A DNA stretch of 64,000 nucleotides, taken from the NCBI GenBank assembly GCA_049517055.1, contig JBEKSN010000002.1, positions 433 to 64,432 of the forward strand, given 5' to 3'. This stretch comes from Candidatus Acidiferrales bacterium (GTDB lineage: Bacteria; Acidobacteriota; Terriglobia; Acidiferrales; UBA7541). Shown here in pieces: positions 1-64,000 of this stretch; within the stretch, counting starts at the first letter, position 1, and each line of letters begins with the position of its first letter. The position numbers and the translations under genes are program-made. The notes beneath the pieces are model-generated. The model was given only the letters and a program-made list of their open reading frames with translations, searched no databases and was not told the DNA's origin.

Positions 1-139
1 AGAGCCCATCTCATCGTAGAAAGTCCCCCGCAGAATTACACGCAACAATTGCGGCGAATCATACACCTATTTACCTGGCCGCGGCGCTGACACATAATGC
101 GCTATCAAGCATCTCCAACTCCGTGAGGAGGTAAGCTCT

Positions 140-601
140 ATGCTCCCAGGCTTAAAAGCGGCGCTGAATTATCATCCGATCTTCGTTCATTTTCCTATAG
201 CCTTTTGGTTCGCCGCGCTGTTGTTTGAACTGTTGGCTGTTTGGCGCGCGAGTGATGAAATGCAGCGCACTGCGTCCAGGATGCTCTATCTTGGCACGCT
301 GGCAGCGGTTGTGACGGCGTTGACAGGCCTCGCTGCGGAAAACTCCGTGCCTCCGGGAGTTGCCCAGCGCATCGTGGGAATCCACCAGGCATTGATGCTC
401 GTATCGACCAGCCTCGGCCTTGCGCTTTGCATTTTTGCTTTTTCAGTGCGGCAGAACTTTACCGCTCAATTGAGGAAATTTATGCTGCTCGGCCTCAGCA
501 TCCTCGCAGTATTAGTTATTTTCGGAGCCGACCGCGGCGCCCAGCTGGTGTATGAATACGGCTCCGCTGTGAATTGGTCCACCGCCCAGCAGCAAAAATA
601 G
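140..601 (+). CDS. DUF2231-like polytopic membrane protein
   Basis: ATG preceded by a GAGGAGG SD. 153 aa with several hydrophobic spans and an N-terminal HPIFVHFPIAFW motif typical of DUF2231. Confidence 0.6.
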   Translation: MLPGLKAALNYHPIFVHFPIAFWFAALLFELLAVWRASDEMQRTASRMLYLGTLAAVVTALTGLAAENSVPPGVAQRIVGIHQALMLVSTSLGLALCIFAFSVRQNFTAQLRKFMLLGLSILAVLVIFGADRGAQLVYEYGSAVNWSTAQQQK

Positions 602-665
602 CTCTTGGCTCTGGGAGTTCAATTTCCGAGAGTTGGAAAGAAAATTGTAGACGGAGACCGTTGCC

Positions 666-1223
666 ATGAGAAAACCACGAGAATCAAAACGGATGAGCGA
701 TGAAGCGGTGAAGGAGAGAACTGGCAAGACCTGGGCGGAGTGGTTCAAAATCCTCGACCAAGCCGGCGCGAAAAAGTGGCAACACAAGGAAATTTCCGCT
801 TACCTTCGTGACGAGCAAAAAGTAGGGCCTTGGTGGTGCCAGATGGTAGCAGTCGATTACGAACACGAGCGAGGCATCCGCGAGAAATTCCAGAAGTGTG
901 ACGGTGAATTCGCAGCATCCGGAAGCCGAACGCTGGCCGTGCCCATGAACAAGCTTTACGAAGCCTGGTCCGACGAAAAAGTCCGGCGTCGTTGGCTACC
1001 CGACGCAAAAATGGAAATCACGACCGCGACGCTGAACAAGTCGCTTCGGGCAAGATGGGGCGACGGTAAAAGCCGGTTGAGCGTAAATTTCTACGCCAAG
1101 GGATCAGGGAAAAGCCAAGCCGCCGTCGACCACATGAAGTTGGCCAGCTCGGAGGAATGCGCGAAGATGAAATCCTACTGGTTCAATGCGCTGGACCGCT
1201 TGCAAAAAATCCTCGAAGCCTAG
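666..1223 (+). CDS. DUF4287 / SRPBCC (AHSA1-like) domain protein
   Basis: 185-aa ORF. The N-terminal TGKTWAEWFKIL motif resembles DUF4287 and the C-terminal half is SRPBCC-like. The start could instead be the internal ATG at 693. Confidence 0.55.
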   Translation: MRKPRESKRMSDEAVKERTGKTWAEWFKILDQAGAKKWQHKEISAYLRDEQKVGPWWCQMVAVDYEHERGIREKFQKCDGEFAASGSRTLAVPMNKLYEAWSDEKVRRRWLPDAKMEITTATLNKSLRARWGDGKSRLSVNFYAKGSGKSQAAVDHMKLASSEECAKMKSYWFNALDRLQKILEA

Positions 1224-1236
1224 CCCGCGGTCAAAA

Positions 1237-1255
1237 GGCGGGTCTTAGACCCGCC
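1237..1255. terminator. Hairpin between convergent genes (GGCGGGTC-tta-GACCCGCC)
   Basis: Perfect 8-bp GC-rich stem. It is flanked by AAAA on the + strand, which gives a TTTT tail for the minus-strand rpoD transcript. Confidence 0.5.
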
Positions 1256-1284
1256 CCCCATTAAAACGGGAAAATCCACGAGAA

Positions 1285-3060
1285 TTAGTAATCGTTCGCA
1301 GAGCCTTCCAGGAACGCGCGGAGCTTGCGCGAGCGCGACGGGTGCCGCAACTTGCGCAGAGCTTTCGCCTCAATCTGGCGAATGCGCTCGCGAGTGACGG
1401 CGAATGACTGCCCCACTTCTTCCAGCGTATGCTCGCTGCCATCATCCAGACCGAAACGCATCTTGATCACTTTTTCTTCGCGCGGCGTAAGAGTCTTCAG
1501 CACAGAAGACGTCTGCTCCTTCAAGCTCAGGTTGATCACGGCATCCGAGGGCGAAACGACGGCCTTGTCCTCGATGAAATCGCCGAGATGCGAATCTTCC
1601 TCTTCGCCGATAGGAGTTTCGAGCGAAATAGGTTCCTGCGCGATCTTCAAAATCTTGCGCACTTTCGCTACAGGAATATCCATGCGCTTCGCGATTTCTT
1701 CCGAGGTAGGTTCCCGGCCGAGTTCTTGCACCAGCTGCCGCTGCGTGCGGACCAGCTTGTTGATCGTTTCGATCATGTGCACGGGAATGCGGATGGTGCG
1801 CGCTTGATCGGCGATAGCGCGCGTAATGGCTTGGCGGATCCACCACGTCGCGTAGGTGGAAAATTTGTATCCCCGCCGCCACTCGAATTTGTCCACGGCC
1901 TTCATCAAGCCGATGTTGCCTTCCTGTATCAGGTCGAGAAACTGCAAACCGCGGTTCGTGTATTTTTTCGCGATGGAAACCACCAATCGCAAGTTTGCTT
2001 CGATTAATTCTTTTTTCGCTTGTTCCGCTTCCGCTTCGCCCCGAAGAATCACCTGGAGCGCACGCTTCAGCTCGGTGGGACTCACTTCGCTCGCGAGTTC
2101 GATTTCGCCCAGTTCCTGGCGGCGATTCCTCAGGTCCTTGCGCGCTTCCGCCTGCACATCGCCCTTGGAAGCCTCCACTCGGCGCTCGAGTTTGACTGTG
2201 TCGCGTTCGAGAAAATGAACGCGCTCGACCGTCTGCCGAATTTTTTCGATCAGGCGTTTCTTCTCCAGCGGATTAAAATCCAGCTCCCGGAAACGATTCG
2301 ACATCTCTACACGCGTCCGAGCCAGCGTATAGCGCGCTCGAAGGTAGGGGCGCTTCTTCGACCGCGGAATTTTATCCAGCTTGGCAGCCTGCTTGATCGC
2401 CACCAGGTAGAGCTTGGCGACCTTGTCAATCTGCTTAAGCGTCTCTTTTGTCTTCTGCTCGATTTTTTCTTCCGTCAATTCTTCGTCGTCGAATTGAACG
2501 ATTTCCTTGATCGAGCGCGATCCGTTGCGCACGTCTTCGCCAACCTGCAGAAGCTCTTTCAAGATAAGCGGAGCGCGAGTGATCGTTTTAAGCACCAACA
2601 ACTGGCCGCGTTCGATTCGCTTCGCGATTGCCACTTCACCTTCACGCGTCAGCAAGGGCACGGTGCCCATTTCGCGCAGATACATCCGGACAGGGTCGTT
2701 CGTCTTCTCGAGGGTTCCGGGGGTCAGATCCAGCTCGCCGTCTTCGGAAGCCGACGAAGCGGGCTCTTCTTTTACTTCCGCAGTATCGGAAGGATCTGCT
2801 GCTGCCAGCGCAGCTTTCGCACTGGAAAGGTCTTCGTACACATCAATGCCGTAACGCTCGAAAGTAGAGAGCAAATCGTCAATTTCCTCCGAGGAGTGAA
2901 CCTCGGGCGGCAAAATATCGTTCACTTCATCGTAGAGCAAATAACCACGCTCTTTGCCCATCGCGATGAGTTGTCGTACCTGATCGTATTTCTCTTCAAG
3001 AGCTACCGTCACGCTTCCTCCCTCTGCTGAACCGAGCGGCACACGCGGGGCAGTGTCCAA
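1285..3060 (-). CDS. rpoD: RNA polymerase primary sigma factor (sigma-70)
   Basis: 591 aa with an acidic N-terminal region. Conserved region 2 ([17 protein letters not shown]) and region 4 ([30 protein letters not shown]). Confidence 0.95.
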
Positions 3061-3285
3061 AGCAAAAAGCGGCCGACACTAGACACCCCGGCACACCTTT
3101 GCGATGTTCACGAATAAACTGTTGTTTTTACGACGATTTGAACTGTTCCTGGCCCCTGCGCCGTACCCACCGAGTCCGCGCCGCTTCTTCCACATCTATA
3201 TGATGCTCGTCGCGCGCTCTTCGTTTCATCCAAAACCCTACGAATATATAACATACACGCCACTGCGGTCAACCAAAGCCGTAAC

Positions 3286-5028
3286 TCATTGGCCTGCCAA
3301 GAGTTTTTGCAGCTCCAGCCGCCGGGTTATGATTCGCCGTAAGTCCTCTGCAGCAGGTTTTGCTTCCAGCTGCTGTTGCAATTCGACGAGTTCCTGCTCC
3401 ACGCGTCTGTTGCGGAGCACGCTCAGGCAGCTTTCCGCTTCGTCCCAGGTGTGCTCCGAGAAAGACTCAAAGAAAATCTCGAACAGCATGCGCCGGTCTC
3501 GTTCGTCAAGAGCTTCGGCGAAAGTGGCCGGATCCGAGCGCTCGCCCCCCTTGGCGATGAGCAAATCGAATATCTTCTCGGTCTCCAGGCCTCGATGCAG
3601 TCCACTGGAAACAATTTCTTGGGCAAGTTTTTCGCGGAAGCCATCCGCTTCCGCCAGCATGTGAATCAAACGGCGTTCAGCGCCCTTGATGCTCGGCCCC
3701 AGCAACTCGGCCTTCGGTTTCACCTCGCTGCGGCGCTCGGTGGCCGCGCGGCGAAGCGCTTCCCGCAAGACAGGCTCGTCCACGTGCAGTTCGGAAGCGA
3801 TGCGCGTGGCCCACTCCGAGCGCAGCAGTCCGTTCGGAAGCCGTTGGATGTATGGCATCAGAAAATTGAGAGCCGCCACCCGTCCGTTCGCGGTAGTGCG
3901 ATCCATCAATCGCGCGCGGCCAATCAGATAGTCCAGGTACGGCGGAGCCTGCGTCAAAAGTTTCTTGTAAGCCTCGGCGCCCTGATCTTTCAGGAATTTG
4001 TCAGGATCGGCGCCCCCCGGAAGCGCAAGCACTCGGACGTCAAACTCTTTCTCGAGCAGAAGGATCAGGGAGCGCTCTGTGGCCGCGTGTCCCGCAGTGT
4101 CCGGATCGTAATTCACGACGACTCGCCGCGTGAAGCGGCCGAGCAATTTTATCTGTGGCTCCGCGAGACTCGTTCCGCAACTGGCGATCACGTTCGCGAT
4201 TCCAGCCCGCGCTACAGCAATAGCATCCATGTACCCCTCGACCAAAATGCCGAAATCATTTTGCCGCAGGGCCTCCTTGGCCCGGTCGAGATGATAAAGA
4301 ACGTTGCTCTTCGAATAGATGGGCGTCTCGGGCGAGTTCAAATACTTGGGCATGTCGTCGCCCATCGCGCGCCCGCCGAACGCAATTACCTTGCCGGCTT
4401 CATTAGCTATGGAAAACATGATGCGGCGGCGAAAACGATCGAAGAAGCGGCCGCTCTGCTCGCGGGAAAGAAGCCCCGATGCTTCGAGCAGCTGTTCCGG
4501 ATATTTCTGCTTCAGAAACCGCAGCAGCGCATCTCCCGAAGACGGCGCATATCCCACCCCGAATTTCATCATCGCTTCGTGATTCAGCCCGCGGTCTTCG
4601 AGATACGCAAATGCGACCCTTCCCTCAGGACTCTCATGCAATTGGCGCGCGAAAAAAGCTGCGCCTTCGCGGTGCATCTCCACCAGCGCACTTCGTTGCT
4701 GGTTTTCGCGGCGCTCTTCTGGCGAACGCTCGCGCGGCTTGGGAATCGTGATTCCGCATTTCTCCGCGACTGTGCGTATCGCTTCCGGAAACGTACACTT
4801 CTCCAGCTCCATCACGAATTTGAAAACATCGCCGCCCGCGCCGCAGCCAAAGCAGTGGTAAATCTGTTTCACGGGATGTACTGCAAACGAAGGCGTCTTT
4901 TCTTGGTGAAACGGACACAGCCCGGTGAAGTTCTGGCCGCTTTTCTTCAGGCGCACGTACTCGCCGATCACGCGGACTACGTCCGCCTGTTGCTTCACCC
5001 GCTCCGCGAATGAACCTGCTTCAGCCAT
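3286..5028 (-). CDS. dnaG: DNA primase
   Basis: 580 aa. Zinc-ribbon CPFHQEKTPSF...CFGCG and a TOPRIM core (EGYMD). Sits in the classic dnaG-rpoD arrangement. Confidence 0.95.
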   Translation of the reverse strand: MAEAGSFAERVKQQADVVRVIGEYVRLKKSGQNFTGLCPFHQEKTPSFAVHPVKQIYHCFGCGAGGDVFKFVMELEKCTFPEAIRTVAEKCGITIPKPRERSPEERRENQQRSALVEMHREGAAFFARQLHESPEGRVAFAYLEDRGLNHEAMMKFGVGYAPSSGDALLRFLKQKYPEQLLEASGLLSREQSGRFFDRFRRRIMFSIANEAGKVIAFGGRAMGDDMPKYLNSPETPIYSKSNVLYHLDRAKEALRQNDFGILVEGYMDAIAVARAGIANVIASCGTSLAEPQIKLLGRFTRRVVVNYDPDTAGHAATERSLILLLEKEFDVRVLALPGGADPDKFLKDQGAEAYKKLLTQAPPYLDYLIGRARLMDRTTANGRVAALNFLMPYIQRLPNGLLRSEWATRIASELHVDEPVLREALRRAATERRSEVKPKAELLGPSIKGAERRLIHMLAEADGFREKLAQEIVSSGLHRGLETEKIFDLLIAKGGERSDPATFAEALDERDRRMLFEIFFESFSEHTWDEAESCLSVLRNRRVEQELVELQQQLEAKPAAEDLRRIITRRLELQKLLAGQ

Positions 5029-5133
5029 CGGGACGTTATTCTAAGCCAATTATCGCACGGGGTGTTCGCGCTGATGTTTTCGCGCGATGTAAAGTTTGAA
5101 GATCTTGGGGCGAGTAACGACTGCCGGCGCGCT

Positions 5134-7551
5134 TCAACTTCGCAGCTCAGCGATGGTAATCGCTGTACCGCCTCGATCTTCCGCCTCATGGCGAACGTTG
5201 TCGACCAGTGGATGGGTGGACAGAAATTCCGCCAAGCCGCGACGTAACGCTCCCGTACCGTGTCCGTGAATGATTCGAATGCTCGGTAAGCTGCCGAGCG
5301 CTGCCTCGTCAAGAAACTTATCTACGCGTCGCGTGGCTTCTTCCACCGTGCAGCCTATGACGTTTATTTCCTCGTTCGCGGGCTCGTCGCTCTGCTGCGC
5401 GTGAACCGTTACGCCGCTTGGACGGGCAGATGCGAGCATATCTGCTTTCGATGGTTTCGCATCAAGAGCGATGCCGATCACATCCGCAAGCGGAACACGC
5501 ATCCGCAGAGGTCCAGCTTCCACTTCCGCCATCTGACCGTCCAGCCGGCGAAATATCAATGGCTGTTTGAATCCTTTCACTACCACGCGCAGCCCGGCAA
5601 TAAGCTGTTCGGGAGCTACAGGCTTTGCTGGAGCCTCCGTTCCAACTCCAAGGTCCGCCTGCGACGAAGCTAAGGTGTCGAGCACGGCCGCATCAGTCTC
5701 CGCGCGCGCTTCCGACGCAAGCTTTCCCATTCGCTTCCCGGATTGTTTTTCGAGTTGTGCTCGCAACGCCCGGTCGTGAATGTCCGCCGTAACACGCGCC
5801 ATTTCGCCTTCGAGCCGTTTCTGCGTTTCTTGAAAATTCTTCTCCAGCTCGGCGATACGTTTTTTCTGCCGGCCAACCCACTCCGTTTTAAGCGAGTTCC
5901 TCTCGACCTCAATTTGTGCAAGCTCCTCGCGCGCCTCGCGTTTGATTGCCTCCATTTCATCGCGGCTGCGATGAAGGTACGCGATCAAATCGCGTGCTTC
6001 ACGCGATTCAGGCGAGAGACTCGCTTTAGCGTGCTCCACTACTCGCATCGGCAGACCGAGCCTTCGCGCGATTTCGATTCCGCTCGACGTTCCCGGCACG
6101 CCGACCAGCAGGCGATATGTAGGCCGCAAGTTGACTTCATCAAACTCCATAGCCGCGTTGACGATTCCCGGCGTGGTCGAAGCGTAGGATTTCAGACGAT
6201 CGTGATGAGTCGTCGCAATCGTCAACGCATGAAGTCTCCGGAACTCTTCCAGCAGCGCCACCGCCAGCGCGGCGCCCTCCTCCGGAGCAGTGCCTGTCCC
6301 CATTTCGTCCACCAGTATCAGCGAACGCTCCGTTGCAGTCTCAAGCATGGATTTCAAGTTGAGCATGTGCGCCGAGAACGTAGAAAGATCCGCCGCAATG
6401 GATTGTTCGTCGCCGATGTCGGCAAGCACATGATCAAAGATCGGCATCTCGGCGCGTTCGGCTGCAACCGGAATACCGGATTGCGCGGAGAGCGCGGCCA
6501 ATCCAACACTCTTCAGCGCAACCGTCTTCCCGCCGGTGTTGGGCCCGCTGATGACCATCACCGTCTCTTCTCCGCCCAGTCCCAGCGACAGCGCAACTGC
6601 TTTGCGTCCCTGTGGCCTGAGCGTGGCTTCGAGCACCGGGTTTCGTGCCGCATCCAGACGCAATAAATTCCCCTTCGTAAATTCAGGCATCACGCAATCG
6701 AGTTCGCGCGCGAAGCGAGCCCGGGCGAAAACCGAATCCAGGTGGGCCAACTGCGCGGCCGCGGCTTCCAACGGCCCGCGCTCTGCACGCACGCGGTTGG
6801 TCAACTCGTCCAGAATCCGCGCAATTTCCGCGACCTCGTCTTCGCTCAATTGAACTAGACGATTATTCAAATCGATGGCTTCCAGCGGCTCAACGAAAAC
6901 TGTCTGACCCGTCGCGCTTGCCCCATGAACCACGCCTGGAACCCCCCGGCGGTCGGCGGCCCGGACCGGGATTACGAAACGTTCGTTGCGAAGTGTAACG
7001 TAATCTTCGCCTGCCGATTCGCCGCGGGAACGAAGAATTCCTTCCAGTGATTTGTGGATTTTAACGCGCGCAGTCGCCATGCTCTCGCGAATGCGTTTCA
7101 GTTGCGGTGAGGCGTCGTCGCTGATCTCTCCATTCGGCAGAACCGCGCGCCTGATCGCCGTCGAAAGATGCCGAAAATCCACCAACGCTGCTGCAAGTTC
7201 CGTAAGCTTGGGATACTTCGCCGCCTCTCCCTTGAACGCTTGCCGCACAGCATGCGCCGTATCCATCAGCGATGCGACGTCCAGAAGCTCTGCGGGAACA
7301 AGAATCGAACCTGGAATAACCAATCGAGCGAGCCATCCTTCGGGATCGGCAAGCGAACCAAAACCAAATTCAGAGCCGGCGCGAAAGTACTCCGCACCTT
7401 CGCGCACCAGCGCAAACTCGGCGTCGAGAGCTTCTGCATCCTGACGCGTCACGAGAGATAGCGTTGCGCGCTTGCCGGGTGCGCACGTGGTGTAACGGCT
7501 GACGATGTTTTTCAGCCGGTCGAATTCCAGAAGCTGTTCCGCCGATCTCAT
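5134..7551 (-). CDS. mutS2: Endonuclease MutS2 (MutS domain V ATPase plus C-terminal Smr)
   Basis: 805 aa. Walker A GPNTGGKT and a C-terminal Smr signature IIHGHGTGALRRGL. Confidence 0.9.
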   Translation of the reverse strand: MRSAEQLLEFDRLKNIVSRYTTCAPGKRATLSLVTRQDAEALDAEFALVREGAEYFRAGSEFGFGSLADPEGWLARLVIPGSILVPAELLDVASLMDTAHAVRQAFKGEAAKYPKLTELAAALVDFRHLSTAIRRAVLPNGEISDDASPQLKRIRESMATARVKIHKSLEGILRSRGESAGEDYVTLRNERFVIPVRAADRRGVPGVVHGASATGQTVFVEPLEAIDLNNRLVQLSEDEVAEIARILDELTNRVRAERGPLEAAAAQLAHLDSVFARARFARELDCVMPEFTKGNLLRLDAARNPVLEATLRPQGRKAVALSLGLGGEETVMVISGPNTGGKTVALKSVGLAALSAQSGIPVAAERAEMPIFDHVLADIGDEQSIAADLSTFSAHMLNLKSMLETATERSLILVDEMGTGTAPEEGAALAVALLEEFRRLHALTIATTHHDRLKSYASTTPGIVNAAMEFDEVNLRPTYRLLVGVPGTSSGIEIARRLGLPMRVVEHAKASLSPESREARDLIAYLHRSRDEMEAIKREAREELAQIEVERNSLKTEWVGRQKKRIAELEKNFQETQKRLEGEMARVTADIHDRALRAQLEKQSGKRMGKLASEARAETDAAVLDTLASSQADLGVGTEAPAKPVAPEQLIAGLRVVVKGFKQPLIFRRLDGQMAEVEAGPLRMRVPLADVIGIALDAKPSKADMLASARPSGVTVHAQQSDEPANEEINVIGCTVEEATRRVDKFLDEAALGSLPSIRIIHGHGTGALRRGLAEFLSTHPLVDNVRHEAEDRGGTAITIAELRS

Positions 7552-9242
7552 TTTCTCTTCTTAGATTGCGGGGAAGCGCCAAGCGTCTCGACCATTGCAA
7601 CGCCAATCGCATCCATCGCGGCTGTGGCGTCGTGTCCGTGTGCCGTACTATTGTTCCCGAAAATCGTAAAGACCAGATGCTCGCCGCGAGCGGTTGTGGC
7701 ATAGCCGGACATTGCTCGCACATGCTCGAGTGCGCCGGTCTTCGCCAATATCCGGCCTGACGCCGCCGTATCCTTCATCCTGTTTTCGAGCGTACCGTCC
7801 ACACCGGCTATCGGAAACGTCGAAATGTAATCCGCTCCCCAGGGCTGTTGCGACACGTAGAGTAGGAGCTGGACGATCGCCCGGGGTGTGACGAGATCGT
7901 CTCGCGAGAGCCCCGACCCGTCTGATAGAACAACGTCCCCATCCGCAATTCCAGCCGTTTTCAGAAAATTCTGCTCCACCCAAATTCCTGCGTCCGTCGA
8001 GCCCACACCCGCTTTTTCCCGCGCCACCGTGCGAAGAAATAATTCCGCATGTAGGTTTTGGCTCACCTTATTCGTCACGCGGATGCTTTCAAGCAGCGGT
8101 GGCGAAATATGCTCGGCCAGCACGAGAGTATTCACTATCTTGGCCATTTCGCCGCTCATTCCGCCGGGATTGAGCGGAATGTCTGCAGGAGGTCGAGTAG
8201 CCAGAGTGAGGGCATCAAACGGTTCAGGTGGCGCTGCATGCTGCACTCGTATTCCGCCAGTCACGTGCACGCCGGCGCTTTCGAGGATCTGCTTAAGCGT
8301 CCGTGCAACAACCTCGGCCGGATCAATCATCGCGAAGTCGAGTTTTATCGGCGCGTGTCCGGCGGGGATCGAGCCGCGCAGCAGAATAAATTTTGGTCCT
8401 GGTTGGCGGACTACTGAAAAAATCGGTTTCCCGCTGCTTGGGCCGGTGCTCAATTCGTGCCCGAAGTCATTCGAAGCAGCCTCCGGTTCGACCATGAGCT
8501 TTGCCGGATCGCCCTCCCGGTCCGCGGGGCTTACTTCAACCGAAAAAGAATTGTCGTTGAACGCAAGCGCGGTGACGGGCGCACCAAATGTAAAATACAA
8601 GTCCCCAACGCTCCAGCCGGCTGGATATGGATCGTAAGGAAAATAACTATCATCCGCGACAATATCTCCGCCCACCTCCTTCAGCCCTTTGGCCACCGCA
8701 CTTTGCACCATTTCAGTTAAGGCCGCTTCCGCAGGACCTTCGTGTTCCACTTTCCCAGCGTAGGGAAATTTTCGATTGGAGAGATCTGGATCACCGCGCC
8801 CCACTAAAAACAGGTCGCCGGCAAGCCGCCCATCGTTTCCGAGCTGGCCGGACGTTTCGAGGGTCGTATGAAAATGAAAATCAGGACCCAGCATTGAGAG
8901 CGCAAGAGTGGAAGTGGCAATCTTCGCGTTTGACGCGGGCGTAAAGAATCTGTCGGCATTCAGATCGTAAAGCGTCTCTCCGCTGTCGCCATCCACTATC
9001 AACACTCCCCAGAAAGCCTTTTGCGCATGAGCTTCAGCCAGGACTGAATCGACGCGCGCGCGAAATCGCGCCACATCTGCTCGTTTGGCTGCTGGTTTTT
9101 TTTTCGCTGAGGCTGCCTTTGGGACATCCTTCGAGTACTGCGCGACGACAGGCGCCGCGAATCCGCTTAGTCCAATCAGAAGTGCTCCAGCAATAAGAAA
9201 ATAGCGGCGTCGAACGCGTGAAAACATGGCGAATTTGATCAT
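7548..9242 (-). CDS. dacB: D-alanyl-D-alanine carboxypeptidase/endopeptidase (PBP4, S13 family)
   Basis: 564 aa with a signal peptide and the SxxK motif PASNAKI. C-terminal KTGAL matches KTG. The stop overlaps the mutS2 start by 4 nt. Confidence 0.85.
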   Translation of the reverse strand: MIKFAMFSRVRRRYFLIAGALLIGLSGFAAPVVAQYSKDVPKAASAKKKPAAKRADVARFRARVDSVLAEAHAQKAFWGVLIVDGDSGETLYDLNADRFFTPASNAKIATSTLALSMLGPDFHFHTTLETSGQLGNDGRLAGDLFLVGRGDPDLSNRKFPYAGKVEHEGPAEAALTEMVQSAVAKGLKEVGGDIVADDSYFPYDPYPAGWSVGDLYFTFGAPVTALAFNDNSFSVEVSPADREGDPAKLMVEPEAASNDFGHELSTGPSSGKPIFSVVRQPGPKFILLRGSIPAGHAPIKLDFAMIDPAEVVARTLKQILESAGVHVTGGIRVQHAAPPEPFDALTLATRPPADIPLNPGGMSGEMAKIVNTLVLAEHISPPLLESIRVTNKVSQNLHAELFLRTVAREKAGVGSTDAGIWVEQNFLKTAGIADGDVVLSDGSGLSRDDLVTPRAIVQLLLYVSQQPWGADYISTFPIAGVDGTLENRMKDTAASGRILAKTGALEHVRAMSGYATTARGEHLVFTIFGNNSTAHGHDATAAMDAIGVAMVETLGASPQSKKRK

Positions 9243-9368
9243 AGCGACTTGTACCGAATTAAAACGGAACTGATTATATTCGAATGTGTGGCTCCCCGCC
9301 TCGCTTGCAGAAAGGTTGCGATTCCAAGGTGAAACTCATATGATAGACGCTCATTAAGGAGGAAATCT

Positions 9369-10088
9369 ATGAAGAGCATTCTATCGGCTCTGCTGATTGC
9401 CGTGCTAATCGGACTGCCCGCAGCCTTTGCCCCCTCTACCGTGAGGGCGGATGATGACACCACAAAAGACGAAGACCGCATTAAGAATGCAGGTCAAGTC
9501 GTAAAAGAGATTATGAATATTCCCGACAACATTCCGCAAAGTCTCATAGATAAAGCGGACTGCGTCATCGTATTTCCTTCGGTACTTAAGGCCGCATTCA
9601 TCGTCGGCGCCAGCTACGGCCGTGGCGTCATGACTTGCCGTCGCGGCGATGATTTCAACGGCCGCTGGGGCGCGCCATCAATGATGGCTCTGGAAGGCGC
9701 CAGTTTCGGCTTTCAGGCTGGGGCACAAGCAACCGATTTCGTGCTTCTGGTTATGAACGAAGATGGCGCTAAAGGCATTCTCGCCAGCAAAGTGAAAATA
9801 GGCGGCGACGCATCCGCAGCCGCCGGCCCCGTTGGACGCAATGCCTCAGCGGAAACGGATGTCACTTTGCGCGCGCAGATTTTGACCTATTCCCGAGCGC
9901 GCGGTCTTTTCGCTGGCGTCTCGCTCGCGGGTTCCACAGTACGCCCGGATAACGACGCGAACGAACGCGTCTATGGAAAGAAGGTTTCGGCCAGGGACAT
10001 CGTCCTTCATGGCGCCGTTCCTCCGCCCCCGTCGGCCGCGCTGCTTCTTTCAACTTTGAGGAAGCATTCACCGAAGCACAGTTCCTAA
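9369..10088 (+). CDS. SYLF (Ysc84-like lipid-binding) domain protein, secreted
   Basis: 239 aa with a signal peptide. Motifs CVIVFPSVLKAAFIVGASYGRGV and GGDASAAAGPVGR are typical of the SYLF/DUF500 family. Confidence 0.8.
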   Translation: MKSILSALLIAVLIGLPAAFAPSTVRADDDTTKDEDRIKNAGQVVKEIMNIPDNIPQSLIDKADCVIVFPSVLKAAFIVGASYGRGVMTCRRGDDFNGRWGAPSMMALEGASFGFQAGAQATDFVLLVMNEDGAKGILASKVKIGGDASAAAGPVGRNASAETDVTLRAQILTYSRARGLFAGVSLAGSTVRPDNDANERVYGKKVSARDIVLHGAVPPPPSAALLLSTLRKHSPKHSS

Positions 10089-10139
10089 TCGAAACGCTAT
10101 TCTAAATTCCCTATATTCGGCTTTGGTTTGGAAGCTGAA

Positions 10140-10172
10140 CGAAGCAGGTTGATGTACAATCGACCTGCTTCG
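10140..10172 (+). terminator. Hairpin after the first SYLF gene (CGAAGCAGGT / ACCTGCTTCG)
   Basis: Perfect 10-bp stem with a 13-nt loop. No clear U-tract. Confidence 0.4.
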
Positions 10173-10252
10173 GAACCTAAGAGGAAATCAGGCTAGGCAA
10201 TACGATTCCGAGCTTCAGCTCCGAATCCATCCTATTCAGGAAAGGTTGAACC

Positions 10253-10933
10253 GTGAAAAAGAGAATGATCGTTTTCGCACTTTGTTTAGCTGTAGCTTCT
10301 CCCATGTTCGCTCAGAAAAAAGAAGAGGAGCGTCTATCTAACTCGGCCACCGTACTGCGGGAGATTCTCGTGGATCAGGGCCTGCCTACCAGCATCGTTG
10401 ACCAAGCCGATTGTATCGTCGTGTTTCCCAGCGTCAAGAAAGTAGCCATCGGCATCGGCGGCAGTTATGGACGCGGCGTACTTGTTTGCCGCAATGGCGC
10501 GAAGATGGATGGTGACTGGGGCGCACCGGCGATGTACCGGCTCGATCAGGCCAGCATTGGCGTGCAACTCGGCTCTACGGCCACTGATTTCGTGCTGGTG
10601 GTCATGAACCACACCGGCGCAGAGCAAATCCTGAATGGGAAGACCAAGCTCGGAGCAAATGCCGCCGCCGCTGCAGGTCCCACGGGCGCTCAAGCTGTCG
10701 GTTACAATGCCGCTTCCATGAAGGTCGACGTCCTCACGTACTCGCGGACCAAGGGACTATTTGCCGGCGTCTCTCTGGAAGGCGCGTCGATGGACTCCGA
10801 TGACGATGCCAACAAGGCTCTGTACGGCAAAGCGATCAGCGCGAAAGACATCGTTGAAGGCGGACAGGCAGTTCTTCCGTCAGCCAAACCGCTGATTGAC
10901 GAGCTCGACAAGATTTCAGGCAATCGCAAGTAG
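10253..10933 (+). CDS. SYLF (Ysc84-like) domain protein, secreted paralog
   Basis: 226 aa with a GTG start and signal peptide. Same motif set as 9369..10088 (CIVVFPSVKKVAIGIGGSYGRGV, GANAAAAAGPTG). Confidence 0.8.
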   Translation: MKKRMIVFALCLAVASPMFAQKKEEERLSNSATVLREILVDQGLPTSIVDQADCIVVFPSVKKVAIGIGGSYGRGVLVCRNGAKMDGDWGAPAMYRLDQASIGVQLGSTATDFVLVVMNHTGAEQILNGKTKLGANAAAAAGPTGAQAVGYNAASMKVDVLTYSRTKGLFAGVSLEGASMDSDDDANKALYGKAISAKDIVEGGQAVLPSAKPLIDELDKISGNRK

Positions 10934-11027
10934 TTTCGAAACGAAACAGGAACACGCAGGTTCAGCCAGGAGGGTCTCTATAAGGACTTGGACCGCCCTT
11001 CTGGGCTGAACCTGCCGCTCTTTATCT

Positions 11028-11058
11028 GCTGCGCCGGGGAGAAAATCCCCGGCGCAGC
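11028..11058 (+). terminator. Strong hairpin after the second SYLF gene (GCTGCGCCGGGGA-gaaaa-TCCCCGGCGCAGC)
   Basis: Perfect 13-bp stem with a 5-nt loop. No canonical U-tract follows. A second long-range hairpin (GCAGGTTCAGCC / GGCTGAACCTGC) lies just upstream. Confidence 0.5.
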
Positions 11059-11166
11059 GAACTTCCCGCTGAGTCCTTTTGTGCTGGTCTGATCGTCTTG
11101 ACCTGCCATCCAAATATGACTTATAGTCGTATTCGTCTATCAGTCATTGTTAGGAGTTCCTCACAA

Positions 11167-11868
11167 ATGAAAACTTCCAGTGCGGTTCGCTCCCCTCACC
11201 GCGCCTCAGGCTTCCGGCCTTCCGATCGGCGCGAGCGCCGTCGCGTAGAAACTCGCGAACGCATCTATCGTGCCGCCCTGCGGATTTTTGCCCAACGTGG
11301 CTATCTGGAAACTACCGTCGAAGACATCACCGACGCCGCCGACGTAGGTAAGGGAACGTTCTTCAATTATTTCCCCACTAAAGAACATGTCTTGGCCACC
11401 TACGGCGAGCAGCGCGTCGCCGCGATCGAACGCGCCTTAAACAAAGCTCGCTCGACAAATCACTCCGTGTTGGCCGTTCTCAAGGAATTGGCTACCAACC
11501 TGGCCGGACAGTCTTCGCAAAGTCCCGATTTGCTTCGCTCAATTTTCGCGGCTCATTTGTCGTGTGCGCCCGTGCGGGCAGAGTTGCAAAACCGGCTTCA
11601 GCGCGGGCGGCGGCTGTTGGCGGAAATTTTTGTTCTCGGTCAGCAAAAGGGCGAGATTCGCCGCGATCGTTCTGCTGCCGATCTCGCTCGGCTAACCCAC
11701 CTCATCCTAATGGGAGTGACCATAGCTTGGGCGCTGAATCCGGATTCCCTCCTGCGAAAGTCGGCAGAGGAAGTCTGGGAGCTGTTCTTTCCAAGCCTTT
11801 CTGCCGATATTTCTATGTCAAGGAAGGGGAATGGGAAAGGCAAGCGTCACCGGAAAACAGCGCGCTGA
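11167..11868 (+). CDS. TetR/AcrR family transcriptional regulator
   Basis: The N-terminal HTH region (RIYRAALRIFAQRGYLETTVEDITDAADVGKGTFFNYF) is TetR-like. The ATG at 11167 follows an AGGAG SD, so the ORF-track start at 11098 is probably too long. Lies upstream of the efflux operon. Confidence 0.85.
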   Translation: MKTSSAVRSPHRASGFRPSDRRERRRVETRERIYRAALRIFAQRGYLETTVEDITDAADVGKGTFFNYFPTKEHVLATYGEQRVAAIERALNKARSTNHSVLAVLKELATNLAGQSSQSPDLLRSIFAAHLSCAPVRAELQNRLQRGRRLLAEIFVLGQQKGEIRRDRSAADLARLTHLILMGVTIAWALNPDSLLRKSAEEVWELFFPSLSADISMSRKGNGKGKRHRKTAR

Positions 11869-11957
11869 CTGCTTCGTTGCCGTCACATTTGACGAGGCTT
11901 GCTGAATCTCGAAGCGCTGGGTTTCATCATACATAGCATAGAACTGGAGGAGATTCC

Positions 11958-13460
11958 GTGAAACATCGATTGGCTGCCATCGCCCTCATGCTGACAATCT
12001 TCTCGCCAGCGGCCAAGAACCCCCTGTTGGCGCAGACCCCCGTCGGGCCTGTCGCCTCCCAATCCGGAAACTCAAGTTCCAGCGCGGGCAGCACTTCTTA
12101 CTCTGCTCCTTCCTCCTCATCTTCACCCGCCGCTGCGCAAGGACAAAATTCATTCACAGGTAGCGTGCCATCGAAACTTGTTCCCGGCGTTCTTCCGATT
12201 TCGCTCGAAGATGCTATCAATCGCGGCCTGAAACAGAACCTCGGCTTGTTGCTGTCGAGCCAGGACGTCGGCTCAGCTCGCGGCCAGCGCTGGCAGCAGT
12301 TGAGCTCGCTCTTGCCTAATCTTACGACCACCAGCTACGTCAATCAGTCTCAAATTGACCTTGCCGAATTTGGGTTCAGCTTCAAAATTCCTGGCGCAAG
12401 TATTCCTTCCATCGTCGGCCCTTTCACTTATTTCGACAGCCGCGCTTATGTGACGCAATCAGTTTTTGATTGGAAGGCCATCAACAACACCCACTCCGCT
12501 TCGCAGAGTGTGAAAGCCGCGCAATACACGTACAAGGACGCGCGCGACCTCGTCGTTCTCGCGGTCGGTTACAACTATCTTCAGGCCATCGCCGACGAAG
12601 CGCGCATCGAAACAGCCGAAGCTCAAGTCAATACCGGACAGGCCCTCTACAATCAGGCCTCCGATCAGCTCAAAGCCGGAACTTCCCCGGCCATCGACGA
12701 ACTGCGCGCGCACGTGGAGTTGCAGACGCGCCAGCAGCAATTGATTCAGGCCCGGAATGATCTCGCGATTCAGAAGCTGACCATCGCGCGGGTGATTGGA
12801 CTTGCGCCAGGCCAGGAGTTTGATCTGACCGATAAATCTCCATACGAACCTCTCGAAGGCATTACCGTCGAGGACGCACTGAAGCGAGCGTATGCAACGC
12901 GTTCGGATTTTCAGGCCGCACTGGCAACTGTCACTTCCGCAGAGTATTCGCGGCGTGCGGCCCACGCCGGTTATTACCCGTCGCTCTCCGTCAGCGGCGA
13001 TTACGGAATTGCCGGAACTTATTCGGATCTCTTCACCCATGGGGTATTCGACCTGCGCGCGACATTGAGTGTTCCAATCTTCCAGGGCGGCAAAGTTCAC
13101 GGGGATGTTTTGGTCGCTGATGCGCAGCTTCAGCAGAGCCGCGATCATCTCGACAACCTGCGCGGACAAATCGATGCGGACGTTCGCACCGCGCTGTTCA
13201 ACCTCGAGTCTTCGGGGCAACAAGTGGTCGTAGCTAAGAGCAATGTTGCTCTGGCAGATGAGAGCTTATTGCAATCGCGCGATCGTTTCGCCGCGGGAGT
13301 TACCAACACGGTGGAGGTTGTCCAAGCGCAAGAAGCCGTCGCCAGCGCGCACGAAAACTATATTTCCGCTCTCTACAATTATAACTACGCGAAGATCGCT
13401 TTGGCGCGGGCCATTGGTTTCGCGGAAGAAGGCGTGAAGCAGTATTTCAAAGGAAAATAA
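11958..13460 (+). CDS. TolC-family outer membrane efflux protein
   Basis: 500 aa. GTG start after a GGAGGAG SD, a signal peptide, and duplicated OEP-type coiled-coil repeats. Confidence 0.85.
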   Translation: MKHRLAAIALMLTIFSPAAKNPLLAQTPVGPVASQSGNSSSSAGSTSYSAPSSSSSPAAAQGQNSFTGSVPSKLVPGVLPISLEDAINRGLKQNLGLLLSSQDVGSARGQRWQQLSSLLPNLTTTSYVNQSQIDLAEFGFSFKIPGASIPSIVGPFTYFDSRAYVTQSVFDWKAINNTHSASQSVKAAQYTYKDARDLVVLAVGYNYLQAIADEARIETAEAQVNTGQALYNQASDQLKAGTSPAIDELRAHVELQTRQQQLIQARNDLAIQKLTIARVIGLAPGQEFDLTDKSPYEPLEGITVEDALKRAYATRSDFQAALATVTSAEYSRRAAHAGYYPSLSVSGDYGIAGTYSDLFTHGVFDLRATLSVPIFQGGKVHGDVLVADAQLQQSRDHLDNLRGQIDADVRTALFNLESSGQQVVVAKSNVALADESLLQSRDRFAAGVTNTVEVVQAQEAVASAHENYISALYNYNYAKIALARAIGFAEEGVKQYFKGK

Positions 13461-14759
13461 ATGGCACAGAGAACAGACGTGGAACCACCTAAAACTCCGC
13501 CGGACCAGAGCGTCGAAAAACCTGCTGCAGCCGCCGCAGCTGCCCCGGAAACTCATTCGGCATCAGAACCTCCACCGTCTCGTGCGGGAAGATTCATTCA
13601 ATCGAATCCTAACGCTCGTTTTTTTCTGGTTGCAGCGATCCTTCTGGTGCTGATCGGTGGATTCTTCGCTTGGCGATATTTTCAAAGCTATGAATCCACC
13701 GACGATGCGGAAGTGGACGGCCATCTAATGCCGCTCAGCGCGCGAGTTTCGGGCTACGTCACAAAAGTGAACGTAGACGACAACCAGTACGTCACCGCGG
13801 GCACTGTACTTGTTGAAATCGATCCCCGCGATTATCAAGTCGCCGTGGACCAAGCCAGGGCCGCAGTGGAAGACGCGCGCGCCACCGCCCAGGCCTCTAA
13901 CCTGAACGTCCCCATTACAAACGTAAACACCGCCAGCCAACTTTCCTCCTCGGAAGCGGATATTGAAAACGCAAAAGCGGGGATCGCCGCCGCTCAGCAG
14001 CAGTACGACGCCGCTCAAGCCCAGCTTGTCGAAGCTCAAGCCAATGACACAAAGGCCCAGTTAGACGTTGGCCGTTACAAACAACTTGTTGATAAACAGG
14101 AAATTTCCCAGCAGCAGTACGATCAGGCGGAAGCCGCTTCGAAGGCGAACTCGGCCGGCGTCGTGGCTGCACGCTCCTCCGCAGCAGCAGCAGCACAGCA
14201 AGTAACCCAGGCGCGCAGCAAGCTCGTCACCGCCGAAGCCGGTCTGCGCGCATCGCAAACTGCGCCGCGGCAGGTCGCTACCTCCGAAGCTCGCGCTCTT
14301 TCTGCTGACGCCACCGTAAAGCAAAAACAAGCGCTCCTCGATCAGGCTGAATTGAATCTCCAGTACACCAAGATCGTTGCGCCGGTGAATGGCGTGATTA
14401 CGAAAAACGTCGAAGTCGGCATGAACGTCCAGCCCGGACAACAACTGTTCTCTATAGTTCCGCTGGAGGACGTTTGGGTTACCGCGGACTTCAAAGAAAC
14501 TCAATTAAAAGGCATGCGGGTGGGACAATCCGCCAAAATAAAAGTGGATTCCAATGGACGTACCTACAACGGACATGTGGATAGCTTTGCTAACTCCAGC
14601 GGCGCCCGCCTAAGCCTTCTGCCGCCGGAAAACGCCACCGGTAACTATGTCAAGGTAGTGCAGCGCATCCCGGTAAAGATTGTCCTCGAACCCGGGCAGA
14701 ACAAGGACCTTTCGCTGCGGCTGGGGATGTCGGTGGAAGCCAAAGTTTACGTGAAGTAA
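13461..14759 (+). CDS. emrA: HlyD/EmrA-family membrane fusion protein
   Basis: 432 aa. One N-terminal TM helix, a long Ala/Gln coiled coil, and barrel-sandwich motifs (VNVDDNQYVTAGTVLVEID, IVAPVNGVIT). Confidence 0.85.
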   Translation: MAQRTDVEPPKTPPDQSVEKPAAAAAAAPETHSASEPPPSRAGRFIQSNPNARFFLVAAILLVLIGGFFAWRYFQSYESTDDAEVDGHLMPLSARVSGYVTKVNVDDNQYVTAGTVLVEIDPRDYQVAVDQARAAVEDARATAQASNLNVPITNVNTASQLSSSEADIENAKAGIAAAQQQYDAAQAQLVEAQANDTKAQLDVGRYKQLVDKQEISQQQYDQAEAASKANSAGVVAARSSAAAAAQQVTQARSKLVTAEAGLRASQTAPRQVATSEARALSADATVKQKQALLDQAELNLQYTKIVAPVNGVITKNVEVGMNVQPGQQLFSIVPLEDVWVTADFKETQLKGMRVGQSAKIKVDSNGRTYNGHVDSFANSSGARLSLLPPENATGNYVKVVQRIPVKIVLEPGQNKDLSLRLGMSVEAKVYVK

Positions 14760-14772
14760 CTCCGGCGCTCTT

Positions 14773-16341
14773 ATGCCATCGGACGCCTACCAACGGCCGC
14801 CTGTAAACCCCTGGGTCATCGCACTCACGGTAACGCTCGCTACATTCATGGAAGTGCTCGACACCAGTGTCGCAAATGTCGCGCTCCCTCACATTGCAGG
14901 CAGTCTTTCCGCCGGCCAGGACGAAAGCACCTGGATACTCACGTCCTACTTGGTTTCCAATGCGATCGTTCTGCCCATGAGTGGCTGGTTTTCACAAATG
15001 ATCGGCCGCAAGCGTTTTTATATGTCCTGCGTGGCGATTTTCACCATCAGCTCATTTCTGTGCGGACTGGCTCCCAGCCTCGGCATGCTGATCTTTTTTC
15101 GCGTACTCCAGGGAGCAGGCGGCGGAGGCTTGCAGCCCAGTGAACAGGCAATTCTCGCTGACACCTTTTCTCCGGCCAAACGCGGAATGGCATTCGCGGT
15201 CTACGGCATGGCTGTCGTACTTGCTCCGGCTATCGGCCCCACGCTCGGCGGATGGATCACCGACAACTTCGATTGGCGCTGGATTTTCTTCATCAACATC
15301 CCGGTCGGCATTATTTCCCTCCTTCTCACCAACCGGTTAATTTCCGATCCTCCCTACATGAAGGAGCAAAAGCGCACGGGCTTTAAAATCGACTACATCG
15401 GATTGGGATTACTGGCCCTTGGCCTCGGAACCCTGCAGGTCGTGCTCGACAAAGGCCAGCGTGACGATTGGTTCAGCTCGCACTTAATCGTCATTATGAC
15501 CACCATCAGCGCGACTGCCTTGATAGCAGTTGTGATCTGGGAGTGGTTTCACAAAGATCCCATCATCGACCTGCATCTGTTCAAAGATCGCTCTTTTGCC
15601 GTCGGAAATATGTTGATGTTCATGGTGGGATTCGCATTGATGTCCAGCACCGTTTTGCTGCCGCTCTTCATGCAAACTGTTATGGGCTACACCGCGGAAC
15701 AAGCCGGGCTCGCGTTGATGCCCGGAGGATTGGCCATTCTGGTGGCCATGCCCGTCGTGGGCTTTCTTCTTGGGCGATATGATGCGCGGAGACTTCTGCT
15801 CTTCGGAATGGCTATGCTTTCGTTTGCACTGTTCCATATGACTCGATTCGATACCGCTATCGATTTTCGCACTGTGGCTACGGCGCGTGTATTCCAGGCT
15901 ATCGGCCTCGCATTTCTCTTCGTTCCCATCAACACCGCGGCGTACGCATTTATTCCCAAAAACAAATCGAACGCGGCTTCCGGCTTGATCAATCTCGCGC
16001 GGAACATCGGCGGCAGCATAGGAATTTCACTCGTCACCACAATGCTCGCGCGCCGTACACAGTTCCATCAGGCCAACCTGAACAACGACATACACGCGGG
16101 AAGTCCACAACTCCAGGCCATGATTGCTGAGACTACGCGCGCGCTTATAGCCAAAGGATCGTCCGCCTATCAAGCTTCGCACCAGGCCTACGCCATCGTG
16201 GCAAACATGCTCGATCGACAAGCCACCATGCTGGCATACATAGACAACTTCTGGCTCCTCGGCGTATCCGTGCTCGTTATGCTCCCCTTTGTCTTCCTGA
16301 TGAAGAAAGTGAAGCCTGGCGGCCCAATAGCTGTACACTGA
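14773..16341 (+). CDS. emrB: DHA2-family MFS drug efflux transporter (EmrB/QacA type, 14 TM)
   Basis: 522 aa with the motif LDTSVANVALPHI and a 14-TM MFS layout. Forms an operon with the TolC and EmrA genes. Confidence 0.9.
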   Translation: MPSDAYQRPPVNPWVIALTVTLATFMEVLDTSVANVALPHIAGSLSAGQDESTWILTSYLVSNAIVLPMSGWFSQMIGRKRFYMSCVAIFTISSFLCGLAPSLGMLIFFRVLQGAGGGGLQPSEQAILADTFSPAKRGMAFAVYGMAVVLAPAIGPTLGGWITDNFDWRWIFFINIPVGIISLLLTNRLISDPPYMKEQKRTGFKIDYIGLGLLALGLGTLQVVLDKGQRDDWFSSHLIVIMTTISATALIAVVIWEWFHKDPIIDLHLFKDRSFAVGNMLMFMVGFALMSSTVLLPLFMQTVMGYTAEQAGLALMPGGLAILVAMPVVGFLLGRYDARRLLLFGMAMLSFALFHMTRFDTAIDFRTVATARVFQAIGLAFLFVPINTAAYAFIPKNKSNAASGLINLARNIGGSIGISLVTTMLARRTQFHQANLNNDIHAGSPQLQAMIAETTRALIAKGSSAYQASHQAYAIVANMLDRQATMLAYIDNFWLLGVSVLVMLPFVFLMKKVKPGGPIAVH

Positions 16342-16359
16342 TGCTCCGGGAGGAACGCT

Positions 16360-17010
16360 ATGCAGGTCCGGACCATCACCGTCGAGCGCGAATACGGCAG
16401 TGGTGGTGCGCTTATTGCCCGCCGGCTGGCCGAAGAACTAGGCTGGAAACTTTGGGACGAGGAACTCACTGCGGAAATTGCGCGCATCGCCAAGGTCGAC
16501 CCTAAGGCGGCAAGGCAATGCGACGAACGCGTGGACCCTTTGGTTTATCGCCTGTTCAAAGTTTTCGCTCGAGGAAGCTATGAAAGGGCGCTCCCCCTGG
16601 AGGGAACTGCTTCCAGCTTTGACACGGATCAGATGGTCGAGGTGCTGCGCAAAGTGGTGGAGGATGTTGCTTCCCGCGGAAATTGCGTCATCGTAGGGCG
16701 CGGCGCGCCTTACATTTTACGAGACCATCCGGACGCCTTCCACGTCTTCGTCTACGCCTCGCGAGAGGAAAAAATACTCCGCATAAAATCGATCGGGAAA
16801 ACCGAAAAGGAAGCCGCCCAACTGGTCTCCGAGATCGACGCGGAGCGTGCCTCCTTCATACGCCACTACTTCGGCTCCGAGTGGCCCTGCCGGGCGCTCT
16901 ACAACGTAATGATTAACTCGAAATTTGGAGATGAGTACGTCGTCGGAATGATTCTTCAACACATCGCCGCGGTTGAGAGGCTGCACGTTCCTCAGAGCGC
17001 CAATGCATAG
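16360..17010 (+). CDS. Cytidylate kinase-like family protein (P-loop NTPase-like)
   Basis: 216 aa. The N-terminal ITVEREYGSGGALIARRLAEELGW is typical of the cytidylate-kinase-like family. Confidence 0.65.
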   Translation: MQVRTITVEREYGSGGALIARRLAEELGWKLWDEELTAEIARIAKVDPKAARQCDERVDPLVYRLFKVFARGSYERALPLEGTASSFDTDQMVEVLRKVVEDVASRGNCVIVGRGAPYILRDHPDAFHVFVYASREEKILRIKSIGKTEKEAAQLVSEIDAERASFIRHYFGSEWPCRALYNVMINSKFGDEYVVGMILQHIAAVERLHVPQSANA

Positions 17011-17038
17011 CCCTTCTTTCCGTTCTCGTTAGGACAAT

Positions 17039-17647
17039 CTACCTCGCTTCGCCTGGCTTGAAGTTAGGGTTCTGAATGATGCCCAGAACATTGCCAAACG
17101 GATCCCGCACCGCGCCTATCAGAATTCCTCCGCCCACATCCTGGATCTCTTCAAGCGGCGACGCTCCCATATCCACTAGACGTTTGTAAGCAGCGGGAGC
17201 GTCTTCCACCCCTCAGTAGGCTACGCCCGCGCGAGAGCGCTTCGCAGCCGAATCCTTCTCTGGCAGAAGTCCCAGCTCATATCCGCCTACGTTGAAGCCA
17301 ACGTAGAAAGGCTGATCGAAATAGGGCTGTTCGCCCAGCACTTTGCTGTACCAGGCTTTCGCTTTCGCAATATCCGGCGCGTCATATACAGCGGTTCGCA
17401 AACCTAAGAACATGGGCTGCTCCTTCGCATCGCCTCTTACAGACTTTGCCGCCGACACATCCACCCGGCCGGCCAAAAACGCGCATAAACATATCACGGA
17501 GACAAGCATCGTGAACGCGGACACGTGTTTCAGCTTCACGCCCCGCACATGTTTTGTCTCCGCAGGCAAATCAGCAACTTGCAGTTCCATCTGCCGCGCG
17601 ATTCTCCCGCGGCGACCCGCCCGTTTCCTTGGTTTCGCTCGAGGCAT
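17039..17647 (-). pseudogene. VOC/glyoxalase-family gene interrupted by an in-frame TGA (17213..17215)
   Basis: The ORF ending in ...AGVAY stops at a TGA. The same frame then continues for 57 codons (GVEDAPAAYKRLVDMGASPLEEIQDVGGGILIGAVRDPFGNVLGIIQNPNFKPGEAR) to a TAG at 17039..17041. This stretch is the C-terminal half of a VOC domain. The start is uncertain: ATG 17647 forms a TAATG overlap with the upstream stop, and ATG 17590 is an alternative. Confidence 0.7.
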
Positions 17648-18813
17648 TACGCTCCTCCTCCTTGCCAAACGAGTTGCATCTGCGGTGACTTCCAAGCCCG
17701 GGACTCGTCCGCGCGCGTCCGCAGACCAAGTTCATACTTGCGCCGCAGTTTCTCCACGCGAGCGCTAATCTCCTTGCGATACGCCTCGGGCATGGTCCCA
17801 TACCGCCCGTACCACGCGCGATATTGTTGCGAGAGTTTCGGAAACTTCTTATCCAGAAATGGCATGAATTGCTTCAACGATGCCGGCATAAGGAAAAGTA
17901 CTCTTCCCGCAAGCCATTGCGCCCCCGCATCTCGCGCACCACGCGCCAGCGTATCCAGATCCTCTTCACTGTCCGTTATCCCCGGCAGGATTGGCATCGC
18001 CAACACGCCCGCTGAGATTCCCGCCTCGCGCAACTTGCGAACCGCATCCAGCCGCAGATCCGGCCTCGGAGCACGAGGCTCAAGAAGCCGCGCCAGGCGC
18101 ACACGCAATGTGGTAATGCTCAGATTCACCGTGATGGATGATCGTTCCGCGATGCGCCGCAGCAAATCGATGTCGCGAACCACTTGATCTGACTTAGTCG
18201 TGATCGAAAGCCTCAGCCCTTCGCGCAGCGCCATCTTTTCAAGAATCGCGCGCGTTGCTCCGAACTCCCGTTCGGCTGGCTGGTAAGGATCGGTCGCGGT
18301 TCCAATTGCAATATGTTCTCCCCAGATTTTCTCCGAGGAGAGATCGCGATCCACCAGCGCGCCGGCATCCTTTTTGACGTAAATTTTCGACTCGAATTCG
18401 CCGCCATCAATGTCCATGTATTCGTGCGTATAGCGCGCGTAGCAATACTTACAGCCGAATTCGCAGCCGCGATAGGGATTCACCGTCCACCGAAACGGCA
18501 CTCTCTCCGAATCGCAGTAGTTTAGGATTGACCGTACAGGCAGGAGAAAATACTCGGTCCCGCGCTTGGCTTCAGCGCGGAGAGAGGAAGCGGCGAGGCG
18601 TGCAATGCCGACCAGTTCCGTAGCGGGCTTCGTTCGGAGCGGTGATCCCGACTCTGTCGGAACCGGCTCCGGGGGCGCGGAAGCGTCACTCGGTTGCTCA
18701 CAGGTGCCGTGGCGAGCGGCTGTGGGGAAAAGGGTGAGACTGGTCTGCTCCGGGCCTTCCCGCCGACGCCGTAGCGTCGCTGGGGCTGTCCGGAGTATGG
18801 GAGAAGTGGCCAT
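17647..18813 (-). CDS. Radical SAM protein (SplB / PA0069-like family)
   Basis: 388 aa. CxxxCxxC cluster motif in NPYRGCEFGCKYCYARY. About 90 aa of low-complexity sequence form an N-terminal extension. Confidence 0.8.
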   Translation of the reverse strand: MATSPILRTAPATLRRRREGPEQTSLTLFPTAARHGTCEQPSDASAPPEPVPTESGSPLRTKPATELVGIARLAASSLRAEAKRGTEYFLLPVRSILNYCDSERVPFRWTVNPYRGCEFGCKYCYARYTHEYMDIDGGEFESKIYVKKDAGALVDRDLSSEKIWGEHIAIGTATDPYQPAEREFGATRAILEKMALREGLRLSITTKSDQVVRDIDLLRRIAERSSITVNLSITTLRVRLARLLEPRAPRPDLRLDAVRKLREAGISAGVLAMPILPGITDSEEDLDTLARGARDAGAQWLAGRVLFLMPASLKQFMPFLDKKFPKLSQQYRAWYGRYGTMPEAYRKEISARVEKLRRKYELGLRTRADESRAWKSPQMQLVWQGGGA

Positions 18814-18993
18814 TGGAGCCTCGCCGTCACGTGTTGCATCTTATTCGCCTTTTGTTCGCTATGTCAAGAACTTTTCTTCGCTTTGTTTTCGCCTGTTCCC
18901 GGAGCCAAGGCCGCCTTGGAAACCCTGCACTTGACCGAAACTCCGCGCAAACTTCTCCCCGCTATACTGAAGTTGCATTCCTCTGGAGACCCA

Positions 18994-19626
18994 GTGCCCG
19001 AAGTCGGAATCCTGATCATAGACGACGATATCGGCAGCCAGCGCGCGCTTAAAAACGTCCTCGATTCCGAAGGCTGGCGTGTCCGGCTGGCCCCTCTCGC
19101 TTCGGAGGCAATGTCCGAGCTAGCCAGCGGTCAGTGGAACCTCGTAATCGTCAACATCGCGCTTACCGACGTTCGTGGCCAGCTTTTCTCTATACTCAAG
19201 GAACTCGCCCAGACGGAGTCTTATCCGGCGCCGCAAGTCGAAAATGAGGCTCCGCCGAAACGCATACGCGTGCTATTTCTCGTTCCCGTGCTCGCCGCGA
19301 AACACGCGCAGCCCATCCTTGAGCAGGAAGGCCTTCCTTACTCGCTCAAGCCGTATCATCTCCACGATTTTCTCGAGAAAGTAAGCGAACTTCTGGTCGA
19401 GTCCGGCGCCCTCGCAGAACCCATCCGCAGCATGGGAGATTTTTCCGCTCTCAAAAAGCGGCAGCGCAAGATCCTCAATTCGCGCGACAGCCGCCGGGGC
19501 ACCATGTTCGCTTCGCGCGAGGATTATCAAATGTCAGAGGAAGAATTGCTCGAGTTCGAGAAACAGGAAGAAGAACAGCGCAAGAAGCGCGAGAAAGAAT
19601 TGCACGACCGCCAGCACCTCGGATAG
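18994..19626 (+). CDS. Receiver-like (pseudo-receiver) domain protein with a charged C-terminal tail
   Basis: The GTG at 18994 follows a GGAGA SD. The N-terminus GILIIDDDIGSQRAL is CheY-like, but the phospho-acceptor position reads LVIVNIAL (Asn). The C-terminus is EEQRKKREKE-rich. Confidence 0.6.
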   Translation: MPEVGILIIDDDIGSQRALKNVLDSEGWRVRLAPLASEAMSELASGQWNLVIVNIALTDVRGQLFSILKELAQTESYPAPQVENEAPPKRIRVLFLVPVLAAKHAQPILEQEGLPYSLKPYHLHDFLEKVSELLVESGALAEPIRSMGDFSALKKRQRKILNSRDSRRGTMFASREDYQMSEEELLEFEKQEEEQRKKREKELHDRQHLG

Positions 19627-19651
19627 CTTTCGGCGCACCCACAGAATATTG

Positions 19652-20149
19652 TTACTCCGTCGATTTATTCTGAAATAGACGAACCTCGCTCCGGTCCGGT
19701 GTCTCCTCCAAAAGTTCCGCAATCGTCTTCTTAAAAACAGGATGCCGCGCGTTGGGAGCAATCTCGGCAAACGGTATCAGCACGAATCGCCTTTCCGCCA
19801 TGCGCGCATGCGGAATCTCGAGTTGTCCTGAATTCACCACGCGATCCTCATAGAATAAAATATCCATGTCGATGAAGCGCGGCCCCCGCGGCACGCGCCT
19901 TCGCCGTCCCAGTTCACGCTCGATATCCAGCAATGTGTGCATCAATTGCTGTGGCAGAAGATTTGTTTGCGCTTCTATTACGCAATTTAAGAACCAGCTT
20001 TTCGAAGTTGTTTCCACCGGCTCGGTTTCGTACAGGGACGACTTCCGTGTGACGCTCACCCCGTGCGCACCGAGGGCCTCCATCGCCCGCGCAATATATT
20101 GCGAGCGGTCTCCCTTATTCGAACCCAGCGATAAATAGATTGTCGCCAT
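19652..20149 (-). CDS. folK: 2-amino-4-hydroxy-6-hydroxymethyldihydropteridine diphosphokinase
   Basis: 165 aa. HPPK motifs LGSNKGDR, PRFIDMDIL and IPHARMAERRFVL. Confidence 0.9.
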   Translation of the reverse strand: MATIYLSLGSNKGDRSQYIARAMEALGAHGVSVTRKSSLYETEPVETTSKSWFLNCVIEAQTNLLPQQLMHTLLDIERELGRRRRVPRGPRFIDMDILFYEDRVVNSGQLEIPHARMAERRFVLIPFAEIAPNARHPVFKKTIAELLEETPDRSEVRLFQNKSTE

Positions 20150-20201
20150 AGGCGCAGGAAAATCATGATAACCGGGAACAGTCGTATCGCGGAATTAGTC
20201 G

Positions 20202-21242
20202 TTAGCTGAAAAGTCCGGGCTGGCGGCGGGGCTCATCCATGCCGAAGTGTTTGTAAGCCAGGGCGGTCGCCACGCGCCCTCGCTGCGTGCGATCGAGCAA
20301 GCCCAGTTGCATCAGGTAAGGCTCGTAAATTTCCTCGATGGCGTCTTCTTCTTCGCTCAGCGAAGCCGCGATAGTATTCAGGCCCACCGGCCCGCCAGAA
20401 TATTTCTGAATGATCGTCAGCAACAAATTGCGATCTACTTCGTCCAGCCCGTGTTCGTCCACTCCCAGCATAGCGAGCGCGTCGCGAGCTACCGTGACAT
20501 TGATTTGGCCCTTCGCCCGAACTTCCGCAAAATCGCGAACGCGCCGCAACAGCCGGTTTGCAACGCGCGGCGTCCCGCGGCTTCGCCGCGCGATCTCGGC
20601 GGCTCCTTGCTCATCCATAGTGATGCCTAGAATTTTTGCCGAGCGCTGGACGATCTGCAGGACATCTTCCGGAGAATAAAATTCCAATCGGTGCACGATC
20701 CCGAATCGCGACCGCAGCGGAGCCATAATCAGCCCCGCACGCGTAGTTGCTCCGATCAAAGTGAACTGATTCAGTTGATAGGGATGCACTCGCGCGCCGG
20801 GACCCTGTCCAATGATCAAGTCCACGCGAAAATCTTCCATCGCCGGATACAAAATCTCCTCCAGCGAGGGCTGTAGCCGGTGAATCTCGTCGAGAAAAAA
20901 GAAATCGCGCGGGTCCAACGACGTAAGCACCGCCGTAACATCCCCTTTTTTCTCCAGGAGCGGTCCTGAAGTTATCTTTATGGCTGAGCCCATCTCATTC
21001 GCAAGAATCTGCGCTAGTGTGGTTTTTCCCAGCCCCGGCGGCCCGTAGAGCAGGACATGATCCAGCGCTTCGCCGCGATTTCGCGCCGCGTCCACCGCAA
21101 TCTTCAGGTTTTCCTTCACCCGCGACTGGCCGATAAAATCTTCCATGCGCTTCGGCCGCACGCTCGCGTCAATGCGCGCGTCTTCATCCAGGGCCTTCCC
21201 TGAAATAATCCGGCTCCGCCCGTCCGTGATCTTCTCTGCCAA
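20202..21242 (-). CDS. ruvB: Holliday junction branch migration helicase RuvB
   Basis: 346 aa. Walker A GPPGLGKTT, Walker B LDEIHRL and a RuvB C-terminal winged helix. Confidence 0.95.
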   Translation of the reverse strand: MAEKITDGRSRIISGKALDEDARIDASVRPKRMEDFIGQSRVKENLKIAVDAARNRGEALDHVLLYGPPGLGKTTLAQILANEMGSAIKITSGPLLEKKGDVTAVLTSLDPRDFFFLDEIHRLQPSLEEILYPAMEDFRVDLIIGQGPGARVHPYQLNQFTLIGATTRAGLIMAPLRSRFGIVHRLEFYSPEDVLQIVQRSAKILGITMDEQGAAEIARRSRGTPRVANRLLRRVRDFAEVRAKGQINVTVARDALAMLGVDEHGLDEVDRNLLLTIIQKYSGGPVGLNTIAASLSEEEDAIEEIYEPYLMQLGLLDRTQRGRVATALAYKHFGMDEPRRQPGLFS

Positions 21243-21296
21243 CTATCCCTCGTCTTTGCCGCTGATTCAGACTGCGCTCTTCCCAGAAAAAGTTAA

Positions 21297-21923
21297 TTAT
21301 TCATCGCGCCCGGCGCGAGCTGTTTTCTTCATAGACGCGCCGCCGAGAATTTGAAGCGCCGCGCGTAGCAGCTCCTCAAAATCCCCCGGTGCCTTCACGC
21401 CTGCCTTTTCTATCGCGCTGTCCACCGACCGCGTGTCGTAGCCGAGGTTCACCAGGGCAGAAGCAACATCCGATTCAAGTTGTGAACGCGTCGTGGGTTT
21501 CCCAGCTTGCGGCACATCCACAACTGCCAGTTTATCCCGTAGCTCCACCACCATTCGCTCGGCCGTTTTGCGCCCGACGCCCGGAATACGAACCAGTTGC
21601 GCCAGGTCTCCTTTACGAATCGCAGGAATCAGCTCTTCCAGGCTCATGCCCGAAAGAATTTTCAATGCGAGTGATGGTCCCACGCCCGAAGCGGAAATCA
21701 GCAGCTCGAAGCAATGTTTTTCCCGCGCGGTGAAAAAACCATATAGCGCGAGCTGATCCTCGCGCACGTGCGTGTAGATCAACAGTGTCGATTCGCTGTG
21801 CAGCGCCCCCAGGCTGGTAAACGTCGAAAGCGGAACCACCACCTGGTAGCCCACGCCGCCCACATCAATCAGTACCAGATTGGGCCGCTTCTCGATCAGC
21901 TTCCCGCGCAGTGATCCAATCAT
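21297..21923 (-). CDS. ruvA: Holliday junction DNA-binding protein RuvA
   Basis: 208 aa. MIGSLRGKL... N-terminus and HhH motifs (LVRIPGVGRKTAERM). Adjacent to ruvB. Confidence 0.95.
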   Translation of the reverse strand: MIGSLRGKLIEKRPNLVLIDVGGVGYQVVVPLSTFTSLGALHSESTLLIYTHVREDQLALYGFFTAREKHCFELLISASGVGPSLALKILSGMSLEELIPAIRKGDLAQLVRIPGVGRKTAERMVVELRDKLAVVDVPQAGKPTTRSQLESDVASALVNLGYDTRSVDSAIEKAGVKAPGDFEELLRAALQILGGASMKKTARAGRDE

Positions 21924-21974
21924 ATTCAGCGATTATTGATTAGCGCCGCTGGAGTGTCAACGCAACCCGAAGGA

Positions 21975-22526
21975 CTAGACGAGGAATTTCTTTAGCGGCT
22001 CTCCATAGTGATTGTTCCATCCCCATTCGAGGTGGTCGAACTCACCTTCCGGAAAACCGGTGTGATCCAGAACGAGCATGGTTTCGGGATCCCGCGGTTT
22101 CAGCTCGAACCTTACAATTGAGTACACTCCAGGATCCCAATGCGTGGGACGCCACGCCTGCACGATTCGCTGATTCGGAATCAGTTCGACGTTTCGTCCA
22201 ACGATCATTCCGCCGAACATGGAAAAGACACCGCCCTCTTTAGGATCGATCTCAGCCGGCATGCCGGAGAAAGCAGCGAACTGCTTTGAATCCAGGAGCG
22301 CCTCATAGATGCGCTGAGGGCTCGCTTTATAGTTGAACTCCAAATGCAGCGAAGTTCGCTTCGCGTTTGCCGCAGTGCTGGGCGTTTCCTTCATCGCCTG
22401 CTGCTGGGTTTTTCCCCAAAGGTGGCCACCCACCAGACTGCCAAATGCAACGGCAACACCGGCGATCATCTGCCGTCGTGTCGTCGCGTGCGATAGCGTG
22501 CTCAGACTTGTTCTCTCGCTCATCAT
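21975..22526 (-). CDS. SRPBCC (AHSA1-like) family protein with a Tat-like signal
   Basis: 183 aa. N-terminal TTRRQMIAGVAVAFG is twin-arginine-like. The C-terminal domain resembles Aha1/SRPBCC. Confidence 0.6.
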   Translation of the reverse strand: MMSERTSLSTLSHATTRRQMIAGVAVAFGSLVGGHLWGKTQQQAMKETPSTAANAKRTSLHLEFNYKASPQRIYEALLDSKQFAAFSGMPAEIDPKEGGVFSMFGGMIVGRNVELIPNQRIVQAWRPTHWDPGVYSIVRFELKPRDPETMLVLDHTGFPEGEFDHLEWGWNNHYGEPLKKFLV

Positions 22527-22651
22527 TCCCCTCCCGACTTTTATTCTCTACGCCGTGCATAACAACACGAACCTAAAATATGTTCAAGATCATATTTTCA
22601 TGGAAAGTAAAATGCTCTTCGAGCCATACTGCGCCGAAGTTCGGAGGACTT

Positions 22652-23302
22652 ATGCCCTACGCCGCTGGCCACCGTACCGAGATAAAAGGGAAAATCATTC
22701 AGAGCGCGCGCCGGCTCTTCAATCGCCACGGCTTTGATAATGTCTCCATCGCTCAGATCATGGCCGGGGCGGGCCTCACACACGGCGGCTTCTACAGCTA
22801 TTTCAAGAGCAAGAGCGAGCTGTACACGGAGGTATTGGGGTGCTTCTTCACCGATCCTAATTGGAAGAGCTGCTGGGAAGGCGTCGAAGTGGATCTGGCA
22901 TCCGCGGACGTGGGCCCGCAAATCGTTCGCGCCTATTTGTCGCGACAGCACTTCGAGGATGTGGAGAACTCATGTCCGATGGTCGCGTTGCCGACGGACG
23001 TCTCACGCAGTAGCGCACATGCAAAGCGCGCGTTCGAAACTGTGTTCGAGGCAATGGTCAGCGTCTTGGAACGTAGCTCGGTCGAGGACGGCCGGCCTCG
23101 CCGTGCCAGAGCCCAAGCAACTGCTGCTCTGTGCGTGGGAGGTATGGTCGTGGCCCGCGCCATACTGAACCGCGTTCACGCGGATGAACTTCGCCAGGCG
23201 TGTATGTCCGTCGCGCTCACGCTGGGAGGGTGGCACGACGACAGTAAGTTGAAAAGTGGCAAATCCAAGCGATCCCATCCGCTCCGCGCGGGAAAGGTCT
23301 AA
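22652..23302 (+). CDS. TetR/AcrR family transcriptional regulator
   Basis: The ATG at 22652 follows a GGAGG SD. HTH region: IIQSARRLFNRHGFDNVSIAQIMAGAGLTHGGFYSYF. Confidence 0.8.
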   Translation: MPYAAGHRTEIKGKIIQSARRLFNRHGFDNVSIAQIMAGAGLTHGGFYSYFKSKSELYTEVLGCFFTDPNWKSCWEGVEVDLASADVGPQIVRAYLSRQHFEDVENSCPMVALPTDVSRSSAHAKRAFETVFEAMVSVLERSSVEDGRPRRARAQATAALCVGGMVVARAILNRVHADELRQACMSVALTLGGWHDDSKLKSGKSKRSHPLRAGKV

Positions 23303-23681
23303 TTGCCGTAAACCTGGCCGTCACCCGCAACGCCTTGGTAGAAACCCGACTCGCAAGCCGCCTTTCCGGGAACAAAAAACTGCGACATTCCGTATCACAC
23401 AAAGCAAGCGATCCTCCATATTCTCGCGCACCATCCAAAGCTCAACGGTTAGATTTGGTGAGCTGCGCATTTCTTCGTGTGGAACAACCCACACTCTTAT
23501 CCTTATTGCTTGTTTCCCGCTCCGCTTGACACCCCGCGGGAAGCGCGCTCTCGTCTACTCCTTAATCTCAGTCTGAAACAGTTTTACATTACGAACTCGC
23601 ACCAATATTCATACAGTCGCTTTCTCGCAACAATTAGTAACCGAGACTGTTCGCTTTAGGGAAATGCACTGTTCGTTTTCG

Positions 23682-23700
23682 ATGCAGAAATATTCTGCAT
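23682..23700. promoter_or_regulatory. Perfect inverted repeat ATGCAGAA-ata-TTCTGCAT (candidate operator)
   Basis: 8-bp arms with a 3-bp spacer. Lies inside a ~520-bp AT-richer intergenic region, about 125 bp upstream of the 23824 CDS. Confidence 0.35.
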
Positions 23701-23823
23701 GCACGTGATGAAAATAATTTTCTGAATTTCTTGCTGTCCCTGCTTTCGACAGGATTACCGCCGCGTCTAAGTAGGTGCAAGGGGCGAGTGAGACTTTCAG
23801 TCAGATTTAAGGAGGAACTAAAA

Positions 23824-24192
23824 ATGTCGCGTCGCAAAATGAATGGAGTGTTAACAATCCTTGCAGCATTGACTCTCGCGCTATCGATCGCAGCTCACGC
23901 GGCTCCGGCGAAGGACGCTAAATCAACCGTCACTCCGATTGTGAAGACGGAATTGAGGCTGCTAAGCCCGGCCACCTTGGGCGGCACGGACCTGAAAGCT
24001 GGAGAATACTCGGTGACTGCTGACGACACACATGCGAGGTTCTTAAAGGGTGGGAAAGTCATAGCCGAAGCATCCATCCAGTGGAAGGATGAAAGCGCCA
24101 AGCGGCAAGACACCGCTGTCGTCGTCGATTCCAATCAGATCAAGGAGATACACTTCGCCGGCAAGATGAAGTACGTCGAAATCACCCGGTAA
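23824..24192 (+). CDS. Small secreted hypothetical protein
   Basis: The ATG follows an AAGGAGG SD. 122 aa with a clear signal peptide (MSRRKMNGVLTILAALTLALSIAAHA). I recognised no family. Confidence 0.6.
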   Translation: MSRRKMNGVLTILAALTLALSIAAHAAPAKDAKSTVTPIVKTELRLLSPATLGGTDLKAGEYSVTADDTHARFLKGGKVIAEASIQWKDESAKRQDTAVVVDSNQIKEIHFAGKMKYVEITR

Positions 24193-24208
24193 CGAATCCC
24201 AACTTGTG

Positions 24209-24250
24209 AAGCGGGCGGTGATCGCCACTCGATTGCTGCCCGCTTTTTTT
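24209..24250 (+). terminator. Intrinsic terminator (AAGCGGGC ... GCCCGCTT plus T7)
   Basis: 8-bp stem followed by TTTTTTT, just after the 24192 stop. Confidence 0.6.
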
Positions 24251-24318
24251 GCTGATTGGAGTTTTCGGGGAAGACTGCATGTCCGGGGACCTTTGCGATC
24301 GCAACAACAGTCGCGGTA

Positions 24319-25122
24319 TCACCGCCTCGAACGATCCTGCTTCACTGCTTCGTCCACCAGCGACTCCAGCTCCCGCCGCGTCAAATTGATGCGCTCGGTT
24401 TCGGCGGCTTCCGACGTCACCGGCGACACCGGGCCCAAATTCGAAGCAGTCTGTAGGCCGTAGCGCGCGCGCGCCGCGAACAATTTCTCAACGTCGCAAT
24501 CTGAGAGCAGTACTTGCTTGCCCAACATTTGCGTCACCAGCGCCACACGGGCAAAATGCTCGGTCGTCTCCATTCGGAAAAAAGCTTTCAGGAGATCCTG
24601 TCCGTAGGTGACCACGCCGTGATTCGCCAACAGGATTGCGTCGTAACCTTCCACCAGCGGCTCGATAGCGTCCACCAACTCTGATGTGCCCGGCGTCCCA
24701 TATCGCGCCACCGGCACGCATCCCAGCGAGAGCACCAATTCGCAGAGTAGCGCCTTGTTCAACGGTATTCCTGCGGCGGCATAGCCCGTTGCCACTGGCG
24801 GATGAGCGTGGCATACCGCATTTATCTCCGGACGTAGGCGGTAAATCAGAAGGTGCATTCCCAGCTCGGAGGAAGGATTCCGCCGCCCGCTCACTTTGTG
24901 GCCCTCAAGATCGGTGACTACTAGATCGTCCGCCGTCATCATGCCCTTGCAGATTCCCGTGGGCGAAGTGAGGATATGCTGAGGGTCCAGGCGCAGGGAG
25001 ATATTCCCATCAGTGGAAGCAACGTAGCTGCGATCGTGAATCCACCGGCCCACAGCGCAAATATCCCGGCGGTGCTCGTCTTCCGTCTTTAATGCCCCGG
25101 GCGAAATCGAATCAGGATACAT
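24319..25122 (-). CDS. Class II aldolase/adducin-family protein
   Basis: 267 aa. Metal-binding His motifs (VCHAHPPVAT, LLANHGVVTYG) and a ~50-aa C-terminal extension. Confidence 0.8.
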   Translation of the reverse strand: MYPDSISPGALKTEDEHRRDICAVGRWIHDRSYVASTDGNISLRLDPQHILTSPTGICKGMMTADDLVVTDLEGHKVSGRRNPSSELGMHLLIYRLRPEINAVCHAHPPVATGYAAAGIPLNKALLCELVLSLGCVPVARYGTPGTSELVDAIEPLVEGYDAILLANHGVVTYGQDLLKAFFRMETTEHFARVALVTQMLGKQVLLSDCDVEKLFAARARYGLQTASNLGPVSPVTSEAAETERINLTRRELESLVDEAVKQDRSRR

Positions 25123-25152
25123 AGTTTCCTCCCTGGCAAATCGGCAACGAAT

Positions 25153-26421
25153 CTAGGCGTAGATTCCGCGCAGCCTGAGCGCGCGAGCTACGCGATCGAT
25201 CGCCACAATGTACGCAGCGATCCGATTGTTCACTCCGTGTGTCTCCGCGTAGCGAATCACTTGCTCGAAGCTGAGGTCCATGACGTCTTGCAAACGTTCA
25301 TTCACCTCGCTTTCGCGCCAGAAAAAGCCCTGGCGGTCTTGCACCCATTCGAAATAGCTGACGGTCACGCCGCCCGCATTTCCAAGAATGTCCGGAACGA
25401 TAAAAATCCCTTTATTCTCGATAATGGAATCCGCGTGCGAAGTGGTGGGTCCGTTCGCGCCCTCGCAGAGAATTTTGCAATCCACGCGGCCGGCGTTTGC
25501 ACTGGTGATCTGGTTTTCAGTGGCGGCCGGCACCAGAATATCGCACGGGTGAAAGAGCACTTCCTGGGCGGTCATCTTGGCTCCGCCGCCGGGGAATTCC
25601 GGCAGAGGTTTGCGCTGGCCGTACACCCAGTCCACCACTTTGGGAACATCGAAACCTTTTTCGTTGTAGAGCCCTCCGTGAATATCCGCTATACCGATGA
25701 TTTTGTAGCCTGCTTCGTGCATCAGTATCGCGGCTTGCGAACCGACGTTGCCGAAGCCCTGAATGATCACGCGGCAGCCCTCGCGCTTCATCTTGAGTTT
25801 CGTCAGCGCATTATTGCAGCAGATCATCAGGCCACGCCCGGTGGCTTCTTTGCGCCCTTGCGAGCCGCCCAGCTCGAGCGGTTTGCCGGTGACTACCGCC
25901 GTGGTCGCCTGCCGCACGTGCATGGCGTAAGTGTCCATCACCCATGCCATGGTCTGTTCATTGGTGCCGATGTCCGGCGCCGGAACGTCGCGCTCGGGGC
26001 CAAACCATTCGCTCAATTCTGCCGTGTAACGCCGCGTGATACGCTCAAGTTCGGTTTTCGAAAGCTTGCTGGGGTCGCAAATGACTCCGCCCTTTGCGCC
26101 GCCGAACGGAATATTCACCACCGCGCATTTCCACGTCATCCATGCCGCCAGCGCGCGCACTTCATCAATCGAAACGTCCGGCGCGAAACGGATGCCGCCC
26201 TTCCCCGGGCCACGAATCGTCGAGTGCAGGACACGATAGCCGATGAAGACTTCGAGCCGCCCGGTGTCCAGCGGCACCGGGATATACACTGTGATTTCTT
26301 TGCTGGGATGCTTCAGGTAACGGTAAAGGCCATCTTCCAAGCCTAATTTCTTCGCGGCGATTTCAAAGCGCGCTTCGGCCGATTTATAAACGTTCAGTTC
26401 ATCCTGCGTAACCGCAGCCAT
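25153..26421 (-). CDS. gdhA: Glu/Leu/Phe/Val dehydrogenase (glutamate dehydrogenase)
   Basis: Motifs GPGKGGIRF and IPFGGAKGG plus a Rossmann GFGNVG. The ATG at 26421 follows a GGAGG SD. The ORF-track start at 26433 is a TTG four codons upstream. Confidence 0.9.
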
Positions 26422-26600
26422 CACAACCTCCAAAATTGCTCAAAGTCTATGAAGTCTTATTAAAGCCCTCGGCTAGCCCTAGCAACAGGCCGCTCTACAC
26501 CACTAGGCCTTCGGTACAGCGGCGGTCAGTATACGAACACCGGCAAACCGGCGCAAGAAAAGCATTTTAAATTCGGGTTCCGCGCCCGATAGTGAGCCGC

Positions 26601-27623
26601 TCAACGGGCCGGGCGGCGTTTTACGAACTCGTCCAACAGAAGCCGGGTCAGCCGCTTCTGGTCGTGGCGAACAACTCCGCGATGATGTAAGAGGTCCCCT
26701 GTAACGTAGCTCAGTCTCATGCGGTCTAGTTCATCAAACGATGGATTCACCGGCTCGGCGTCCTGGGCCCGATAGCGACGCAGCACACGCGCAGGAACGC
26801 GCGAGCGGTTGATCACCACAAAATCGAAAAGATCCTTATGCGTATGGCCGTAGATCGCGCGGATGTGATCGGCCACCGAGTAATGCTGCGTTTCGCCCGG
26901 CTGGGTCATCAGGTTGGCGATGTATACGCACGTCGCGCGCGAGCGTTTGATCGCTTGCACCACTTTCTCGATCAAAAGATTCGGAATAATGCTGGTGTAG
27001 AGCGAGCCCGGTCCCACTAGAATCAAATCGGCAGAGTGGATTGCTTCCAGAACTTCCGGAAGGGCGCGCACACGGCGCGGCACCAACCGGATCTTGCGAA
27101 TCGGTTTTCGCGAGCGCGAAATATTTGTCTCTCCGTGCACCACGGTTCCATCCACCAGCTCCGCTTCGAGCGTCACGTTCTGCGCCGTAGAGGGAAAAAT
27201 CCGCCCCCGAATAGCGAGTACTTGCGACGACACGCGCACCGCTTCCGGAAAATCTCCTGTAACATTCGTCAGCGCGGTGAGAAAAAGATTTCCGAAGCTA
27301 TGGCCGCCAAGACCGCGCCCCGCGGGAAAGCGGTACTGAAAAAGCTTTCCAAGCAGGTGCTCGTCTGTCGACAGGGCTACCATGCAGTTGCGGATATCGC
27401 CCGGAGGCAGGACGCGGTACTCGCGGCGCAACCGTCCGGAGCTGCCGCCGTCGTCGGTGACGGTGACTACCGCCGCGAGATCCGCGATGGGCTGGCGTTC
27501 TTTTTCTTTTTTTGACGAGGCGACATATTCTTTCAGTCCGCGGAGAACGGTCGAGAGGCCCGTGCCGCCGCCGAGAGCGACAACGCGAACGGGCCGGGAA
27601 CGCTGCTGCGAAGAATTTTTCAC
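26601..27623 (-). CDS. yvcK: YvcK/CofD-like gluconeogenesis factor family protein
   Basis: 340 aa. N-terminal VVALGGGTGLSTVLRGLK and the motif GPGSLYTSI. Confidence 0.85.
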   Translation of the reverse strand: MKNSSQQRSRPVRVVALGGGTGLSTVLRGLKEYVASSKKEKERQPIADLAAVVTVTDDGGSSGRLRREYRVLPPGDIRNCMVALSTDEHLLGKLFQYRFPAGRGLGGHSFGNLFLTALTNVTGDFPEAVRVSSQVLAIRGRIFPSTAQNVTLEAELVDGTVVHGETNISRSRKPIRKIRLVPRRVRALPEVLEAIHSADLILVGPGSLYTSIIPNLLIEKVVQAIKRSRATCVYIANLMTQPGETQHYSVADHIRAIYGHTHKDLFDFVVINRSRVPARVLRRYRAQDAEPVNPSFDELDRMRLSYVTGDLLHHRGVVRHDQKRLTRLLLDEFVKRRPAR

Positions 27624-27638
27624 GAGAATCGCGGAGAG

Positions 27639-28361
27639 TTAGTTTGCCGAGCCGTCTCGCTCCGGATAGAGCAACTCGGTGAAGCGCGGGTCTTCCTGCA
27701 GAAAAGAAAAATCCTCGTCGTTGCGTGCATGGTAACGATTCTCGGGGCGCAATTGAATTGCGACTTTCAAATTTTGCATGGCGGATTCTGCTTCGCCGGT
27801 CAGGCAATCGAGCGCGGCCATGGCGTATACGATGTGGTCAGCTTTCGGAGCGGCTTTGCGCGCGCGGTCGAGATGCTCGCGAGCTTCGTCCCAGCGGCCA
27901 AGATTCATCAGCGCGATGCCTTGCGTGTAATGCTCTTCCGCGGATTTCACCGCCGGAACCGGAGGTCGCGTGATGCGCTGTTCGCAAATGCGCAGATGAA
28001 CATGCGCCCGGTCACCGAGCTCTTTGCTGGGACCTTCCAGAACGCGTTCGAGCGACTGTTTGGCGCGGAGAAACTTTTGCTGCTGAAAAAACTTGAGAGC
28101 CTCCTCGTAAAACTTCATTTGCGCTTGCTTGGCGGGCGCGTCGGGGTCAGGAGGCAGAACATTCTTCTTTGAGGAGGCTCTTAACGTCTTCTTTTTCAAT
28201 AGCTTGTGGCTATTCCGTGCCGCTGCTGAGGTGCGGATCGTGCGACGCTTCACTGGCAGCCTCCAAAAAACTTCATGCGCGAACATAGCAAAGTCGCAGA
28301 GGCGCGTCAATGTGTTGAAATTGTTCCGGCTTAGAGCGGGCGCTGGCCCGGATTGCGTCAA
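27639..28361 (-). CDS. Tetratricopeptide repeat protein
   Basis: The C-terminal ~150 aa show TPR-like repeats (YTQGIALMNLGRWDEAREHLDRA...). The start is uncertain. Confidence 0.6.
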   Translation of the reverse strand: MTQSGPAPALSRNNFNTLTRLCDFAMFAHEVFWRLPVKRRTIRTSAAARNSHKLLKKKTLRASSKKNVLPPDPDAPAKQAQMKFYEEALKFFQQQKFLRAKQSLERVLEGPSKELGDRAHVHLRICEQRITRPPVPAVKSAEEHYTQGIALMNLGRWDEAREHLDRARKAAPKADHIVYAMAALDCLTGEAESAMQNLKVAIQLRPENRYHARNDEDFSFLQEDPRFTELLYPERDGSAN

Positions 28362-28500
28362 CGTCGGAGCGACAGAGGTGCGATGTAGGATAGCTGAGAT
28401 GCAATTCTGGCTCAGATAGAAATATTCCTGCCGTTTGTTTTGAGTAAGTTACAGCCATTCTTGAATAAACGGCAAACCAGTTCGAAACGCCGGATCGACG

Positions 28501-28992
28501 CTACCGGTCCTTGCTGGTAGTGATGCCAGACCCCAGCAATTCATGCATGGCCAGCATTTCTCCCTCTTGGTAGGGGCGGCGGGGCCAGAAGAAGCCGCGA
28601 AGGCCGTCGCTGCGCTTGCGGGGGACGATGTGGACGTGAAGATGCGGGACGCTTTGGCTGACAACGTTGTTCATGGCGACGAAGGTGCCTTCCGCTTTCA
28701 TTACCTGCTGCACTTTGCGGGCAAGCATTTGAGCGTTGGAGAAAAACGGGCCGATCAGTTCGGCGGGGAGATCCGTCAAGGTGGGGTAATGCGCTTTCGG
28801 GATCAGCAAGATGTGGCCGGGGAAAAGTGGGCGAACGTCGAGGAAGGCCATGGAGATTTCGTCTTCGAAAATAATTTTGGCTTCGAGTTCGCGCGAAACG
28901 ATTTTGCAGAAGAGGCAGGGTTCGTCTTTAGCTGCGTCCAGCTTGGCTGTATCTGGTTTGGCTGATTCTTTGCGGGGGCGCGATTTTTTCAT
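28501..28992 (-). CDS. HIT-family hydrolase
   Basis: 163 aa with the histidine triad HLHVHIVP and a Lys-rich N-terminal tail. Confidence 0.85.
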   Translation of the reverse strand: MKKSRPRKESAKPDTAKLDAAKDEPCLFCKIVSRELEAKIIFEDEISMAFLDVRPLFPGHILLIPKAHYPTLTDLPAELIGPFFSNAQMLARKVQQVMKAEGTFVAMNNVVSQSVPHLHVHIVPRKRSDGLRGFFWPRRPYQEGEMLAMHELLGSGITTSKDR

Positions 28993-29111
28993 CCTGTAAG
29001 ATTAATACTTGGCGGGCTCCCGCGCTGAGAACTTTGTATGCGGCCCAGCGCTCACTTATTGCGTTGCTTCACGGCCGCGTTCGGAACAAGAGCGAAGGTA
29101 ATTGAATGGAA

Positions 29112-30146
29112 CTAGGAGCGGGCCGGCTGCTGTTGCGTTAGGCAGTGGATGGTGCCGAATCCCCAGACTAAATCGACGGAATGGATTCCGACTACGGAGC
29201 GCGTAGGGAATAAATCGCTGAGGATGCCGAGAGCTACGCGGTCGTTGGGATCGTTAAATGTGGGCACTAACACCGCGGAATTCGAGATGTAGAAATTTGC
29301 GTAACTGGCGGGGAGGCGCACGCCATCGAAAAAGAGAGGAGACGGCATCGGAAGCGCGATGGCGTGTATTTTGCTTCCGTCTTCCAGCTTTGCGCCGCGC
29401 AGGCGTTCCCAATTTTCTTCGAGCGCCCGGTAATTCTTCTCGCGCGAATTCTTTTCACGGCAAAGCACGACGGTGCGTCGATTCACGAAGCGGCATAAAT
29501 CATCGACGTGGCCGTGCGTGTCGTCGCCGGCGATTCCCTTTCCGAGCCATATAATATTTTTTGCGCCGAGCGATGCTCGCAGAACGGATTCGATCTGGCT
29601 ACGAGTAAACCCGGGATTGCGGACCTGGCGCTTTTGATCGAGAAGACACTCTTCGGTGGTGAGCAGCGTGCCGGAACCGTTCACGTCGATGCTTCCGCCT
29701 TCGAGAACTACGTCGCGCCCGTCTAGCTGGACCGGAAAGATTTTCATTTTCAACCGGCGCGCCGCTTGTGCTGGAATTGCATCGTCTTTTTTCCAGTCCG
29801 GGTAGTGCGCCCAGGCGTTGAAGCGGAACCGGGCGATGGCAACCTCCGGGCGGGGCTTGGCGCGTTTGACAAAGATGGGGCCGAAGTCGCGCGTCCATCC
29901 TCTATTCGTGGGGAAGCGCAGAAACTGTACTCTGCTCAAGCTGACGCCTGCGCTTTTCAAAACTCTGCGCGCTTGCGCTTCATGCGCTGCTGAATTCACC
30001 AGGATGCGAACGAGTTCGCCGGGAACAATTTTGCGGACGATCTCGCCGTAAACCCAGTGGATCGGAGCGATCTTTCCGGGCCAATCAGTTTCATTGTGAG
30101 GCCAGCCGATCCAGGTGGCTTCGTGAGGCGCCCATTCGGCGGGCAT
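29112..30146 (-). CDS. aguA: Agmatine deiminase
   Basis: The protein starting MPAEWAPHEATWIGWPH and ending ...GTIHCLTQQ (catalytic Cys) matches the agmatine deiminase family. The upstream part of ORF 29112..30386 overlaps aguB and is Arg/Pro-rich noise. Confidence 0.85.
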   Translation of the reverse strand: MPAEWAPHEATWIGWPHNETDWPGKIAPIHWVYGEIVRKIVPGELVRILVNSAAHEAQARRVLKSAGVSLSRVQFLRFPTNRGWTRDFGPIFVKRAKPRPEVAIARFRFNAWAHYPDWKKDDAIPAQAARRLKMKIFPVQLDGRDVVLEGGSIDVNGSGTLLTTEECLLDQKRQVRNPGFTRSQIESVLRASLGAKNIIWLGKGIAGDDTHGHVDDLCRFVNRRTVVLCREKNSREKNYRALEENWERLRGAKLEDGSKIHAIALPMPSPLFFDGVRLPASYANFYISNSAVLVPTFNDPNDRVALGILSDLFPTRSVVGIHSVDLVWGFGTIHCLTQQQPARS

Positions 30147-30208
30147 CCGAAAGCCGAGAGACGCCGGGGTGTTTTCTTCGGCGGAGCGGACGATGCGGCG
30201 GGGAGGCT

Positions 30209-31108
30209 TCAAGGTTTTTCGTCGAGGAAACGCTGTTCGAGGCCAGCGTAGGCATCGATTCGGCGGTCGCGCAAGAAGGGCCAATTGCGGCGAACATCTT
30301 CCAGATGGGCGAGATCTACTTCGCCATATAGGATTTCTTCGCGGTCGATGGAAGCTTCGGCGATGACGACTCCCTGAGGATCGCAAAGGAACGAGCTGCC
30401 CCAGAATTCGAGGCCGGCTCCGCCTTCGGCGGGAGTTTCGTGTCCGACGCGGTTGACGGCCGCGACGTAGAGGCCGTTGGCGATGGCGTGGCTACGCTGG
30501 ATCGTGCGCCACGAATCGCGCTGCGCTTCGCCGTTGGATGCTTTTTCGCTGGGATGCCAACCGATCGCGGTGGGATAGAAAAGGACGCATGCGCCGTTGA
30601 GCGCGGCGAGGCGCGCGCCTTCCGGGTACCACTGATCCCAGCAAATTAACGTGGCGATCTTGCCTGCGCTGGTGGAAAAGGCGCGAAAGCCCAAATCTCC
30701 CGGCGTGAAATAAAATTTCTCGTAATAAGCGGGGTCGTCGGGAATGTGCATTTTGCGGTAGACGCCGGCGATGCGGCCGTCGGAGTCAATGATCGCGGCA
30801 CTGTTGTGATAAATTCCCGGCGCCCGGCGTTCGAAGAGCGGTGCAACGATAACGGTCTTAGTTTTTTGTGCCACGCGACCCAATTCTTCCGTGGTGGGTC
30901 CTGGCACGGACTCCGCCAATTCGAAATTCGCGGTGTCTTCGCGCTGGCAGAAATATTGCGAGCGAAAAAGTTCCGGCAAGCAGACCACCTGGGCGCCCGA
31001 GCGGGCGGCCTCTTCAATGCGAGAGGTCGCGTGCGCGAGGTTTTCGGCAGATTTGGCGCTGACGGCCATCTGCACCAGAGCAACGTTGAATTTGAGCGGC
31101 GTCGGCAC
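30209..31108 (-). CDS. aguB: N-carbamoylputrescine amidase (nitrilase superfamily)
   Basis: 299 aa. CN-hydrolase motifs (CLPELF, catalytic LICWDQWYPE). Adjacent to aguA. Confidence 0.85.
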   Translation of the reverse strand: MPTPLKFNVALVQMAVSAKSAENLAHATSRIEEAARSGAQVVCLPELFRSQYFCQREDTANFELAESVPGPTTEELGRVAQKTKTVIVAPLFERRAPGIYHNSAAIIDSDGRIAGVYRKMHIPDDPAYYEKFYFTPGDLGFRAFSTSAGKIATLICWDQWYPEGARLAALNGACVLFYPTAIGWHPSEKASNGEAQRDSWRTIQRSHAIANGLYVAAVNRVGHETPAEGGAGLEFWGSSFLCDPQGVVIAEASIDREEILYGEVDLAHLEDVRRNWPFLRDRRIDAYAGLEQRFLDEKP

Positions 31109-31219
31109 GATACGAAAATCTACACGAAAAGCCGGTGCAAGACCAGACGCTGCGAGCCCGTCTTATTTTTCATCGCGCGAAAAAAGTGAAAAAAGCAAAC
31201 CGCAGTTAAACGCGAAGGG

Positions 31220-31717
31220 TCAAGGTTTTTCCTTCTTCAATTTCAGTGCTTTCTGGTCCTGATATTCTTTCCACGTGAGGAATATCAGCAAGCCGTCAAA
31301 AAGAGTGAGGATAATAAGCGCCCACGAATGCGTATGTGTGAATCTGTAAAGTTGGTAGACCATAAAGGCGCCGAATACCGCAATCGTCAGCGGGTAAGCC
31401 CAAAGCCTATTGGCCCAGAGGCAGACTACCAGCACAACCTTAACGAGGCCATGCGAGAGGAGATAGAGCGAGGCGAACAGGGGGCTTCCGCTGGCCAATT
31501 TCTGTGAAGCAGCGCTTATGTGGCGGAAAATAATATCGTGCTTATCGCGGGCGAGCTCATGCTGGCACAGCGCTTGCAACCAAGCGTTCAGCGAGTTGAC
31601 TTTAAACCACAGCAACGCGCCGCCGACCGCTTCTAATAGTCCGTCAACGCCCTTGATGGTGATGCCTACACGAAACGAATCGTGAAGCAGGATGTGAGAA
31701 AGCTTTTTTTTCAACAT
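31220..31717 (-). CDS. DUF2127-like membrane protein
   Basis: 165 aa with four predicted TM helices and an N-terminal GVDGLLEAVGGALLWF motif. Confidence 0.5.
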   Translation of the reverse strand: MLKKKLSHILLHDSFRVGITIKGVDGLLEAVGGALLWFKVNSLNAWLQALCQHELARDKHDIIFRHISAASQKLASGSPLFASLYLLSHGLVKVVLVVCLWANRLWAYPLTIAVFGAFMVYQLYRFTHTHSWALIILTLFDGLLIFLTWKEYQDQKALKLKKEKP

Positions 31718-31850
31718 TTGCTTCGGGTCCCTGATCTGCGTCTGCGGGATACGCTAGTGCCATCATCGCATTGCCGAGCGGCATTCACAATTGTGCCGAG
31801 CAGAGAGAAGGTTTGTTCTAGAATCGCGTGGCAGCGGCTAGGGGGTTCCG

Positions 31851-32876
31851 ATGAGGTTGCGAGCGCTTGTCATCTTCTGCGGCATTTTGGTTTGCCTGTC
31901 GATCGCGCAAGCGCAGGATAAGGCACCGAACGTTGTGAAATATCACGCGACACTGGAGACGGTGAAATATGTTTACGGCGTAGCGCCACCTGTAGCACGA
32001 CTAGCGCCGGGAGATGTTCTCGAGACGAATACGCTTGACGCATTCGGGGACGCCATTCAAAAGCCCGGCGATACGCTCGTGCTGGTGAAAGGCGACAACC
32101 CGCTCACCGGTCCTTTCCATATCGAGGGTGCTGAACCGGGTGACACGATCGCCATCGACTTCATGACGTTGGAAGTGAACGGGGCGCAAGGAGTGGGCGC
32201 GTTTGCGCCGGGCTTTGGCGCGCTTAACTCCACAAACTACACGCCGATGATTCAGGCTCCCCTTCCCGAGCGCATATGGCTCTATCCGATTCATCCTGAT
32301 GACAACACTGCGACTTTTCAGGCGCATGATTCGAATTTCTCGGTGAAGATCCCGCTGCATCCTTTTCTGGGATGCATTGGTGTGGCGCCCTCCGACGGCG
32401 AAGCTCGCAGCTCCGTGGTTCCCGCTGAATTCGGAGGCAACATGGACTCTTCTGAGGCGAGTGTGGGTAACACTCTTTATTTACCCGTGAATGTCCCGGG
32501 CGCGCTGCTCTACATGGGCGACGGGCACGCGGCCATGGGCGATGGTGAAATTGCCGGCACGGCGATTGAGGTACCGTTGCGCGTTCGGCTGCGCGTGCGC
32601 GTAATCAAGGGACAAAAAATTGATTGGCCGCGTTTCGAAAATAAAGATGAAATCATGGCCGTCGGCATCTACCGTCCGCTTGACGATTCATTACGAATCG
32701 CGTTTACCCAGCTTGTCGGCTGGATTCATCGGGATTACGGGTTGTCCGAGCTGGACGCGTACGAATTACTCTCGAAAGTCGCCACGATTCACCTTGCTGA
32801 AATGGTCGATCCGAATTACGTTGTGATCGCGAAAATTGACAAGAAGTACCTGCCCCCGCGCAAAACTTCGCACTAA
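31851..32876 (+). CDS. Acetamidase/formamidase-family protein (secreted)
   Basis: 341 aa with a signal peptide. Family motifs: FGGNMD and GDGHAAMGDGEIAGTAIE. Confidence 0.8.
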   Translation: MRLRALVIFCGILVCLSIAQAQDKAPNVVKYHATLETVKYVYGVAPPVARLAPGDVLETNTLDAFGDAIQKPGDTLVLVKGDNPLTGPFHIEGAEPGDTIAIDFMTLEVNGAQGVGAFAPGFGALNSTNYTPMIQAPLPERIWLYPIHPDDNTATFQAHDSNFSVKIPLHPFLGCIGVAPSDGEARSSVVPAEFGGNMDSSEASVGNTLYLPVNVPGALLYMGDGHAAMGDGEIAGTAIEVPLRVRLRVRVIKGQKIDWPRFENKDEIMAVGIYRPLDDSLRIAFTQLVGWIHRDYGLSELDAYELLSKVATIHLAEMVDPNYVVIAKIDKKYLPPRKTSH

Positions 32877-32935
32877 GTAATGGGGAGAAACGACGCCTTT
32901 CCTCCCGTGGATCCGGGTTTATCCGCGCAGTATCG

Positions 32936-32964
32936 TTGACAGTGAGGCGCTTGGCACCTAGAAT
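32936..32964 (+). promoter_or_regulatory. Sigma-70-type promoter TTGACA-N17-TAGAAT upstream of the sigma-54 activator gene
   Basis: Exact -35 hexamer at 32936..32941, a 17-nt spacer, and a -10 TAGAAT at 32959..32964. Confidence 0.55.
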
Positions 32965-33028
32965 CGGCCCCACGCGCGGGATGCCTTTTGACATGGTTGG
33001 TTTGTGTTAGTCCCCGCCGGAGACCGCC

Positions 33029-34417
33029 ATCACACCCGCTGCGACTAAACCCAAAGTTGCGATTGTTGACGATGACCATAGCCTTCGCTCAAAGATTGCG
33101 TCCGCTCTGCGATCGGAGTTCGAAGTCTTCGAAGGCGAGGATATGGCAGCGGCCTACAGCCTCCTCCAAGGGTCCGCACTTGACGTTTTGCTCCTGGGCC
33201 TCCCGCTCGGTGACGCGGGGGTTCGCGAATGCACCGAGCTGCTTGCCCGGCTGGTCGGAAGCGAAATTGACACCCTCGTAATCGTGCTCAGTTCTGACAA
33301 AACAAAAGCCACCGCTTTGAAAGTGATCGACGCAGGCTCTTACGACTACTTCATCAAGCCCATTGACACGGACGTTCTTCGGCATCTACTCGAGCGAGCC
33401 GTTGAAAAATTACACATTCAGCGCGAAAACCGAATTCTCCGTCAGGAGATAAGCCGCAAGAGCACTCATGGCGATTTAATCGGATCGACCGACGCCATGA
33501 GCCATGTTTTCGATTTCATAAAGCGAATGGCCCGGACGACCACCAATGTCATCATCCGCGGAGAGAGCGGGGTGGGTAAAGAACTTGTCGCAAGGGCCCT
33601 TCACGAACAGAGTCCGCGACGAAACCGTGCATTCGTTAGCGTGAATTGCGCCGCGCTTCCCGAAGGCTTAATGGAAGCTGAGCTATTTGGCTATGAGAAG
33701 GGAGCCTTCACCGGCGCAACGGCCATGAAGGAAGGGCGCGTGGAAATGGCCCACCAAGGAACGCTGTTTCTTGATGAAATTGCGACACTTACGCCCGCTC
33801 TCCAGAGCAAACTCTTGCGTGTGTTGGAGGATCGCTCGTTCACTCGACTAGGCGGCAAAAAGCCCATCCGCGTGGATTTCCGCCTAATTAGTGCGACAAA
33901 CGAAGATCTGGAGGAGATGGTTCGCGAGGAACGGTTTCGCGAAGATCTCTATTACCGAATTCACGTGGTGCCCATTTTCGTGCCCTCTCTACGCGAGAGA
34001 ATGGAAGACATACCGGTGCTTACGGATTACTTCGTCAGCGTTTATTGTGCTGCCAATAGTCTCCCCCCAAAGCGCATTGCGGACGACGCGATGCTGGCCC
34101 TGAAGCGCTACCCGTGGCCTGGGAACGTCCGCGAGCTCCAGAATGCAATTCAAAGGCTGGTTATAATGACGGACGGGGAGGTGATCTCGTTAAAGGACCT
34201 CCCCGGTGAGATTGTGCAAGCTGCCGGCCGGGATTCGCGCAACCGTTTCCGTCTCCCCTCAGGTGGAATAAATCTGGCTAAGGAAATGGAGACTTTCGAG
34301 CGTCGCTGGCTTCAGGAAGCTTTAGAGCAGGCTAAAGACGGGAAAGCCGATGCGGCGCGACTGCTGGGAGTGGACCGGAATCGGTTGAACTACCTATGTC
34401 GTAAGTACAATCTATAA
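33029..34417 (+). CDS. Sigma-54-dependent transcriptional activator (atypical REC - AAA+ - Fis HTH)
   Basis: AAA+ Walker A GESGVGKE, the sigma-54 contact loop GAFTGA, and a C-terminal HTH (AARLLGVDRNRLNYLCRKYNL). The first ATG is at 33143, but the receiver N-terminus (KVAIVDDDHSLR) is encoded in frame upstream with no ATG, GTG or TTG after the in-frame stop at 33008. An ATC at 33029 sits 6 nt after a GGAGA SD. Confidence 0.85.
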   Translation: MTPAATKPKVAIVDDDHSLRSKIASALRSEFEVFEGEDMAAAYSLLQGSALDVLLLGLPLGDAGVRECTELLARLVGSEIDTLVIVLSSDKTKATALKVIDAGSYDYFIKPIDTDVLRHLLERAVEKLHIQRENRILRQEISRKSTHGDLIGSTDAMSHVFDFIKRMARTTTNVIIRGESGVGKELVARALHEQSPRRNRAFVSVNCAALPEGLMEAELFGYEKGAFTGATAMKEGRVEMAHQGTLFLDEIATLTPALQSKLLRVLEDRSFTRLGGKKPIRVDFRLISATNEDLEEMVREERFREDLYYRIHVVPIFVPSLRERMEDIPVLTDYFVSVYCAANSLPPKRIADDAMLALKRYPWPGNVRELQNAIQRLVIMTDGEVISLKDLPGEIVQAAGRDSRNRFRLPSGGINLAKEMETFERRWLQEALEQAKDGKADAARLLGVDRNRLNYLCRKYNL

Positions 34418-34552
34418 GCTTTTGGATGACTTTTTAATCGTCGCGGTGAGAATTTCAACAGAATTTTGCGGTACTTTTGACCCGGAAAGGGCTCGAATAC
34501 TCTAACCTCCTCTCTTTCAGTCCTTTAACTTCCCTGCGTTTCCCTCCGACAT

Positions 34553-34568
34553 TGGAACCAGTTTTGCA
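34553..34568 (+). promoter_or_regulatory. Sigma-54 (-24/-12) promoter TGGAAC-N5-TTGCA for peptide gene A
   Basis: TTGGAACCAGTTTTGCA matches YTGGCACGrNNNTTGCW with exact GG-N10-GC spacing. It lies ~50 nt upstream of the ATG at 34616. Confidence 0.7.
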
Positions 34569-34615
34569 CAGAAGAAGGTGTGACCCAAGCTGTACCTCAA
34601 CGCGGAGGAAGTATC

Positions 34616-34699
34616 ATGGCAAAGAAAATCTTGAAGAAGGCAAAAAAGTTGGAAGAAACGAAGCCCCTCACAAGAGTCGGCTGGGCGAGTAAGACCTAA
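34616..34699 (+). CDS. 27-aa lysine-rich small peptide A (MAKKILKKAKKLEETKPLTRVGWASKT)
   Basis: ATG 7 nt after a GGAGGAA SD, with a sigma-54 promoter upstream and a terminator downstream. Paralogous to 35114..35197. Too short for the ORF track. Confidence 0.65.
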   Translation: MAKKILKKAKKLEETKPLTRVGWASKT

Positions 34700-34766
34700 G
34701 CGTTTTCGCATTACAGGTGCAGCGGCTCGGCTGCGCACCAAGAGATAGCCAATACGGAACTAGCGG

Positions 34767-34800
34767 GCTGCCACCGAAAGGCTGGCAGCTCTTTCTTTTT
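34767..34800 (+). terminator. Intrinsic terminator after peptide gene A
   Basis: GCTGCCA-loop-TGGCAGC stem followed by a T-rich tail (CTCTTTCTTTTT). Confidence 0.6.
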
Positions 34801-35043
34801 ACCAGAAGTAACCTCGCCCGGGATTCGCCCCAGCAGTTCATACCCACGTCTTATTCCGACACTTCTCTTCCAAGGCTCTGCGATGGGGATGAGTACCTAA
34901 GGCATCGCCTGCATATTGAATTATTCAACTCAAACTCAAAAATTAAACACATTTGCTATCGCAGGCCGTTTGCGCGCTGCTCCTTGCCGTCGATAAGTGC
35001 TTTCAAATCAAGTACAGCTCCTCAAGTGGCCCGGTTCACAGTT

Positions 35044-35059
35044 TGGCGCGCGGATTGCA
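35044..35059 (+). promoter_or_regulatory. Sigma-54 (-24/-12) promoter TGGCGC-N5-TTGCA for peptide gene B
   Basis: TTGGCGCGCGGATTGCA has exact consensus spacing. It lies ~55 nt upstream of the ATG at 35114. Confidence 0.7.
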
Positions 35060-35113
35060 CTAGCAGCAGTGTAGGCAGCAGGAAAACAAAAAATTCTAAG
35101 GAGACTCAAGACC

Positions 35114-35197
35114 ATGGCGAAAAAGACAGTGAAAAAGGGAAAGAAGCTCGGATCAGTGAAGCCTCTCAGCTATCACGGGCCAGTTCGCACTAAGTAA
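35114..35197 (+). CDS. 27-aa lysine-rich small peptide B (MAKKTVKKGKKLGSVKPLSYHGPVRTK)
   Basis: ATG after an AAGGAGA SD, with a sigma-54 promoter upstream and a strong terminator downstream. 13 of 27 residues are identical to peptide A, concentrated in MAKKxxKKxKKLxxxKPL. Confidence 0.65.
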   Translation: MAKKTVKKGKKLGSVKPLSYHGPVRTK

Positions 35198-35254
35198 CTT
35201 GGACCTGAAGCAAGCGGGCTTCGTGCCTGCCAAAGTTAGCAGTTGCACTACCAA

Positions 35255-35290
35255 GGGCTGCCGTCCCAGGAACGGCAGCCCTTTTTTATT
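35255..35290 (+). terminator. Intrinsic terminator after peptide gene B
   Basis: Perfect 10-bp stem GGGCTGCCGT / ACGGCAGCCC with a 7-nt loop, followed by TTTTTTATTT. It abuts the stop of the convergent 35331 gene. Confidence 0.8.
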
Positions 35291-35330
35291 TGATGACTGA
35301 GGCTTCTGGCAGCCAGACGGGCCGGGTCTC

Positions 35331-37478
35331 TCACCAAAACTGCGAACGCACCCAGCGCCATGTCGCCAGCCCGCTCTGCCAGGCCAAAGAATGTCTGGGC
35401 CCGGAAATTTTCGCTTTTCCGGTCATGCCTTCCCGCAGGGACCCATCGGGGTTTGGAATTTCCATCTCAACTGCAACGAAGTTTGCCAACTCTTGCCCTA
35501 ATCGCGTGAGCTTCTCTGTCTGCGCGACCGGATGATCCAGCGCCGCGGCCGGAAGTATTTTGTCGATGTGGCCCGTGTAAGTTCTGTACGGAAACGGGAG
35601 CACCTTCACCTTTGCAGAGGCGCCGGGTTGAACGTCCGGAAGTTCCCGGTCCTGTACAAGGATACGCGCCTTCATGGTGCTTCGATTCACCAGCCGCGCA
35701 AACTCGTCCCCCGCCGAAAGGTATTCGCCAGCCTTCTGTTCCACATTTGAAGTAGTGACGACCCCGTCCATGGGAGCTCGAATTTCGAGGTTCTGCAGTC
35801 TTTTCTGCGCTACGGAAAGCTCTTGCTCAAGCCGGCCGCGATTGCGAACCACTTGCGCCGCTTGACTGAAGTCTGAGCGATCCTGATTATTGCGGAGGTT
35901 GCTGCTGGCGAGCCCTAATTGTTGGGTAAGCGATTGCGCGTCGGCACTTATTTCGGGATTCTCCAAAATGGCCAATATTTGCCCCGCTTTTACTACATCG
36001 CTCTCGCGGACAAACACTCTTTGAATTCTGCCGTCAACGGCAGCCCGAACGCGCACATCCTTTCCGGGCTCGAGCACCAAATCGGTAGAGACCTTCGAAG
36101 AAAACGGGGGCAACAGAAATAGCAGAACCAGTCCAAGAGCGCCAACTTGCTGCGCCCGGGTCATTTTCCAGGCCATATATTTCTCCTTCTTGTCCCGCAT
36201 CCAAGCCCGTACGACGGGCAAAGCTTTTCGCAAACCCTTTCTTGCAAAGAAATAGATGACGCCCAGGGTTGCCAGATAGCCCCATTCGTCCCCCAGTTGG
36301 CTCACGAGCACATTCTTAGCAAACACAAGCATGAGAATCAGGAGCGACGAGCTGTAAATCACAGCTGAAATTCCGAACAGGAAGAAAACACGGCGCTGGC
36401 GCTTGCTGGACGGCGGCAAGTCTATGTCATGCCGAAAAATGTACTTCTGCACCCAGGCTCGCAAGTAGCCGAAAGACTCTTCACGCAGGTTATCAATTTT
36501 GAGGAATTGCGAGAGCGCATAGTAGCCGTCGGCTTTGATTAGCGGGTTCAAGTTCACGAGCGCGCCCTGAATGCCGCTCAGCAGCATCATTTTGTAGAAG
36601 AAGTCATTCGTCAGCGAGCCCGGTGCCGTGAAATGCCAGACCAATGCAGCCACTCCGCAGATCACCAGTTCAATCCAAATGCCCGCGAAGATGACCCACT
36701 GACGCGGAGTCCCTGTCTTGAACAGAAGAATGTCCGTGGTGTCAGTAAAAAATGCGGGAGTGAAATAGATGAGCAAAAAACCCATCTGATGAACCTCGCC
36801 GCCAAAATGTTTACAAGTAAGCCCGTGACCGAATTCGTGTATGGCACCCAGACCCAAGAGGAGGAACCAAAAGACCCAGATGTCGTAGGCGCTTTTACCT
36901 GCAAAACTATATAAGGCCTCCGTGTCCTGCTGCACGCGGGTCCAATCGCCGGCGAGCAGATAAACCGCCACAATAAATAGGAACAAAGAAAAGATGACAA
37001 AGCCCTTGGTAAACATCCATCCGAGATAGCGATCCAACTTAGCGAGCGTCTTGTCCGGATCCCAAGCTTTAAAGCTGATGTAGAGGACACTCGATTGCTC
37101 GACCCGACCTTTGCGCTCGTCGCGAATGCGCTCAAGTACAGCCAGGTTTTTTTCCCCGACCGAGCGTTCCCACATAGTGGCTTCCACCGAGTCGAGGAAG
37201 TCGAGCACGTCGGCCTCGCTGGTGGTCAAATCGGGATCCTTTTCAGACATGGCCTGTGCGATCTCGGCAGCCGTACGAGTTCCGTCGCAAAGTGACAGCA
37301 GTTGATATTCCGTGGCCCCGTATCGGTTGTAGGAGTTCGTCTCGCGGTTTTTGACCACGTAACTGATTTCGCCCGCTACCGTTTGTTCGCTGATGCGCAG
37401 ATCGGTACGGAGTTTGGGTCGTTTAAGACCTTTCGCCAGGACGCTGGAAACTTGAAGGCTGGTAGGACCGAAACGCAT
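35331..37478 (-). CDS. PqqD-like (RRE) domain / M50 site-2-protease-like metalloprotease / HlyD membrane-fusion domain fusion protein
   Basis: 715 aa. N-terminal PqqD-like segment (YQLLSLCDGTRTAAEIAQAMSEK...EADVLDFLDSV). HExxH in AIHEFGHGLTCKHFGG and a second S2P motif NLNPLIKADGYYALS within TM helices. C-terminal HlyD barrel-sandwich and coiled coil (VDGRIQRVFVRESDVVKAGQILAIL, LEIRAPMDGVVT). Confidence 0.8.
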   Translation of the reverse strand: MRFGPTSLQVSSVLAKGLKRPKLRTDLRISEQTVAGEISYVVKNRETNSYNRYGATEYQLLSLCDGTRTAAEIAQAMSEKDPDLTTSEADVLDFLDSVEATMWERSVGEKNLAVLERIRDERKGRVEQSSVLYISFKAWDPDKTLAKLDRYLGWMFTKGFVIFSLFLFIVAVYLLAGDWTRVQQDTEALYSFAGKSAYDIWVFWFLLLGLGAIHEFGHGLTCKHFGGEVHQMGFLLIYFTPAFFTDTTDILLFKTGTPRQWVIFAGIWIELVICGVAALVWHFTAPGSLTNDFFYKMMLLSGIQGALVNLNPLIKADGYYALSQFLKIDNLREESFGYLRAWVQKYIFRHDIDLPPSSKRQRRVFFLFGISAVIYSSSLLILMLVFAKNVLVSQLGDEWGYLATLGVIYFFARKGLRKALPVVRAWMRDKKEKYMAWKMTRAQQVGALGLVLLFLLPPFSSKVSTDLVLEPGKDVRVRAAVDGRIQRVFVRESDVVKAGQILAILENPEISADAQSLTQQLGLASSNLRNNQDRSDFSQAAQVVRNRGRLEQELSVAQKRLQNLEIRAPMDGVVTTSNVEQKAGEYLSAGDEFARLVNRSTMKARILVQDRELPDVQPGASAKVKVLPFPYRTYTGHIDKILPAAALDHPVAQTEKLTRLGQELANFVAVEMEIPNPDGSLREGMTGKAKISGPRHSLAWQSGLATWRWVRSQFW

Positions 37479-37490
37479 GGTCGGGTTCCT

Positions 37491-38414
37491 CTACGGCTTT
37501 GATGGCGAGGTTCCAGGCCATCCGACGCGTACCGCCATTCCGGGACGCAGATCGGAAATTCCCGAACCAGTGAGCTGCGCCACCACATTGTAACTATCGC
37601 TGGACGGATCCACGGTAGGACTTACTTTCACCACCTTCGCGCTGACCTGGCGATCGGCACCTCCCACGAGCGTAAGGCTAACCGGCGCGCCGAGTGCGGG
37701 GCGCGGGCTGGCCAATTCGGAAATTTGAAACTGGACCTGCAGAGGATAGAGTTGACTCACTCGAAAACACTTGTCACCCTTGACGATGGCTTGTCCTTCT
37801 CGAACGTAGCGGCGCGCCACGACGCCCGAGAACGGAGCGCGCAAAACGGTCTGGTCGATTTCAATTTCGAGACGGTGGATCTCGGCTTGGCCGCTTTCGA
37901 CCAAGGCCTCATATCCGTGCATGTCGTACTCAGCGCCTTTTGCTTCGAATTCCGCGGCTTCGAGATCAGCCTGACTTGACAGTCCCGCTTCCCGCAACTG
38001 CTGCTGACGCCGGTAGGCTGCGCCCTTAGCCTTCAGTTCCGCTGCTTTGTATTGCAGGTTGTTCTGAGTCACCTTCAGATCGTCGCGCGCCTTGATGAGC
38101 TCCTGTTGCAGGCTTCGGTCGTCAAGGTGGCCAAGAATTTCGCCTGCCTTGACTACGCTGCCTTCGTCTTTGACGACGGACGTCACCGTGCCATCGCGTT
38201 GCGAGGAGAGATCTACCTGATGTTCCACTGTGAGCACGCTTAGAATATCGGGGGTCTCGGTCCCTTTTGCGGAAACTGCGCTTGGCGCGGGAGTCTGAGA
38301 CGAAGCTGCGTTGGATGGCGGCGCATTCTTGGGGCTGGAAGCAACCGACGAATTGTCGCAACCATTTCCGACAATTGCCATTGTAGCGACTAAGATCAAC
38401 GCGGCGCGTTTCAT
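37491..38414 (-). CDS. HlyD/RND-adaptor-family periplasmic lipoprotein
   Basis: 307 aa. Signal peptide ending in Cys (LVATMAIVGNGC), a Ser/Pro linker, and barrel-sandwich/coiled-coil motifs (DGTVTSVVKDEGSVVKAGEILGHLD, LRAPFSGVVA). Only 12 nt from the downstream gene. Confidence 0.8.
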   Translation of the reverse strand: MKRAALILVATMAIVGNGCDNSSVASSPKNAPPSNAASSQTPAPSAVSAKGTETPDILSVLTVEHQVDLSSQRDGTVTSVVKDEGSVVKAGEILGHLDDRSLQQELIKARDDLKVTQNNLQYKAAELKAKGAAYRRQQQLREAGLSSQADLEAAEFEAKGAEYDMHGYEALVESGQAEIHRLEIEIDQTVLRAPFSGVVARRYVREGQAIVKGDKCFRVSQLYPLQVQFQISELASPRPALGAPVSLTLVGGADRQVSAKVVKVSPTVDPSSDSYNVVAQLTGSGISDLRPGMAVRVGWPGTSPSKP

Positions 38415-38433
38415 ATTGAAGGTTCCTCGTTTT

Positions 38434-40860
38434 TCACGGCAGCCAGGGCCATATCTTTTGCCAGATCCATCTGAACGGCGAACGCAGAATCACGTACCCA
38501 ACCGGGTACCATCCACTGTCAAACCACCCGCCCCACGACCGAATTCTCACTCGCCCAACCATTCCATCGCGGGCCTTTCCTCCGGCGTTCTCGAATATCG
38601 CGCGCACCAGGAAGTACTGGTCTCCCGAGTCAGTCCGAGTCTGTGCCCCGATGCGATCTACAGTGCCCTCGAACGTAGTTGTCGGGAACGCATTTAACTT
38701 CAGTGACACATTTTCCCCTGGCCGTACGAGCGAAAGATCGGTTTCAGGGACGCTCATTTCCGCAGCCATGCGGTCCTGAGATACTACTTCGCAGAAACTA
38801 TCTCCGGATTTGATCATGGACCCGGATTTTTCTTCCACCTTCGGAGTGGTCACGATGCCGGCGATGGGTGAGGTCAAGCGCGCGTCATTTATTCGTTGCT
38901 GCTCAAGTGCCACTTCAGCGGAATATAGCTGCGAGCGTATCTGAGCCTGTCCTGCCGCTGCGGGGTCATTCCGGAATTCGGCTTCGGCTAATTCACGCCG
39001 CACCTGAGACAACGCGGTGTCGGCTTCTATTAGCTTTATGCGATCCTCGCTGTCGTCGAGTTGCGCAAGCAGCTGGCCTGGCTTCACCAAATCGCCTTCG
39101 CGCACGAAGACTTGTTTTACGACTCCGCCCTCAATTGCGCTCACCATGCGGCGCTCGGATGGGACCACCGTGGCGTCGGTGCCAACGCGCATGGGCCATG
39201 GGATTATCGTCAGAAAAAGGGCCACGATGCCGGCGCGTTGCGCGTATTCCATCATGCGGCTCTGCGGCATAGCCGCCAGGAACTTTTTCTTTCTCTGCGC
39301 AAACGGCTGGAAAATATTCGCCAGCGGAACTTGCTGGTAAAGCTGGGCGTTGCGGATAGCAACCGTAGTCTGGCTGGCAAGGATGGCCAGGGTTTCCAAA
39401 TGGCTTTCTGAGAGAAAATCGGCTTCCTTGCTCAGAAGAATCATTGCGCCGAGCGTCCCTTGATCGTCGCGCAGTGGCAAGCCGTAAAAGCCTTGGTGTT
39501 CATGGGCTTCTAGGAACGAGACAATTTGGGCGTGGGCCTCTGCAGGCTCCACTTGCCAGCCATCCTCATGAAAATTCGCCGAAACGTGACTATCCTGTTC
39601 CGCCACCCACTCCATGCGTTCGCGCAGCTCGCTCATTTCCCGCGTCTTCGGAACTTCCGTTTCTCCGGAGACGGCCCCCAGGACGAAGCGCCCACGGTCG
39701 TAAAATCCAATAACGCAACTCTCAAACGGCACGACAGATGCCGACTGCGCCACTACCGTGGTCAAAACGTGATCGAGATCCAGAGTGGAAGTAATTTCCT
39801 GCGAAATTTTCAACAGGGCATCGAGGGCGTGAACCTTTCGCTCGGACTCCAGCAGGTTTGCATTGTGCAGTGCCACCGCGGCCTGTTCGCTGATACTCGA
39901 GAGGAAAAATAGGTCGTCTTCATTGAACAGCGTACCGTCCGCCTTATTAATGATCTCGACGACACCGAGAACCTCGTCGTCTTTTCGCAGGGGCGCCGCC
40001 ATCCAAGACTGAAGCTCGAAATCTCCGCCAGCTTCAATGCGTTCGGCTAGCCCGGCTTCCCCGCTCGGGTCTTCGACTAACTTCGGGTTTGCTTGCTGCG
40101 CAACTTCAGCCAGCAAACCTTCACTTAATGACGCGGTGGCGTCCTCTTCAACCGTAGGGTCATCGCCGATTTGCCTCGCAAGACTGAGTTCCTGTCCGCC
40201 AGGCGAAGCGAGCCAGAGATTGCAGGCTCCGGCCCCCAAAATGTCGCGGATTTTACCCGCTACGATGGGGAGAAGCTCTTCCAGTTCCAGAGTTGACGTA
40301 AATGTCTGGCCCAGGTCGTATAGCGCGGTCAGGCGTTCGAGAGTGGCGAGTTGGCTCTGACGTTCCTGCTCAATCGCGCCCAGATTGGTCAGTGCGCGGC
40401 CTGCCAGCTGGCATGCTTCTTCCAGGAAGTGCGCGTCTTCGGCGGTGAAGTCCCCGGCGCGCTTATTGAGAACCTCGACTACGCCTTCCGGCCTTTGCGC
40501 TCCCGGCAGGGATGAATACAAAGCGGATTTCACGCGCGTACGGCTGAACTCATCAAGATGCTCAAGATCTTCTGGTGCGATTTCGCGTGCGGGCAAACGC
40601 CTGGTGGCGGCTGATTGGTACAATATTGCGAGCGTTCCCCCGTTGACAGGCAATTCGGTGGGATGCAAGCGTTCGCCCGGCTCAGTCCAGCGCATGCGGC
40701 AAAGGAGTTCCTCTGCTGTTCCGTTCGTCGTCCATACGAGCACGGCGCGCGCTCCGAGCGTAGTGCCCACTCGGGCGGCGAAGGTCTTCAGCAGGGTGTC
40801 TTGATCGCGGCACGCTAAAGATATGCTCGCGAGCTCAAAAAGCGCGGAAGATGTTTCCAT
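38434..40860 (-). CDS. Triple-GAF sensor fused to a TM-anchored HlyD membrane-fusion domain
   Basis: Three GAF-like modules, each ending in ...AVALHNANLLESER-type helices. One TM helix (AGIVALFLTIIPWP) is followed by HlyD motifs (IEGGVVKQVFVREGDLVKPGQLLAQLD, LTSPIAGIVT). The ATG at 40860 follows a GGGAGAG SD. The ORF-track start at 40941 would overlap the candidate promoter. Confidence 0.75.
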   Translation of the reverse strand: METSSALFELASISLACRDQDTLLKTFAARVGTTLGARAVLVWTTNGTAEELLCRMRWTEPGERLHPTELPVNGGTLAILYQSAATRRLPAREIAPEDLEHLDEFSRTRVKSALYSSLPGAQRPEGVVEVLNKRAGDFTAEDAHFLEEACQLAGRALTNLGAIEQERQSQLATLERLTALYDLGQTFTSTLELEELLPIVAGKIRDILGAGACNLWLASPGGQELSLARQIGDDPTVEEDATASLSEGLLAEVAQQANPKLVEDPSGEAGLAERIEAGGDFELQSWMAAPLRKDDEVLGVVEIINKADGTLFNEDDLFFLSSISEQAAVALHNANLLESERKVHALDALLKISQEITSTLDLDHVLTTVVAQSASVVPFESCVIGFYDRGRFVLGAVSGETEVPKTREMSELRERMEWVAEQDSHVSANFHEDGWQVEPAEAHAQIVSFLEAHEHQGFYGLPLRDDQGTLGAMILLSKEADFLSESHLETLAILASQTTVAIRNAQLYQQVPLANIFQPFAQRKKKFLAAMPQSRMMEYAQRAGIVALFLTIIPWPMRVGTDATVVPSERRMVSAIEGGVVKQVFVREGDLVKPGQLLAQLDDSEDRIKLIEADTALSQVRRELAEAEFRNDPAAAGQAQIRSQLYSAEVALEQQRINDARLTSPIAGIVTTPKVEEKSGSMIKSGDSFCEVVSQDRMAAEMSVPETDLSLVRPGENVSLKLNAFPTTTFEGTVDRIGAQTRTDSGDQYFLVRAIFENAGGKARDGMVGRVRIRSWGGWFDSGWYPVGYVILRSPFRWIWQKIWPWLP

Positions 40861-40931
40861 TACTCTCCCAGCGGCAGGGGATACTCTTAGTCGCGGGTAA
40901 AAACCGCGCGCGAATGAAGAGATAGTGAGGC

Positions 40932-40947
40932 AGCCTAGCAAATGCCA
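40932..40947 (-). promoter_or_regulatory. Candidate sigma-54-type promoter (TGGCAT-N5-AGGCT) for the GAF-HlyD/HlyD/M50 operon
   Basis: The minus strand reads TGGCATTTGCTAGGCT with correct GG-N10-GC spacing. The -24 element is strong and the -12 element is degenerate. It lies ~75 nt upstream of the ATG at 40860. Confidence 0.35.
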
Positions 40948-41063
40948 TGTATAGCGTCAAGGAAGACCGCTGTCGCCATCTGCCGTATTTCTTAGAAGTT
41001 TTTTGCAGGGACTTGATTGCCGGACATAATTCAGATAGCTTTGCAAAGCGCAGTGAGGCACAT

Positions 41064-41399
41064 GTGAACATTGGCATCCGCAAGGCTGGCCGAGCCACAA
41101 TCCTGGATCTCGACGGGCCGCTGAAATTGGGCGACGCTGAAGAATCTTTTCGCAATCAGATTCAGCAGCTCATCGAAGCGGGGACCACACACGTAGCTGT
41201 GAATCTCGCCGGCGTTACGGAACTCGACAGCTCGGGGATTGGGGCACTCGTTCGTGCGTTCACCACGCTGAAGCGCGCGGGCGGAAAATGCACCTACTTC
41301 GCGCCGAATAAGCGGGTAGTGATGCTGTTGAAAATGGTCCGGCTCGACACAATTCTTGACCTCGCCGAAGACGAAGCTACAGCTCTTACGCGCATCTAG
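41064..41399 (+). CDS. STAS-domain protein (anti-sigma-factor antagonist family)
   Basis: SpoIIAA-like sequence (ILDLDGPLKLGDAEE...VAVNLAGVTELDSSGIGALV). The GTG at 41064 follows a GAGG SD. ORF-track start 40947 is an alternative. Confidence 0.7.
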   Translation: MNIGIRKAGRATILDLDGPLKLGDAEESFRNQIQQLIEAGTTHVAVNLAGVTELDSSGIGALVRAFTTLKRAGGKCTYFAPNKRVVMLLKMVRLDTILDLAEDEATALTRI

Positions 41400-41477
41400 C
41401 CTCCACGTATTATCAAAAGAATTGCTCTCGTTAGAATGAAGAGTGCCCGGGCCGTGGCGTGTGGGCAAAAAAGATGT

Positions 41478-42143
41478 TTAACGGCGATCGAGCGCTGGAT
41501 GCCGTACGTCGCGGCCGGCGACGAAGTAAATCACGTCTTCGGCGATGTTTGTCGCGTGGTCTCCGATGCGTTCGATGTTTTTCGCCACCAGAACAAGCTC
41601 GAAGGCGGTGAACACCACGGCGGAGTTTTCCATCATGTAGGTAAGCAACTCGCGGAAGAGTTGGTCGCGCAGCCGGTCCACCTGGTCATCGCGCTGGAGC
41701 ACGCTATGGGCTAGCTCGATATCTCCTCGCACCAGGGCATTCAAGCTATCGCGGACCATCCCTTCGGCCAGCTCGCTCATTCGCGGCAAATCAACGTAAG
41801 GCTTCACCTGTGGATGGCGCATGATCCGCGTTGCCGATTGCGCGATATTGACAGCTTGGTCTCCGATGCGCTCAAGGTCTCCGTTGATGCGCGAAACCGC
41901 CAGCAAGAATCGCAAGTCGGCGGCCATAGGCTGTTGCAGTGCCAGCAAACGTTGCACGCGCTCGTCGATTTCAATCTGAATCTCGTTAATTGCATCTTCT
42001 TCAGTCAAAACGGTCTCGGCGAGGTGCTCTTCACCATCCAGCACCGCGTGGATCGCCTGATGGACGGCTCGCTCGGCGAGGCTTCCCATCCAAAGCAGTC
42101 GCTGTTTCAGTTCTTCGAGGTCTCGCTCAAAATGTCGTTCCAT
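41478..42143 (-). CDS. phoU: Phosphate signalling complex protein PhoU
   Basis: 221 aa with duplicated PhoU repeats (NGDLERIGDQAVNIA, AKNIERIGDHATNIAEDVIY). Lies downstream of pstB. Confidence 0.9.
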   Translation of the reverse strand: MERHFERDLEELKQRLLWMGSLAERAVHQAIHAVLDGEEHLAETVLTEEDAINEIQIEIDERVQRLLALQQPMAADLRFLLAVSRINGDLERIGDQAVNIAQSATRIMRHPQVKPYVDLPRMSELAEGMVRDSLNALVRGDIELAHSVLQRDDQVDRLRDQLFRELLTYMMENSAVVFTAFELVLVAKNIERIGDHATNIAEDVIYFVAGRDVRHPALDRR

Positions 42144-42197
42144 GTTTCCTCAGACCTTTCCGTTTCTGCGTGCAATAGCCCGATGAACCAATCCACT

Positions 42198-43037
42198 TTA
42201 GCCAAAGCGGCCGGTAATGTAGGCCTCAGTACGCGGATCGGTAGGCGTCGTAAATAGTTTAGATGTTTCGCTGTGTTCGATGAGTTTGCCGTCAAGCATG
42301 AAGGCTGTGAAATCGCTGGCGCGGGCCGCCTGCTGCATGTTGTGAGTAACGATTGCCATGGTGCAGCTATCCTTCAGCTGAAACAATAATTCTTCAATCT
42401 TTGCGGTCGTCACCGGATCCAGCGCGGAGCAGGGCTCGTCCAGCAAAAGCACTTCAGGGTTCACGGCGAGCGCGCGCGCAATACACAGCCTCTGCTGCTG
42501 CCCGCCGGAAAGCGCGAACGCCGACTTGTGAAGGTAATCCTTGACCTCGTCCCAAAGCGCCGCGCGGTGCAGGCTGCTTTCTACGAGTTCGTCGAGACGC
42601 CCCTTATAACCATTGATGCGAAGTCCATACGCCACGTTTTCATAAATCGACTTCGGAAAGGGATTCGGCCTCTGAAACACCATTCCGACACGACGCCGCA
42701 GATTCACCACATCCATCGAATGTATATCTTGGCCGTCGAGCAAGATCTCGCCATCCACGCGAGTGTTTCTGATGATCTCGTTCATGCGGTTCAACGTGCG
42801 CAGGAATGTCGACTTTCCGCATCCCGAAGGTCCGATTAAGGCGGTCACCTTGTTCACCGGGATCTTCAGGTTCAGCCCAAAGATGGCCTGCTTTGGGCCG
42901 TAGAAAAAATTCAGGTCGGAGATCTGAAAGCGCACCGGCGTCTCCTTTTCCGAAGCCATCGAGCGAGGATCATTCATACGCACTTGCGGAGCGAGTCTTG
43001 CGGCGGTGGCATTGCTGCCTTGGGAAATCGACGGCAT
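42198..43037 (-). CDS. pstB: Phosphate ABC transporter ATP-binding protein
   Basis: Walker [10 protein letters not shown], signature [15 protein letters not shown], Walker B LLLDEP. Confidence 0.95.
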
Positions 43038-43038
43038 A

Positions 43039-43893
43039 TCACGCGCTCCTGACCGCGCTGCCGCGGTTCAGTAGAAGACGGGCACCCAGATTTGCAACCA
43101 GCACCAATCCCAATAATACCAAGCCCGCGGCCCACGCCTGCCTATGCCAATCATCATACGGCGCGATGGCATATGTATATATCATGACCGGAAGTGACGC
43201 GGTCGGCTGTTCGAAGCCAGGGCTCCAAAACCGGTTCCCGAAGGCGGTAAAGAGCAGCGGCGCAGTTTCCCCGGCAACCCGCGCGAGCGCCAGCAGCATT
43301 CCCGTTAGTATGCCGCCGCTTGCTGCGGGCAGCACGACGGTAACGATAGTCTTCCACTTACTGGCTCCCAGCGCCATTGCGCCTTCGCGCAGGCTTCCGG
43401 GCACCGCCCTAAGAAACTCCTCCGTGCTTCGTACCGTGATCGGGATCACCATCATCCCTAGCGCCACGCCGCCGGCGAGCGCGGAGAAATGTTTCACCGG
43501 CAGCACCACCAGCGAGTACGCGAAAATACCTATAACGATGGACGGCACGCCGTTCAGCAAATCCGTCGTGTACCGTACGACGAACGAAAATGTTTTGCCC
43601 CCGAACTCCGCAAGATACACGCCGGTAAGCAATCCTACCGGGAGGCCCATCAAAGCTGCCAACATCAGCAGCTTCAGGCTGCCAACAATGGCGTTGGCCA
43701 TTCCACCGCCCGATTCACCCACGGGCTTCGGGAGCTGCGTAAAAAAATTCCAATTCAGCGATTTGCCGCCGTTCCAGATCAAATAGCCAAGGATAAAAAA
43801 CAAAATCGAAACCACTCCAAGCGCGGCTATTCCGGTCAAGCTCAGCATTACGTAATTCAATGACTTTCGCCAGACAATACGTGGATTACTCAT
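43039..43893 (-). CDS. pstA: Phosphate ABC transporter permease PstA
   Basis: The start [10 protein letters not shown] forms an ATGA overlap with the pstC stop. Carries the EAA-loop [13 protein letters not shown]. The longer ORF to 44217 lies inside pstC. Confidence 0.9.
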
Positions 43894-44888
43894 GCGGGCC
43901 GACCTCCTCCGCGTCCGGTGGCGACAATCAAAATCCGAGCCAAGCCATTCAGAATAAACGTGATCAGGAATAGCACCAGCCCCAACTCGATCAGCGAACT
44001 CAAATACAAGTCTCCGGTCGCTTCCGTGAATTGGCTGGCGATGGTGGAAGCGATGGTATCGCCGGGCGAAAGCAGCGAGGCGGCGATCGTTGGCGCATTG
44101 CCTATCACCATGGTAACGGCCATCGTTTCGCCCAGCGCGCGTGCCAAGGCGAGGAATACAGAACCCATGATGCCGGTGCGAGCCCATGGGACCACTACCT
44201 TCCAAGTGGATTCCCATCGCGTTGCGCCCATCGCAAGCGCCGCTTCGCGCTGCTCGCGCGGCACCGTCAACAGAACTTCCCGCGAAACAGAAATGATGAA
44301 CGGCACGACCATAATCGCCAGAACGATCCCAGCGGTCAGAAAGCCGACTCCGTAATTGGGTCCATGGAACAACGCCCCGATGTAGGGAACATTACCGAGT
44401 GTGTGAATCAGGGCCGGACCTATCGTCGTGCGCATCACTGGCACAACTATAAAAATTCCCAGCAGGCCATAGATCACGCTGGGGACAGCCGCCAGCAAAT
44501 CAATCAAAAACGAGATGACGTCACTGACCTTGCGCGGCGCGAGCTCGGAGAGAAAAATCGCGCTCGCAAGCCCAAGCGGAACCGCGAGGCAGAGCGCCAC
44601 TGCTGAAGTGACTAACGTTCCATATATGAACGGCGCCGCACCAAAGTTGTCAAAGTTCGGATCCCACACCCTAGTCCAGAAAAACATCCATCCGAATTTT
44701 GCCCGGGAAAGATGTGAATTCGCCCAGAGCTCGTACACCAGCATCGACGTGATGAGGAGTATAAAGGCTGAAAATGTAAGGGTAACGAGGTGAGCGATTT
44801 CGTCGCCGCTGCGCAGCCGGCGAAGAAACGCGCGAGGGCCCGCTTGCGGCGGAACCTCGTGCGCGATTGTGGTAGCGGCCGCGGACAT
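43890..44888 (-). CDS. pstC: Phosphate ABC transporter permease PstC
   Basis: 332 aa with six TM helices and the EAA-loop QREAALAMGATRWE. Confidence 0.9.
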   Translation of the reverse strand: MSAAATTIAHEVPPQAGPRAFLRRLRSGDEIAHLVTLTFSAFILLITSMLVYELWANSHLSRAKFGWMFFWTRVWDPNFDNFGAAPFIYGTLVTSAVALCLAVPLGLASAIFLSELAPRKVSDVISFLIDLLAAVPSVIYGLLGIFIVVPVMRTTIGPALIHTLGNVPYIGALFHGPNYGVGFLTAGIVLAIMVVPFIISVSREVLLTVPREQREAALAMGATRWESTWKVVVPWARTGIMGSVFLALARALGETMAVTMVIGNAPTIAASLLSPGDTIASTIASQFTEATGDLYLSSLIELGLVLFLITFILNGLARILIVATGRGGGRPA

Positions 44889-44889
44889 T

Positions 44890-45912
44890 TTACTGAATCA
44901 GCGAAATCGCCTTCGTCTCCCGCGCGATTAGTTCTTTTGGTAGCTGGGCATAGGTTAAGCCCTCATTGTACTTCTGACCTTCCGCCAACATCCATTTCAG
45001 AAAATCCTTGATGGCCTCACGCTTCGCTGCGTCCTGAATTTGCGCGGGAATCAGCAGCCACGTGAAACTTGAAATGGGATAAACCTTTGGCCCTGGAGCG
45101 TTAGTAATCGAAACGCGGAAGTCTTCCGGAATGTTCTTGGCATCGGCGGCCGCTGCTGCCGTTACTCCTGCCAAATCCGCCTTAACGAAGTTTCCCGCTG
45201 CGTTCTGAACTTTCCCGTAAGGAATGTTGTTTTGCACGGCGTAGATCAACTCGATGTAGCCGATCGAGTTCGGCGTTTGCTTGACCAGCCCGGTCACGCC
45301 TTCGTTGCCCTTGCCACCCAGCCCTACCGGCCAATTCACGGAAGTGGCTGCGTTCCCCACTTTTTTCTTCCAATCCTCGCTGACCTTCGCCAAAAAATCC
45401 GTCCAGATGTAGGTGGTCCCACTGCCGTCCGAACGGTGAACCACAACGATATCTGCACTCGGAAGTTTCACGCCCGCATTCGCTTTGGCGATTTCCGGGT
45501 CATCCCACTTGGTGATCGTTCCGAGATAAATTCCCGCTAACGCCTTCTGTGTGAAATTTAGTTCCCCGGATACGCCCGCGATATTGTAAGTCGGCACCAC
45601 TGCGCCGAGCACGGTGGGAAAATGCAGGATCTTGAACTTCGATTGCGAGAGCTGCTCATCCGTCATGGGTCCATCAGAAGCGCCGAAATCCACGGTGCCG
45701 GCCTGCAGTTGACGTATCCCGCCGCCCGATCCGATGGATTGGTAGTTAATCTGAATGTTCGGGTGCGCGGTGTGGTAAACGTCAAACCACTTGGAATAAA
45801 TCGGATAGGGAAAAGTGGCGCCAGCGGCATTTAGCAGCACCGTTCCATTTTGGGCTGCCGCGATGGCAGCCAGGCCGAGCGCGAGCGACACAACTAGCAG
45901 GCTCTTTTTCAT
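44890..45912 (-). CDS. pstS: Phosphate ABC transporter substrate-binding protein PstS
   Basis: The start MKKSLLVVSLALGLAAIAAAQ follows an AGGAGAA SD. PBP motifs GATFPYPIYSKW and SIGSGGG. ORF-track start 45936 is eight codons upstream. Confidence 0.9.
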   Translation of the reverse strand: MKKSLLVVSLALGLAAIAAAQNGTVLLNAAGATFPYPIYSKWFDVYHTAHPNIQINYQSIGSGGGIRQLQAGTVDFGASDGPMTDEQLSQSKFKILHFPTVLGAVVPTYNIAGVSGELNFTQKALAGIYLGTITKWDDPEIAKANAGVKLPSADIVVVHRSDGSGTTYIWTDFLAKVSEDWKKKVGNAATSVNWPVGLGGKGNEGVTGLVKQTPNSIGYIELIYAVQNNIPYGKVQNAAGNFVKADLAGVTAAAAADAKNIPEDFRVSITNAPGPKVYPISSFTWLLIPAQIQDAAKREAIKDFLKWMLAEGQKYNEGLTYAQLPKELIARETKAISLIQ

Positions 45913-45940
45913 GTTCTTGAATTCTCCTGGTCCCATTTTT

Positions 45941-45967
45941 TGTCAGAATTGTTACAACCGTGTTACA
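45941..45967 (-). promoter_or_regulatory. Pho-box-like direct repeats (TGTAACAcggtTGTAACAattcTGACA) upstream of pstS
   Basis: 7-nt repeats with 11-bp periodicity directly upstream of the pst operon. This layout parallels PhoB boxes (7-nt repeat plus 4-nt spacer). Confidence 0.55.
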
Positions 45968-46069
45968 TCGACGAGAATGAGGGGTGAAATGCGGGTCGCT
46001 TCGGCTTGGCGGCCAGGCTGCCGGGGCTCCCGCCGCTCAGGGAAGGCGCGTCCGGGCGGTTCGTATAGA

Positions 46070-46786
46070 TTACAAAGTTCCTGCCGCGAGGCTGTCCTCG
46101 GCCGTAATTTCGATCTGCTTTGCTCGCCCGTGCCGGACTTCTAGGCCGCGGATCCAGAACAAGATGTCTTCGGCGATATTGGTAGCATGGTCCGCAATCC
46201 GCTCAAGGTGGCGCGAGGCCAGCACGTAGTGCAGATTCGGAGCCGCTAAAGAAGGGTTCTGGGTCATGCCGGACAGCAGCGATTCGAAAAGATGATCGCG
46301 GTATTGATCGACCACGTCGTCACTTTCGAGCACTTGGGTCGCGAGGTCCACGTTTTGGTAAATCAATGCTCCTAGACATTTCGAAACCATCGCGCGCACC
46401 GCTGTAGCCATGGGCTCAAGCTCGACTGGAATGGGCACTTCGCCCATCGCCGATAGCGAAATGGCGCGTTCGCTAAGGTTCACGGCGAGATCACCCATGC
46501 GCTCGAGGTCGTTATTGATTTTGAGTGTGGCGACTATCAGCCGCACTTCTGTATCGGCTAGGTTTCCCTGGCGCAACATGCGGATGGCGTGCTCGTCAAT
46601 CACGATTTCCATTTCGTTGATGCGGGGCTCATTCAGAAAGACCTCGCTGGCCAACCGCTCATTGCGCTCCAGCAGCGCCCAAAGAGCGCGGTTGACGGAG
46701 GCTTCCACTGTGCGCGCCTGGGAAACCAGATAGTTCACTAAAACACTTTGAAAAATTCCTTCAGTGCTGGTTTTCGTAGCCGCCAT
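46070..46786 (-). CDS. PhoU-family phosphate regulatory protein (second paralog)
   Basis: 238 aa with two PhoU repeats (NNDLERMGDLAVNLSERA, SRHLERIADHATNIAEDILF). Lies downstream of phoR. Confidence 0.85.
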   Translation of the reverse strand: MAATKTSTEGIFQSVLVNYLVSQARTVEASVNRALWALLERNERLASEVFLNEPRINEMEIVIDEHAIRMLRQGNLADTEVRLIVATLKINNDLERMGDLAVNLSERAISLSAMGEVPIPVELEPMATAVRAMVSKCLGALIYQNVDLATQVLESDDVVDQYRDHLFESLLSGMTQNPSLAAPNLHYVLASRHLERIADHATNIAEDILFWIRGLEVRHGRAKQIEITAEDSLAAGTL

Positions 46787-46900
46787 TCGCCACCTCCTGC
46801 CTAAATCACCGGGTCTAATTAAATGTCTGCGCGTACAGGATGGCAGGGAAAGACTGCAACCGAATTAACGGCAGGTGAATGCTGTGAGACAACTCGAGGC

Positions 46901-48667
46901 TTAGCTGGAAAGAGGAATGGAAAAAGAGAACTTCGATCCTTGGCCCACCGCGCTCTCAACCCACAGGCGCCCACCGTGAGCTTCCACAATGTGCTTGGCA
47001 ATCGAAAGCCCCAGCCCGGTACCGCCGGCTTCCCGAGATCGCGCAGCGTCCACTCTGTAAAAGCGCTCGAAAATCCGCTCCTGGTCGGCCTGCGGTATTC
47101 CAATACCGGAATCTGAAATCGTAATGGTTGCTTCGTGAGGCCCTGCGCTTGCTTCGACAACTATTCGGCCGCCCGGCGGCGTGTACTGGATAGCATTATC
47201 GAGCAAATTCTGCAATACGTCATGCAGCAGACTCGCGTCGCCGCGCAGGGCCGGAATCCCGGCTGGAACTTCCATGCTGAATGAAATTTGCTTACGGCTG
47301 GCTTTAAGCAAAGTCGTCTCCGCACAGCCTTCGATCAGTTCCTGCACGCCGACCGGAAAAAATTCCAATTCAAGCTTTCCTGCCTCGATGCGGGCTAGTT
47401 TCAATAAATCATCTGTTACGCGAGCCAGGCGTACTGCATGCTCGCGAATGATTTCCAAAAACCGCCGATTGTTCTTGGGATCGTCAACCGCTCCGGCCAA
47501 CAGAGTCTCGGCAAAACCCTGAATAGCGGTCAAGGGAGTCTTGAATTCGTGCGAGACATTTCCCACAAAATCCTGGCGGACGCGTTCGAGCCGCCGCAAT
47601 TCGGTCACATCGTGCAAAACGACCACCGCTCCGGATGGCTTGTCCGCTGGCACGTTTCGATCCGCGTCCAGGGCTTGCACGGGCGCGGCAGTTACCGAAA
47701 AACTCAGAGGTTGCACGATTCCTATCTCGATATCGTTCTGCAGACCTTCCTCGCCTTGCAAAGCTTTGCGAATAAGACCGATCAATTCCGAGCTTCGAAC
47801 GACTTCAATTAACGGACTGCCTTCGCTGGTCACTGATTGAACATTTAGAATGTCTGAAAACGCGCGATTGCAGAACACCAGCCGTTCTTGCGCATCCACT
47901 ACGGCCACGCCTTCGACCATGCTGCGGAGGATCGCGCTCGACCGGTTGCGCTCGCTGCTTAGCAAGCGTATCTCACGGTCCAGGTGCGCCGCCGTTTTGT
48001 TCATTGAGTCAGCAAGGTCGGAAAGTTCGTCACGTGGTCCCACCGCCAGCCAAGGGTGAAAGTCTCCAGCGGCGATTCGTTGGGAGAAATCTTTCAGGTG
48101 TTCGACGCGCGCAACAAAAATACGCGCGAAAATCAGGGATACCCCAATTCCGATCGCTAAAATGATTAGCGAAGCAACCAGTAACCGCTGACGAAGCTCT
48201 TTTAGCGACAAATCATTTTGCGCCAGCGGTAATGCCAGGCGAATCACGATAGGCGAACCAGAAGCTGGCTGAAAACGTTGCGCTCGGCACACGAGTTCAC
48301 GGACACTATCAACCGACCGTCCCACACCATTAGCGAGAGCTTGTTGCACCTCGGGCCAATCGCTCGGTTTTTCGGGGTCGCCTGCGCCATTTGCCGAGTC
48401 CGCTAGAACCCCTCCCGAAGCATTGATTACGGTGACACGCGCTCCGCTTTTCGCCATCCAGTCGGTCCAGGCACGCACTGCCACCTCGCTGAATGCGTCC
48501 GGTGGGCGCGCCTGCGCAAGATTGAACAGCGAAACGAGCTGATCGTTTGCAGAGCGTATCGAGTGGCTACGAACCACGCGGGCAGAATAGGAATCAACGG
48601 CGATTAAAACGCCAAGCAGAAGGACCAGGTACGTCAGTCCCAGCCGCCAGAAAAGCCTAGCTCGCAC
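46901..48667 (-). CDS. phoR: Phosphate regulon sensor histidine kinase
   Basis: 588 aa: TM - periplasmic domain - TM - HAMP - PAS - HisKA (SHEFKTPLTAIQGF) - HATPase (GTGLGLSIAKHIV). Overlaps the phoB stop. Confidence 0.85.
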   Translation of the reverse strand: MRARLFWRLGLTYLVLLLGVLIAVDSYSARVVRSHSIRSANDQLVSLFNLAQARPPDAFSEVAVRAWTDWMAKSGARVTVINASGGVLADSANGAGDPEKPSDWPEVQQALANGVGRSVDSVRELVCRAQRFQPASGSPIVIRLALPLAQNDLSLKELRQRLLVASLIILAIGIGVSLIFARIFVARVEHLKDFSQRIAAGDFHPWLAVGPRDELSDLADSMNKTAAHLDREIRLLSSERNRSSAILRSMVEGVAVVDAQERLVFCNRAFSDILNVQSVTSEGSPLIEVVRSSELIGLIRKALQGEEGLQNDIEIGIVQPLSFSVTAAPVQALDADRNVPADKPSGAVVVLHDVTELRRLERVRQDFVGNVSHEFKTPLTAIQGFAETLLAGAVDDPKNNRRFLEIIREHAVRLARVTDDLLKLARIEAGKLELEFFPVGVQELIEGCAETTLLKASRKQISFSMEVPAGIPALRGDASLLHDVLQNLLDNAIQYTPPGGRIVVEASAGPHEATITISDSGIGIPQADQERIFERFYRVDAARSREAGGTGLGLSIAKHIVEAHGGRLWVESAVGQGSKFSFSIPLSS

Positions 48668-49355
48668 GGGTGGTTTCGAAGAGGTAACCGGCTCCGCGAA
48701 TGGTTTTCATGAACCCTGGATGCTGCGGATCCGTTTCGATTTTCTCGCGCAATCGCCGCACGTAGACGTCCACGCTGCGCGGCGTGACAAATCGTTCCGT
48801 GCCCCAAACGGCGTCGAGTAACTGGTCGCGCGTAAACACCCGATTGGGACGCGCCGCCAAAAAATAAAGCAGCCGGAACTCGAGGGTGCTCATCTGCACT
48901 GGTTTTCCTGCGCGCGTTACACGGTATGCCGCCGGATCGATTTTCAATGCGCCAATCTCAAGCGGTTTCTCCGAGGGTGCTCCAGGTTCGGCTCGTCGCA
49001 AGAGCGCCTTCACTCGCGCAACGAGCTCGCGCGGACTGAATGGTTTCGTCACGTAATCGTCCGCGCCAAGCTCCAGTCCCACCACGCGATCCGCTTCTTC
49101 GCCTTTGGCCGTGAGAATTAGAATCGGCAGGCGGTTCAGCGTGACATCCTTGCGAACCTCTTTGCAGATCTCCAAGCCCGAAAGCTTGGGCAGCATCAGG
49201 TCTAGGATCAGCAGATCGGGCGCGGCTTTTCGAATCTGCGCCAGACCAGTTGAGCCATCCCCACTCGACGCTACCTGATAACCGTCTTTCTCCAGGTTGT
49301 AGCGCACTAATTCAACGATGTCTTTGTCGTCTTCGATCACCAGTACGCGTTTCAT
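48657..49355 (-). CDS. phoB: Phosphate regulon response regulator (OmpR family)
   Basis: 232 aa. REC (LLILDLMLPKLSG) plus a winged-helix domain (LTRAGKPVQMSTLEFRLLYFLA, IRGAGYLF). Confidence 0.85.
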   Translation of the reverse strand: MKRVLVIEDDKDIVELVRYNLEKDGYQVASSGDGSTGLAQIRKAAPDLLILDLMLPKLSGLEICKEVRKDVTLNRLPILILTAKGEEADRVVGLELGADDYVTKPFSPRELVARVKALLRRAEPGAPSEKPLEIGALKIDPAAYRVTRAGKPVQMSTLEFRLLYFLAARPNRVFTRDQLLDAVWGTERFVTPRSVDVYVRRLREKIETDPQHPGFMKTIRGAGYLFETTRAS

Positions 49356-49433
49356 CGGCTCTCTTTCTAAGAAGTCTCCTCACAATAGGGGAATCATACC
49401 TCGGAAGCAAGCAGACGCAGATTGCTGGCCATT

Positions 49434-49460
49434 TTTTAACACGGTGTTAACATCGTTTCA
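49434..49460 (-). promoter_or_regulatory. Pho-box-like repeats (GTTAACAccgtGTTAAAA) upstream of phoB
   Basis: The minus strand reads TGAAACGATGTTAACACCGTGTTAAAA. It shares the TAACA core and 11-bp phasing with the pstS site. It lies 80-105 nt upstream of the phoB ATG, in the region shared with the divergent TonB receptor gene. Confidence 0.4.
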
Positions 49461-49683
49461 TACCGGCACTGGGCGTCCTTCCTGAAACATTTTCTCCGGT
49501 GAATGTTCGCGCAACGAAACTCTCGCAATAGGGTAGTTGACTGATTCTAGGTGCCTTGCCCTCATTTGACGATCATCAGTTTGGCCTCCTGTCTGCTACC
49601 TTCCCACCCGTTCCGTTCGCCACCGTGATGGCTACCGAACAAGGCTCCGTTGGCTCAGTCCTCTTGGGAATAAGGAAGGGGGA

Positions 49684-51735
49684 ATGCGCAAGTGCAAGCG
49701 TTGGATAGAGAGGATTGAGTCTCTCTCGTGCATCATTTCGCGCGCTCTCGCGCAGATCGCCCTGGTGGGATTTCTGGCCTTACCGGCATGGACGCAACAG
49801 GGTTCGACAGACCTGACGACGAAGAGTCTGGAAGATCTGATGAATGTCCAGGTAACCTCGGTCTCGAAAAGCGAGCAGAAGCTTTCGCGCACAGCTTCGG
49901 CAATTTTCGTGATCACGGCCGAGGATATCAGCCGCTCCGGCGCAACGAACATTCCTGATCTTCTGAGAATGGTGCCAGGGATGGATGTGGCTCAAATCAA
50001 CGCCAACACCTGGGCCATTAGCGCTCGCGGACTCAATGGTGAGTTCAGCAACGAATTGCTGGTGATGGTTGACGGGCGCACCGTATACCTTCCCACATTC
50101 GGCGGAGTCCTTTGGGACGTACTGGATGTGCCGCTCGATGACATTGAAAGAATCGAAGTGATCCGCGGTCCCGGCGGAACCATTTGGGGAACAAACGCCG
50201 TCAATGGTGTTGTCAACATCATCACGAAGAAGGCTGCCGATACGCACGGAGCGTTAATTGTCGCCGGCGGAGGAAACCTCGACCAGGGTTTTGCGACGAC
50301 GCAATATGGGGGCACACTGGGCAAGGACACCGATTATCGCGTCTACTCTAAGTATTTTAACCAGGCCCAGCTACCAGGCCCGGGCGGTCAACAGGGAGGC
50401 GATGGCTGGCACCTTCTTAGCGGTGGTTTTCGGGTGGATAGCACTCCTTCACCGAAGGATATGCTGACCATCCAAGGGAGTCTGTACGCAGGTCGGGAAG
50501 GCAATCCAGATCTCAGACTGCAGTCCGTTACGTCGCCAGGTCCCCAAGAGGTTGACCCCGGAGTTGATTTGTCCGGCGGCTTTCTTCAGTTAGCCTGGAA
50601 TCATACTTTCTCTGCCCGGTCCGACACTTCCCTTCAAATTTCCTATGATGAGTTCAAACGCCCCGACGTTCTGGATGAAGGGCGATACACGCTAAACCTA
50701 GATTTCCAACATCACTTCAGTTGGGGCCAGCGGCAAAACATTGTTTGGGGCTTGGGCTATCGCTACTCCTCTTCGCATACCAACGGGGATCTCACCATAA
50801 CTTTGAATCCCGCGGACCTAAGCACTCAAATAGGCAGTTCATTCATTCAGGATGAAATTGCTATCTCACCGGAGCGGCTCTACCTGACGCTGGGCACAAA
50901 GCTGGAGCATGATTACTACACCGGGTTGGTATTGCTGCCGAGCGCGCGCTTAACGTGGCAGCCGAACAGCCACCAAATGTTCTGGGCCGCTATTTCACGA
51001 GCTGCTCGCACTCCATCCAGCATAGACACAGCCGAACGCTTAAACTTCGGAGGATTCTTGGGACCTGGTGGCACGCCAGTCCTGATCGGTTTGGTAGGCA
51101 ATCCTCATTTTAAGAACGAAGATTTGACCGCTTATGAAGCCGGCACCCGAATCACTGCACTGAAAAGCCTATCGATCGATTTGGCCGCTTTTTACGGAGG
51201 CTATACACATCAGGGAACAGTTGAACCAGCCCCACCCGTTTTCGAAACGACGCCGGCTCCCCCTCACTTATTCATACCTTCGATTCTCGAAAATCTGATG
51301 CACGGCGAATCTCACGGACTCGAGATCGCCGCGAACTGGAAGGTAACGGATCGTTGGACGCTCAGTCCCGGATACGCCTTCGAACAAATTCATATGCACT
51401 TAGATCCGTCGAGCCAGGACACCACATCGGTGTCCCCTGCGGAAGGAAGTAGCCCGGTGAATTCAGCTCAGCTTCGATCGCACTTTATTTTTCCTCATAA
51501 CATGTCGTGGGACACCTCAGCATATTTCGTGGGACGTCTCGACGATCCAAAAATTCCCTCGTACACCAGAGTCGACACGTCTCTCACCTGGCATTGCAGG
51601 GAAGGACTGTCAATCAGCCTGGTCGGGCAAAATCTCGTAAGGGATCAGCACCTTGAGTTCATCGAGTCGACCGGAGCTTCCACATCCACCCTGATCAAGC
51701 GCAGTGGCTACGCCAAGTTCACGTGGCGATTCTGA
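49684..51735 (+). CDS. TonB-dependent outer membrane receptor
   Basis: 683 aa with a signal peptide and plug-domain motifs (LEDLMNVQVTSVSK, NIPDLLRMVPGMDV, IEVIRGPGGTIWGTNAVNGVVNIIT). The beta-barrel ends in a terminal aromatic (FTWRF). Confidence 0.9.
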   Translation: MRKCKRWIERIESLSCIISRALAQIALVGFLALPAWTQQGSTDLTTKSLEDLMNVQVTSVSKSEQKLSRTASAIFVITAEDISRSGATNIPDLLRMVPGMDVAQINANTWAISARGLNGEFSNELLVMVDGRTVYLPTFGGVLWDVLDVPLDDIERIEVIRGPGGTIWGTNAVNGVVNIITKKAADTHGALIVAGGGNLDQGFATTQYGGTLGKDTDYRVYSKYFNQAQLPGPGGQQGGDGWHLLSGGFRVDSTPSPKDMLTIQGSLYAGREGNPDLRLQSVTSPGPQEVDPGVDLSGGFLQLAWNHTFSARSDTSLQISYDEFKRPDVLDEGRYTLNLDFQHHFSWGQRQNIVWGLGYRYSSSHTNGDLTITLNPADLSTQIGSSFIQDEIAISPERLYLTLGTKLEHDYYTGLVLLPSARLTWQPNSHQMFWAAISRAARTPSSIDTAERLNFGGFLGPGGTPVLIGLVGNPHFKNEDLTAYEAGTRITALKSLSIDLAAFYGGYTHQGTVEPAPPVFETTPAPPHLFIPSILENLMHGESHGLEIAANWKVTDRWTLSPGYAFEQIHMHLDPSSQDTTSVSPAEGSSPVNSAQLRSHFIFPHNMSWDTSAYFVGRLDDPKIPSYTRVDTSLTWHCREGLSISLVGQNLVRDQHLEFIESTGASTSTLIKRSGYAKFTWRF

Positions 51736-52387
51736 TGGAGCCGGCAAATTGAACTTGCGTAACACACCCTCGATCCGCTTATCGTCTGATGCTGTCGGCG
51801 AGCGCCGCAGAATCTCTAGGCTCGTTTTGGGTTTCCTCTTACAAATATTTTTTTGGTCCTCTGCTTTTAATTTCCCAGCGGTCTTGCCGGCGCAAGTGAG
51901 GCCTCCAAGCGAATATGAGCTAAAGGCCGCCTTCCTTTTCAACTTCGCGAAATTCATAGATTGGCCTTCGAATATGTTCGCCGATCCTAAGGCTCCTTTC
52001 TTGGTCTGCGTTCTCGGAACTGACCCTTTTGGCGGCGCGCTCGATAACGCGTTGCGAGGGAAGGTGATTGCGGAGCATCCGGCAAGTGTCAGCCGGATAA
52101 AGCGCGTTGGTGATATCAATGGCTGCCAGATCTTGTTCGTCGCGGCTTCCGAGAGTCATCTGCTGCCCGAAATCCTGGCCAAGATTCGCGGCCAGTATGT
52201 CTTGGTGATCGGCGAAACTGATGATTTCGCATCTTCAGGAGGTGCCATCCAGTTCACTTTGGAGGAAAACCGAGTCCGTTTCTTCATAAATCCAGATGCC
52301 GCAGACCGCGCCGGTCTGAAGATCAGTTCGAAACTCTTGGCATTGGCAAAAATTGTGCGTGACGCTCCCGCCGCCGGAAAAAGCTGA
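51704..52387 (+). CDS. YfiR-like (DUF4154) periplasmic protein
   Basis: The YELKAAFLFNFAKFIDWP motif is characteristic of DUF4154/YfiR, and the GGAIQF...RFFINP tail fits. The start is uncertain: ATG 51704 overlaps the TBDR end, and TTG 51749 or 51755 are alternatives. Confidence 0.7.
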   Translation: MATPSSRGDSDGAGKLNLRNTPSIRLSSDAVGERRRISRLVLGFLLQIFFWSSAFNFPAVLPAQVRPPSEYELKAAFLFNFAKFIDWPSNMFADPKAPFLVCVLGTDPFGGALDNALRGKVIAEHPASVSRIKRVGDINGCQILFVAASESHLLPEILAKIRGQYVLVIGETDDFASSGGAIQFTLEENRVRFFINPDAADRAGLKISSKLLALAKIVRDAPAAGKS

Positions 52388-52388
52388 T

Positions 52389-55300
52389 ATGCATCCCCTG
52401 CGCAATTTCTCCCTACGTGGAAAGTTGACGGCCATTATCATGATCACTTCTTCCGTAGCCGTCCTGGTCGCCTGCACCGTATTCGCCCTCTATGATGTGA
52501 CGACGTTCTGGCGTTCGCTCGAGGGTGAAATGGGAACCGTTGCTGAGATCACCGGCTCGAACATGACCGCCGCTCTGACGTTTGGCGATGTCAAGGCCGC
52601 GAATGAAATTCTCAGTTCCCTCGGCATCCAGACGCACATCGTCGAAGCCTGCGTTTTCAGGACGGATGGGACGGTCCTTGCGGAATTTAGACGCGGTGGT
52701 TCTAAAGAATCGTTCACGCCCCCGGCGCCGCTTCCCGACCAGACTTTATTCGTTTCGGACTATATGCTCGTGTTCCGTCAAGTTCGGTTAGACGGAGAAG
52801 TGATCGGATCAATCTATCTGAAATCAGATCTCGGCGAACTTCACGCTCGCATTGCGCTCTTCTCTGTAATCATATTGGCCGTCTTCATATTGTCTCTCGT
52901 GATTTCATTCCTGCTCGCGGCGCGCCTGCAACTATTAATCTCGGAGCCTATCGGACAGCTGGCGCTAACGGCCCACGAGGTCTCCGCCAAGAAGGATTAT
53001 TCCCTTCGAGTTGCAAAAGGAAATAACGATGAGATCGGATTTCTGGTAGATACATTTAACGAAATGCTCGAACAGATCGAACATCGCGAGGCGGCTCTGC
53101 AAAATGCTCACGACGGATTGGAAATGCGCGTGGGTGAACGGACTCGCGAGTTACAAAAAGAGGTTGCCGATCGGACAAGAGCCGAACAGGAACTGGAAGA
53201 TCGCAAGCAATTCCTTAACTCCCTTATTGAAAATCTCCCCATCGCCATTGCTGCGATCGACAACGATGGCGCAGTGGAAATGTGCAACCCTGCTTTTGAA
53301 ACTCTATTCCTCTATTCACAGCAAGCCATTCTCGGACGGTCGCTGGCCGAACTGGTGACAAATTCAGAGTCTCGCCCGGAATTGGAGTCGAACAGAAAGA
53401 TTCTCCTGCAAGGAGAAGGCGTGCACTTAGTCACGCAACGGAGCCGGAGCGACGGGAGCCTGGTGGACGTGGAAGTCCACTCCGTCCCGCTCGGAAGCGA
53501 AGGAAAACGCAGGGGCGGCCTATTGCTCTACCAGGACATCACTGAACGCAAATTGGCAGAGGAAGCCATGCGTCATGCGAAGGAAGCGGCGGAAGCCGCA
53601 AGCAATGCGAAGAGTGAATTCCTGGCCAATATGAGCCATGAAATCCGCACACCTATGAACGGCATCCTGGGCATGACTGAACTCACACTCGACACGGAAT
53701 TAAGTTCCGAGCAGCGTGAATATCTCGGCATGGTCAAGACATCCGCCGATTCGCTCTTGATACTGCTGAACGACATCCTGGATTTTTCGAAGATCGAAGC
53801 GGGCAAACTCGATCTCGACCTCACACAATTTCCTCTGCGGGAAAGTCTGGGAGAAACGTTAAAGACTCTAGGCCTTCGCGCCCACCAGAAGTCGTTGGAA
53901 CTTGCCTGGCAGGTTACGGAAGAAGTCCCCGAATTCTTGGTCGGTGATTTGGGCCGTTTACGTCAGATCTTGGTTAATCTGATTGGTAACGCTCTGAAAT
54001 TCACAGAACATGGAGAAGTCCTTCTGCTGGTTGAAAAACTCCGGGATTTGCCCAAAGAAGTAGAGTTGCATTTCTCCGTGCGTGACACCGGCATTGGAAT
54101 CGCGGAGGACAAGCAATCCGAAATTTTCGCCCCCTTCACCCAGGCAGATGGTTCCACCACAAGGCTCTACGGAGGAACGGGGCTCGGACTTGGAATCGCC
54201 GCGCGCCTGGTGGAACTCATGGGAGGGAAGATCTGGGTTGACAGCGAATTGGGCCGCGGCAGCACTTTCCATTTCACCATCCATTTCGGAATCTCGGAAG
54301 ACAAGAATCGAGAGCGCAAAGTTCCCGACCCCGAAGTACTCCACGATTGCGACGTGCTTATAGTCGATGACAATAAAACGAATCGAGTCATTCTGCTCGA
54401 AATGCTCACGCAGTGGGGACTTCGTGCGGAGGCAGTCGACGGAGCGCGAGCAGCCCTCGCGGCCCTGGAGCGCAACCGGGCTGCCAACCATCCATTTGAT
54501 CTCGTAATCACCGATCTCCACATGCCGGAAATGGATGGGTTCGGCCTCGTCGAAGCGATGCGAAAGAATTCCGGCTCAACTCACATTCCCATCCTAATGC
54601 TCAGCTCAGGTTCACAGCGTGGCGACCGCGGCCGCTATCGCGATCTCGCGATTGCGACCTGTTTAATGAAACCTGTGCAACCTTCCGAGCTTTTCGATGC
54701 ACTTTTGGACGAGTTAACAAAAGTTAAACCAAAACGCGCCAAAGAAATCGTTGCCCAGCAGCCCGTTGACGAAAAAAGGCTCGCATTGAAAATTTTGCTT
54801 GCCGAGGACAATCCTGTTAATCGGCTTCTCGCCAGGAAGCTGCTTGAAAAACACGGCAACACAGTAAGTGCTGTCGAAAACGGCCAGGAAGCGCTTAAGG
54901 CTATCGAGCGCGAAAGACCCGACCTGGTGCTAATGGACGTACAGATGCCGGTCATGGACGGACTGCAAGCCATTCGAGCGGTACGAGCCAAAGAGCAAAT
55001 ATCCGGTCTGCACTTGCCGATCATTGCGCTAACCGCGCACGCCATGAAAGGCGATCGCGAGAGATGTTTGGGCGCTGGCGCGGATGAATACCTGACCAAG
55101 CCGATCCGCGCGGCCGAATTATTTGCTGCCCTCGGCCGCATGAAGACTGGAAATATTGGACCGAGCTCTTCCTTTGTGCCGGTAGCCGAGCTGCCCCGGC
55201 CCCCTTCTTCCCCGATCCTGGACTTGGCCGAAGCCCTCGTCCGAGTCGGGGACCAGGAAACTCTTGAAGAACTGGCAAGACTCTTCATCGAAGAATGCCC

Positions 55301-55553
55301 GAAACTAATGGTACAAATTCGTCAAGCTCTCGGAACGTCCGACGGCATTGCGCTGGAGCGTTCTGCCCATTCTCTGCAAGGGTCCGCCGCGAGCCTCGGG
55401 GCCCCCGCCATATCTCTCGCTTCGGAAGAACTGCAAAAGCTTGCTCGTTCCGGACATTGGATTGCCGCTCGATCGGTATTCGCAAGTCTGGAGAGGGAAG
55501 TCGCCTCGCTATACTCCGAACTTTCCACCCTGCTGCGTTCGGTGCCCTCTTGA
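52389..55553 (+). CDS. Hybrid sensor histidine kinase (CHASE8-like sensor - HAMP - PAS - HisKA - HATPase - REC - REC - HPt)
   Basis: The ATG sits 1 nt after the yfiR-like stop. HisKA MSHEIRTPMNGILGMT, HATPase GTGLGLGIAARLVELMGG, two receivers (VITDLHMPEMDG, VLMDVQMPVMDG) and a C-terminal HPt (HSLQGSAASLG). The CHASE8 assignment is from memory of the N-terminal pattern only. Confidence 0.85.
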   Translation: MHPLRNFSLRGKLTAIIMITSSVAVLVACTVFALYDVTTFWRSLEGEMGTVAEITGSNMTAALTFGDVKAANEILSSLGIQTHIVEACVFRTDGTVLAEFRRGGSKESFTPPAPLPDQTLFVSDYMLVFRQVRLDGEVIGSIYLKSDLGELHARIALFSVIILAVFILSLVISFLLAARLQLLISEPIGQLALTAHEVSAKKDYSLRVAKGNNDEIGFLVDTFNEMLEQIEHREAALQNAHDGLEMRVGERTRELQKEVADRTRAEQELEDRKQFLNSLIENLPIAIAAIDNDGAVEMCNPAFETLFLYSQQAILGRSLAELVTNSESRPELESNRKILLQGEGVHLVTQRSRSDGSLVDVEVHSVPLGSEGKRRGGLLLYQDITERKLAEEAMRHAKEAAEAASNAKSEFLANMSHEIRTPMNGILGMTELTLDTELSSEQREYLGMVKTSADSLLILLNDILDFSKIEAGKLDLDLTQFPLRESLGETLKTLGLRAHQKSLELAWQVTEEVPEFLVGDLGRLRQILVNLIGNALKFTEHGEVLLLVEKLRDLPKEVELHFSVRDTGIGIAEDKQSEIFAPFTQADGSTTRLYGGTGLGLGIAARLVELMGGKIWVDSELGRGSTFHFTIHFGISEDKNRERKVPDPEVLHDCDVLIVDDNKTNRVILLEMLTQWGLRAEAVDGARAALAALERNRAANHPFDLVITDLHMPEMDGFGLVEAMRKNSGSTHIPILMLSSGSQRGDRGRYRDLAIATCLMKPVQPSELFDALLDELTKVKPKRAKEIVAQQPVDEKRLALKILLAEDNPVNRLLARKLLEKHGNTVSAVENGQEALKAIERERPDLVLMDVQMPVMDGLQAIRAVRAKEQISGLHLPIIALTAHAMKGDRERCLGAGADEYLTKPIRAAELFAALGRMKTGNIGPSSSFVPVAELPRPPSSPILDLAEALVRVGDQETLEELARLFIEECPKLMVQIRQALGTSDGIALERSAHSLQGSAASLGAPAISLASEELQKLARSGHWIAARSVFASLEREVASLYSELSTLLRSVPS

Positions 55554-57712
55554 GACTCTCGTCCCGCGAAGAACCGAGGAGAGAAGCTTCTTCGCTTGGA
55601 GGCGCTTGGCGCGCTTTTTTCTCCTGGGCCTGTAACCCCCGGCGCGTATTCCTTGGCGTTGTTTTTATTGCGCTCCACCTGTCGCTAGACCGGGCAACCG
55701 TGGTCTTTCGCATGTCGGTTGGGACGGACCTTTGGTATCCACCCGCGGGTCTCGCACTGGCCCTCTTGATGGGATTGGGGGTTTCTTACGCTCCGTTAAT
55801 CTTTGTCTCAGGATTTCTTACTTCAACTATTAATTACCACTTGCCTGTTCTCGGCGGAAATATTTGGTACGTCAACGGTGTGATTGCCGTTTGGTACAGT
55901 GGAGTAGCCATCGTCCTACGGCGTTACTTCCAAGTGGACGGCGCATTTCGCTCGCTCCAAGAAGTATCCCGATACATTTTCGTGGTACTCGGTTCAACGC
56001 TCGGGTTGGCATTTTGCGGCGCGCTCAGCTTCCTCTGGAGCAAGCAAATCCGAGCCAGTAGCTATGGCAGCTCTGTTTTGAACTGGTGGATCGGCGATTC
56101 GGTGGCTCTGTTCTGTTTGACTCCGTTTCTTCTTGTCCATGTAATGCCGTGGCTTCGAGCGCAGACCACGCCCAGTACCCCAGCAATCGTGCGAAGCCCC
56201 AAGCCGGAAACAGACCCATGGCCGGGAAGTCCCAATCCGCGCATTCTTTTTGAACTTTTTGCCCAGAGCGCCAGTATCTTAGCGTCGCTTTACATTGCTC
56301 TAGGATCGCGTTTCTCTCGCCAGTACCAACTGTTCTATATCTTCTTTTTACCCGTCATTTGGATAGCGGTGCGAAAAGGCGTGCGTGGCGCCACCGCCGC
56401 CACACTGCTGCTCAACGTCGGCGCAATACTCATGTTGAACAGTTTCCCTCAGGAACCGAATCGGCTTATCTCCTTGCAAGTCCTCATGCTTGTCGTCTCC
56501 GTAACAGGATTATGCCTGGGAACGCTTATTACCGAACGGAATCAGGCGGATCAGGAATTGCGCGAAAGCGAAGGGCGTAGGCAGGCCCTCATCAGCACCA
56601 TCGACGAAGTGGTATTCGAATTCGACGTGAATGGAACCTACAAAAACATATGGACGGTCGATGAGTCTCTGTTAGCTCGGCCTAAGGCCGAATTACTTGG
56701 CCGCCGAGCGGCTGAATTCATGGCCCCGGAAGTGATCGATCCGATTTTAAGAATCTTTAGGAGAGTATTGAAAACCGGCCTCGGAGAAAGTATTGAGTAC
56801 TCACTGTCACTTCCGGCAAGAAAGTGGTTCCTGGCGCGCGTCACCCCCATTCCTTCCGCGGACGGAAGACCTTCGGCAATTTGCATGACCGCACGCGACA
56901 TCACCGCGCGCAAGCTTGCGGAAGAACAATTGCGAACAACGAGCGAGGCTGCTGAAGCCGCCAGCCGCGCGAAGAGTCAATTTCTCGCCAACATAAGCCA
57001 CGAGATTCGAACTCCGATGAACGGCATTCTCGGAATGACAGATCTCGTTCTCGATACCCCCGTAACTCCCGAGCAGAGGGAATATCTGGAAATGGTAAAG
57101 GTGTCCGGCGATTCGCTCATGGAGTTGTTGAACGCTATCCTGGACCTGTCCAAAATTGAAGCCGGAAAACTGGATCTCGAGCCGATTGAGTTTCCATTGC
57201 CGCTCCGTTTGGCGGAAACGCTGAAAATGATGCATTTTCGCGCGAGGCAAAAAGGGCTGGAGCTAAGTTGGCATTCCGCAACAGATGTCCCCGAGCTCCT
57301 GGTTGGAGATCCCATGCGGCTTCGCCAGATCTTGGTAAATCTTGTCGGGAATGCAATCAAGTTCACCGAGCATGGCGAGATCGTCGTAGATGTCCAAGCG
57401 CAAAAGATTTCGCCGGAAAGCGTCGAGTTGCATTTCCGTGTTCAGGATAGCGGGATTGGCATCGCGGATGACAAGCAAGCGATGATTTTCGAAGCGTTCA
57501 CCCAAGCTGATAGCTCCACGACTCGAAAGTACGGCGGCACAGGTCTCGGCTTGGCAATTACCAGCCGCTTGGTGGATTTGATGGGCGGAAGAATCTGGGT
57601 CGAAAGTGTGCCGGCTCGGGGCAGCACATTTCATTTCACAGCAACGTTCGGATTGCCCCGCGGCGATGCGGCAGTCGTAACGAGTTGGCAACATAGCGGA
57701 GGTGCGTTGTGA
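55550..57712 (+). CDS. Sensor histidine kinase (MASE1-like membrane domain - PAS - HisKA - HATPase)
   Basis: HisKA ISHEIRTPMNGILGMT, HATPase GTGLGLAITSRLVDLMGG, and a multi-TM N-terminus containing WYPPAGLALALL (MASE1-like). The proposed TTG start at 55550 forms a TTGA overlap with the upstream stop. The minimal ATG at 55712 would truncate the first TM helix. Confidence 0.75.
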   Translation: MRLSSREEPRREASSLGGAWRAFFSWACNPRRVFLGVVFIALHLSLDRATVVFRMSVGTDLWYPPAGLALALLMGLGVSYAPLIFVSGFLTSTINYHLPVLGGNIWYVNGVIAVWYSGVAIVLRRYFQVDGAFRSLQEVSRYIFVVLGSTLGLAFCGALSFLWSKQIRASSYGSSVLNWWIGDSVALFCLTPFLLVHVMPWLRAQTTPSTPAIVRSPKPETDPWPGSPNPRILFELFAQSASILASLYIALGSRFSRQYQLFYIFFLPVIWIAVRKGVRGATAATLLLNVGAILMLNSFPQEPNRLISLQVLMLVVSVTGLCLGTLITERNQADQELRESEGRRQALISTIDEVVFEFDVNGTYKNIWTVDESLLARPKAELLGRRAAEFMAPEVIDPILRIFRRVLKTGLGESIEYSLSLPARKWFLARVTPIPSADGRPSAICMTARDITARKLAEEQLRTTSEAAEAASRAKSQFLANISHEIRTPMNGILGMTDLVLDTPVTPEQREYLEMVKVSGDSLMELLNAILDLSKIEAGKLDLEPIEFPLPLRLAETLKMMHFRARQKGLELSWHSATDVPELLVGDPMRLRQILVNLVGNAIKFTEHGEIVVDVQAQKISPESVELHFRVQDSGIGIADDKQAMIFEAFTQADSSTTRKYGGTGLGLAITSRLVDLMGGRIWVESVPARGSTFHFTATFGLPRGDAAVVTSWQHSGGAL

Positions 57713-58701
57713 AAGAAGAGAAAGACTTGAAAAAGAAAATTTTGATTGCCGAAGACGACCCTATTTCCCGACGATTGCTGGAAGTATTTCTCAACCGGTG
57801 GGGATACGATGTCGCTGTTGCCGCAAGCGGAACCGAGGCTTTGGATCTTCTCGATCAAGTCGACGCTCCGCGTCTCGCCGTGCTGGACTGGATGATGCCT
57901 GGTCTTGAAGGCGTTCAAGTATGCCGGAAAATTCGCGAGCACAAGGACCGCCCCTATGTCTACATCTTGTTACTTTCCGCTCGCGCGCAGAAGGAAGATT
58001 TGTTGCTGGGGTTGGAATCGGGCGCCGATGATTATTTGACTAAGCCCTTTGACGCACCCGAACTTCGCGCGCGTCTCCACGTCGGCCAGCGGATTTTGCA
58101 ACTACAGGACGGCCTAATGGCAGCGGGCGCCGAGCTCCTCTTCCGCGCCACGCACGACTCGCTGACCGGCACATCCAACCGTGGTGTGATTCTCGATTCC
58201 CTGCGCCGGGAGCATTCCCGTCAGCAGCGCGAAGGCGGCTCGTTTGGTATCGTTCTGTTGGACGTCGATCACTTCAAATCGGTAAACGATACCTACGGAC
58301 ACTTGTGTGGAGATACTGTTCTGCAAGAAGTCGTGCGAAGAGTAACTTCAACCGTGCGAGCCTATGACACGGTGGGACGTTACGGCGGCGAGGAATTTCT
58401 GATCGTTGCGCCTTCCTCCGGCGCCGAGGGTATTCTCCGACTCTCCGAGAGAGTCCGCTTGGCAATCGAGGCAACGCCGATCAAGATGGATGCTGGAGAA
58501 GTTTCGGTTACTGTAAGTTTAGGCCTGGCTGTAAGCAGCGAAGCTGCGCCACTTGATCCCGAGCTCATGCTCAGCACTGCGGACGAAGCCCTCTACCGCG
58601 CCAAAGCAGACGGCCGAAACCGGTCCGAAATGGGCATCTTGGATGCTACCCCCTCGGATAGTGAGGCGGGAATTGCGCCGGTCAAAAACGGCTCCCACTA
58701 G
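57709..58701 (+). CDS. Response regulator-diguanylate cyclase (REC-GGDEF)
   Basis: The GTG start forms a GTGA overlap with the kinase stop. REC (LAVLDWMMPGLEG), active site GGEEF, and an RxxD I-site (RAYD) five residues upstream. Confidence 0.9.
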   Translation: MKEEKDLKKKILIAEDDPISRRLLEVFLNRWGYDVAVAASGTEALDLLDQVDAPRLAVLDWMMPGLEGVQVCRKIREHKDRPYVYILLLSARAQKEDLLLGLESGADDYLTKPFDAPELRARLHVGQRILQLQDGLMAAGAELLFRATHDSLTGTSNRGVILDSLRREHSRQQREGGSFGIVLLDVDHFKSVNDTYGHLCGDTVLQEVVRRVTSTVRAYDTVGRYGGEEFLIVAPSSGAEGILRLSERVRLAIEATPIKMDAGEVSVTVSLGLAVSSEAAPLDPELMLSTADEALYRAKADGRNRSEMGILDATPSDSEAGIAPVKNGSH

Positions 58702-58756
58702 CTTGCCCTTTCTTGCGTCTCGATAGACCATAGGCTGGAGGCACTGCCTTCGAAGT

Positions 58757-59227
58757 ATGCCGCACGAGATTCAGTTCGTGGCTCAGTCTCGAATTGAGGC
58801 GCCCGCCGAGGTCGTCTTTCGCTGGCACGCGCAACCAGACGCGCTTGAACGATTAACACCACCATGGGACCCCGTTGAAGTCGTGCAGCGGGCACCGGGA
58901 ATCCATGACGGCGATCGTGGAATTCTTCGCGTTCACGTGGGCCCACTCAGGATTCGGTGGGTATTCGAGCACCGCGATTACATCGAAGGGCGCCAGTTCC
59001 GGGACGTCCAGATTGAAGGTCCATTCCACCGTTGGGAACACACCCATAGAATGGAGCCGCACGGCGCCGCAGGTTGCATTCTCACAGACTCCATTCAATA
59101 CGAATTGCCCCTTGGCTTCGCAGGAAAGGCTCTTGGCGGCTGGTTCGTACGCCGAAAGCTTGTTCGTCTTTTCAAATACCGCCATCAAGTGACAGCCGCG
59201 GCGATGCTCGCCCACAACGAAGCTTGA
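58757..59227 (+). CDS. SRPBCC (cyclase/dehydrase-like) family protein
   Basis: 156-aa ORF. The N-terminal ...IEAPAEVVFRWHAQPDALERLTPPW resembles START/SRPBCC ligand-binding proteins. Confidence 0.55.
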   Translation: MPHEIQFVAQSRIEAPAEVVFRWHAQPDALERLTPPWDPVEVVQRAPGIHDGDRGILRVHVGPLRIRWVFEHRDYIEGRQFRDVQIEGPFHRWEHTHRMEPHGAAGCILTDSIQYELPLGFAGKALGGWFVRRKLVRLFKYRHQVTAAAMLAHNEA

Positions 59228-59429
59228 AGTACTGAATTTCGCTCGGCATGAAGTAGGGTGCGCTAGTCCGCGGGCAATTTCATTCCCCATACGATAGCGT
59301 ATGGAAGACTCTCTTGCTGCTCTATACATTCGTGTTGAATCCAATTCCTTGCGCAGCACGCTTTGGTGTACATTGTTACTTTAGAAATCCGCTTTGCCTT
59401 GTTTGCTGAGTCTTGAGAGGGGTCAGGCT

Positions 59430-60770
59430 ATGAGCTCGACCAAACCCGAATCCGTCATCAACGATAAAGCTCCCTCCACAACCCGGCGTGACACTCTGAG
59501 CATCACTGACAATCGCACCGGACGCCAATACGAGCTTCCCATCAAGAACGAGACGGTTCGCGCTCTCGATCTGCGTCCGATGAAAGTGAGCGATGAAGAT
59601 TTCGGATTGATGGGTTACGACCCGGCATTCACAAACACGGCTTCCTGTTCGAGCAAAATTACGTTCATCGACGGCGACAAGGGAATCCTGCGTTACCGCG
59701 GCTATTCCATCGAGGAGCTGGCGGAGAAAAGTACCTACATCGAGACTGCCTACCTAATTCTCTATGGCGAACTGCCCGACAAGTCGCAACTGGCGGATTG
59801 GTCCTACCACGTCACGCACCACACCTTTATTCACGAAAGCATCAAAAAATTTCTCGATGGTTTTCATTACGACGCCCATCCCATGGGTATGTTGATTTCG
59901 ACAGTAGCCGCGCTTTCCACGTTTTATCCGGATGCAAAGGATATATTCAATCCTGAATCGCGGCGCAAACAGACCTATCGCTTGATCGGCAAGATGCCCA
60001 CGCTAGCCGCCTTCGCTTACCGTCACAGTTTGGGAATGCCGTTTGTATACCCCGACAACGACCTAAGCTACTGCGGAAATTTCTTGAACATGCTATTTCG
60101 CACTACGGAACTGAAGTATCGCCCGAACCCGACGCTCGAGCGGGCTCTGGACATCCTCTTCATTCTGCACGCGGATCATGAGCAGAATTGCTCCTCCACC
60201 GCAATGCGCTGCGTGGGTAGTTCGCATGTGGATCCGTACTGCGCCACCGCCGCGGCGACCGCGGCGCTCTACGGTCCGCTTCACGGCGGAGCCAACGAAG
60301 CCGTGCTCCGCATGCTTGTCGAAATTGGATCGATAAACAACGTGCCCGCCTACATCAAGCGGGTGAAGGCGGGCGAAAAGCTGCTAATGGGGTTCGGCCA
60401 CCGCGTCTATAAGAATTACGACCCTCGCGCCCGGATTGTGAAGCACATTGCCTATGAAGTTTTCGACGTGATGGGTAAGAATCCTCTAATCGAAATCGCC
60501 TTGGAGTGCGAACGCATTGCGCTCGAGGATGATTACTTCGTGTCCCGCCGTCTATATCCCAACGTCGACTTCTACACCGGCCTCATTTACCAATCAATGG
60601 GCTTCCCGATGACCATGTTCCCCGTGCTATTTGCCATTCCTCGTACGTCGGGTTGGATTGCGCAGTGGGAAGAGATGCTTCTCGATCCCGAACAGAAGAT
60701 TTCCCGGCCTCGCCAGGTGTACTTGGGTCATGACCTCCGTAGCTACACACCCCTAGACCGGCGCGGTTAG
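59430..60770 (+). CDS. gltA: Citrate synthase (type II, hexameric type)
   Basis: Motifs ILHADHEQNCSTS-like (ILHADHEQNCSSTA), GPLHGGANE and GFGHRVYKNYDPRA. The ATG at 59430 follows a GAGAGGGG SD. ORF-track start 59394 is a TTG. Confidence 0.95.
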   Translation: MSSTKPESVINDKAPSTTRRDTLSITDNRTGRQYELPIKNETVRALDLRPMKVSDEDFGLMGYDPAFTNTASCSSKITFIDGDKGILRYRGYSIEELAEKSTYIETAYLILYGELPDKSQLADWSYHVTHHTFIHESIKKFLDGFHYDAHPMGMLISTVAALSTFYPDAKDIFNPESRRKQTYRLIGKMPTLAAFAYRHSLGMPFVYPDNDLSYCGNFLNMLFRTTELKYRPNPTLERALDILFILHADHEQNCSSTAMRCVGSSHVDPYCATAAATAALYGPLHGGANEAVLRMLVEIGSINNVPAYIKRVKAGEKLLMGFGHRVYKNYDPRARIVKHIAYEVFDVMGKNPLIEIALECERIALEDDYFVSRRLYPNVDFYTGLIYQSMGFPMTMFPVLFAIPRTSGWIAQWEEMLLDPEQKISRPRQVYLGHDLRSYTPLDRRG

Positions 60771-60901
60771 ACCGCCCAACGCCGAATTCTTGCCTGTCCC
60801 TCCGGACGGGGTCTCCAGACGTCCTGGTACCACCGAAAGTGATTGCATCTGGACTCAATCTCTGGCAAAACACTCTGACGTCCCGCGGGGGCCAATCTTA
60901 A

Positions 60902-61267
60902 ATGGACATCTCTACGCGCCAAGCCGGAGTTGCTACGATTGTTGATGTGGTTGGCGACATTACGCTCTATAACTCGCCGGAGGTTCGCAAGGTGTTGCTG
61001 AATCTCTTGAAAGATAAGAAATCTCCTCGCGTTATCGTGAACATGCTCAGCGTAAAATATATTGATAGTGCTGGCGTCGCCTCCTTGGTTGAAGGTTTGA
61101 AGGTTTCGCGCGATTTGAAGAGCACCTTTGCTCTGTTCGGGCTCAGTCGGACCGCGCAGGAAGTGTTCGAGCTTACTCGGCTTGTAAGAGTTTTTGAAAT
61201 TTACACCAATGAAGAGGATGCCTTACGGGGCGGCAGCGCCAACACAAATGTTGCTCCCATCAGGTAA
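60902..61267 (+). CDS. STAS-domain protein (MlaB-like / anti-sigma antagonist family)
   Basis: 121 aa with the SpoIIAA-like motif MLSVKYIDSAGVASLVE. Lies directly upstream of mlaE/mlaF. Confidence 0.7.
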   Translation: MDISTRQAGVATIVDVVGDITLYNSPEVRKVLLNLLKDKKSPRVIVNMLSVKYIDSAGVASLVEGLKVSRDLKSTFALFGLSRTAQEVFELTRLVRVFEIYTNEEDALRGGSANTNVAPIR

Positions 61268-61321
61268 ATTCCGGGCGGTCTGCGCGATTTCCCGGGGATT
61301 TTAGCCCGTCCGGATTCAAAG

Positions 61322-62119
61322 ATGCCACTCACAGAGACGATCGGCTCAGCCACGATCAATGGACTGTCATATATAGGCGGATTGGCGCGCCTAGCCGGCA
61401 GCTCCGTCCGAACGATTTTTATCGAACCAATCCGGGGAAAGAAATTTCACCTTAGCCGTTCCATCCATCAAGCCATGGCCGTTGGAGTCGAAGCGCTCCC
61501 TATTGTTTCCCTGATTTCCTTTTTTATCGGCACCATCCTCGCTTTGAACGCCGCGTACGAACTCCGCAAGTTCGGTGCCTTGCAAGTCGTCGCAAGTGCC
61601 GTGGCCATTTCCGTCACTCGCGAGTTGGGACCGCTGATGACTGCTGTGGTCGTAATCGGCCGGTCGGGTTCCGCATTCGCCGCCGAGATCGGCACCATGA
61701 AGGTGAACGAAGAAATTGACGCGCTGGAAACTATGGCCCTCGAGCCCGTGGATTTTCTGGTCGCGCCCAAGTTCCTTGCCATGCTGCTGATGGTTCCCTG
61801 TCTCACAACCTGGGCCGATTTCATGGGTGTGCTTGGCGGCGGCGTTTTCGGCGTGTCGGCAGCGGGCTTCACCTGGGGCAGTTACATTCGCGCGACCCTC
61901 GACGCTTTGCAGTCCCGTGATATCGTCACCGGTTTGATCAAAGCCGCCATGTTCGGCCTTGTAATCACTGCCGTCGGATGCCAGGAAGGCTTTTCGACAG
62001 GATTGGGATCCGAGCAAGTCGGGCGCTCCACCACTTCTGCCGTGGTCAAATCCATTTTCATGGTCGTCGTCGTCGACCTTATATTTACTGCTATTTTTTA
62101 CCTCACGGCGCCGAGATAA
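61322..62119 (+). CDS. mlaE: MlaE-family ABC transporter permease
   Basis: 265 aa. Motifs VTRELGPLMTAVVVIGRSGSAFAAEIGTMKVNEEIDALETM are typical of MlaE/Ttg2B. Confidence 0.9.
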   Translation: MPLTETIGSATINGLSYIGGLARLAGSSVRTIFIEPIRGKKFHLSRSIHQAMAVGVEALPIVSLISFFIGTILALNAAYELRKFGALQVVASAVAISVTRELGPLMTAVVVIGRSGSAFAAEIGTMKVNEEIDALETMALEPVDFLVAPKFLAMLLMVPCLTTWADFMGVLGGGVFGVSAAGFTWGSYIRATLDALQSRDIVTGLIKAAMFGLVITAVGCQEGFSTGLGSEQVGRSTTSAVVKSIFMVVVVDLIFTAIFYLTAPR

Positions 62120-62126
62120 AGAGAAC

Positions 62127-62975
62127 ATGGCACTCAGCACACCATCAAAAGGCGAACAGTCACAAGCTCCGCCCGGCGCGGCTGTCGCCGTGCGCAATCT
62201 GCGCGTGAACTACGGCGCCAGAGAAATCCTGCACGGAATTAATTTTGAAGTGCCCGCGGGCGAGACGTTGGTCATCATGGGCGGATCGGGCTCGGGCAAA
62301 AGCACGCTGTTACGCACGCTCGTGGGTCTGGAAAAACCAAGCGGCGGCGAAATTTGGATGCGCGGAAAGAATTTTGCTGCGATGTCTGAGGAAGATCGTG
62401 ATGAACTCCGCAAGAAAATGGGAATGTCCTTTCAAGGCGGAGCGCTCTTCGGCTCGATGACTGTCGGCGAAAATGTTGCGCTGCCCCTCCAGGAACACAC
62501 CCAACTCGACGAATCCACGATCGAGATTATGGTTCGCCTGAAACTTGACCAGGTTGGTCTCTCCGGTTTTGAGAACTATATGCCCGCGCAATTGAGCGGC
62601 GGAATGAAAAAGCGCGCCGCGATCGCTCGCGCTCTCTCCATGGACCCTGAGATCTTGTTTTTTGACGAGCCTTCCGCCGGACTCGATCCCATCATCGCCG
62701 CCGGAATTGATGACCTGATCTTGAAGTTAAAGAAAGCATTTCGGATTACGATTGTCGTGGTCACCCACGAACTGGCCAGCGCGTTCCTGATTGCCGACCG
62801 CATGATTCTGCTCGACAAAGGCGTGATCGTCGCCAATGGCACAACCAAAGAACTGCGGGAGAGCACGCAGCCTCGCGTTCGGCAGTTCCTTGACCGCGTG
62901 CCGGAGCCGGAACTGACCGGAGAAATTGACTACTTGCAGATGTTGACGGGAGATATCCCGCCCATTCGGCAATGA
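62127..62975 (+). CDS. mlaF: MlaF-family ABC transporter ATP-binding protein
   Basis: Walker A GGSGSGKST, signature LSGGMKKRAAIARAL, Walker B LFFDEP. Confidence 0.9.
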   Translation: MALSTPSKGEQSQAPPGAAVAVRNLRVNYGAREILHGINFEVPAGETLVIMGGSGSGKSTLLRTLVGLEKPSGGEIWMRGKNFAAMSEEDRDELRKKMGMSFQGGALFGSMTVGENVALPLQEHTQLDESTIEIMVRLKLDQVGLSGFENYMPAQLSGGMKKRAAIARALSMDPEILFFDEPSAGLDPIIAAGIDDLILKLKKAFRITIVVVTHELASAFLIADRMILLDKGVIVANGTTKELRESTQPRVRQFLDRVPEPELTGEIDYLQMLTGDIPPIRQ

Positions 62976-63049
62976 GTCTAGCTAACTTAGTTCATCGTGT
63001 TATACTCCCGGCGCCTAAAGCTGCCGGGCGGCAGTAATCGAGGAAACAG

Positions 63050-64000
63050 ATGGAAGCGAAGCGGGAACAGGCTCTCGTCGGGTTATTTGTGCTGGTGGCA
63101 GGTGGGCTGCTCATCGTCACGCTGATTCTTCTTTCGGGCGCGTTGACGACCGGTGACACCACCTTTCACACCTATTTTAAGAACGCGGGAGGACTGCAGC
63201 CTGGCTCGGAAGTCCGCTACGCGGGCGGCCCGCCCGTCGGCCGCGTCTCGAAGGTTCAGGTTGATGCTCAAGATGCAACGCGCATGAAAGTCGATTTTGC
63301 CGTGCATCCCAACATTCCGGTGAAAACAGACAGTACCGTCCTTATTACCAGCAACAGCCCTCTCGGCGAAAATTTCCTTGGAATCATTCCCGGAACAAAC
63401 GCGGCAGCGCGCGCCCCTGCGGGCTACACCCTCAAGTCAAAAGAGTTCGTCAGTTTTGCCGATATCGCTGACAAAATAAACGCTCTGGCTCCTACCGCCA
63501 ACGATCTGATCGTTCATTTGGACGCCCGCGTGGTCGAACTGAAGGAAACCATCAGTCGTGTCAACGATCTCCTGAACGATAGAAACCGCGAAAACGTCGG
63601 CGAAAGTCTCGCCAACCTCCGCGGCATGCTTCAGGAAGATAGGCCGCTGGTCCATTCCACGCTGGACCACATTAACGCCGCCAGCGCCAAGCTCACTCCG
63701 CTCATAGACGATTTCCACAAGACAACCTTGGAAGCCAACGAAACTCTTAATCGCATCGATTCCATGATTAAGGATAACCGTACGGATATTCGCGAGGCGG
63801 TGAAGAATTTGCGCTCGTCGCTGGCCAAAGCTGATTCGATTGTGTCGCAGCTCGACAATACGATCGCGAATAATTCCGAAAATCTTGACGAGATTATCGA
63901 CAATCTCCGGCGTATCACCGAGAACATGAATGCCTTTACTGAGACGATCAGGGCTCGGCCGTACACATTGATTCGTTCCACGGAGCCCAAAGCCCATGAG
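63050..64000 (+). CDS. mlaD: MlaD/MCE-family substrate-binding protein (3' end outside the window)
   Basis: Hand translation from the ATG at 63050: MEAKREQALVGLFVLVAGGLLIVTLILL... (TM anchor), then an MCE fold (YFKNAGGLQPGSEVRYAGGPPVGRVSKV). The frame stays open to the window end. It is absent from the ORF track because no stop is reached. Confidence 0.8.
   Translation, partial: MEAKREQALVGLFVLVAGGLLIVTLILLSGALTTGDTTFHTYFKNAGGLQPGSEVRYAGGPPVGRVSKVQVDAQDATRMKVDFAVHPNIPVKTDSTVLITSNSPLGENFLGIIPGTNAAARAPAGYTLKSKEFVSFADIADKINALAPTANDLIVHLDARVVELKETISRVNDLLNDRNRENVGESLANLRGMLQEDRPLVHSTLDHINAASAKLTPLIDDFHKTTLEANETLNRIDSMIKDNRTDIREAVKNLRSSLAKADSIVSQLDNTIANNSENLDEIIDNLRRITENMNAFTETIRARPYTLIRSTEPKAHE

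Follow-up and report, generated by a model that had tools for sequence, protein, structure and literature searches.

Organization of the locus

In the window, the 64-kb stretch of DNA analysed here, which belongs to an acidobacterium from soil that is uncultured, three minus-strand genes coding for an M50-HlyD fusion, a probable HlyD lipoprotein and GAF-HlyD convergently face the plus-strand genes of a sigma-54 activator and two peptides, A and B. The gaps within the minus-strand operon measure 12 nt (37479–37490) and 19 nt (38415–38433), and HlyD_D23/HlyD_3 domains are found in all three of its products. These genes, their order and both gaps were found as given in the preliminary description, which had also correctly noted that the operon carries no ABC, RND, MFS or OEP gene; the sole TolC and MFS genes of the window form part of a separate, complete TetR–TolC–EmrA–MFS operon (11098–16341). 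The limits set for the locus proved less apt: position 32936 is the start of a sigma-70-like promoter rather than of a coding sequence, and 40947 falls just short of a gene for a STAS-domain protein. This gene had been overlooked, as had the RRE domain of the protease described below.

The sigma-70-like promoter (TTGACA-17-TAGAAT, 32936–32964, plus strand), assigned by consensus match only (11/12), lies ahead of the activator gene (33029–34417, plus strand), which encodes a sigma-54 enhancer-binding protein (Sigma54_activat profile match, 1.7e-70) composed of an atypical receiver, an AAA+ domain with GAFTGA and a Fis-type HTH. The ATG-initiated ORF spans 33143–34417 (plus strand) in a frame that is open from 33011, and the conserved receiver N terminus KPKVAIVDDD is encoded in frame upstream of this ATG. 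That upstream part contains no ATG, GTG or TTG codon, and the probable start is an ATC at 33029, preceded by GGAG. In the receiver, Gly replaces the phospho-acceptor Asp (DVLLLGLPL), and no histidine kinase gene was found near the activator, so that it would need another input. The STAS-domain protein, of the anti-sigma-antagonist type (111 aa; 41064–41399, plus strand, GTG start at 41064), is encoded divergently from GAF-HlyD.

Two peptide genes with separate control elements

To judge from the sequence, the two peptide genes are separately equipped with a sigma-54 promoter, a ribosome-binding site and a terminator. The gene for peptide A (27 aa, MAKKILKKAKKLEETKPLTRVGWASKT; 34616–34699, plus strand) has the Shine–Dalgarno sequence GGAGGA 6 nt upstream and a sigma-54-type −24/−12 promoter, TGGAAC-N5-TTGCA (34553–34568, plus strand), whose spacing from the ATG matches that in orthologues; the gene is followed by a terminator hairpin with a U-run (34765–34800, plus strand; −20.8 kcal/mol, z −3.2) that is conserved in the related locus L013. 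The gene for peptide B (27 aa, MAKKTVKKGKKLGSVKPLSYHGPVRTK; 35114–35197, plus strand) is preceded by the Shine–Dalgarno sequence AGGAG and by a promoter of the same type recognized by its sequence, TGGCGC-N5-TTGCA (35044–35059, plus strand), and a strong terminator hairpin with a T-run (35253–35290, plus strand; −23.8 kcal/mol, z −5.1) lies between it and the converging M50-HlyD gene. A −24/−12 element precedes 45 of 56 precursor genes, 61–96 nt from the ATG.

Further upstream, putative activator sites conform to the palindrome TTGAA-N3-TTCAA. The perfect copy TTGAATTATTCAA (34916–34928, plus strand), 128 nt upstream of the −24 element of peptide B, is the only one in the window and is kept in L013. 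The copy assigned to peptide A, GTGAGAATTTCAA (34446–34458, plus strand), is degenerate, with two mismatches, and taken alone is not significant; its block is conserved in an alignment of six orthologous upstream regions. Among 28 related peptide genes, 13 carry the palindrome at a constant 192–201 nt before the ATG. The three-gene operon is preceded by a possible weak sigma-70-type promoter (TTGACG-17-TAGGCT, 40932–40960, minus strand; below the scan threshold), and no −24/−12 element lies upstream of it in 37 of 46 loci, nor is one conserved at the window operon. The earlier designation of a sigma-54-controlled module therefore applies to the peptide genes and not to the HlyD operon.

Both peptides are very basic and have no signal sequence. 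Peptide A consists of a conserved Lys-rich leader, MAKKILKKAKKLEETKPL, and a variable tail, TRVGWASKT; peptide B has the leader MAKKTVKKGKKLGSVKPL and the tail SYHGPVRTK. The leader consensus MAKKxLKKxKKLxxxKPL is followed by a hypervariable tail of about nine residues, and this leader/core organization is reflected in the comparison of the window with L013, in which promoter and leader are identical at 26–29 of 30 positions and the terminator at 28 of 30, in contrast to 14 of 30 for the tail. Variable columns in the leader codons number 6, 5 and 15 at positions 1, 2 and 3 (46, 25 and 115 pairwise differences). In sister lineages the shared leader is followed by basic tandem-repeat tails, whose amino-acid units are the same and whose DNA differs: 12 LAKGT units are encoded by 12 distinct sequences, with 1, 0 and 5 variable columns at the three codon positions. 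The Shine–Dalgarno sequence and ATG of each ORF, the third-position bias and these sister repeats together indicate that both 27-aa ORFs are real, translated genes under codon-level purifying selection. They are too short for most gene callers to report, and the precursor family, which exceeds 1,000 clusters, is entirely unannotated.

The protease fusion and two further adaptors

The RRE-M50-HlyD fusion (715 aa; 35331–37478, minus strand) joins a PqqD-like domain, a site-2-protease membrane core and a periplasmic adaptor. The cytoplasmic N-terminal domain (residues ~28–97) gives profile matches to TbiB1 (8e-4), PqqD and TfuB1, and the structures closest to its model (pLDDT 80.8) are PqqD, TbiB1 with leader, TglHI and TfuB1 with leader, at modest E-values of 5e-3 to 5e-2. 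On the basis of this predicted fold, the domain is taken to be a RiPP-recognition element (RRE), as in MpaP, and it directly supports the processing role proposed in the preliminary description. The core contains the motifs H214-E215-x-x-H218 and N309-P312-D317-G318-Y319, which are invariant among 50 diverse members, and ends with a last transmembrane segment at residues ~445–463; its best NCBIfam match is daptide_HExxH (2.9e-53). The MacA/MexA-like adaptor part, with an α-hairpin at residues 508–562, matches MacA, AcrA and MexA.

The small HlyD-family adaptor (307 aa; 37491–38414, minus strand) has a signal peptide and Cys19, features of a probable lipoprotein, and contains the TolC-docking RLS motif (as defined in PMC3391258) in RQQQLREAGLSS. 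This motif occurs in 33 of 50 small adaptors, always at one position, and at chance level only in the M50-HlyD and GAF-HlyD adaptors, a distribution indicating that the small lipoprotein adaptor alone has retained it. In GAF-HlyD (808 aa; 38434–40860, minus strand), a single hydrophobic segment links three GAF domains in the cytoplasm to an HlyD adaptor in the periplasm; the longest ORF extends over 38434–40941, with a probable ATG at 40860 and orthologues of 800–812 aa.

Conservation of the gene neighbourhood

The neighbourhood was compared across 48 acidobacterial-type loci and 33 loci of other phyla. The acidobacterial-type loci contain GAF-HlyD in 45 cases, the small HlyD adaptor in 44, the activator in 43, precursors in 39 and the STAS gene, which belongs to the module, in 36. 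Gene order is unchanged in 43 of the 48, placing the arrangement far beyond chance, and synteny holds from 88% to approximately 30% protease identity, through several acidobacterial orders as well as Binatia and Eisenbacteria. One of the carriers in culture is Granulicella sp. S190. Loss of synteny in orthologous loci had been named beforehand as the outcome that would count against a single unit; the activator and precursor counts instead bear out the description of the peptides, activator and three-adaptor/M50 operon as one conserved unit. The leader type shifts together with the protease clade, and L057 has a block of activator, two precursors and STAS gene that moved jointly and now lies 5 kb from the operon.

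The loci of other phyla retain the three-adaptor set; none of the 33 has the STAS gene, and no precursor-like ORF was found in them. Their three-gene sets adjoin SecA-like ATPases and giant RTX/cadherin proteins, which suggests that the cargo of the family may not in general be small peptides. Three of these loci (L071, L079 and L081), recovered through the family alignment of the window protein, have a SecA_DEAD ATPase inside the cluster, which is absent from the window and from all 48 acidobacterial-type loci. No recurrent ABC, RND or MFS pump is encoded near the operon in either set of loci. The preliminary description had left two alternatives, namely a pump and TolC recruited from elsewhere or the M50 domain acting as the inner-membrane partner; since genes for an outer-membrane factor (OMF) join the set, in or beside the operon, in nine loci of other phyla and ABC, RND or MFS pumps never do, the comparison favours the second, with a recruited OMF.

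Relation to known systems

That description had also spoken of a new architecture, which overstated the case, because the three-gene set and the notion of an M50 pore were already reported by Kamneva, Poudel and Ward in 2015 (PLoS One, PMC4452313). Their GAF-HlyD / Peptidase_M50-HlyD / HlyD-biotin_lipoyl module, associated with secondary SecA_DEAD proteins, consists of the same three proteins with the same domains, lacks an ABC transporter and is only sometimes adjacent to OEP genes; a role in secretion was proposed, with the M50 protein as inner-membrane pore. It differs from the window locus in having the SecA_DEAD ATPase. Acidobacteria were not included in that study, which named neither a cargo nor an RRE and no sigma-54 activator or STAS partner; new in the present analysis are the putative cargo, the RRE, the circuit of regulation and the variant without SecA.

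The protease itself is closest to the daptide leader peptidase MpaP, an intramembrane site-2 protease with an RRE fused to its N terminus (bioRxiv 10.1101/2023.03.08.531785; NCBIfam NF041824). The match covers profile positions 12–366 of 379, both proteins share the order of RRE and HExxH membrane protease, and short precursor genes adjoin both. The score of 181 bits, however, falls short of the curated cut-off of 300, the daptide oxidative decarboxylase, aminotransferase and methyltransferase genes are absent, and the precursors have neither the ELExMEAP leader motif nor the invariant C-terminal Thr. MpaP, moreover, has no fused adaptor, and daptides come from Actinomycetota and Bacillota. 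For EpeP/YydH, the epipeptide M50 protease of Bacillus subtilis, both cleavage and export of the small ribosomal peptide that it matures have been suggested (PMC10885120; NCBIfam NF058609), which provides a precedent for a membrane protease serving as the exit route of its product. The family match is weak (44.9 bits; cut-off 225), the window locus has no radical-SAM epimerase or ABC immunity transporter, and the monoderm host of EpeP needs no adaptor or OMF.

With HlyBD–TolC, MacAB–TolC and AcrAB–TolC the locus shares adaptors of lipoyl, α-hairpin and β-barrel parts and the RLS tip motif, but it has three different adaptors instead of one and no ABC, RND or MFS energizer. Bacteriocin exporters (ABC transporters with a C39 peptidase domain) follow a similar logic in coupling leader cleavage and export in one membrane protein; their peptidase is a cytoplasmic cysteine enzyme, whereas that of the window is a zinc intramembrane protease, and the double-glycine leader is missing. 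TriABC–OpmH of Pseudomonas aeruginosa is an RND pump that needs two different adaptors, only one type of which contacts the OMF. Such a hetero-oligomeric adaptor ring would fit the confinement of RLS to the small lipoprotein adaptor and is offered as a lead only, the window locus having no RND pump.

Proposed mechanism and alternatives

We favour, at a probability of roughly 0.55, the reading that the locus is an acidobacterial, SecA-less variant of the little-known GAF-HlyD / M50-HlyD / HlyD module, an assembly reminiscent of type I secretion systems, coupled here to its probable cargo and regulator, and that it probably trims and exports the unannotated peptides. The activator, whose receiver is not phosphorylatable in the usual way, may receive its input by way of the STAS protein of the same neighbourhood; it would bind TTGAA-N3-TTCAA and fire the two independent sigma-54 promoters, each yielding one 27-residue peptide with a Lys-rich leader and hypervariable tail. 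The cytoplasmic RRE would bind the leader and the intramembrane zinc site would cut the peptide, probably near KPL, after which the tail would pass the protease core, by way of it or next to it, and enter a tube formed by the three adaptors in the periplasm. The small lipoprotein adaptor, by its RLS motif, would dock onto an OMF encoded elsewhere, for which the TolC at 11958–13460 is a candidate, and the GAF domains may gate the machine on a cytoplasmic ligand. Strain-specific signals and cationic antimicrobials are the obvious candidates for the role of the peptides. Several points weigh against export. Moving cationic peptides against an inside-negative membrane potential calls for an energy source, and none is evident at the locus; typical substrates of intramembrane proteases are hydrophobic, and peptides A and B are not; site-2 proteases are not known to move hydrophilic peptides across a membrane; and an OMF gene is found in none of the 48 acidobacterial-type loci.

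Removal of the leader could be the sole task of the RRE–M50 protein, with an energized pump encoded elsewhere, together with TolC, translocating the product and the adaptors coupling to that pump. Such a pump might be of the ABC/MacB type, a distant homologue of SecA_DEAD or one of the duplicated FtsX permeases that are numerous in acidobacteria. We regard this as a minority possibility. It accords with the pairing of all characterized HlyD-family adaptors with ABC, RND or MFS transporters (PMC8277102), with the view of Kamneva et al. (PMC4452313) that partners may be encoded elsewhere in the genome, and with the SecA_DEAD ATPase of the three loci noted above. Pump genes, however, lie near the operon in just 3 of 48 acidobacterial-type loci. 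In L001 and L002 a duplicated MacB_PCD/FtsX permease directly adjoins it and lacks a partner ATPase. The ABC/FtsX sets found 5–7 kb away in L008 and L043 form operons of their own, the latter with its own adaptor. Covalent fusion of the adaptor to the M50 membrane core in more than 2,800 50%-identity clusters argues, moreover, that this core is the inner-membrane base. The lack of a visible energy source for export would suit another reading, that of a signalling device instead of an exporter. Here the envelope-spanning adaptors would register conditions in the periplasm or at the outer membrane and the GAF domains a ligand in the cytoplasm; the M50 protease would then destroy or activate the peptides, which would have intracellular targets such as the activator or a STAS partner-switch and so form a feedback loop. 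In its favour, signalling is a classic role of site-2 proteases and regulation that of GAF and STAS domains, six loci pair STAS with an RsbW-like kinase, and the activator lacks a normal phospho-acceptor and a nearby histidine kinase; nevertheless, the hypervariable and tandem-repeat tails, under strong protein-level selection, resemble secreted, specificity-bearing products, and the OMF genes in operons of other phyla and the retained TolC-docking motif indicate a conduit outward, making this reading unlikely.

That the neighbours are functionally unrelated, the ORFs being sigma-54-dependent small basic proteins that work within the cell, for example by binding nucleic acids or ribosomes under stress, is very improbable: the basic composition, the absent signal sequence and the separate transcription of the two gene groups from different promoter types would suit it, but not the deep synteny, the covariation of leader type with protease clade or the presence, in the protease, of a type of domain with an established function in leader-peptide binding. 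It is scarcely credible that the sigma-54 transcripts are non-coding small RNAs with incidental 27-codon ORFs, despite their short units (~200 nt), individual terminators and ORFs below gene-caller limits, given the properly spaced Shine–Dalgarno sequences, the predominance of third-position substitutions and the amino-acid repeats kept in sister loci despite synonymous divergence of their DNA. These short transcripts may, besides encoding the peptides, also function as RNAs.

Organization of the locus

The forward strand of the locus carries a sigma-54 activator gene (33143–34417 when opened at its first ATG) and the genes of two 27-residue peptides, A (34616–34699) and B (35114–35197). The reverse strand carries a three-gene operon encoding a 715-residue fusion of an M50 protease with an HlyD adaptor (M50–HlyD, 35331–37478), a small HlyD lipoprotein (37491–38414) and a GAF–HlyD protein (38434–40941 as the longest ORF). 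Both the list of ORFs and the sequence itself agree with the preliminary description on all of these genes and on the 12- and 19-nt gaps within the operon. An acetamidase/formamidase-family gene (31851–32876) flanks the module on one side; on the other lie a STAS gene (41064–41399) and the phoU/pst genes. Present in 36 of 48 acidobacterial-type loci and in 0 of 33 loci from other phyla, the STAS gene is for that reason counted as part of the acidobacterial module. The phoU–pstBAC phosphate-transport genes (41478–44888) stand directly beside it in the window and in the orthologous loci L001, L002 and L013, the last being the window's closest relative. The window's protease has a 100% identical counterpart in one Candidatus Acidiferrales metagenome-assembled genome.

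Conservation of the module across genomes

The full-length RRE–M50–HlyD fusion, named for the RiPP-recognition element (RRE) at its N terminus, belongs to a family of 2811 clusters at 50% identity (E ≤ 1e-30). An alignment of 50 diverse members was used to fetch 80 genome loci, and neighbouring genes were classified with window-derived seeds, all-against-all clustering and Pfam. The 48 acidobacterial-type loci come from Acidobacteriota, Binatia and Eisenbacteria, and the 33 others from Planctomycetota, Verrucomicrobiota, Gemmatimonadota, Oligoflexia, Nitrospira and Bacteroidales.

GAF–HlyD accompanies the protease in 45/48 acidobacterial-type and 31/33 other loci, and the small HlyD protein in 44/48 and 19/33. 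The activator (43/48 and 1/33) and the peptide precursors (39/48 and 0/33) are syntenic with the operon in the acidobacterial type, an observation far from chance that answers a check proposed in the preliminary description. All five acidobacterial-type loci that have no activator are on short or truncated contigs, and in one locus (L057) the activator, two precursors and the STAS gene are displaced together, 5 kb from the operon.

A truncated SecA-like ATPase (SecA_DEAD) joins the three-gene set in 3/33 loci of other phyla and in 0/48 of the acidobacterial type: L071 (2987–22958), L081 (3606–17327) and L079 (12247–14241), from Pirellulaceae, Nitrospira and a Planctomycetota genome. A phmmer search with the L081 protein returned these three loci only, the 64-kb window and the acidobacterial loci being blank. 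A giant protein forming a single cluster is encoded in L071, L081 and L074, its L081 member having cadherin, Big_9 and RTX domains; L071 and L081 also possess an outer-membrane factor gene alongside it. The three SecA-containing loci are the variant of Kamneva et al. 2015; in L071 and L081 the neighbouring giant protein is a possible large cargo.

An RRE-bearing site-2 protease fused to an adaptor

The HExxH and NxxPxxxxDG zinc-site motifs are intact in the window's protease, and residues H214, E215, H218, P312, D317, G318 and Y319 are invariant in the alignment of 50 diverse members. An AlphaFold model of the fusion built from the family alignment (pLDDT 85.5) shows three strands followed by three helices at residues 28–97, a helical membrane core and an adaptor part with an α-hairpin at residues 508–562, which structurally matches MacA, AcrA, MexA and ZneB. 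Foldseek searches with the full-length model returned adaptor structures only and are thus uninformative on the M50 core.

The N-terminal domain has the three-strand, three-helix, PqqD-like architecture of an RRE. In the whole protein, PqqD matches (Pfam PqqD and TIGR03859) are weak, at residues 58–103; profile searches with the domain alone retrieved TbiB1 (8e-4), PqqD (0.014) and TfuB1 (0.057). By structure it matches PqqD, TbiB1 with its leader, TglHI, TfuB1 with its leader and CteB, all of them RREs. Target-normalised TM-scores of the top Foldseek matches reach 0.57–0.67 for free-standing RRE proteins; the structural E-values are modest and the match list is consistent.

The best family match of the 715-residue protein is the daptide intramembrane metalloprotease (2.9e-53), at 181 bits against a cut-off of 300. 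The daptide peptidase MpaP (NF041824) is described as a site-2 protease with a fused RRE that cuts off the leader (bioRxiv 10.1101/2023.03.08.531785), and the window's protease resembles it in the N-terminal RRE and intact zinc-site motifs. Membership of the daptide family was rejected on the score, the absence of modifying enzymes and the C terminus of peptide B, which is Lys rather than Thr; membership of the epipeptide family was likewise rejected, the score lying below the cut-off and modifying enzymes being absent.

Each of the two large adaptor fusions has a Trp-rich amphipathic helix at its C terminus, …LATWRWVRSQFW and …FRWIWQKIWPWLP (35331–37478 and 38434–40860), modelled at residues 698–714 of the protease. 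This helix may be a membrane-surface anchor in place of the membrane-proximal domain of classical adaptors.

Adaptors and the missing pump

Domain scans place HlyD_D23/HlyD_3 in all three minus-strand proteins, which are HlyD/MFP-family adaptors with an α-hairpin, and three GAF stretches in the largest. The small adaptor has a signal peptide and a widely conserved Cys. It also contains the RLS motif RQQQLREAGLSS, kept at one position in 33/50 orthologues; such motifs (R-x3-L-x6-S/T) at the hairpin tip dock TolC (PMC3391258). The pattern occurs at about chance level in GAF–HlyD (12/62) and, at other positions, in M50–HlyD (25/85). This distribution points to an assembly of mixed adaptors, the lipoprotein being the one in contact with the outer-membrane factor.

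As described previously, the operon has no ABC, RND, MFS or TolC gene, and within the window TolC and MFS genes are confined to a separate, complete TetR–TolC–EmrA–MFS operon (11098–16341). Whether an ABC or TolC gene ever joins the set was also asked in the preliminary description: an outer-membrane factor gene does so, in or beside the operon, in 9/33 loci of other phyla, directly downstream of the protease gene in three of these nine (L048, L058 and L066), but in 0/48 of the acidobacterial type, and no ABC, RND or MFS transporter recurs as a neighbour in the 81 loci. The pump-like exceptions are an 825-residue duplicated MacB_PCD/FtsX permease, which has no ATPase gene and is missing from the window, between STAS and GAF–HlyD in L001 (3489–5966) and L002 (3307–5784), and ABC/FtsX sets several kilobases from the operon in L008 and L043, which are separate and, in L043, have their own adaptor. 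The locus shares adaptors and the RLS motif with type I secretion and tripartite efflux systems but encodes neither an energised transporter nor an outer-membrane factor.

Sigma-54 promoters of the peptide genes

The two window peptide genes are real, separate sigma-54 units. Each has a -24/-12 element with the GG-N10-GC signature on the forward strand (TGGAAC-N5-TTGCA at 34553–34568 for A; TGGCGC-N5-TTGCA at 35044–35059 for B), a Shine–Dalgarno sequence 6–10 nt 5' of the ATG, and a hairpin with a U-run 3' of the stop codon (-20.8 kcal/mol, z -3.2 for A; -23.8 kcal/mol, z -5.1 for B). In the first 18 leader codons of six orthologous genes, variable columns at codon positions 1/2/3 number 6/5/15 and pairwise differences 46/25/115, which speaks for translation. 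The element recurs 61–96 nt 5' of the ATG in 45/56 related precursor genes.

Alignment of the regions upstream of the peptide genes revealed a conserved palindrome, TTGAA-N3-TTCAA, located 192–201 nt 5' of the ATG in 13/28 close relatives. Within the 64 kb a perfect copy occurs once, at 34916–34928, and lies 128 nt ahead of the promoter of peptide B. Copies with two mismatches occur at chance level across the window, so the case for a putative activator-binding site rests on the perfect copy and the phylogenetic footprint.

The three-gene operon has at best a weak sigma-70-like promoter in the window. A weak sigma-54 candidate upstream of GAF–HlyD, TGGCATTTGCTAGGCT, was rejected for lack of conservation, and 37/46 loci lack a sigma-54 element upstream of the operon. 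Sigma-54 therefore governs the peptides and not the machinery, and the control earlier ascribed to the whole module holds for the peptide genes only.

A family of leader–tail precursors

Loci of the window's clade, whose proteases are 43–88% identical, carry 1–5 peptide genes with the leader MAKKxLKKxKK[LI]xxxKPL followed by a variable tail. In more distant Acidobacteriota a locus encodes one or two precursors, roughly 45–125 residues long, that share the leader M[ST]IQKKSLI..L...KKA; their tails are basic and often perfect tandem repeats, such as (LAKGT)12, (ATKNL)13, (KQVGLS)8, (KPGNAL)9, (GRA)12, (KVA)10 and (KAAPKLM)3, among others. A third type of leader, MANEVKIKLTDAQKEKIREATGKDMPEIRV..., occurs in Thermoanaerobaculia, again with basic tandem repeats (L015 8285–8665, L036 13099–13437 and L042 about 12978–13391). 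The leader type shifts together with the protease clade. Leader-type or tandem-repeat small ORFs were not found beside the three-gene set in Planctomycetota, Verrucomicrobiota, Gemmatimonadota, Nitrospira or Bacteroidales.

Identical peptide units are encoded by distinct DNA versions in 12/12, 13/13 and 11/11 cases (L018 12199–12504, L024 12178–12510, L027 12193–12537, and others). The 12 LAKGT units of L018 have variable columns of 1/0/5 by codon position, and Tandem Repeats Finder (TRF) gives DNA matches of only 72%. Judged by their coding, the tandem-repeat tails are under strong protein-level selection, and the pattern looks like selection for the peptide repeat and against identity of the DNA repeat. 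Between the window and L013, promoter and leader are identical at 26–29/30 positions and the terminator at 28/30, whereas the tail matches at 14/30, making it a local divergence hot spot; this is the pattern expected of a leader and core peptide in which the core would bear specificity.

A database search with the leader profile retrieved 1068 related clusters. Among the best 120, none is named beyond 'hypothetical protein', 119 have no Pfam domain and 31 contain strict tandem repeats; their tails are 22% Lys+Arg and 5% Asp+Glu. Curated precursor and leader models (NCBIfam, Pfam) gave no meaningful match to the window's peptides or seven relatives. This family, large and unannotated, is highly unusual in joining a conserved leader to basic tails that are often perfect amino-acid repeats in spite of synonymous divergence in their DNA. 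It suggests that Acidobacteriota, a dominant yet poorly understood soil phylum, make a still unexplored class of probably secreted peptides.

In five sister loci, although not in the window, a SET-domain gene of the protein lysine methyltransferase type lies between the Lys-rich peptide genes and the activator (L001 14066–14521 and 13616–13915; L002 13683–14144; L003 7536–7991; L004 13457–13963; L011 12902–13396), a hint that some strains methylate lysines of their peptides.

Relation to the published module

Kamneva, Poudel and Ward (2015, PMC4452313) described a conserved set of GAF–HlyD, Peptidase_M50–HlyD and HlyD/biotin_lipoyl proteins with a secondary SecA_DEAD protein. They pointed out that an ABC transporter is missing, suggested that SecA_DEAD supplies the ATPase and that the M50 protein forms the pore in the inner membrane, and called the biological role completely unknown. 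The window encodes the same three proteins together but lacks the SecA_DEAD ATPase, and the locus is best filed as a variant of this already published, uncharacterised module, its SecA-less form being new. The preliminary description, that of a sigma-54-controlled export module with three HlyD adaptors and no pump or outer-membrane factor, holds in outline; it erred on the target of sigma-54, in missing the STAS gene, and in calling an M50 inner-membrane partner a new architecture, since this hypothesis was in print for the sister variant.

No literature after 2015 on the module was found, and searches on M50/HlyD/RiPP, sigma-54 small peptides and tandem repeats or RREs in Acidobacteria gave nothing on this system. 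We did not find described the acidobacterial SecA-less variant, an RRE on the protease in such a context, the sigma-54/palindrome circuit, the STAS link or the precursor family. Window-type loci provide the module with a candidate cargo, a domain to recognise it and a switch to regulate it. The candidate cargo is their real interest, making a question of function that has stood since 2015 directly testable, and the module also occurs in at least one cultured organism, Granulicella sp. S190.

Proposed working and alternatives

In the reading we favour, the activator would switch the peptide genes on, the RRE would capture the leader, and the zinc site would cleave, probably near the invariant KPL; the tail would then travel, within the protease core or alongside it, into a conduit built from three kinds of adaptor, and exit via an outer-membrane factor encoded elsewhere. 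We give this whole chain a probability of roughly 0.55. A further precedent for an M50 exit route is EpeP, believed to cleave its peptide as well as export it (PMC10885120). Against the favoured reading stand the absence of an evident energy source that would drive cationic peptides out of the cell, the hydrophilic substrates, which are unusual for a site-2 protease, and the lack of a linked outer-membrane factor gene throughout the acidobacterial loci. In addition, the company kept in other phyla, a SecA-like ATPase and giant adhesin-like proteins, may mean that small peptides are not what the family exports in general. A narrower role, processing alone with a pump encoded at an unlinked site, is a minority possibility. 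An envelope-spanning signalling protease whose peptides act within the cell is unlikely. That the neighbours are unrelated is very improbable, the synteny being far from chance, and that the peptide genes specify non-coding RNAs is scarcely credible, since the leader codons vary mostly at third positions.

A bolder form of the favoured export reading is tentative, and we doubt it more than we believe it: a pump-less, protease-gated, envelope-spanning system in which the RRE-bearing site-2 protease would itself be the inner-membrane translocator, with three different adaptors leading to the outer-membrane channel and sigma-54-induced, leader-guided cationic peptides as cargo. If the M50 core were the inner-membrane component, this would be type-I-like secretion with no ABC, RND or MFS energiser. 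In sister lineages the cargo would be a pro-peptide with as many as 13 identical units in tandem, diced into many copies of a 3–13-residue peptide, in analogy to eukaryotic polyprotein pheromone precursors, and strain-specific tails would act in kin recognition or quorum signalling, within a soil phylum that ranks among the most abundant.

The activator and its possible input

The activator has a sigma-54 interaction domain (PF00158, 1.7e-70) with a readable GAFTGA motif, an AAA lid and a Fis-type HTH (HTH_8). It lacks a phosphorylatable NtrC-type receiver: the phospho-acceptor Asp is replaced by Gly or Ala in the window's clade, and in the distant clade the Asp is kept and a conserved Lys is lost. 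No histidine kinase gene lies close to it. The receiver's conserved N terminus, KPKVAIVDDD, is in frame 5' of the first ATG (33011–33143), so annotation from 33143 would cut the receiver domain short. This upstream frame has no ATG, GTG or TTG; the TTG start of relatives is replaced by ACT/Ser codons in the window and L013, and a rare ATC start at 33029, just after GGAG, seems likely.

In six loci (L018, 14781–15221; L019, L021, L024, L051 and L057) an RsbW-like kinase (HATPase_c_2, 1.3e-30) is encoded beside the STAS gene and next to the activator, an arrangement suggestive of partner switching as the input to the activator, with its seemingly non-phosphorylatable receiver. A second STAS-like ORF of the window (60902–61267) adjoins an ABC ATPase gene (62127–62975), both being weak seed matches only; the 60902–62975 set may belong to Mla-like lipid transport unrelated to the module.

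Follow-up and report, generated by a model that had tools for sequence, protein, structure and literature searches.

The window analysed here, a stretch of 64,000 nucleotides, comes from a peat-soil Acidobacterium whose genome is a fragmented metagenome-assembled genome of 354 contigs. It carries, at 33029-34417 on the forward strand, a sigma-54 activator gene, followed by two short lysine-rich peptide genes and a convergent membrane protease-adaptor gene (Table 1). Domain analysis of the activator detected Response_reg, Sigma54_activat (PF00158; 2.2e-70, 236 bits) and AAA_lid_14. A candidate C-terminal Fis-type helix-turn-helix (HTH_8) scored 21.7 bits against a cut-off of 22, and the structure model has three C-terminal helices at residues 416-459. 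The translation contains GESGVGKE, LFLDEI and EKGAFTGA, the best structural matches are NtrX, NtrC1, NtrC4, LuxO and FleQ, and rpoN was found in the genome (409.6 bits, above cut-off). Judged by these domains, the product is an NtrC-family sigma-54 activator of 462 residues.

Table 1. Features of the activator locus and its downstream module, in window positions.
Feature	Position	Strand	Remarks
Sigma-70-type promoter	32936..32964	+	TTGACA (32936-32941), 17 nt, TAGAAT (32959-32964)
5′ leader of activator	32965..33028	+	GC-rich, moderately structured, not coding
In-frame TAG closing the frame upstream of activator	33008..33010	+	read directly
Shine-Dalgarno GGAG(A)	33019..33023	+	5 nt before ATC start codon
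Sigma-54 activator CDS	33029..34417	+	462 aa + TAA stop
Probable ATC initiation codon of activator	33029..33031	+	ortholog codon conservation, onset of periodicity
Pseudo-receiver domain, residues 9-125	33053..33403	+	PF00072 match, AlphaFold fold
GGC = Gly57, phospho-acceptor position	33197..33199	+	end of beta3, within LDVLLLGLPLGD
Sigma-54 interaction AAA+ domain	33476..33976	+	Walker A GESGVGKE, GAFTGA loop, Walker B LFLDEI
Sigma-54 promoter-like site TGGAAC-N5-TTGCA	34553..34568	+	before peptide gene A
Lysine-rich peptide gene A	34616..34699	+	27 aa (MAKKILKKAKKLEETKPLTRVGWASKT)
Sigma-54 promoter-like site TGGCGC-N5-TTGCA	35044..35059	+	before peptide gene B
Lysine-rich peptide gene B	35114..35197	+	27 aa (MAKKTVKKGKKLGSVKPLSYHGPVRTK)
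PqqD-like/M50 protease/HlyD fusion gene	35331..37478	-	convergent; conserved partner of the module

The promoter matches the consensus at 11 of 12 positions and is the sole promoter-like match within 32500-34800. TTGACA-N17/18-(CC)TAGAAT recurs in 91 of 94 orthologous loci, distant Asp-bearing orthologs included, at 12-90 nt ahead of the start codon (38-90 nt in all but one). A candidate sigma-54 promoter over the -10 region (TGGCAC at 32953) was rejected, its GG varying among orthologs and its -12 half being poor. Downstream of the in-frame TAG, the activator frame reads SPPETA-ITPAATKPKVAIVDDDHSLRSK..., and it contains no ATG, GTG or TTG before the ATG at 33143-33145. An earlier note on this DNA had described this open frame and the near-consensus promoter, and had proposed the ATC at 33029 as the start codon. 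Direct reading of the sequence agrees with the first point, the promoter's consensus match and conservation bear out the second, and the third is upheld by the ortholog comparison that follows; the 6 nt that the note had counted between GGAGA and ATC must be corrected to a 5-nt spacer (ccgcc).

The comparison covered 72 non-identical, species-level orthologs from Acidobacteriota ('Candidatus Acidiferrales'), which form one clade (support 99/97). Behind a conserved GGAG, 12 positions before the Val of IVDD, their homologous start codon is ATC, replaced by ATT in one and by ATA in four; in L078, L090 and L096 the ATC or ATA is shifted one codon downstream. A GTG sister clade, deeper ATG lineages and an outgroup with both ATG and the acceptor Asp place their canonical start exactly at the homologous position. 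Two relatives with the same GGAGA and promoter have GTG (L110) or ATG (L111) at the ATC site, and relatives of this type fall among the ATC-type sequences in trees.

The A and T of the start codon are invariant. Its third base has an entropy of 0.36, whereas other third positions lie at 1.3-1.9 and those of two internal Ile codons at 1.35 and 1.27. Codon periodicity sets in at the ATC (entropies of 0.71, 0.49 and 1.59 at codon positions 1, 2 and 3 over codons 2-12) and is absent upstream, so that the coding signal begins at the codon where orthologs carry either an AUH or a canonical start. No canonical start in the frame keeps the conserved N terminus, and the AUH codon is properly spaced after a Shine-Dalgarno sequence. 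Together, these observations support translation of the activator from the ATC at 33029.

Three other accounts of the start were weighed against this one. One is that the ATC is really an ATG, misread in base calling or assembly, for which the fragmented state of the genome speaks. However, the codon and its surroundings recur in about 70 genomes that were assembled independently, in different studies and on different sequencing platforms, which is more than chance; a base-call error is thereby excluded, and we assign the error account as a whole a negligible probability.

Alternatively, translation might begin at the ATG at 33143 (Met39; 33143..33145, + strand), giving a 424-residue activator with a truncated, non-functional receiver and leaving the conserved upstream sequence to serve another purpose. 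This codon is the sole ATG, GTG or TTG in the activator frame and the presumed choice of a gene caller restricted to those three, and many ortholog database entries are similarly truncated. Yet orthologs have Y, F, L or M at residue 39, and two of them (L003 and L009) lack any canonical start for >60 codons. Codons 2-38 show clear third-position periodicity and encode an invariant DDD pocket, Met39 sits within helix alpha2 of the AlphaFold model, and no Shine-Dalgarno sequence precedes it. We regard initiation at Met39 as very unlikely.

A canonical start further upstream, such as the ATG at 32993 with read-through of the TAG at 33008, or one in a different frame combined with a frameshift, is likewise highly improbable. 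The ATG at 32993 does lie in frame, five codons ahead of the TAG; L030 lacks an upstream stop and has a usable in-frame ATG 12 codons upstream, and some orthologs carry a chance in-frame TTG or GTG in this region. Nevertheless, the upstream stop varies among TAG, TAA and TGA and in position, L033 has ACG in place of the ATG at 32993, L103 has that ATG out of frame, and GGAG is the only element upstream of the start that is conserved. From one species to another, the distance between GGAG and the ATC shifts by 1-2 nt, and the spacing of leader elements to the ATC changes by non-multiples of three. Because the spacing shifts in this way and the upstream stops vary, the stretch before the ATC is not coding. 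An Rfam scan of 32700-35400 returned nothing relevant: the leader contains no family, frameshift or recoding element. The same ATG, considered as a mini-uORF coupling device (ATG 32993...TAG 33008), was dismissed as chance, being confined to the closest relatives and having no Shine-Dalgarno sequence.

Assuming that transcription starts about 7 nt past the -10 box, the leader before the ATC start measures about 58 nt, within the range of 38-90 nt among ATC-type orthologs. Ortholog comparison revealed no codon periodicity in it. Its mean fold z-score against shuffled sequences is about -1.35, and folds of single leaders frequently contain a hairpin ending just 5′ of the Shine-Dalgarno sequence. 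A conserved leader RNA structure was rejected, RNAalifold on 23 leaders giving 4 pairs, -0.6 kcal/mol and almost no covariation. Positions -11 to -8 form the sole conserved block upstream of the start (entropy 0.11-1.0), and the GGAG is complementary to the 3′ end of the 16S rRNA (...GGATCACCTCCTTTCT). The Shine-Dalgarno core is just 4 nt long, and structure prediction places most of it in base pairs (unpaired probability 0.29).

The N-terminal domain that this start preserves matches PF00072 (Response_reg) at 49.8 bits against a cut-off of 30.2, and position 1 of the profile aligns with Val10 (33056), upstream of the first ATG. AlphaFold models it with a (beta-alpha)5 fold (block-mean pLDDT mostly 81-90), in which beta1 comprises residues 9-13, alpha1 17-27, beta2 32-36 and beta3 53-58. 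A Met39 start would remove beta1, alpha1 and beta2, since all three precede residue 39. The acceptor Asp expected at the end of beta3 is missing: Gly57 aligns with the acceptor Asp of the NtrC1, RssB and ARR1 structures (1zy2, 1ny5, 3eq2, 9h6e). Throughout the ATC-type clade this position is Gly (61) or Ala (11), whereas all 7 outgroup orthologs have Asp. The remainder of the active site is retained, with the acidic residues D14, D15 and D16 in place (D14 and D15 invariant in the 72 clade members) and S88, K110 and Tyr107, at position K-3, also invariant in the clade. A domain recognised by the receiver profile that lacks at least one of the five catalytic residues is by definition a pseudo-receiver (PMC12632262), and the activator's domain, above the PF00072 cut-off and without the acceptor Asp, belongs to this class. 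The remaining receiver-bearing sigma-54 activators found in the genome all keep the acceptor Asp.

The roughly 7 kb flanking the activator on each side contain no kinase gene, and no kinase-sized ORF lies beside the Asp-bearing outgroup orthologs, whose loci extend only about 1.5 kb per side. The genome contains no PrsK-type kinase (best match 98.6 bits against a cut-off of 300), and TIGR02915 (PrsR, the PEP-CTERM-box response regulator), the best NCBIfam model for the activator, scored 414.4 bits over the full length, below its cut-off of 502.6; membership of the PrsR/PrsK system was thus rejected. The activator also differs from PrsR in its neighbourhood, a peptide/protease/adaptor module and not a PEP-CTERM/exosortase one. 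All three statements of the earlier note about this domain therefore stand, namely that a start at 33143 would delete beta1 and the acidic pocket (alpha1 and beta2 are lost as well), that Gly replaces the acceptor Asp, and that no kinase gene is adjacent.

Because the acceptor is Gly or Ala, the activator would not be switchable by a histidine kinase, and we infer that it is phosphorylation-independent. This need not mean that it is constitutively active: its long alpha5-linker helix belongs to the NtrC1/DctD type, and in activators of that type the receiver represses the ATPase. The modelled linker helix suggests that here, too, the receiver may hold the ATPase off, with regulation by another input possible. 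The activator shares its three-domain architecture and long alpha5-linker helix with NtrC1, DctD and NtrC4 (1NY5, 4L4U, 3DZD; 38-40% identity over the aligned region in a structure search), but all of these carry the acceptor Asp and pair with cognate kinases, whereas the activator has Gly and no nearby kinase. In combining a receiver fold without a phosphorylatable Asp with an orphan gene, it resembles pseudo-receiver regulators including FleQ (PMC12632262), and by this analogy its control is expected to act through expression level or a non-phosphoryl input. The N-terminal domain of FleQ, however, is a separate family, PF06490, whose model has none of the five active-site residues (PMC12632262); the activator's receiver fits PF00072 well, and of DD, S, K, Y and the acceptor Asp only the last is missing.

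The activator heads a conserved module of sigma-54 promoters, lysine-rich peptide genes and a membrane protease-adaptor. Downstream sequence of 1.5 kb or more was available for 73 loci, and 61 of these combine a sigma-54 promoter, Lys-rich peptide genes and the convergent M50-HlyD gene. Sites of the -24/-12 type precede both peptide genes and are conserved in orthologs, and the genome has rpoN. The two sigma-54-promoted peptide genes just downstream are the likely targets of the activator, judging from this arrangement, and its probable role is that of dedicated activator for a sigma-54-driven peptide module, as yet uncharacterised, that occurs widely among Acidobacteriota of peat and soil.

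This conservation also bears on whether the gene is a decaying pseudogene, with start codon and acceptor residue both lost. Two apparent defects do coincide, and the receiver frame appears disrupted in L010 and L089. Against decay, about 90 genomes carry an undisrupted ORF, and members of the ATC-type clade share on average 86.5% pairwise identity in the AAA+ domain and 80% in the receiver. Walker A, Walker B and GAFTGA are intact, and the Shine-Dalgarno sequence, the ATC, the promoter and the synteny with the peptide/protease module are all conserved. The pseudogene account is thus extremely unlikely. We consider it likely that the locus encodes a pseudo-receiver sigma-54 activator that is transcribed from a sigma-70-type promoter, starts at AUC and lost its acceptor Asp first.

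That order follows from the distribution of both characters across the tree, which indicates that the acceptor Asp was lost before the start codon weakened. After the loss of Asp, an ancestral ATG would have weakened to ATC in one of two sister lineages and to GTG in the other, with ATC then retained in at least 72 species. As the orthologs are kin, their 72 ATC codons represent few independent events; in effect, the ATC start of the clade appears to have had one origin and to have been long held. When metagenomic proteins were added to the tree, canonical starts reappeared among ATC-type sequences (2 to 6 changes), so a weak start codon is not obligatory. Loss of phospho-control followed by weakening of the start suggests that dose control took over from a phospho-switch, an order that bears on how pseudo-receivers are regulated (PMC12632262).

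At the level of initiation, the AUC at 33029 would be read by the ordinary initiator tRNA, 5 nt past the GGAG. A special initiator tRNA reading AUC was rejected: the genome's tRNA set is ordinary, with one initiator-type CAU tRNA and no initiator-like GAU tRNA. Transcription is expected to proceed from the near-consensus, deeply conserved sigma-70-type promoter, and the combination of a strong promoter with a weak start codon would keep output low for an activator lacking a phospho-switch. In E. coli, AUC initiation reaches roughly 1-2% (0.02-3%) of AUG (bioRxiv 10.1101/063800), a figure that does not come from Acidobacteria. Pseudo-receivers may be controlled via expression level (PMC12632262). 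In Streptomyces, the GTC start of sigR is repressed by IF3 and infC has an ATC start (PMC5472188). It is plausible, by analogy with infC, that the weak start keeps the activator level low; this reading is strengthened by the infC of the same genome, which also starts at ATC, after GGGAGGTGA, and has no canonical alternative.

As its start codon is near-cognate, output of the activator would presumably be subject to IF3 discrimination, in the manner of the ATC-started infC of the same genome. A further step, which we put forward only tentatively and consider rather unlikely, is that a translational input has replaced the kinase input, the AUC start placing the activator under IF3 proofreading with the module following. 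If so, the peptide/protease/export module would be on when IF3 activity per ribosome falls, and its control would sense the state of the translation apparatus and not an external signal.

The infC gene (AUU, AUC or AUA start; AUU in E. coli, ATC in Streptomyces per PMC5472188) is autoregulated via IF3 discrimination. The activator resembles it in having a near-cognate AUH start behind a Shine-Dalgarno sequence, conserved across species and mis-annotated by gene callers, but its GGAG is much shorter than the GGGAGGTGA of infC, and no autoregulatory loop is expected, since the product is a transcription activator and not IF3. A further parallel is Streptomyces sigR, whose dose is set by its non-canonical start codon (Feeney et al. 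2017, PMC5472188) and which is the sole experimentally studied parallel that we found in the literature, with its GTC start. Both genes encode transcription regulators with a conserved non-canonical start and a conserved ribosome-binding site, both show conservation at the level of a genus-level group with canonical starts in distant relatives, and both are mis-annotated in databases. They differ in start codon (AUC versus GUC), in product (a sigma-54 activator versus an ECF-type sigma factor) and in phylum; moreover, the activator has no anti-factor partner needing stoichiometric balance. On the comparative evidence, the activator represents a well-supported natural AUC start outside infC, in a transcription regulator.

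A genome-wide habit of ATH starts was rejected after a paralogy screen of 2087 ORFs, each with 20 codons or more ahead of its first canonical start, returned the activator as its sole credible flag. The screen can detect only families that have paralogs, and infC escaped it; its remaining matches resembled antisense shadow ORFs or fragments. Public gene calls for the activator family contain several kinds of error: of 120 database homologs, 46 begin at the GTG inside beta1, and some others at chance upstream codons, so that domain and family statistics built on these calls are distorted.

Direct reading of positions 32700-33500 placed the in-frame stop upstream of the activator at a TAG. The translation that follows, SPPETA-ITPAATKPKVAIVDDDHSLRSKIASALRSEFEVFEGED-M..., contains no ATG, GTG or TTG until the ATG at 33143, bearing out an earlier note on this DNA. 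The ATC proposed there as the start lies 5 nt behind GGAGA, not the 6 nt given, and opens a product of 462 residues; the earlier observation was right in all points that matter.

Features at and around the activator gene
Feature	Position	Strand	Remarks
TTGACA-17-TAGAAT	32936-32964	+	11/12 consensus positions; only sigma-70-like site in 32500-34800
Leader	32965-33028	+	GC-rich
In-frame stop TAG	33008-33010	+	direct reading
GGAGA	33019-33023	+	direct reading
ATC	33029-33031	+	direct reading
Sigma-54 promoter-like site	34553	+	one mismatch; precedes 27-codon lysine-rich peptide gene 34616-34699
Sigma-54 promoter-like site	35044	+	one mismatch; precedes 27-codon lysine-rich peptide gene 35114-35197

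The source genome is a metagenome-assembled member of Acidobacteriota, group 'Candidatus Acidiferrales', from peat and soil according to record titles. About 95 orthologous loci were gathered by a related-genome search and by scanning a single genome for each species. With the Val of IVDD in beta1 as the anchor, they were compared at the codon 12 positions upstream (-12). This codon is ATC in about 70 species, ATT in L041 and ATA in L045, L053 and L064; loci L078, L090 and L096 carry ATC or ATA one codon further downstream, and at every such locus a GGAG-type motif lies 5-8 nt ahead. A base-call error is ruled out by the identical codon in about 70 independent assemblies, a count that, these genomes being kin, represents one origin long held and not 70 independent events. 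Many ATC-type loci lack any in-frame canonical start from the upstream stop to beta1 (for over 60 codons in L003 and L009), and canonical codons upstream of -12, where present, vary in position. Exactly at -12, deeper orthologs have GTG (L094, L100-L102) or ATG (L093, L095), the latter also found in L011-L016 and L019 of other families.

In the maximum-likelihood tree, the 72 sequences with ATC, ATT or ATA (the ATC clade) form a single clade (support 99/97) whose base is poorly resolved. Its sister is the GTG clade, beyond which branch two ATG lineages with Gly or Ser at the position of the phosphate-receiving (acceptor) Asp, followed by Asp-retaining ATG orthologs. Two metagenomic relatives, L110 and L111, carry GTG and ATG at the homologous site in their DNA, behind an identical GGAGA and promoter; quick trees placed them and four further canonical-start proteins among the ATC sequences, which needs two changes if only well-supported branches are counted, and as many as six overall. 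By this placement the codon has flipped between near-cognate and canonical forms more than once, its position always unchanged, as would be expected if it serves for initiation but not if it were an internal Ile codon.

Per-position entropy was calculated for 70 distinct sequences of the ATC clade, with the start as the common anchor. At codon 1, A and T are invariant and third-base entropy is 0.36, against 0.7-1.95 at other third positions (mean 1.59 for codons 2-12 and 1.37 for codons 13-45) and 1.35 and 1.27 for two internal Ile codons. Periodicity opens at codon 2 (codons 2-12 average 0.71/0.49/1.59 for positions 1/2/3), with none upstream of the ATC in these sequences, where GGAG at -11 to -8 is the sole conserved block. 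The GGAG-to-ATC distance varies by 1-2 bases among species, and upstream stops vary in type and place; no reading frame can run in from upstream. The proposed ATC start is thus upheld both by coding periodicity opening there and by orthologs keeping ATC, ATT, ATA or a canonical codon at the same site. The ATG at 33143 is no conserved start, since orthologs have Tyr, Phe, Leu or Met at residue 39, which it encodes. Public databases call genes of this family inconsistently, with at least eight different N-termini among homologs P0002-P0121: 46 of 120 are called from a GTG inside beta1 ('VDDD...' or 'MDDD...', 450 aa), and others from chance upstream TTG or GTG codons.

The 16S 3' end (GGATCACCTCCTTTCT) is complementary to GGAG. 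Three CAU tRNAs were found in the genome, namely one initiator-type, one elongator Met and one resembling tRNA-Ile, the last probably a lysidine-modified tRNA-Ile2 by its sequence; there is one copy of the GAU Ile tRNA, and the set includes no initiator-like tRNA reading AUC. The infC gene, the classic IF3-autoregulated gene with a non-canonical start, has in this genome (G000 contig C63, ~4570-5091, + strand; L109) no ATG, GTG or TTG before the conserved N-terminus, and an ATC seven bases after GGGAGGTGA; on this reading of the gene, the organism demonstrably uses an AUC start in infC. A paralog-based screen covered 2087 ORFs in which 20 or more codons precede the first canonical start. It returned the activator as the only credible case of a Shine-Dalgarno plus ATH, the screen being blind to single-copy genes and missing infC; the remaining matches resembled fragments or antisense shadow ORFs. 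It thus seems that AUH starts are rare in this genome, not a genome-wide habit.

The near-consensus sigma-70 promoter reported earlier was confirmed: in 91 of 94 loci, distant Asp-bearing orthologs included, TTGACA-N17/18-(CC)TAGAAT precedes the start by 12-90 nt, providing strong support for a real, near-consensus promoter ahead of the activator. In one such ortholog, L019 (G025:C242), TAGAAT ends just 12 nt before the ATG, so its mRNA would be nearly leaderless. The leader is somewhat more structured than shuffled sequence (z ~ -1.35), and folding predictions leave most of the Shine-Dalgarno paired; a conserved structure was not established by RNAalifold (4 pairs, -0.6 kcal/mol), and no Rfam family matched the leader. 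In many orthologous leaders, pairing is possible between a GGCNCGGGAC-like segment near the 5' end and a GTCCCCGCC segment immediately ahead of the Shine-Dalgarno. Some changes there appear compensatory (GGCG/CGCC versus GGCT/AGCC), but the formal consensus fold is weak. An in-frame five-codon mini-ORF (ATG GTT GGT TTG TGT TAG, 32993-33010, + strand) is present in closest relatives only and is probably due to chance: L033 has ACG in place of its ATG, L103 carries it out of frame, and in L030 the stop is gone.

The translated activator carries Walker A (GESGVGKE), GAFTGA and Walker B (LFLDEI), and Pfam matched Response_reg (49.8 bits; its profile begins with position 1 at Val10, ahead of the first ATG), Sigma54_activat (2.2e-70), AAA_lid_14 and, at borderline, HTH_8. 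The best NCBIfam model, PrsR, a PEP-CTERM-box regulator, was rejected at 414 bits against a cut-off of 502.6; rpoN was found in this genome and a PrsK kinase was not. An AlphaFold2 model built with 41 orthologs as input (mean pLDDT 72.7, receiver block means mostly 81-90) has beta1 at 9-13, alpha1 at 17-27, beta2 at 32-36, alpha2 at 39-48, beta3 at 53-58, beta4 at 83-88 and beta5 at 106-109. A protein initiated at Met39 would thus lack beta1, alpha1 and beta2, in line with the earlier claim that such a start removes beta1. Top structural matches were NtrX, NtrC1 (1NY5, 4L4U), NtrC4, LuxO, FleQ and VpsR. After beta5, a long alpha5-linker helix (114-147) resembles that of NtrC1/DctD, in which the unphosphorylated receiver represses ring assembly; this likeness suggests that the activator may still need an input for activity, such as a ligand or partner.

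The Asp-to-Gly substitution also held: the codon at 33197-33199 reads GGC, and the acceptor Asp of NtrC1 (1zy2/1ny5), RssB (3eq2) and ARR1 aligns on Gly57, which closes beta3 in the model. The position is Gly in 61 and Ala in 11 ATC-clade sequences, Gly or Ser in six intermediate orthologs, and Asp in 7/7 outgroup orthologs. The other sigma-54 activators with a receiver that were found in this genome all retain the Asp. D14, D15, S88, K110 and Y107 are invariant across the ATC clade, and pairwise conservation there is 80% in the receiver versus 86.5% in the AAA+ domain, a pattern which argues that the domain is a selected pseudo-receiver and not a decaying one. In L010 (G005:C13) and L089, similarity to the query begins only at residue 64 and the first receiver part lies in another frame; this receiver frameshift is either genuine or the product of an assembly indel.

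The activator belongs to known kinds, pseudo-receivers and genes with near-cognate starts, among which infC and pcnB use AUU. The infC start in Streptomyces is ATC, and sigR is a regulator already known to be controlled by a non-canonical start (PMC5472188); pseudo-receivers account for about 2% of PF00072 domains (PMC12632262). What sets this case apart is that a single sigma-54 activator combines both traits, that they are deeply conserved, that the order of events is resolved, and that the gene is linked to an uncharacterised peptide module.

The analysis establishes the start codon, ribosome-binding site, promoter, pseudo-receiver and order of evolutionary events. In the tree, Asp was lost on the long branch to a 78-member group, ahead of the start-codon change. 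ATC and GTG are each one base change from ATG and two from each other, and so look like two independent weakenings in sister lineages after Asp loss. A near-consensus promoter with an AUC start would yield many transcripts, each rarely translated; AUC supports ~1-2% (range 0.02-3%) of AUG initiation in E. coli, values that come from E. coli and not from Acidobacteria (10.1101/063800). The activator, which phosphorylation can no longer restrain, would thereby be kept scarce, and expression-level control is one mode expected of pseudo-receivers (PMC12632262). Because AUC is near-cognate, initiation should also fall under the IF3 discrimination that acts on infC and Streptomyces sigR (GTC start) (PMC5472188).

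As noted earlier, no kinase gene is adjacent, none lying within ~7 kb. Downstream are the peptide genes, M50-HlyD, HlyD, GAF-HlyD, STAS and PhoU; upstream are agmatine deiminase, CN-hydrolase, DUF2127 and a formamidase-like gene. Both peptide genes converge on a PqqD-like/M50/HlyD fusion gene. Among 73 loci whose downstream sequence extends for 1.5 kb or more, 61 have this convergent protease gene and at least one promoter-peptide unit. From this position and promoter type, the activator is most likely the dedicated regulator of the module. The protease gene also adjoins Asp-bearing outgroup orthologs.

A perfect sigma-54 consensus, TGGCAC-N5-TTGCA (31563-31578, + strand), sits within the DUF2127 gene, which runs in the opposite direction. 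The formamidase-like gene (31851-32876) begins 288 nt downstream of this site and could also be sigma-54-dependent through it. Further upstream (29112-31108, - strand), the agmatine deiminase (PAD_porph) adjoins the N-carbamoylputrescine amidase-like CN-hydrolase, a putative putrescine-synthesis pair.

What the first reader, a model, noticed from the sequence alone, without database searches (positions are those of the whole stretch)
34553..35290. Twin 27-codon lysine-rich peptide genes, each with its own sigma-54 promoter, SD and terminator (missed by the ORF track)
Seen directly: two unannotated mini-cistrons lie in the 0.9-kb gap after the sigma-54 activator gene. Peptide A (34616..34699) is MAKKILKKAKKLEETKPLTRVGWASKT and peptide B (35114..35197) is MAKKTVKKGKKLGSVKPLSYHGPVRTK. 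They have the same length and share 13 of 27 residues, all within MAKKxxKKxKKLxxxKPL plus one Gly, while the last 9 residues diverge. This is the leader/core pattern expected of processed peptides. Each gene has a GGAGG-type SD, a -24/-12 element with exact consensus spacing (TGGAACcagttTTGCA at 34553; TGGCGCgcggaTTGCA at 35044), and its own hairpin plus T-tract terminator. Inference: these are sigma-54-dependent, independently transcribed precursor peptides for the neighbouring RRE-protease-HlyD machinery. I do not recognise this peptide family.
Basis: partly seen in the sequence, partly recalled or inferred. Interest (0 to 1): 0.92.

Follow-up and report, generated by a model that had tools for sequence, protein, structure and literature searches.

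The report
Sigma-54 peptide genes beside membrane protease
Two tiny, unannotated lysine-rich peptide genes in a soil Acidobacterium are real and conserved, each with its own sigma-54 promoter, and they appear to be the substrates of a neighbouring membrane protease fused to a periplasmic adaptor, in a peptide-producing system I could not find described.

Summary
Both 27-codon ORFs, their GG-N10-GC promoters, Shine-Dalgarno sites and terminators are present.

Comparative evidence shows they are genes:
- All 80 orthologous loci carry the three HlyD-domain genes, and 77 of 80 carry such a peptide ORF.
- The N-terminal 18 residues are conserved with codon periodicity, and the tails are short and hypervariable.
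- A strict -24/-12 element precedes 114 of 134 ORFs.
- A TTGAA-N3-TTCAA enhancer-like site lies at a fixed distance upstream of 98 of 113 promoters.

The conserved module is a sigma-54 activator, the peptide genes, and three HlyD-domain proteins. No modification enzyme or pump is conserved beside it. One of the three proteins starts with a domain modelled as a RiPP recognition element, joined to an M50 site-2 protease.

Distant versions exist in other Acidobacteriota and in Gemmatimonadota. They keep the machinery and encode leader-plus-short-tail or leader-plus-tandem-repeat precursors such as (GLGKK)x9 and (LKSPS)x16.

Best reading: these are inducible precursor peptides, docked by their leader on the recognition domain, cut by the protease, and probably exported as very short cationic peptides. 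Cleavage, export and biological role are inferred, not shown. I found no family model and no paper covering the system.

The parts
33029..34417 (+). Sigma-54 activator: an NtrC-type response regulator with receiver, AAA+ sigma-54 interaction and Fis-type HTH domains. It probably starts at a non-canonical ATC codon at 33029.
   Evidence: Pfam finds Sigma54_activat at 2e-70, plus Response_reg and HTH_8. The gene is adjacent to the module in 75 of 80 orthologous loci. An ATC/ATT codon preceded by GGAG is conserved in 26 loci.
34443..34461 (+). Candidate enhancer (upstream activator site) for peptide A: GCGGTGAGAATTTCAACAG, a degenerate TTGAA-N3-TTCAA inverted repeat. Its TTTCAAC heptamer lies 100 nt upstream of the -24 element.
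   Evidence: An [AT]TTCAAC heptamer lies 100-104 nt (71 cases) or 120-124 nt (37 cases) upstream of -24 in 98 of 113 promoters. The 8-mers are enriched 20- to 40-fold over background.
34553..34568 (+). Sigma-54 -24/-12 promoter of peptide A: TGGAACCAGTTTTGCA.
   Evidence: The orthologous position is conserved, with the motif start 62-68 nt upstream of the ATG in type A genes.
34604..34608 (+). Shine-Dalgarno site GGAGG of peptide A, 7 nt before the ATG.
   Evidence: A Shine-Dalgarno-like site is present in 129 of 134 homologous ORFs.
34616..34699 (+). Peptide A (type A, distal to the protease gene): MAKKILKKAKKLEETKPL leader plus TRVGWASKT tail, of the 'R-x-x-W' tail class.
   Evidence: Related tails (RAIWASKT, RAPWASK, RTPWAK, RTAWN, IRWGGN) occur in loci at 66-92% protease identity.
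34716..34800 (+). 3'UTR of peptide A: hairpin 1 (34716-34739), then the terminator hairpin (34765-34791) and a U-tract reaching 34800.
   Evidence: RNA fold gives -40.8 kcal/mol, z = -2.8. The terminator is 82% identical among 7 relatives.
34913..34931 (+). Candidate enhancer for peptide B: ATATTGAATTATTCAACTC, containing the perfect inverted repeat TTGAA-TTA-TTCAA. Its heptamer lies 121 nt upstream of -24.
   Evidence: The identical site occurs at the same distance in L004.
35044..35059 (+). Sigma-54 -24/-12 promoter of peptide B: TGGCGCGCGGATTGCA.
   Evidence: In type B genes the motif start is 70-72 nt upstream of the ATG.
35098..35103 (+). Shine-Dalgarno site AAGGAG of peptide B.
   Evidence: TAAGGAG is conserved in type B orthologues.
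35114..35197 (+). Peptide B (type B, proximal to the protease gene): MAKKTVKKGKKLGSVKPL leader plus SYHGPVRTK tail, of the 'G-P-x-R' tail class.
   Evidence: Orthologues are MAK(A)KTVKKGKKLGSVKPL followed by TVHGPARG, NHYSPARP, KAFGPGRP and similar. In divergent loci the tail carries repeated (V/I)KPL(M/T)xx units.
35198..35290 (+). 3'UTR of peptide B: hairpin 1, a conserved AGUUAGCAGUUGCA stretch, then the terminator (35253-35283) with an invariant loop G-UCCCAGGAA-C and a U-tract.
   Evidence: Stem covariation is seen in 7 of 16 pairs, and the loop is invariant in 23 distinct sequences.
35331..37478 (-). 715-aa fusion protein. Residues about 25-100 form an RRE (PqqD-like winged helix). The M50 site-2 protease domain carries HEFGH at residues 214-218 and NLNPLIKADG at 309-318. 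Transmembrane segments follow, then a periplasmic HlyD/membrane-fusion domain at about 465-700.
   Evidence: - Pfam finds HlyD_D23 and Peptidase_M50.
- NCBIfam daptide_HExxH scores 181 bits over 355 of 379 model positions, below the cutoff of 300.
- PqqD scores 21.5 bits.
- The AF2 model has b3-a3 topology with pLDDT about 85.
- The top 7 Foldseek hits are all RRE or PqqD domains.
- The catalytic motifs are invariant in 13 sequences.
37491..38414 (-). 307-aa HlyD-family periplasmic adaptor with a lipoprotein signal peptide (MKRAALILVATMAIVGNG-C).
   Evidence: Present in 80 of 80 loci.
38434..40860 (-). 808-aa protein: three cytoplasmic GAF domains, one transmembrane segment (residues 543-561), and a periplasmic HlyD domain. 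The ORF can be extended to a TTG start at 40941.
   Evidence: Present in 80 of 80 loci, and also in distant acidobacterial and Gemmatimonadota modules.
40947..41399 (+). STAS-domain protein (anti-sigma-antagonist type), transcribed divergently from the GAF-HlyD gene. It is a frequent accessory of the module.
   Evidence: Pfam STAS at 5e-15. Present in 35 of 80 close loci and in 6 of the 7 distant acidobacterial modules sampled (none in L210).

Best explanation
**What it is.** The two ORFs are translated precursor peptides of a conserved, uncharacterised peptide-maturation module.

**Proposed mechanism, step by step:**

1. A signal activates the adjacent NtrC-type response regulator.
2. The regulator binds TTGAA-N3-TTCAA sites about 100-120 nt upstream of each -24/-12 promoter and drives sigma-54 transcription of two short monocistronic mRNAs.
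3. The Lys-rich, probably amphipathic N-terminal 18 residues (MAKKxLKKxKKLExTKPL) act as a leader. The leader docks on the acidic cytoplasmic RRE domain at the N-terminus of the 715-aa membrane protein.
4. The fused M50 site-2 protease cuts at or after the conserved K-P-L junction.
5. This releases a very short cationic C-terminal peptide of 3-19 residues. In this window the tails are TRVGWASKT and SYHGPVRTK.
6. The periplasmic HlyD domains of three proteins conduct the product across the envelope: the protease fusion, a lipoprotein adaptor, and a GAF-domain adaptor.
7. Outside the cell the peptide acts as a strain-specific signal or antagonist.

**What is shown here by sequence and comparison:** the genes, their regulatory architecture, the leader/tail evolutionary pattern, the obligate synteny, the RRE fold, and the intact protease motifs.

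**What is inferred:** leader-RRE binding, the cleavage site, export, and the extracellular role.
For: **The genes are real.**
- About 134 homologues occur in 80 loci. Codon-position entropy is 0.42/0.05/0.74, and synonymous codon differences outnumber non-synonymous ones 216 to 146.
- A Shine-Dalgarno-like site precedes 129 of 134, and 132 of 134 start with ATG.

**Regulation.**
- A -24/-12 element precedes 114 of 134.
- A fixed-distance enhancer-like site precedes 98 of 113 promoters, against 1% of random windows for the strict palindrome.
- The activator is adjacent in 75 of 80 loci.
- Terminators follow 95 of 133.

**Linkage to the machinery.**
- The three HlyD-domain genes are present in 80 of 80 loci, and peptides in 77 of 80.
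- A blind back-translated scan of metagenomes found M50-HlyD downstream of the peptide in 45 of 69 loci with enough flank.
- The same gene order, with a small sigma-54-driven gene, recurs in all 7 sampled acidobacterial relatives distant from the window protein (about 30% identity).
- Gemmatimonadota carry it with a Crp-type regulator instead.

**Machinery fit for the job.**
- The RRE fold is supported by the AF2 model and by Foldseek, whose top hits are TbiB1 with bound leader, PqqD, and lasso B1.
- HExxH and NxxPxxxxDG are invariant.
- The closest named family in NCBIfam is the daptide RRE-fused site-2 peptidase. That peptidase is proposed to remove the leader peptide (10.1101/2023.03.08.531785).

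**The tail is a payload, not junk.**
- It is the fastest-evolving segment, at 42% identity against 56-61% for the UTRs.
- Its composition is nevertheless constrained: D+E is 1%, net charge is +1 or +2 in 115 of 133, and 98 of 133 have K or R among the last two residues.
- Tail classes such as R-x-P-W persist across the clade.
- Distant precursors carry tandem core repeats: (GLGKK)x9, (GGRTP)x20, (LKSPS)x16, (TGT[IL]AKR)x6, LNA[KR]x18, (ADRANPxAL)x8.

**Charge complementarity.** Leader charge and RRE charge are complementary in 6 of 7 systems.
Against: - No expression, proteomic or biochemical data exist. All loci come from uncultured metagenome-assembled genomes.
- The module has no ATPase or proton-driven pump and no outer-membrane factor, so the energy source and route for export are unknown.
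- M50 proteases normally cut transmembrane helices, and these peptides have none.
- The RRE assignment rests on a model built from a shallow alignment. Foldseek E-values are only 0.015-0.04 and PqqD scores just below Pfam's cutoff.
- The full-length model was unusable, with pLDDT 48.
- Tails as short as 3 residues (MKR, ISR, INR) are hard to picture as active products.
- Fourteen of 119 metagenome loci are orphan peptide genes with neither the protease nor the activator nearby.
- The conserved 3'UTR loop hints at an RNA-level function as well.
Confidence: 0.6

Rival explanations
1. The conserved N-terminal Lys-rich 18-mer is itself the functional part and the variable tail is dispensable. In this reading the peptides are small cationic amphipathic proteins, not leader-plus-core precursors. 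They would act inside the cell or at the inner membrane. For example, they could bind the RRE to switch the M50 protease or the HlyD assembly on or off.
For: - The N-terminus is by far the best conserved part.
- Hydrophobic residues at positions 5, 6, 9 and 12 among lysines fit an amphipathic helix. This is read directly from the sequence.
- No pump and no modifying enzyme is in the module.
- Tails can be only 3 residues long.
- Orphan copies exist, two of them next to LPG_synthase_TM proteins.
Against: - Tails are compositionally constrained, and tail classes are conserved over long distances.
- Homologous machinery in other lineages pairs with acidic 44-residue N-terminal regions and with long tandem-repeat C-terminal arrays. 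The C-terminal part is clearly the maintained payload there.
- Conserved recognition sequence plus variable core is the standard logic of RRE-dependent systems (10.1101/2023.03.08.531785).
Confidence: 0.2
2. The units are sigma-54-dependent small regulatory RNAs. The ORFs are either untranslated or secondary, making a dual-function RNA. The active part would be the conserved 3' end: hairpin 1, a single-stranded AGYAGUWGCA stretch, and a terminator with the invariant loop UCCCAGGAA.
For: - Transcripts would be only about 200-250 nt long, each with its own promoter and terminator.
- The type B terminator stem shows compensatory changes in 7 of 16 pairs while its loop is invariant in 23 distinct sequences.
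- The 3'UTRs fold better than shuffled sequence, z about -2.7.
Against: - The leader shows a clear codon-periodic substitution pattern, and leader indels are in-frame.
- ATG and Shine-Dalgarno sites are near-universal.
- Relatives encode ORFs of 50-149 aa with the same promoter and position.
- There is no Rfam match.
- An RNA function could coexist with coding but cannot replace it.
Confidence: 0.08
3. The peptides are precursors, but the RRE-M50-HlyD protein only removes the leader. Essential modification and/or export is done by enzymes and pumps encoded elsewhere in the genome. That would make this a dispersed conventional RiPP pathway.
For: - RRE domains are typical of RiPP pathways.
- Repeat-containing precursors resemble substrates of radical-SAM RiPP enzymes. 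There is a weak hit of the TGT[IL]AKR-repeat peptide to TigB, E = 0.01.
- Peptide A ends in Thr, as daptide precursors do.
Against: - No modifying enzyme is conserved next to the module in any of the 80 close loci, the 7 distant acidobacterial loci, or the 2 Gemmatimonadota loci.
- Neighbours of orphan peptide genes are heterogeneous.
- Most tails do not end in Thr.
Confidence: 0.1

Closest known systems
Daptide leader peptidase MpaP/DapP, an RRE fused to an intramembrane site-2 protease (Ren et al. 2023, 10.1101/2023.03.08.531785)
   Same: - It has an N-terminal RRE followed by an M50 intramembrane metalloprotease.
- It is the best NCBIfam hit, at 181 bits, covering positions 12-366 of the 379-position model.
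- It acts on small, gene-adjacent precursor peptides with a conserved leader.
   Different: - The score is below the family cutoff of 300.
- The protein here carries an extra C-terminal HlyD periplasmic adaptor domain.
[quoted passage not shown]
- The host is a diderm Acidobacterium rather than an Actinobacterium or Bacillus relative.
- Regulation is by sigma-54, and the cores are much shorter.
Gram-positive peptide pheromones matured by the M50 protease Eep (SHP, ComS/XIP, enterococcal sex pheromones). This comparison is from my own knowledge.
   Same: - Precursors are 20-30 residues long with a Lys-rich N-terminus.
- The active part is the short C-terminal segment.
- An M50 site-2 protease does the cutting.
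- C-terminal variability gives strain specificity.
   Different: - There is no sequence homology between the peptides.
- No RRNPP receptor and no PptAB exporter is present.
- Eep has no RRE and no HlyD domain.
- The cores here are cationic rather than hydrophobic.
- The organism has an outer membrane.
Class II bacteriocin and RiPP export by peptidase-containing ABC transporters with HlyD adaptors (for example the NHLP/Nif11 systems, TIGR03794)
   Same: - Removal of the leader peptide is coupled to a HlyD-family adaptor in a diderm.
- Small precursor genes sit next to the machinery.
- Multiple paralogous precursors share one leader.
   Different: - There is no double-glycine motif, no C39 peptidase and no ABC transporter.
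- The NHLM_micro_HlyD model scores only about 26 bits against a cutoff of 156.
- The protease here is M50 and is guided by an RRE.
Multi-core precursors cut into many short peptides: cyanobactins, and fungal Kex2-processed repeat proteins (PMC7329392)
   Same: - Distant members of this module encode one leader followed by 6-20 tandem copies of a 4-9-residue unit, many ending in K or R.
- Type B relatives of the window peptide repeat (V/I)KPLxx units.
   Different: - The proteases are unrelated (PatA/PatG subtilisins, Kex2).
- There is no macrocyclase.
- The two peptides in this window are single-core.
PatS/HetN RGSGR morphogen peptides of heterocystous cyanobacteria. This comparison is from my own knowledge.
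   Same: A very small unmodified precursor in a diderm, whose C-terminal 5-8 residues are the signal.
   Different: - There is no homology.
- Processing and export use different proteins.
- There is no sigma-54 control.

Membership tests
Sigma-54-dependent promoter with enhancer-binding-protein control | GG and GC doublets exactly 10 nt apart, matching TGGCAC-N5-TTGCW | tested here: met
   TGGAAC-CAGTT-TTGCA lies at 34553 and TGGCGC-GCGGA-TTGCA at 35044. The element is conserved in 114 of 134 homologous units.
Sigma-54-dependent promoter with enhancer-binding-protein control | A cognate AAA+ enhancer-binding protein and upstream activator sites about 80-150 nt upstream | tested here: met
   The adjacent activator matches Sigma54_activat at 2e-70. 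It is syntenic in 75 of 80 loci. An inverted repeat TTGAA-N3-TTCAA lies at a fixed distance in 98 of 113 promoters. Binding itself was not tested.
Sigma-54-dependent promoter with enhancer-binding-protein control | Transcription requires RpoN | not testable with these tools
   This needs rpoN and activator mutants or in vitro transcription. I did not look for rpoN in the window.
RRE-dependent ribosomal peptide (RiPP-like) precursor | A RiPP recognition element (PqqD-like winged helix, b1b2b3-a1a2a3) in a pathway protein | tested here: met
   The AF2 model of residues 1-140 has strands at 28-34, 37-44 and 49-54 and helices at 55-63, 70-80 and 88-97, with pLDDT 79-89. The top Foldseek hits are 5v1u, 5sxy and 6jx3, with target TM-scores of 0.56-0.66. 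Pfam PqqD scores 21.5 bits against a cutoff of 23.4. This support is structural and moderate in strength.
RRE-dependent ribosomal peptide (RiPP-like) precursor | Small gene-adjacent precursors with a conserved leader and a variable core | tested here: met
RRE-dependent ribosomal peptide (RiPP-like) precursor | Post-translational modification of the core by a cluster-encoded enzyme | tested here: not met
   No modifying enzyme is conserved in 80 close loci or 9 distant ones. Strictly, the product would be a ribosomal peptide that is proteolytically processed but otherwise unmodified.
Daptides | An RRE-fused M50 peptidase scoring above the NF041824 cutoff | tested here: not met
   181 bits against a cutoff of 300. 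It is homologous but not an equivalog.
Daptides | MpaB (DUF-RRE), an oxidative decarboxylase, an aminotransferase and a methyltransferase in the cluster, with an invariant C-terminal Thr on the precursor | tested here: not met
   None of these enzymes is in the locus. Peptide A ends in Thr, but peptide B ends in Lys and most homologues do not end in Thr.
Epipeptides (YydF system) | A radical-SAM epimerase YydG and the ABC transporter YydIJ alongside the M50 protease YydH | tested here: not met
   The RiPP_HExxH_LiaK model scores 44.9 bits against a cutoff of 225. There is no radical-SAM or ABC gene in the module.
Double-glycine leader bacteriocins / NHLP-type export | A GG/GA cleavage motif, a C39 peptidase ABC transporter, and a dedicated HlyD | tested here: not met
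   The leaders contain no GG motif. There is no ABC transporter. NHLM_micro_HlyD scores about 21-27 bits against a cutoff of 156.
Tripartite efflux / type I secretion adaptor (HlyD family) | Barrel-sandwich, alpha-hairpin and beta-barrel periplasmic domains | tested here: met
   HlyD_D23, HlyD_3 and RND_mfp are above cutoff in all three proteins.
Tripartite efflux / type I secretion adaptor (HlyD family) | A partner inner-membrane pump and an outer-membrane factor encoded with it | tested here: not met
   No pump or TolC-like gene is conserved in the module. The adjacent pstAB-phoU genes encode an unrelated phosphate importer.
Anti-phage defence systems (PADLOC) | A match of the core proteins to a known or candidate defence model | tested here: not met
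   No hit for the three HlyD proteins or for STAS.

The most novel reading that the evidence does not exclude
Acidobacteriota and Gemmatimonadota may possess a previously undescribed, pump-less peptide maturation and secretion apparatus. In it an RRE-guided intramembrane protease, fused to a periplasmic adaptor and working with two further adaptors, would convert inducible mini-precursors into ultrashort (3-19 residue) unmodified cationic peptides. The precursors are single-core as in this window, or carry up to 20 tandem cores in relatives. The peptides would serve as strain-specific extracellular signals or antagonists. That would be a diderm counterpart of Gram-positive peptide pheromones, and a bacterial counterpart of neuropeptide-like or Kex2-type repeat precursors.
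Probability: 0.35. Interest if true: 0.9.

Novelty: new variant of a known kind. Interest (0 to 1): 0.8.

Why it matters
- **Hidden genes.** These ORFs fall below gene-caller length limits. The exact peptides are absent from a collection of 15 billion proteins. Yet they are the only evident regulatory output of a dedicated sigma-54 activator, and the likely substrates of a protein family with thousands of 50%-identity clusters.
- **Understudied phyla.** If the mechanism holds, it would define a new route by which abundant but poorly cultured soil phyla make and release short peptides. Ribosomal peptide signalling in diderm bacteria is little documented.
- **Annotation.** It would give a function to the many RRE-M50-HlyD proteins now labelled 'efflux RND transporter periplasmic adaptor subunit'.
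- **A mining rule.** Searching for the activator, a -24/-12 element, a mini-ORF and a terminator next to RRE-M50-HlyD would find more such peptides.
- **An experimental handle.** The hypervariable cores and the tandem-repeat precursors suggest diversifying selection, as expected of recognition or antagonism molecules, and this can be tested directly.

Tried and rejected
- **Family models for the peptides.** Pfam and NCBIfam scans of the two peptides and of seven relatives found nothing meaningful.
- **Rfam scan of 34400-35400.** It gave only sub-threshold noise.
- **Literature.** Eight full-text searches found nothing on this module. They combined terms such as M50, HlyD, RiPP, RRE, site-2 protease, sigma-54, Acidobacteria and 'putative peptide zinc metalloprotease'. 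Only the daptide paper is relevant, and only for the RRE-protease fusion.
- **Sequence-profile search of the N-terminal domain against PDB sequences.** It was not significant (best E = 0.43). Only the structural comparison identified the RRE.
- **Structure prediction from an alignment with locus-derived rows.** The full-length AF2 model was too poor to use, with pLDDT 48.
- **PADLOC.** No defence-system match.
- **Third sigma-54-like motif at 31563.** I examined TGGCACAGCGCTTGCA and set it aside as probably chance. It lies inside a gene on the opposite strand, and no Shine-Dalgarno site or ORF follows it.
- **Hunt for a co-diversifying receptor region.** I used sliding-window variability of the module proteins among seven close relatives. 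The result was inconclusive, and the GAF-HlyD alignment in that script failed.
- **Neighbourhoods of orphan peptide genes.** I checked them for a hidden modifying enzyme. The neighbours were heterogeneous.
- **Chance ORFs.** Rejected outright on the comparative evidence.


Full report
**1. The observation**

Reading the window directly and translating confirms the two 27-codon ORFs at 34616..34699 and 35114..35197, with exactly the sequences reported. They share 13 of 27 residues.

- Both ORFs are preceded by a GG-N10-GC element, TGGAACCAGTTTTGCA at 34553 and TGGCGCGCGGATTGCA at 35044.
- Both have a Shine-Dalgarno site: GGAGG at 34604 and AAGGAG at 35098.
- Both are followed by a two-hairpin 3'UTR ending in a terminator.
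- The loose promoter pattern occurs 5 times in the window against 4.5 expected by chance. The single-genome case was therefore suggestive only.

**2. Surroundings**

Pfam and NCBIfam scans give this layout:

| Coordinates | Strand | Product |
|---|---|---|
| 33029..34417 | + | NtrC-type response regulator and sigma-54 activator |
| 34616..34699, 35114..35197 | + | the two peptide units |
| 35331..37478 | - | 715-aa protein: PqqD-like N-terminus, M50 protease core, C-terminal HlyD adaptor |
| 37491..38414 | - | 307-aa HlyD adaptor with a lipoprotein signal |
| 38434..40860 | - | 808-aa protein: three GAF domains, one transmembrane segment, HlyD domain |
| 40947..41399 | + | STAS protein, divergently transcribed |

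The three HlyD-domain genes converge on the peptide units (for the signal peptide and transmembrane segments). The flanking pst/phoU genes and the polyamine and formamidase genes are not part of the conserved module. The source is a 'Candidatus Acidiferrales' (Acidobacteriota) metagenome-assembled genome.

**3. Comparative test**

An alignment of orthologues of the 715-aa protein retrieved 80 loci from distinct genomes, at 61-92% identity.

*Peptide genes*
- A leader HMM run against six-frame translations found about 134 peptide ORFs in 69 loci.
- Eight more loci have a sigma-54 promoter followed by a divergent Lys-rich ORF.
- There are two paralogous types. Type A (distal) reads MAKK(T/P)LKK(A/S)KK(L/I/M)E(A/P)TKPL plus a tail. 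Type B (proximal) reads MAK(A)K(T/P)VKKGKKLG(S/A)VKPL plus a tail.
- The window has one of each.

*Regulatory architecture*
- 114 of 134 ORFs have a strict TGG-N8-TTGC element 60-82 nt upstream of the ATG. Most exceptions are second ORFs in a tandem pair.
- 129 of 134 have a Shine-Dalgarno-like site and 132 of 134 start with ATG.
- 95 of 133 have a hairpin plus T-run terminator, against 4 of 134 in control DNA.
- 98 of 113 promoters have an [AT]TTCAAC heptamer, half of a TTGAA-N3-TTCAA inverted repeat. It lies at 100-104 or 120-124 nt upstream of the -24 element. This is the geometry expected of an enhancer for the adjacent activator.
- In the window these sites are at 34443..34461 and 34913..34931.

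*Coding signature*
- Codon-position entropy in the leader is 0.42/0.05/0.74 for type A and 0.19/0/0.50 for type B. The 5'UTR is nearly random outside the Shine-Dalgarno site.
- That measurement is partly circular, because the sequences were selected by a protein-level pattern.
- Positions the pattern left free also have low entropy at the second codon position, and leader indels are in-frame.

*Linkage*
- Synteny: the three HlyD-domain genes are present in 80 of 80 loci, the activator in 75 of 80, STAS in 35 of 80. No modifying enzyme or pump is conserved.
- A blind scan of metagenome contigs used a back-translated type A leader. It found 152 ORFs in 119 contigs, 108 of them with the promoter motif.
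- Where the flank allowed a test, 45 of 69 had M50-HlyD downstream and 47 of 72 had the activator upstream.
- Fourteen contigs are true orphans with heterogeneous neighbours.

**4. Is the tail a payload?**

- Among seven close relatives (90-92% protease identity), segment identities are: leader 0.87, terminator 0.82, promoter 0.81, 3'UTR 0.61, 5'UTR 0.56, tail 0.42. The tail evolves faster than the non-coding DNA on either side.
- The tails are still not random. Of 133 tails (3-19 residues, median 8), D+E is 1%. Net charge is +1 or +2 in 115, and 98 have K or R among the last two residues.
- Tail classes persist across the clade. The peptide A class (RVGWASKT, RAIWASKT, RAPWASK, RTPWAK, RTAWN, IRWGGN) is found from 66 to 100% protease identity. 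The peptide B class is G-P-x-R or G-x-G-R-P.
- In divergent loci, type B tails contain repeated (V/I)KPL(M/T)xx units, for example VKPLMN-VKPLMN-VKPLIRVS.

**5. The wider family**

A full-library search shows the RRE-M50-HlyD architecture is very large: 2,811 50%-identity clusters at E < 1e-30, many of them full length at about 30% identity.

*Distant acidobacterial members.* I sampled seven. The core is the same in all seven:
- GAF-HlyD followed by RRE-M50-HlyD.
- A small gene convergent on the protease gene and preceded by a -24/-12-like element. Five match the strict TGG-N8-TTGC form. L084 and L086 match only the looser TGG-N9-TGC.
- A separate HlyD-adaptor gene nearby.
- STAS is present in six of the seven, missing from L210.
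- A sigma-54 activator is present in six of the seven, with none on the L210 fragment. It is sometimes paired with a histidine-kinase-like gene.

The small genes encode a conserved leader and then tandem repeats:

| Locus | Repeat array |
|---|---|
| L083 | (GLGKK)x9 |
| L208 | (GGRTP)x~20 |
| L085 | (L/M)NA(K/R)x~18 |
| L209 | (LKSPS)x~16 |
| L086 | (TGT[IL]AKR)x6 |
| L210 | (ADRANPxAL)x~8 |
| L084 | GKLxR-like |

*Gemmatimonadota.* The same three genes are followed by a Crp-family regulator instead of the sigma-54 activator. After that come 2-4 tandem genes of 50-56 aa, for example ...VRIELTDEQKQDLRNKTGQDANAIEFSVQELEERIAP followed by a variable tail of 5-11 residues. The 'x-L-T-x-E-Q' leader is shared with five of the acidobacterial modules.

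Three conclusions follow:
- Machinery plus mini-precursor is the conserved unit.
- The regulator is exchangeable.
- The C-terminal region is the maintained product.

**6. The machinery**

- Residues 1-140 of the 715-aa protein model as three strands followed by three helices, with pLDDT 79-89 over residues 21-100.
- All seven top Foldseek hits in the PDB are RiPP recognition elements. They are TbiB1 with bound leader, PqqD, and lasso-peptide B1, with target TM-scores of 0.56-0.66. E-values are modest, at 0.015-0.04.
- Pfam PqqD scores just under its cutoff.
- HEFGH and NLNPLIKADG, the two site-2-protease motifs, are invariant.
- The nearest named family in NCBIfam is the daptide RRE-fused intramembrane peptidase, but the score of 181 bits is below the cutoff of 300. 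The daptide paper proposes that this peptidase removes the leader peptide.
- RRE net charge is -6 to -9 in the Acidobacteriota, where four of five sampled systems have basic leaders. It is +1 to +2 in the Gemmatimonadota, where leaders are acidic or neutral. The two are complementary in 6 of 7 systems. This is suggestive only.

**7. Most likely mechanism**

*Shown by sequence and comparison:* an inducible sigma-54/enhancer-controlled pair of monocistronic mini-genes. They are obligately linked to an RRE-M50-HlyD protein and two further HlyD-domain proteins.

*Inferred:*
- The Lys-rich leader binds the acidic RRE at the cytoplasmic face.
- The M50 domain cuts near the K-P-L junction.
- The short cationic tail leaves through an assembly of the three periplasmic adaptors and acts outside the cell.
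- The hypervariability suggests a recognition or antagonism role, as a pheromone or a bacteriocin.

*Weak points:* there is no energy source or outer-membrane partner in the module, no transmembrane segment in the substrates, some tails are only 3 residues long, and there is no experimental data at all.

**8. Rivals**

- (a) The conserved N-terminus is itself the effector, or a regulator of the complex. The repeat-bearing and acidic-leader relatives, and the constrained tails, make this less likely.
- (b) The units are sigma-54-dependent small RNAs. Codon periodicity and the longer homologous ORFs argue against this as the sole function. Still, the type B 3'UTR has a terminator with compensatory stem changes and an invariant loop UCCCAGGAA in 23 distinct sequences. 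That remains unexplained, so a second, RNA-level role is possible.
- (c) This is a dispersed conventional RiPP pathway with unlinked modifying enzymes. No conserved neighbour supports it.

**9. Comparison with known systems and novelty**

- It works like RRE-guided leader removal in daptides.
- In outline it also resembles Eep-matured Gram-positive pheromones and multi-core precursors.
- It fails the membership tests for daptides, epipeptides, double-glycine/NHLP export and canonical tripartite efflux (see the membership table).
- No Pfam or NCBIfam model covers the peptides.
- The exact peptides are absent from 15 billion predicted proteins, and longer relatives are labelled 'hypothetical protein'.
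- Eight literature searches found no description.
- I rate it a new variant of a known kind: leader-guided ribosomal peptide maturation, with a new architecture and new precursor families.

**10. Verdict**

Interest is high (0.8). The downstream biology remains to be demonstrated.

Noticed in passing
window 33008..33143 (start of the activator gene 33029..34417): The sigma-54 activator has no in-frame ATG, GTG or TTG between the upstream stop (33008-33010) and ATG 33143. Starting at 33143 would delete the IVDDD acidic pocket of the receiver domain. In 26 loci, including the window, an in-frame ATC (24 loci) or ATT (2 loci) codon is preceded by GGAG 6-8 nt upstream. That codon encodes the I of a conserved I-T-P-x-x-T-K-P-K motif. 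In 16 of the 26 loci no canonical start exists upstream. The regulator therefore seems to use a conserved non-canonical AUC start codon.
   Followed up: partly
window 35198..35290; 23 aligned loci in alignment A6: The 3'UTR of type B peptide genes is conserved well beyond what a terminator needs. It has a first hairpin with conserved structure but variable sequence, then a single-stranded AG(Y)AGUWGCA stretch. The terminator that follows shows compensatory changes in its stem, yet its loop G-UCCCAGGAA-C is identical in all 23 distinct sequences. There is no Rfam match, and the function is unknown. It could be a protein-binding site, a stability element, or a 3'UTR-derived small RNA.
   Followed up: partly
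L083 8195-8479(-), L085 8296-8664(-), L086 8288-8530(-), L208 7208-7657(-), L209 7264-7647(-), L210 7372-7773(-): Distant acidobacterial versions of the module encode sigma-54-driven precursors. These have an 'x-L-T-E-E-Q-K' or 'IQKKSLISTL' leader followed by 6-20 tandem copies of a 4-9-residue unit: GLGKK, GGRTP, LNAK, LKSPS, TGTIAKR, ADRANPxAL. These look like multi-core precursors for very short peptides.
   Followed up: partly
L206 8055-9271(+), L207 8066-10497(+): In Gemmatimonadota the same GAF-HlyD, HlyD and RRE-M50-HlyD trio is followed by a Crp/cNMP-binding regulator instead of a sigma-54 activator. After that come 2-4 tandem genes of 50-56 aa with a conserved acidic leader ending ...EELEERIAP and a variable tail of 5-11 residues.
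   Followed up: partly
L117 2831-3733(+), L178 9235-10446(-): Two of the orphan peptide genes found in metagenome contigs have neither protease nor activator nearby. Both sit next to proteins with the lysyl-phosphatidylglycerol synthase transmembrane (flippase-like) domain PF03706. That family is linked to resistance against cationic peptides. This may be coincidence.
   Followed up: no
window 31563..31578 (+): A perfect sigma-54 consensus, TGGCACAGCGCTTGCA, lies inside the DUF2127 gene (31220..31717, minus strand), 290 nt upstream of the formamidase-like gene (ATG at 31851). No Shine-Dalgarno site or ORF follows it. It is probably a chance match, but I did not check it in orthologues.
   Followed up: partly
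window 29112..31108 (-): An agmatine deiminase (PAD_porph) and an adjacent CN_hydrolase (probably N-carbamoylputrescine amidase) form a putrescine-synthesis pair upstream of the module. They are conserved only in the closest relatives and are unrelated to the peptide system.
   Followed up: no
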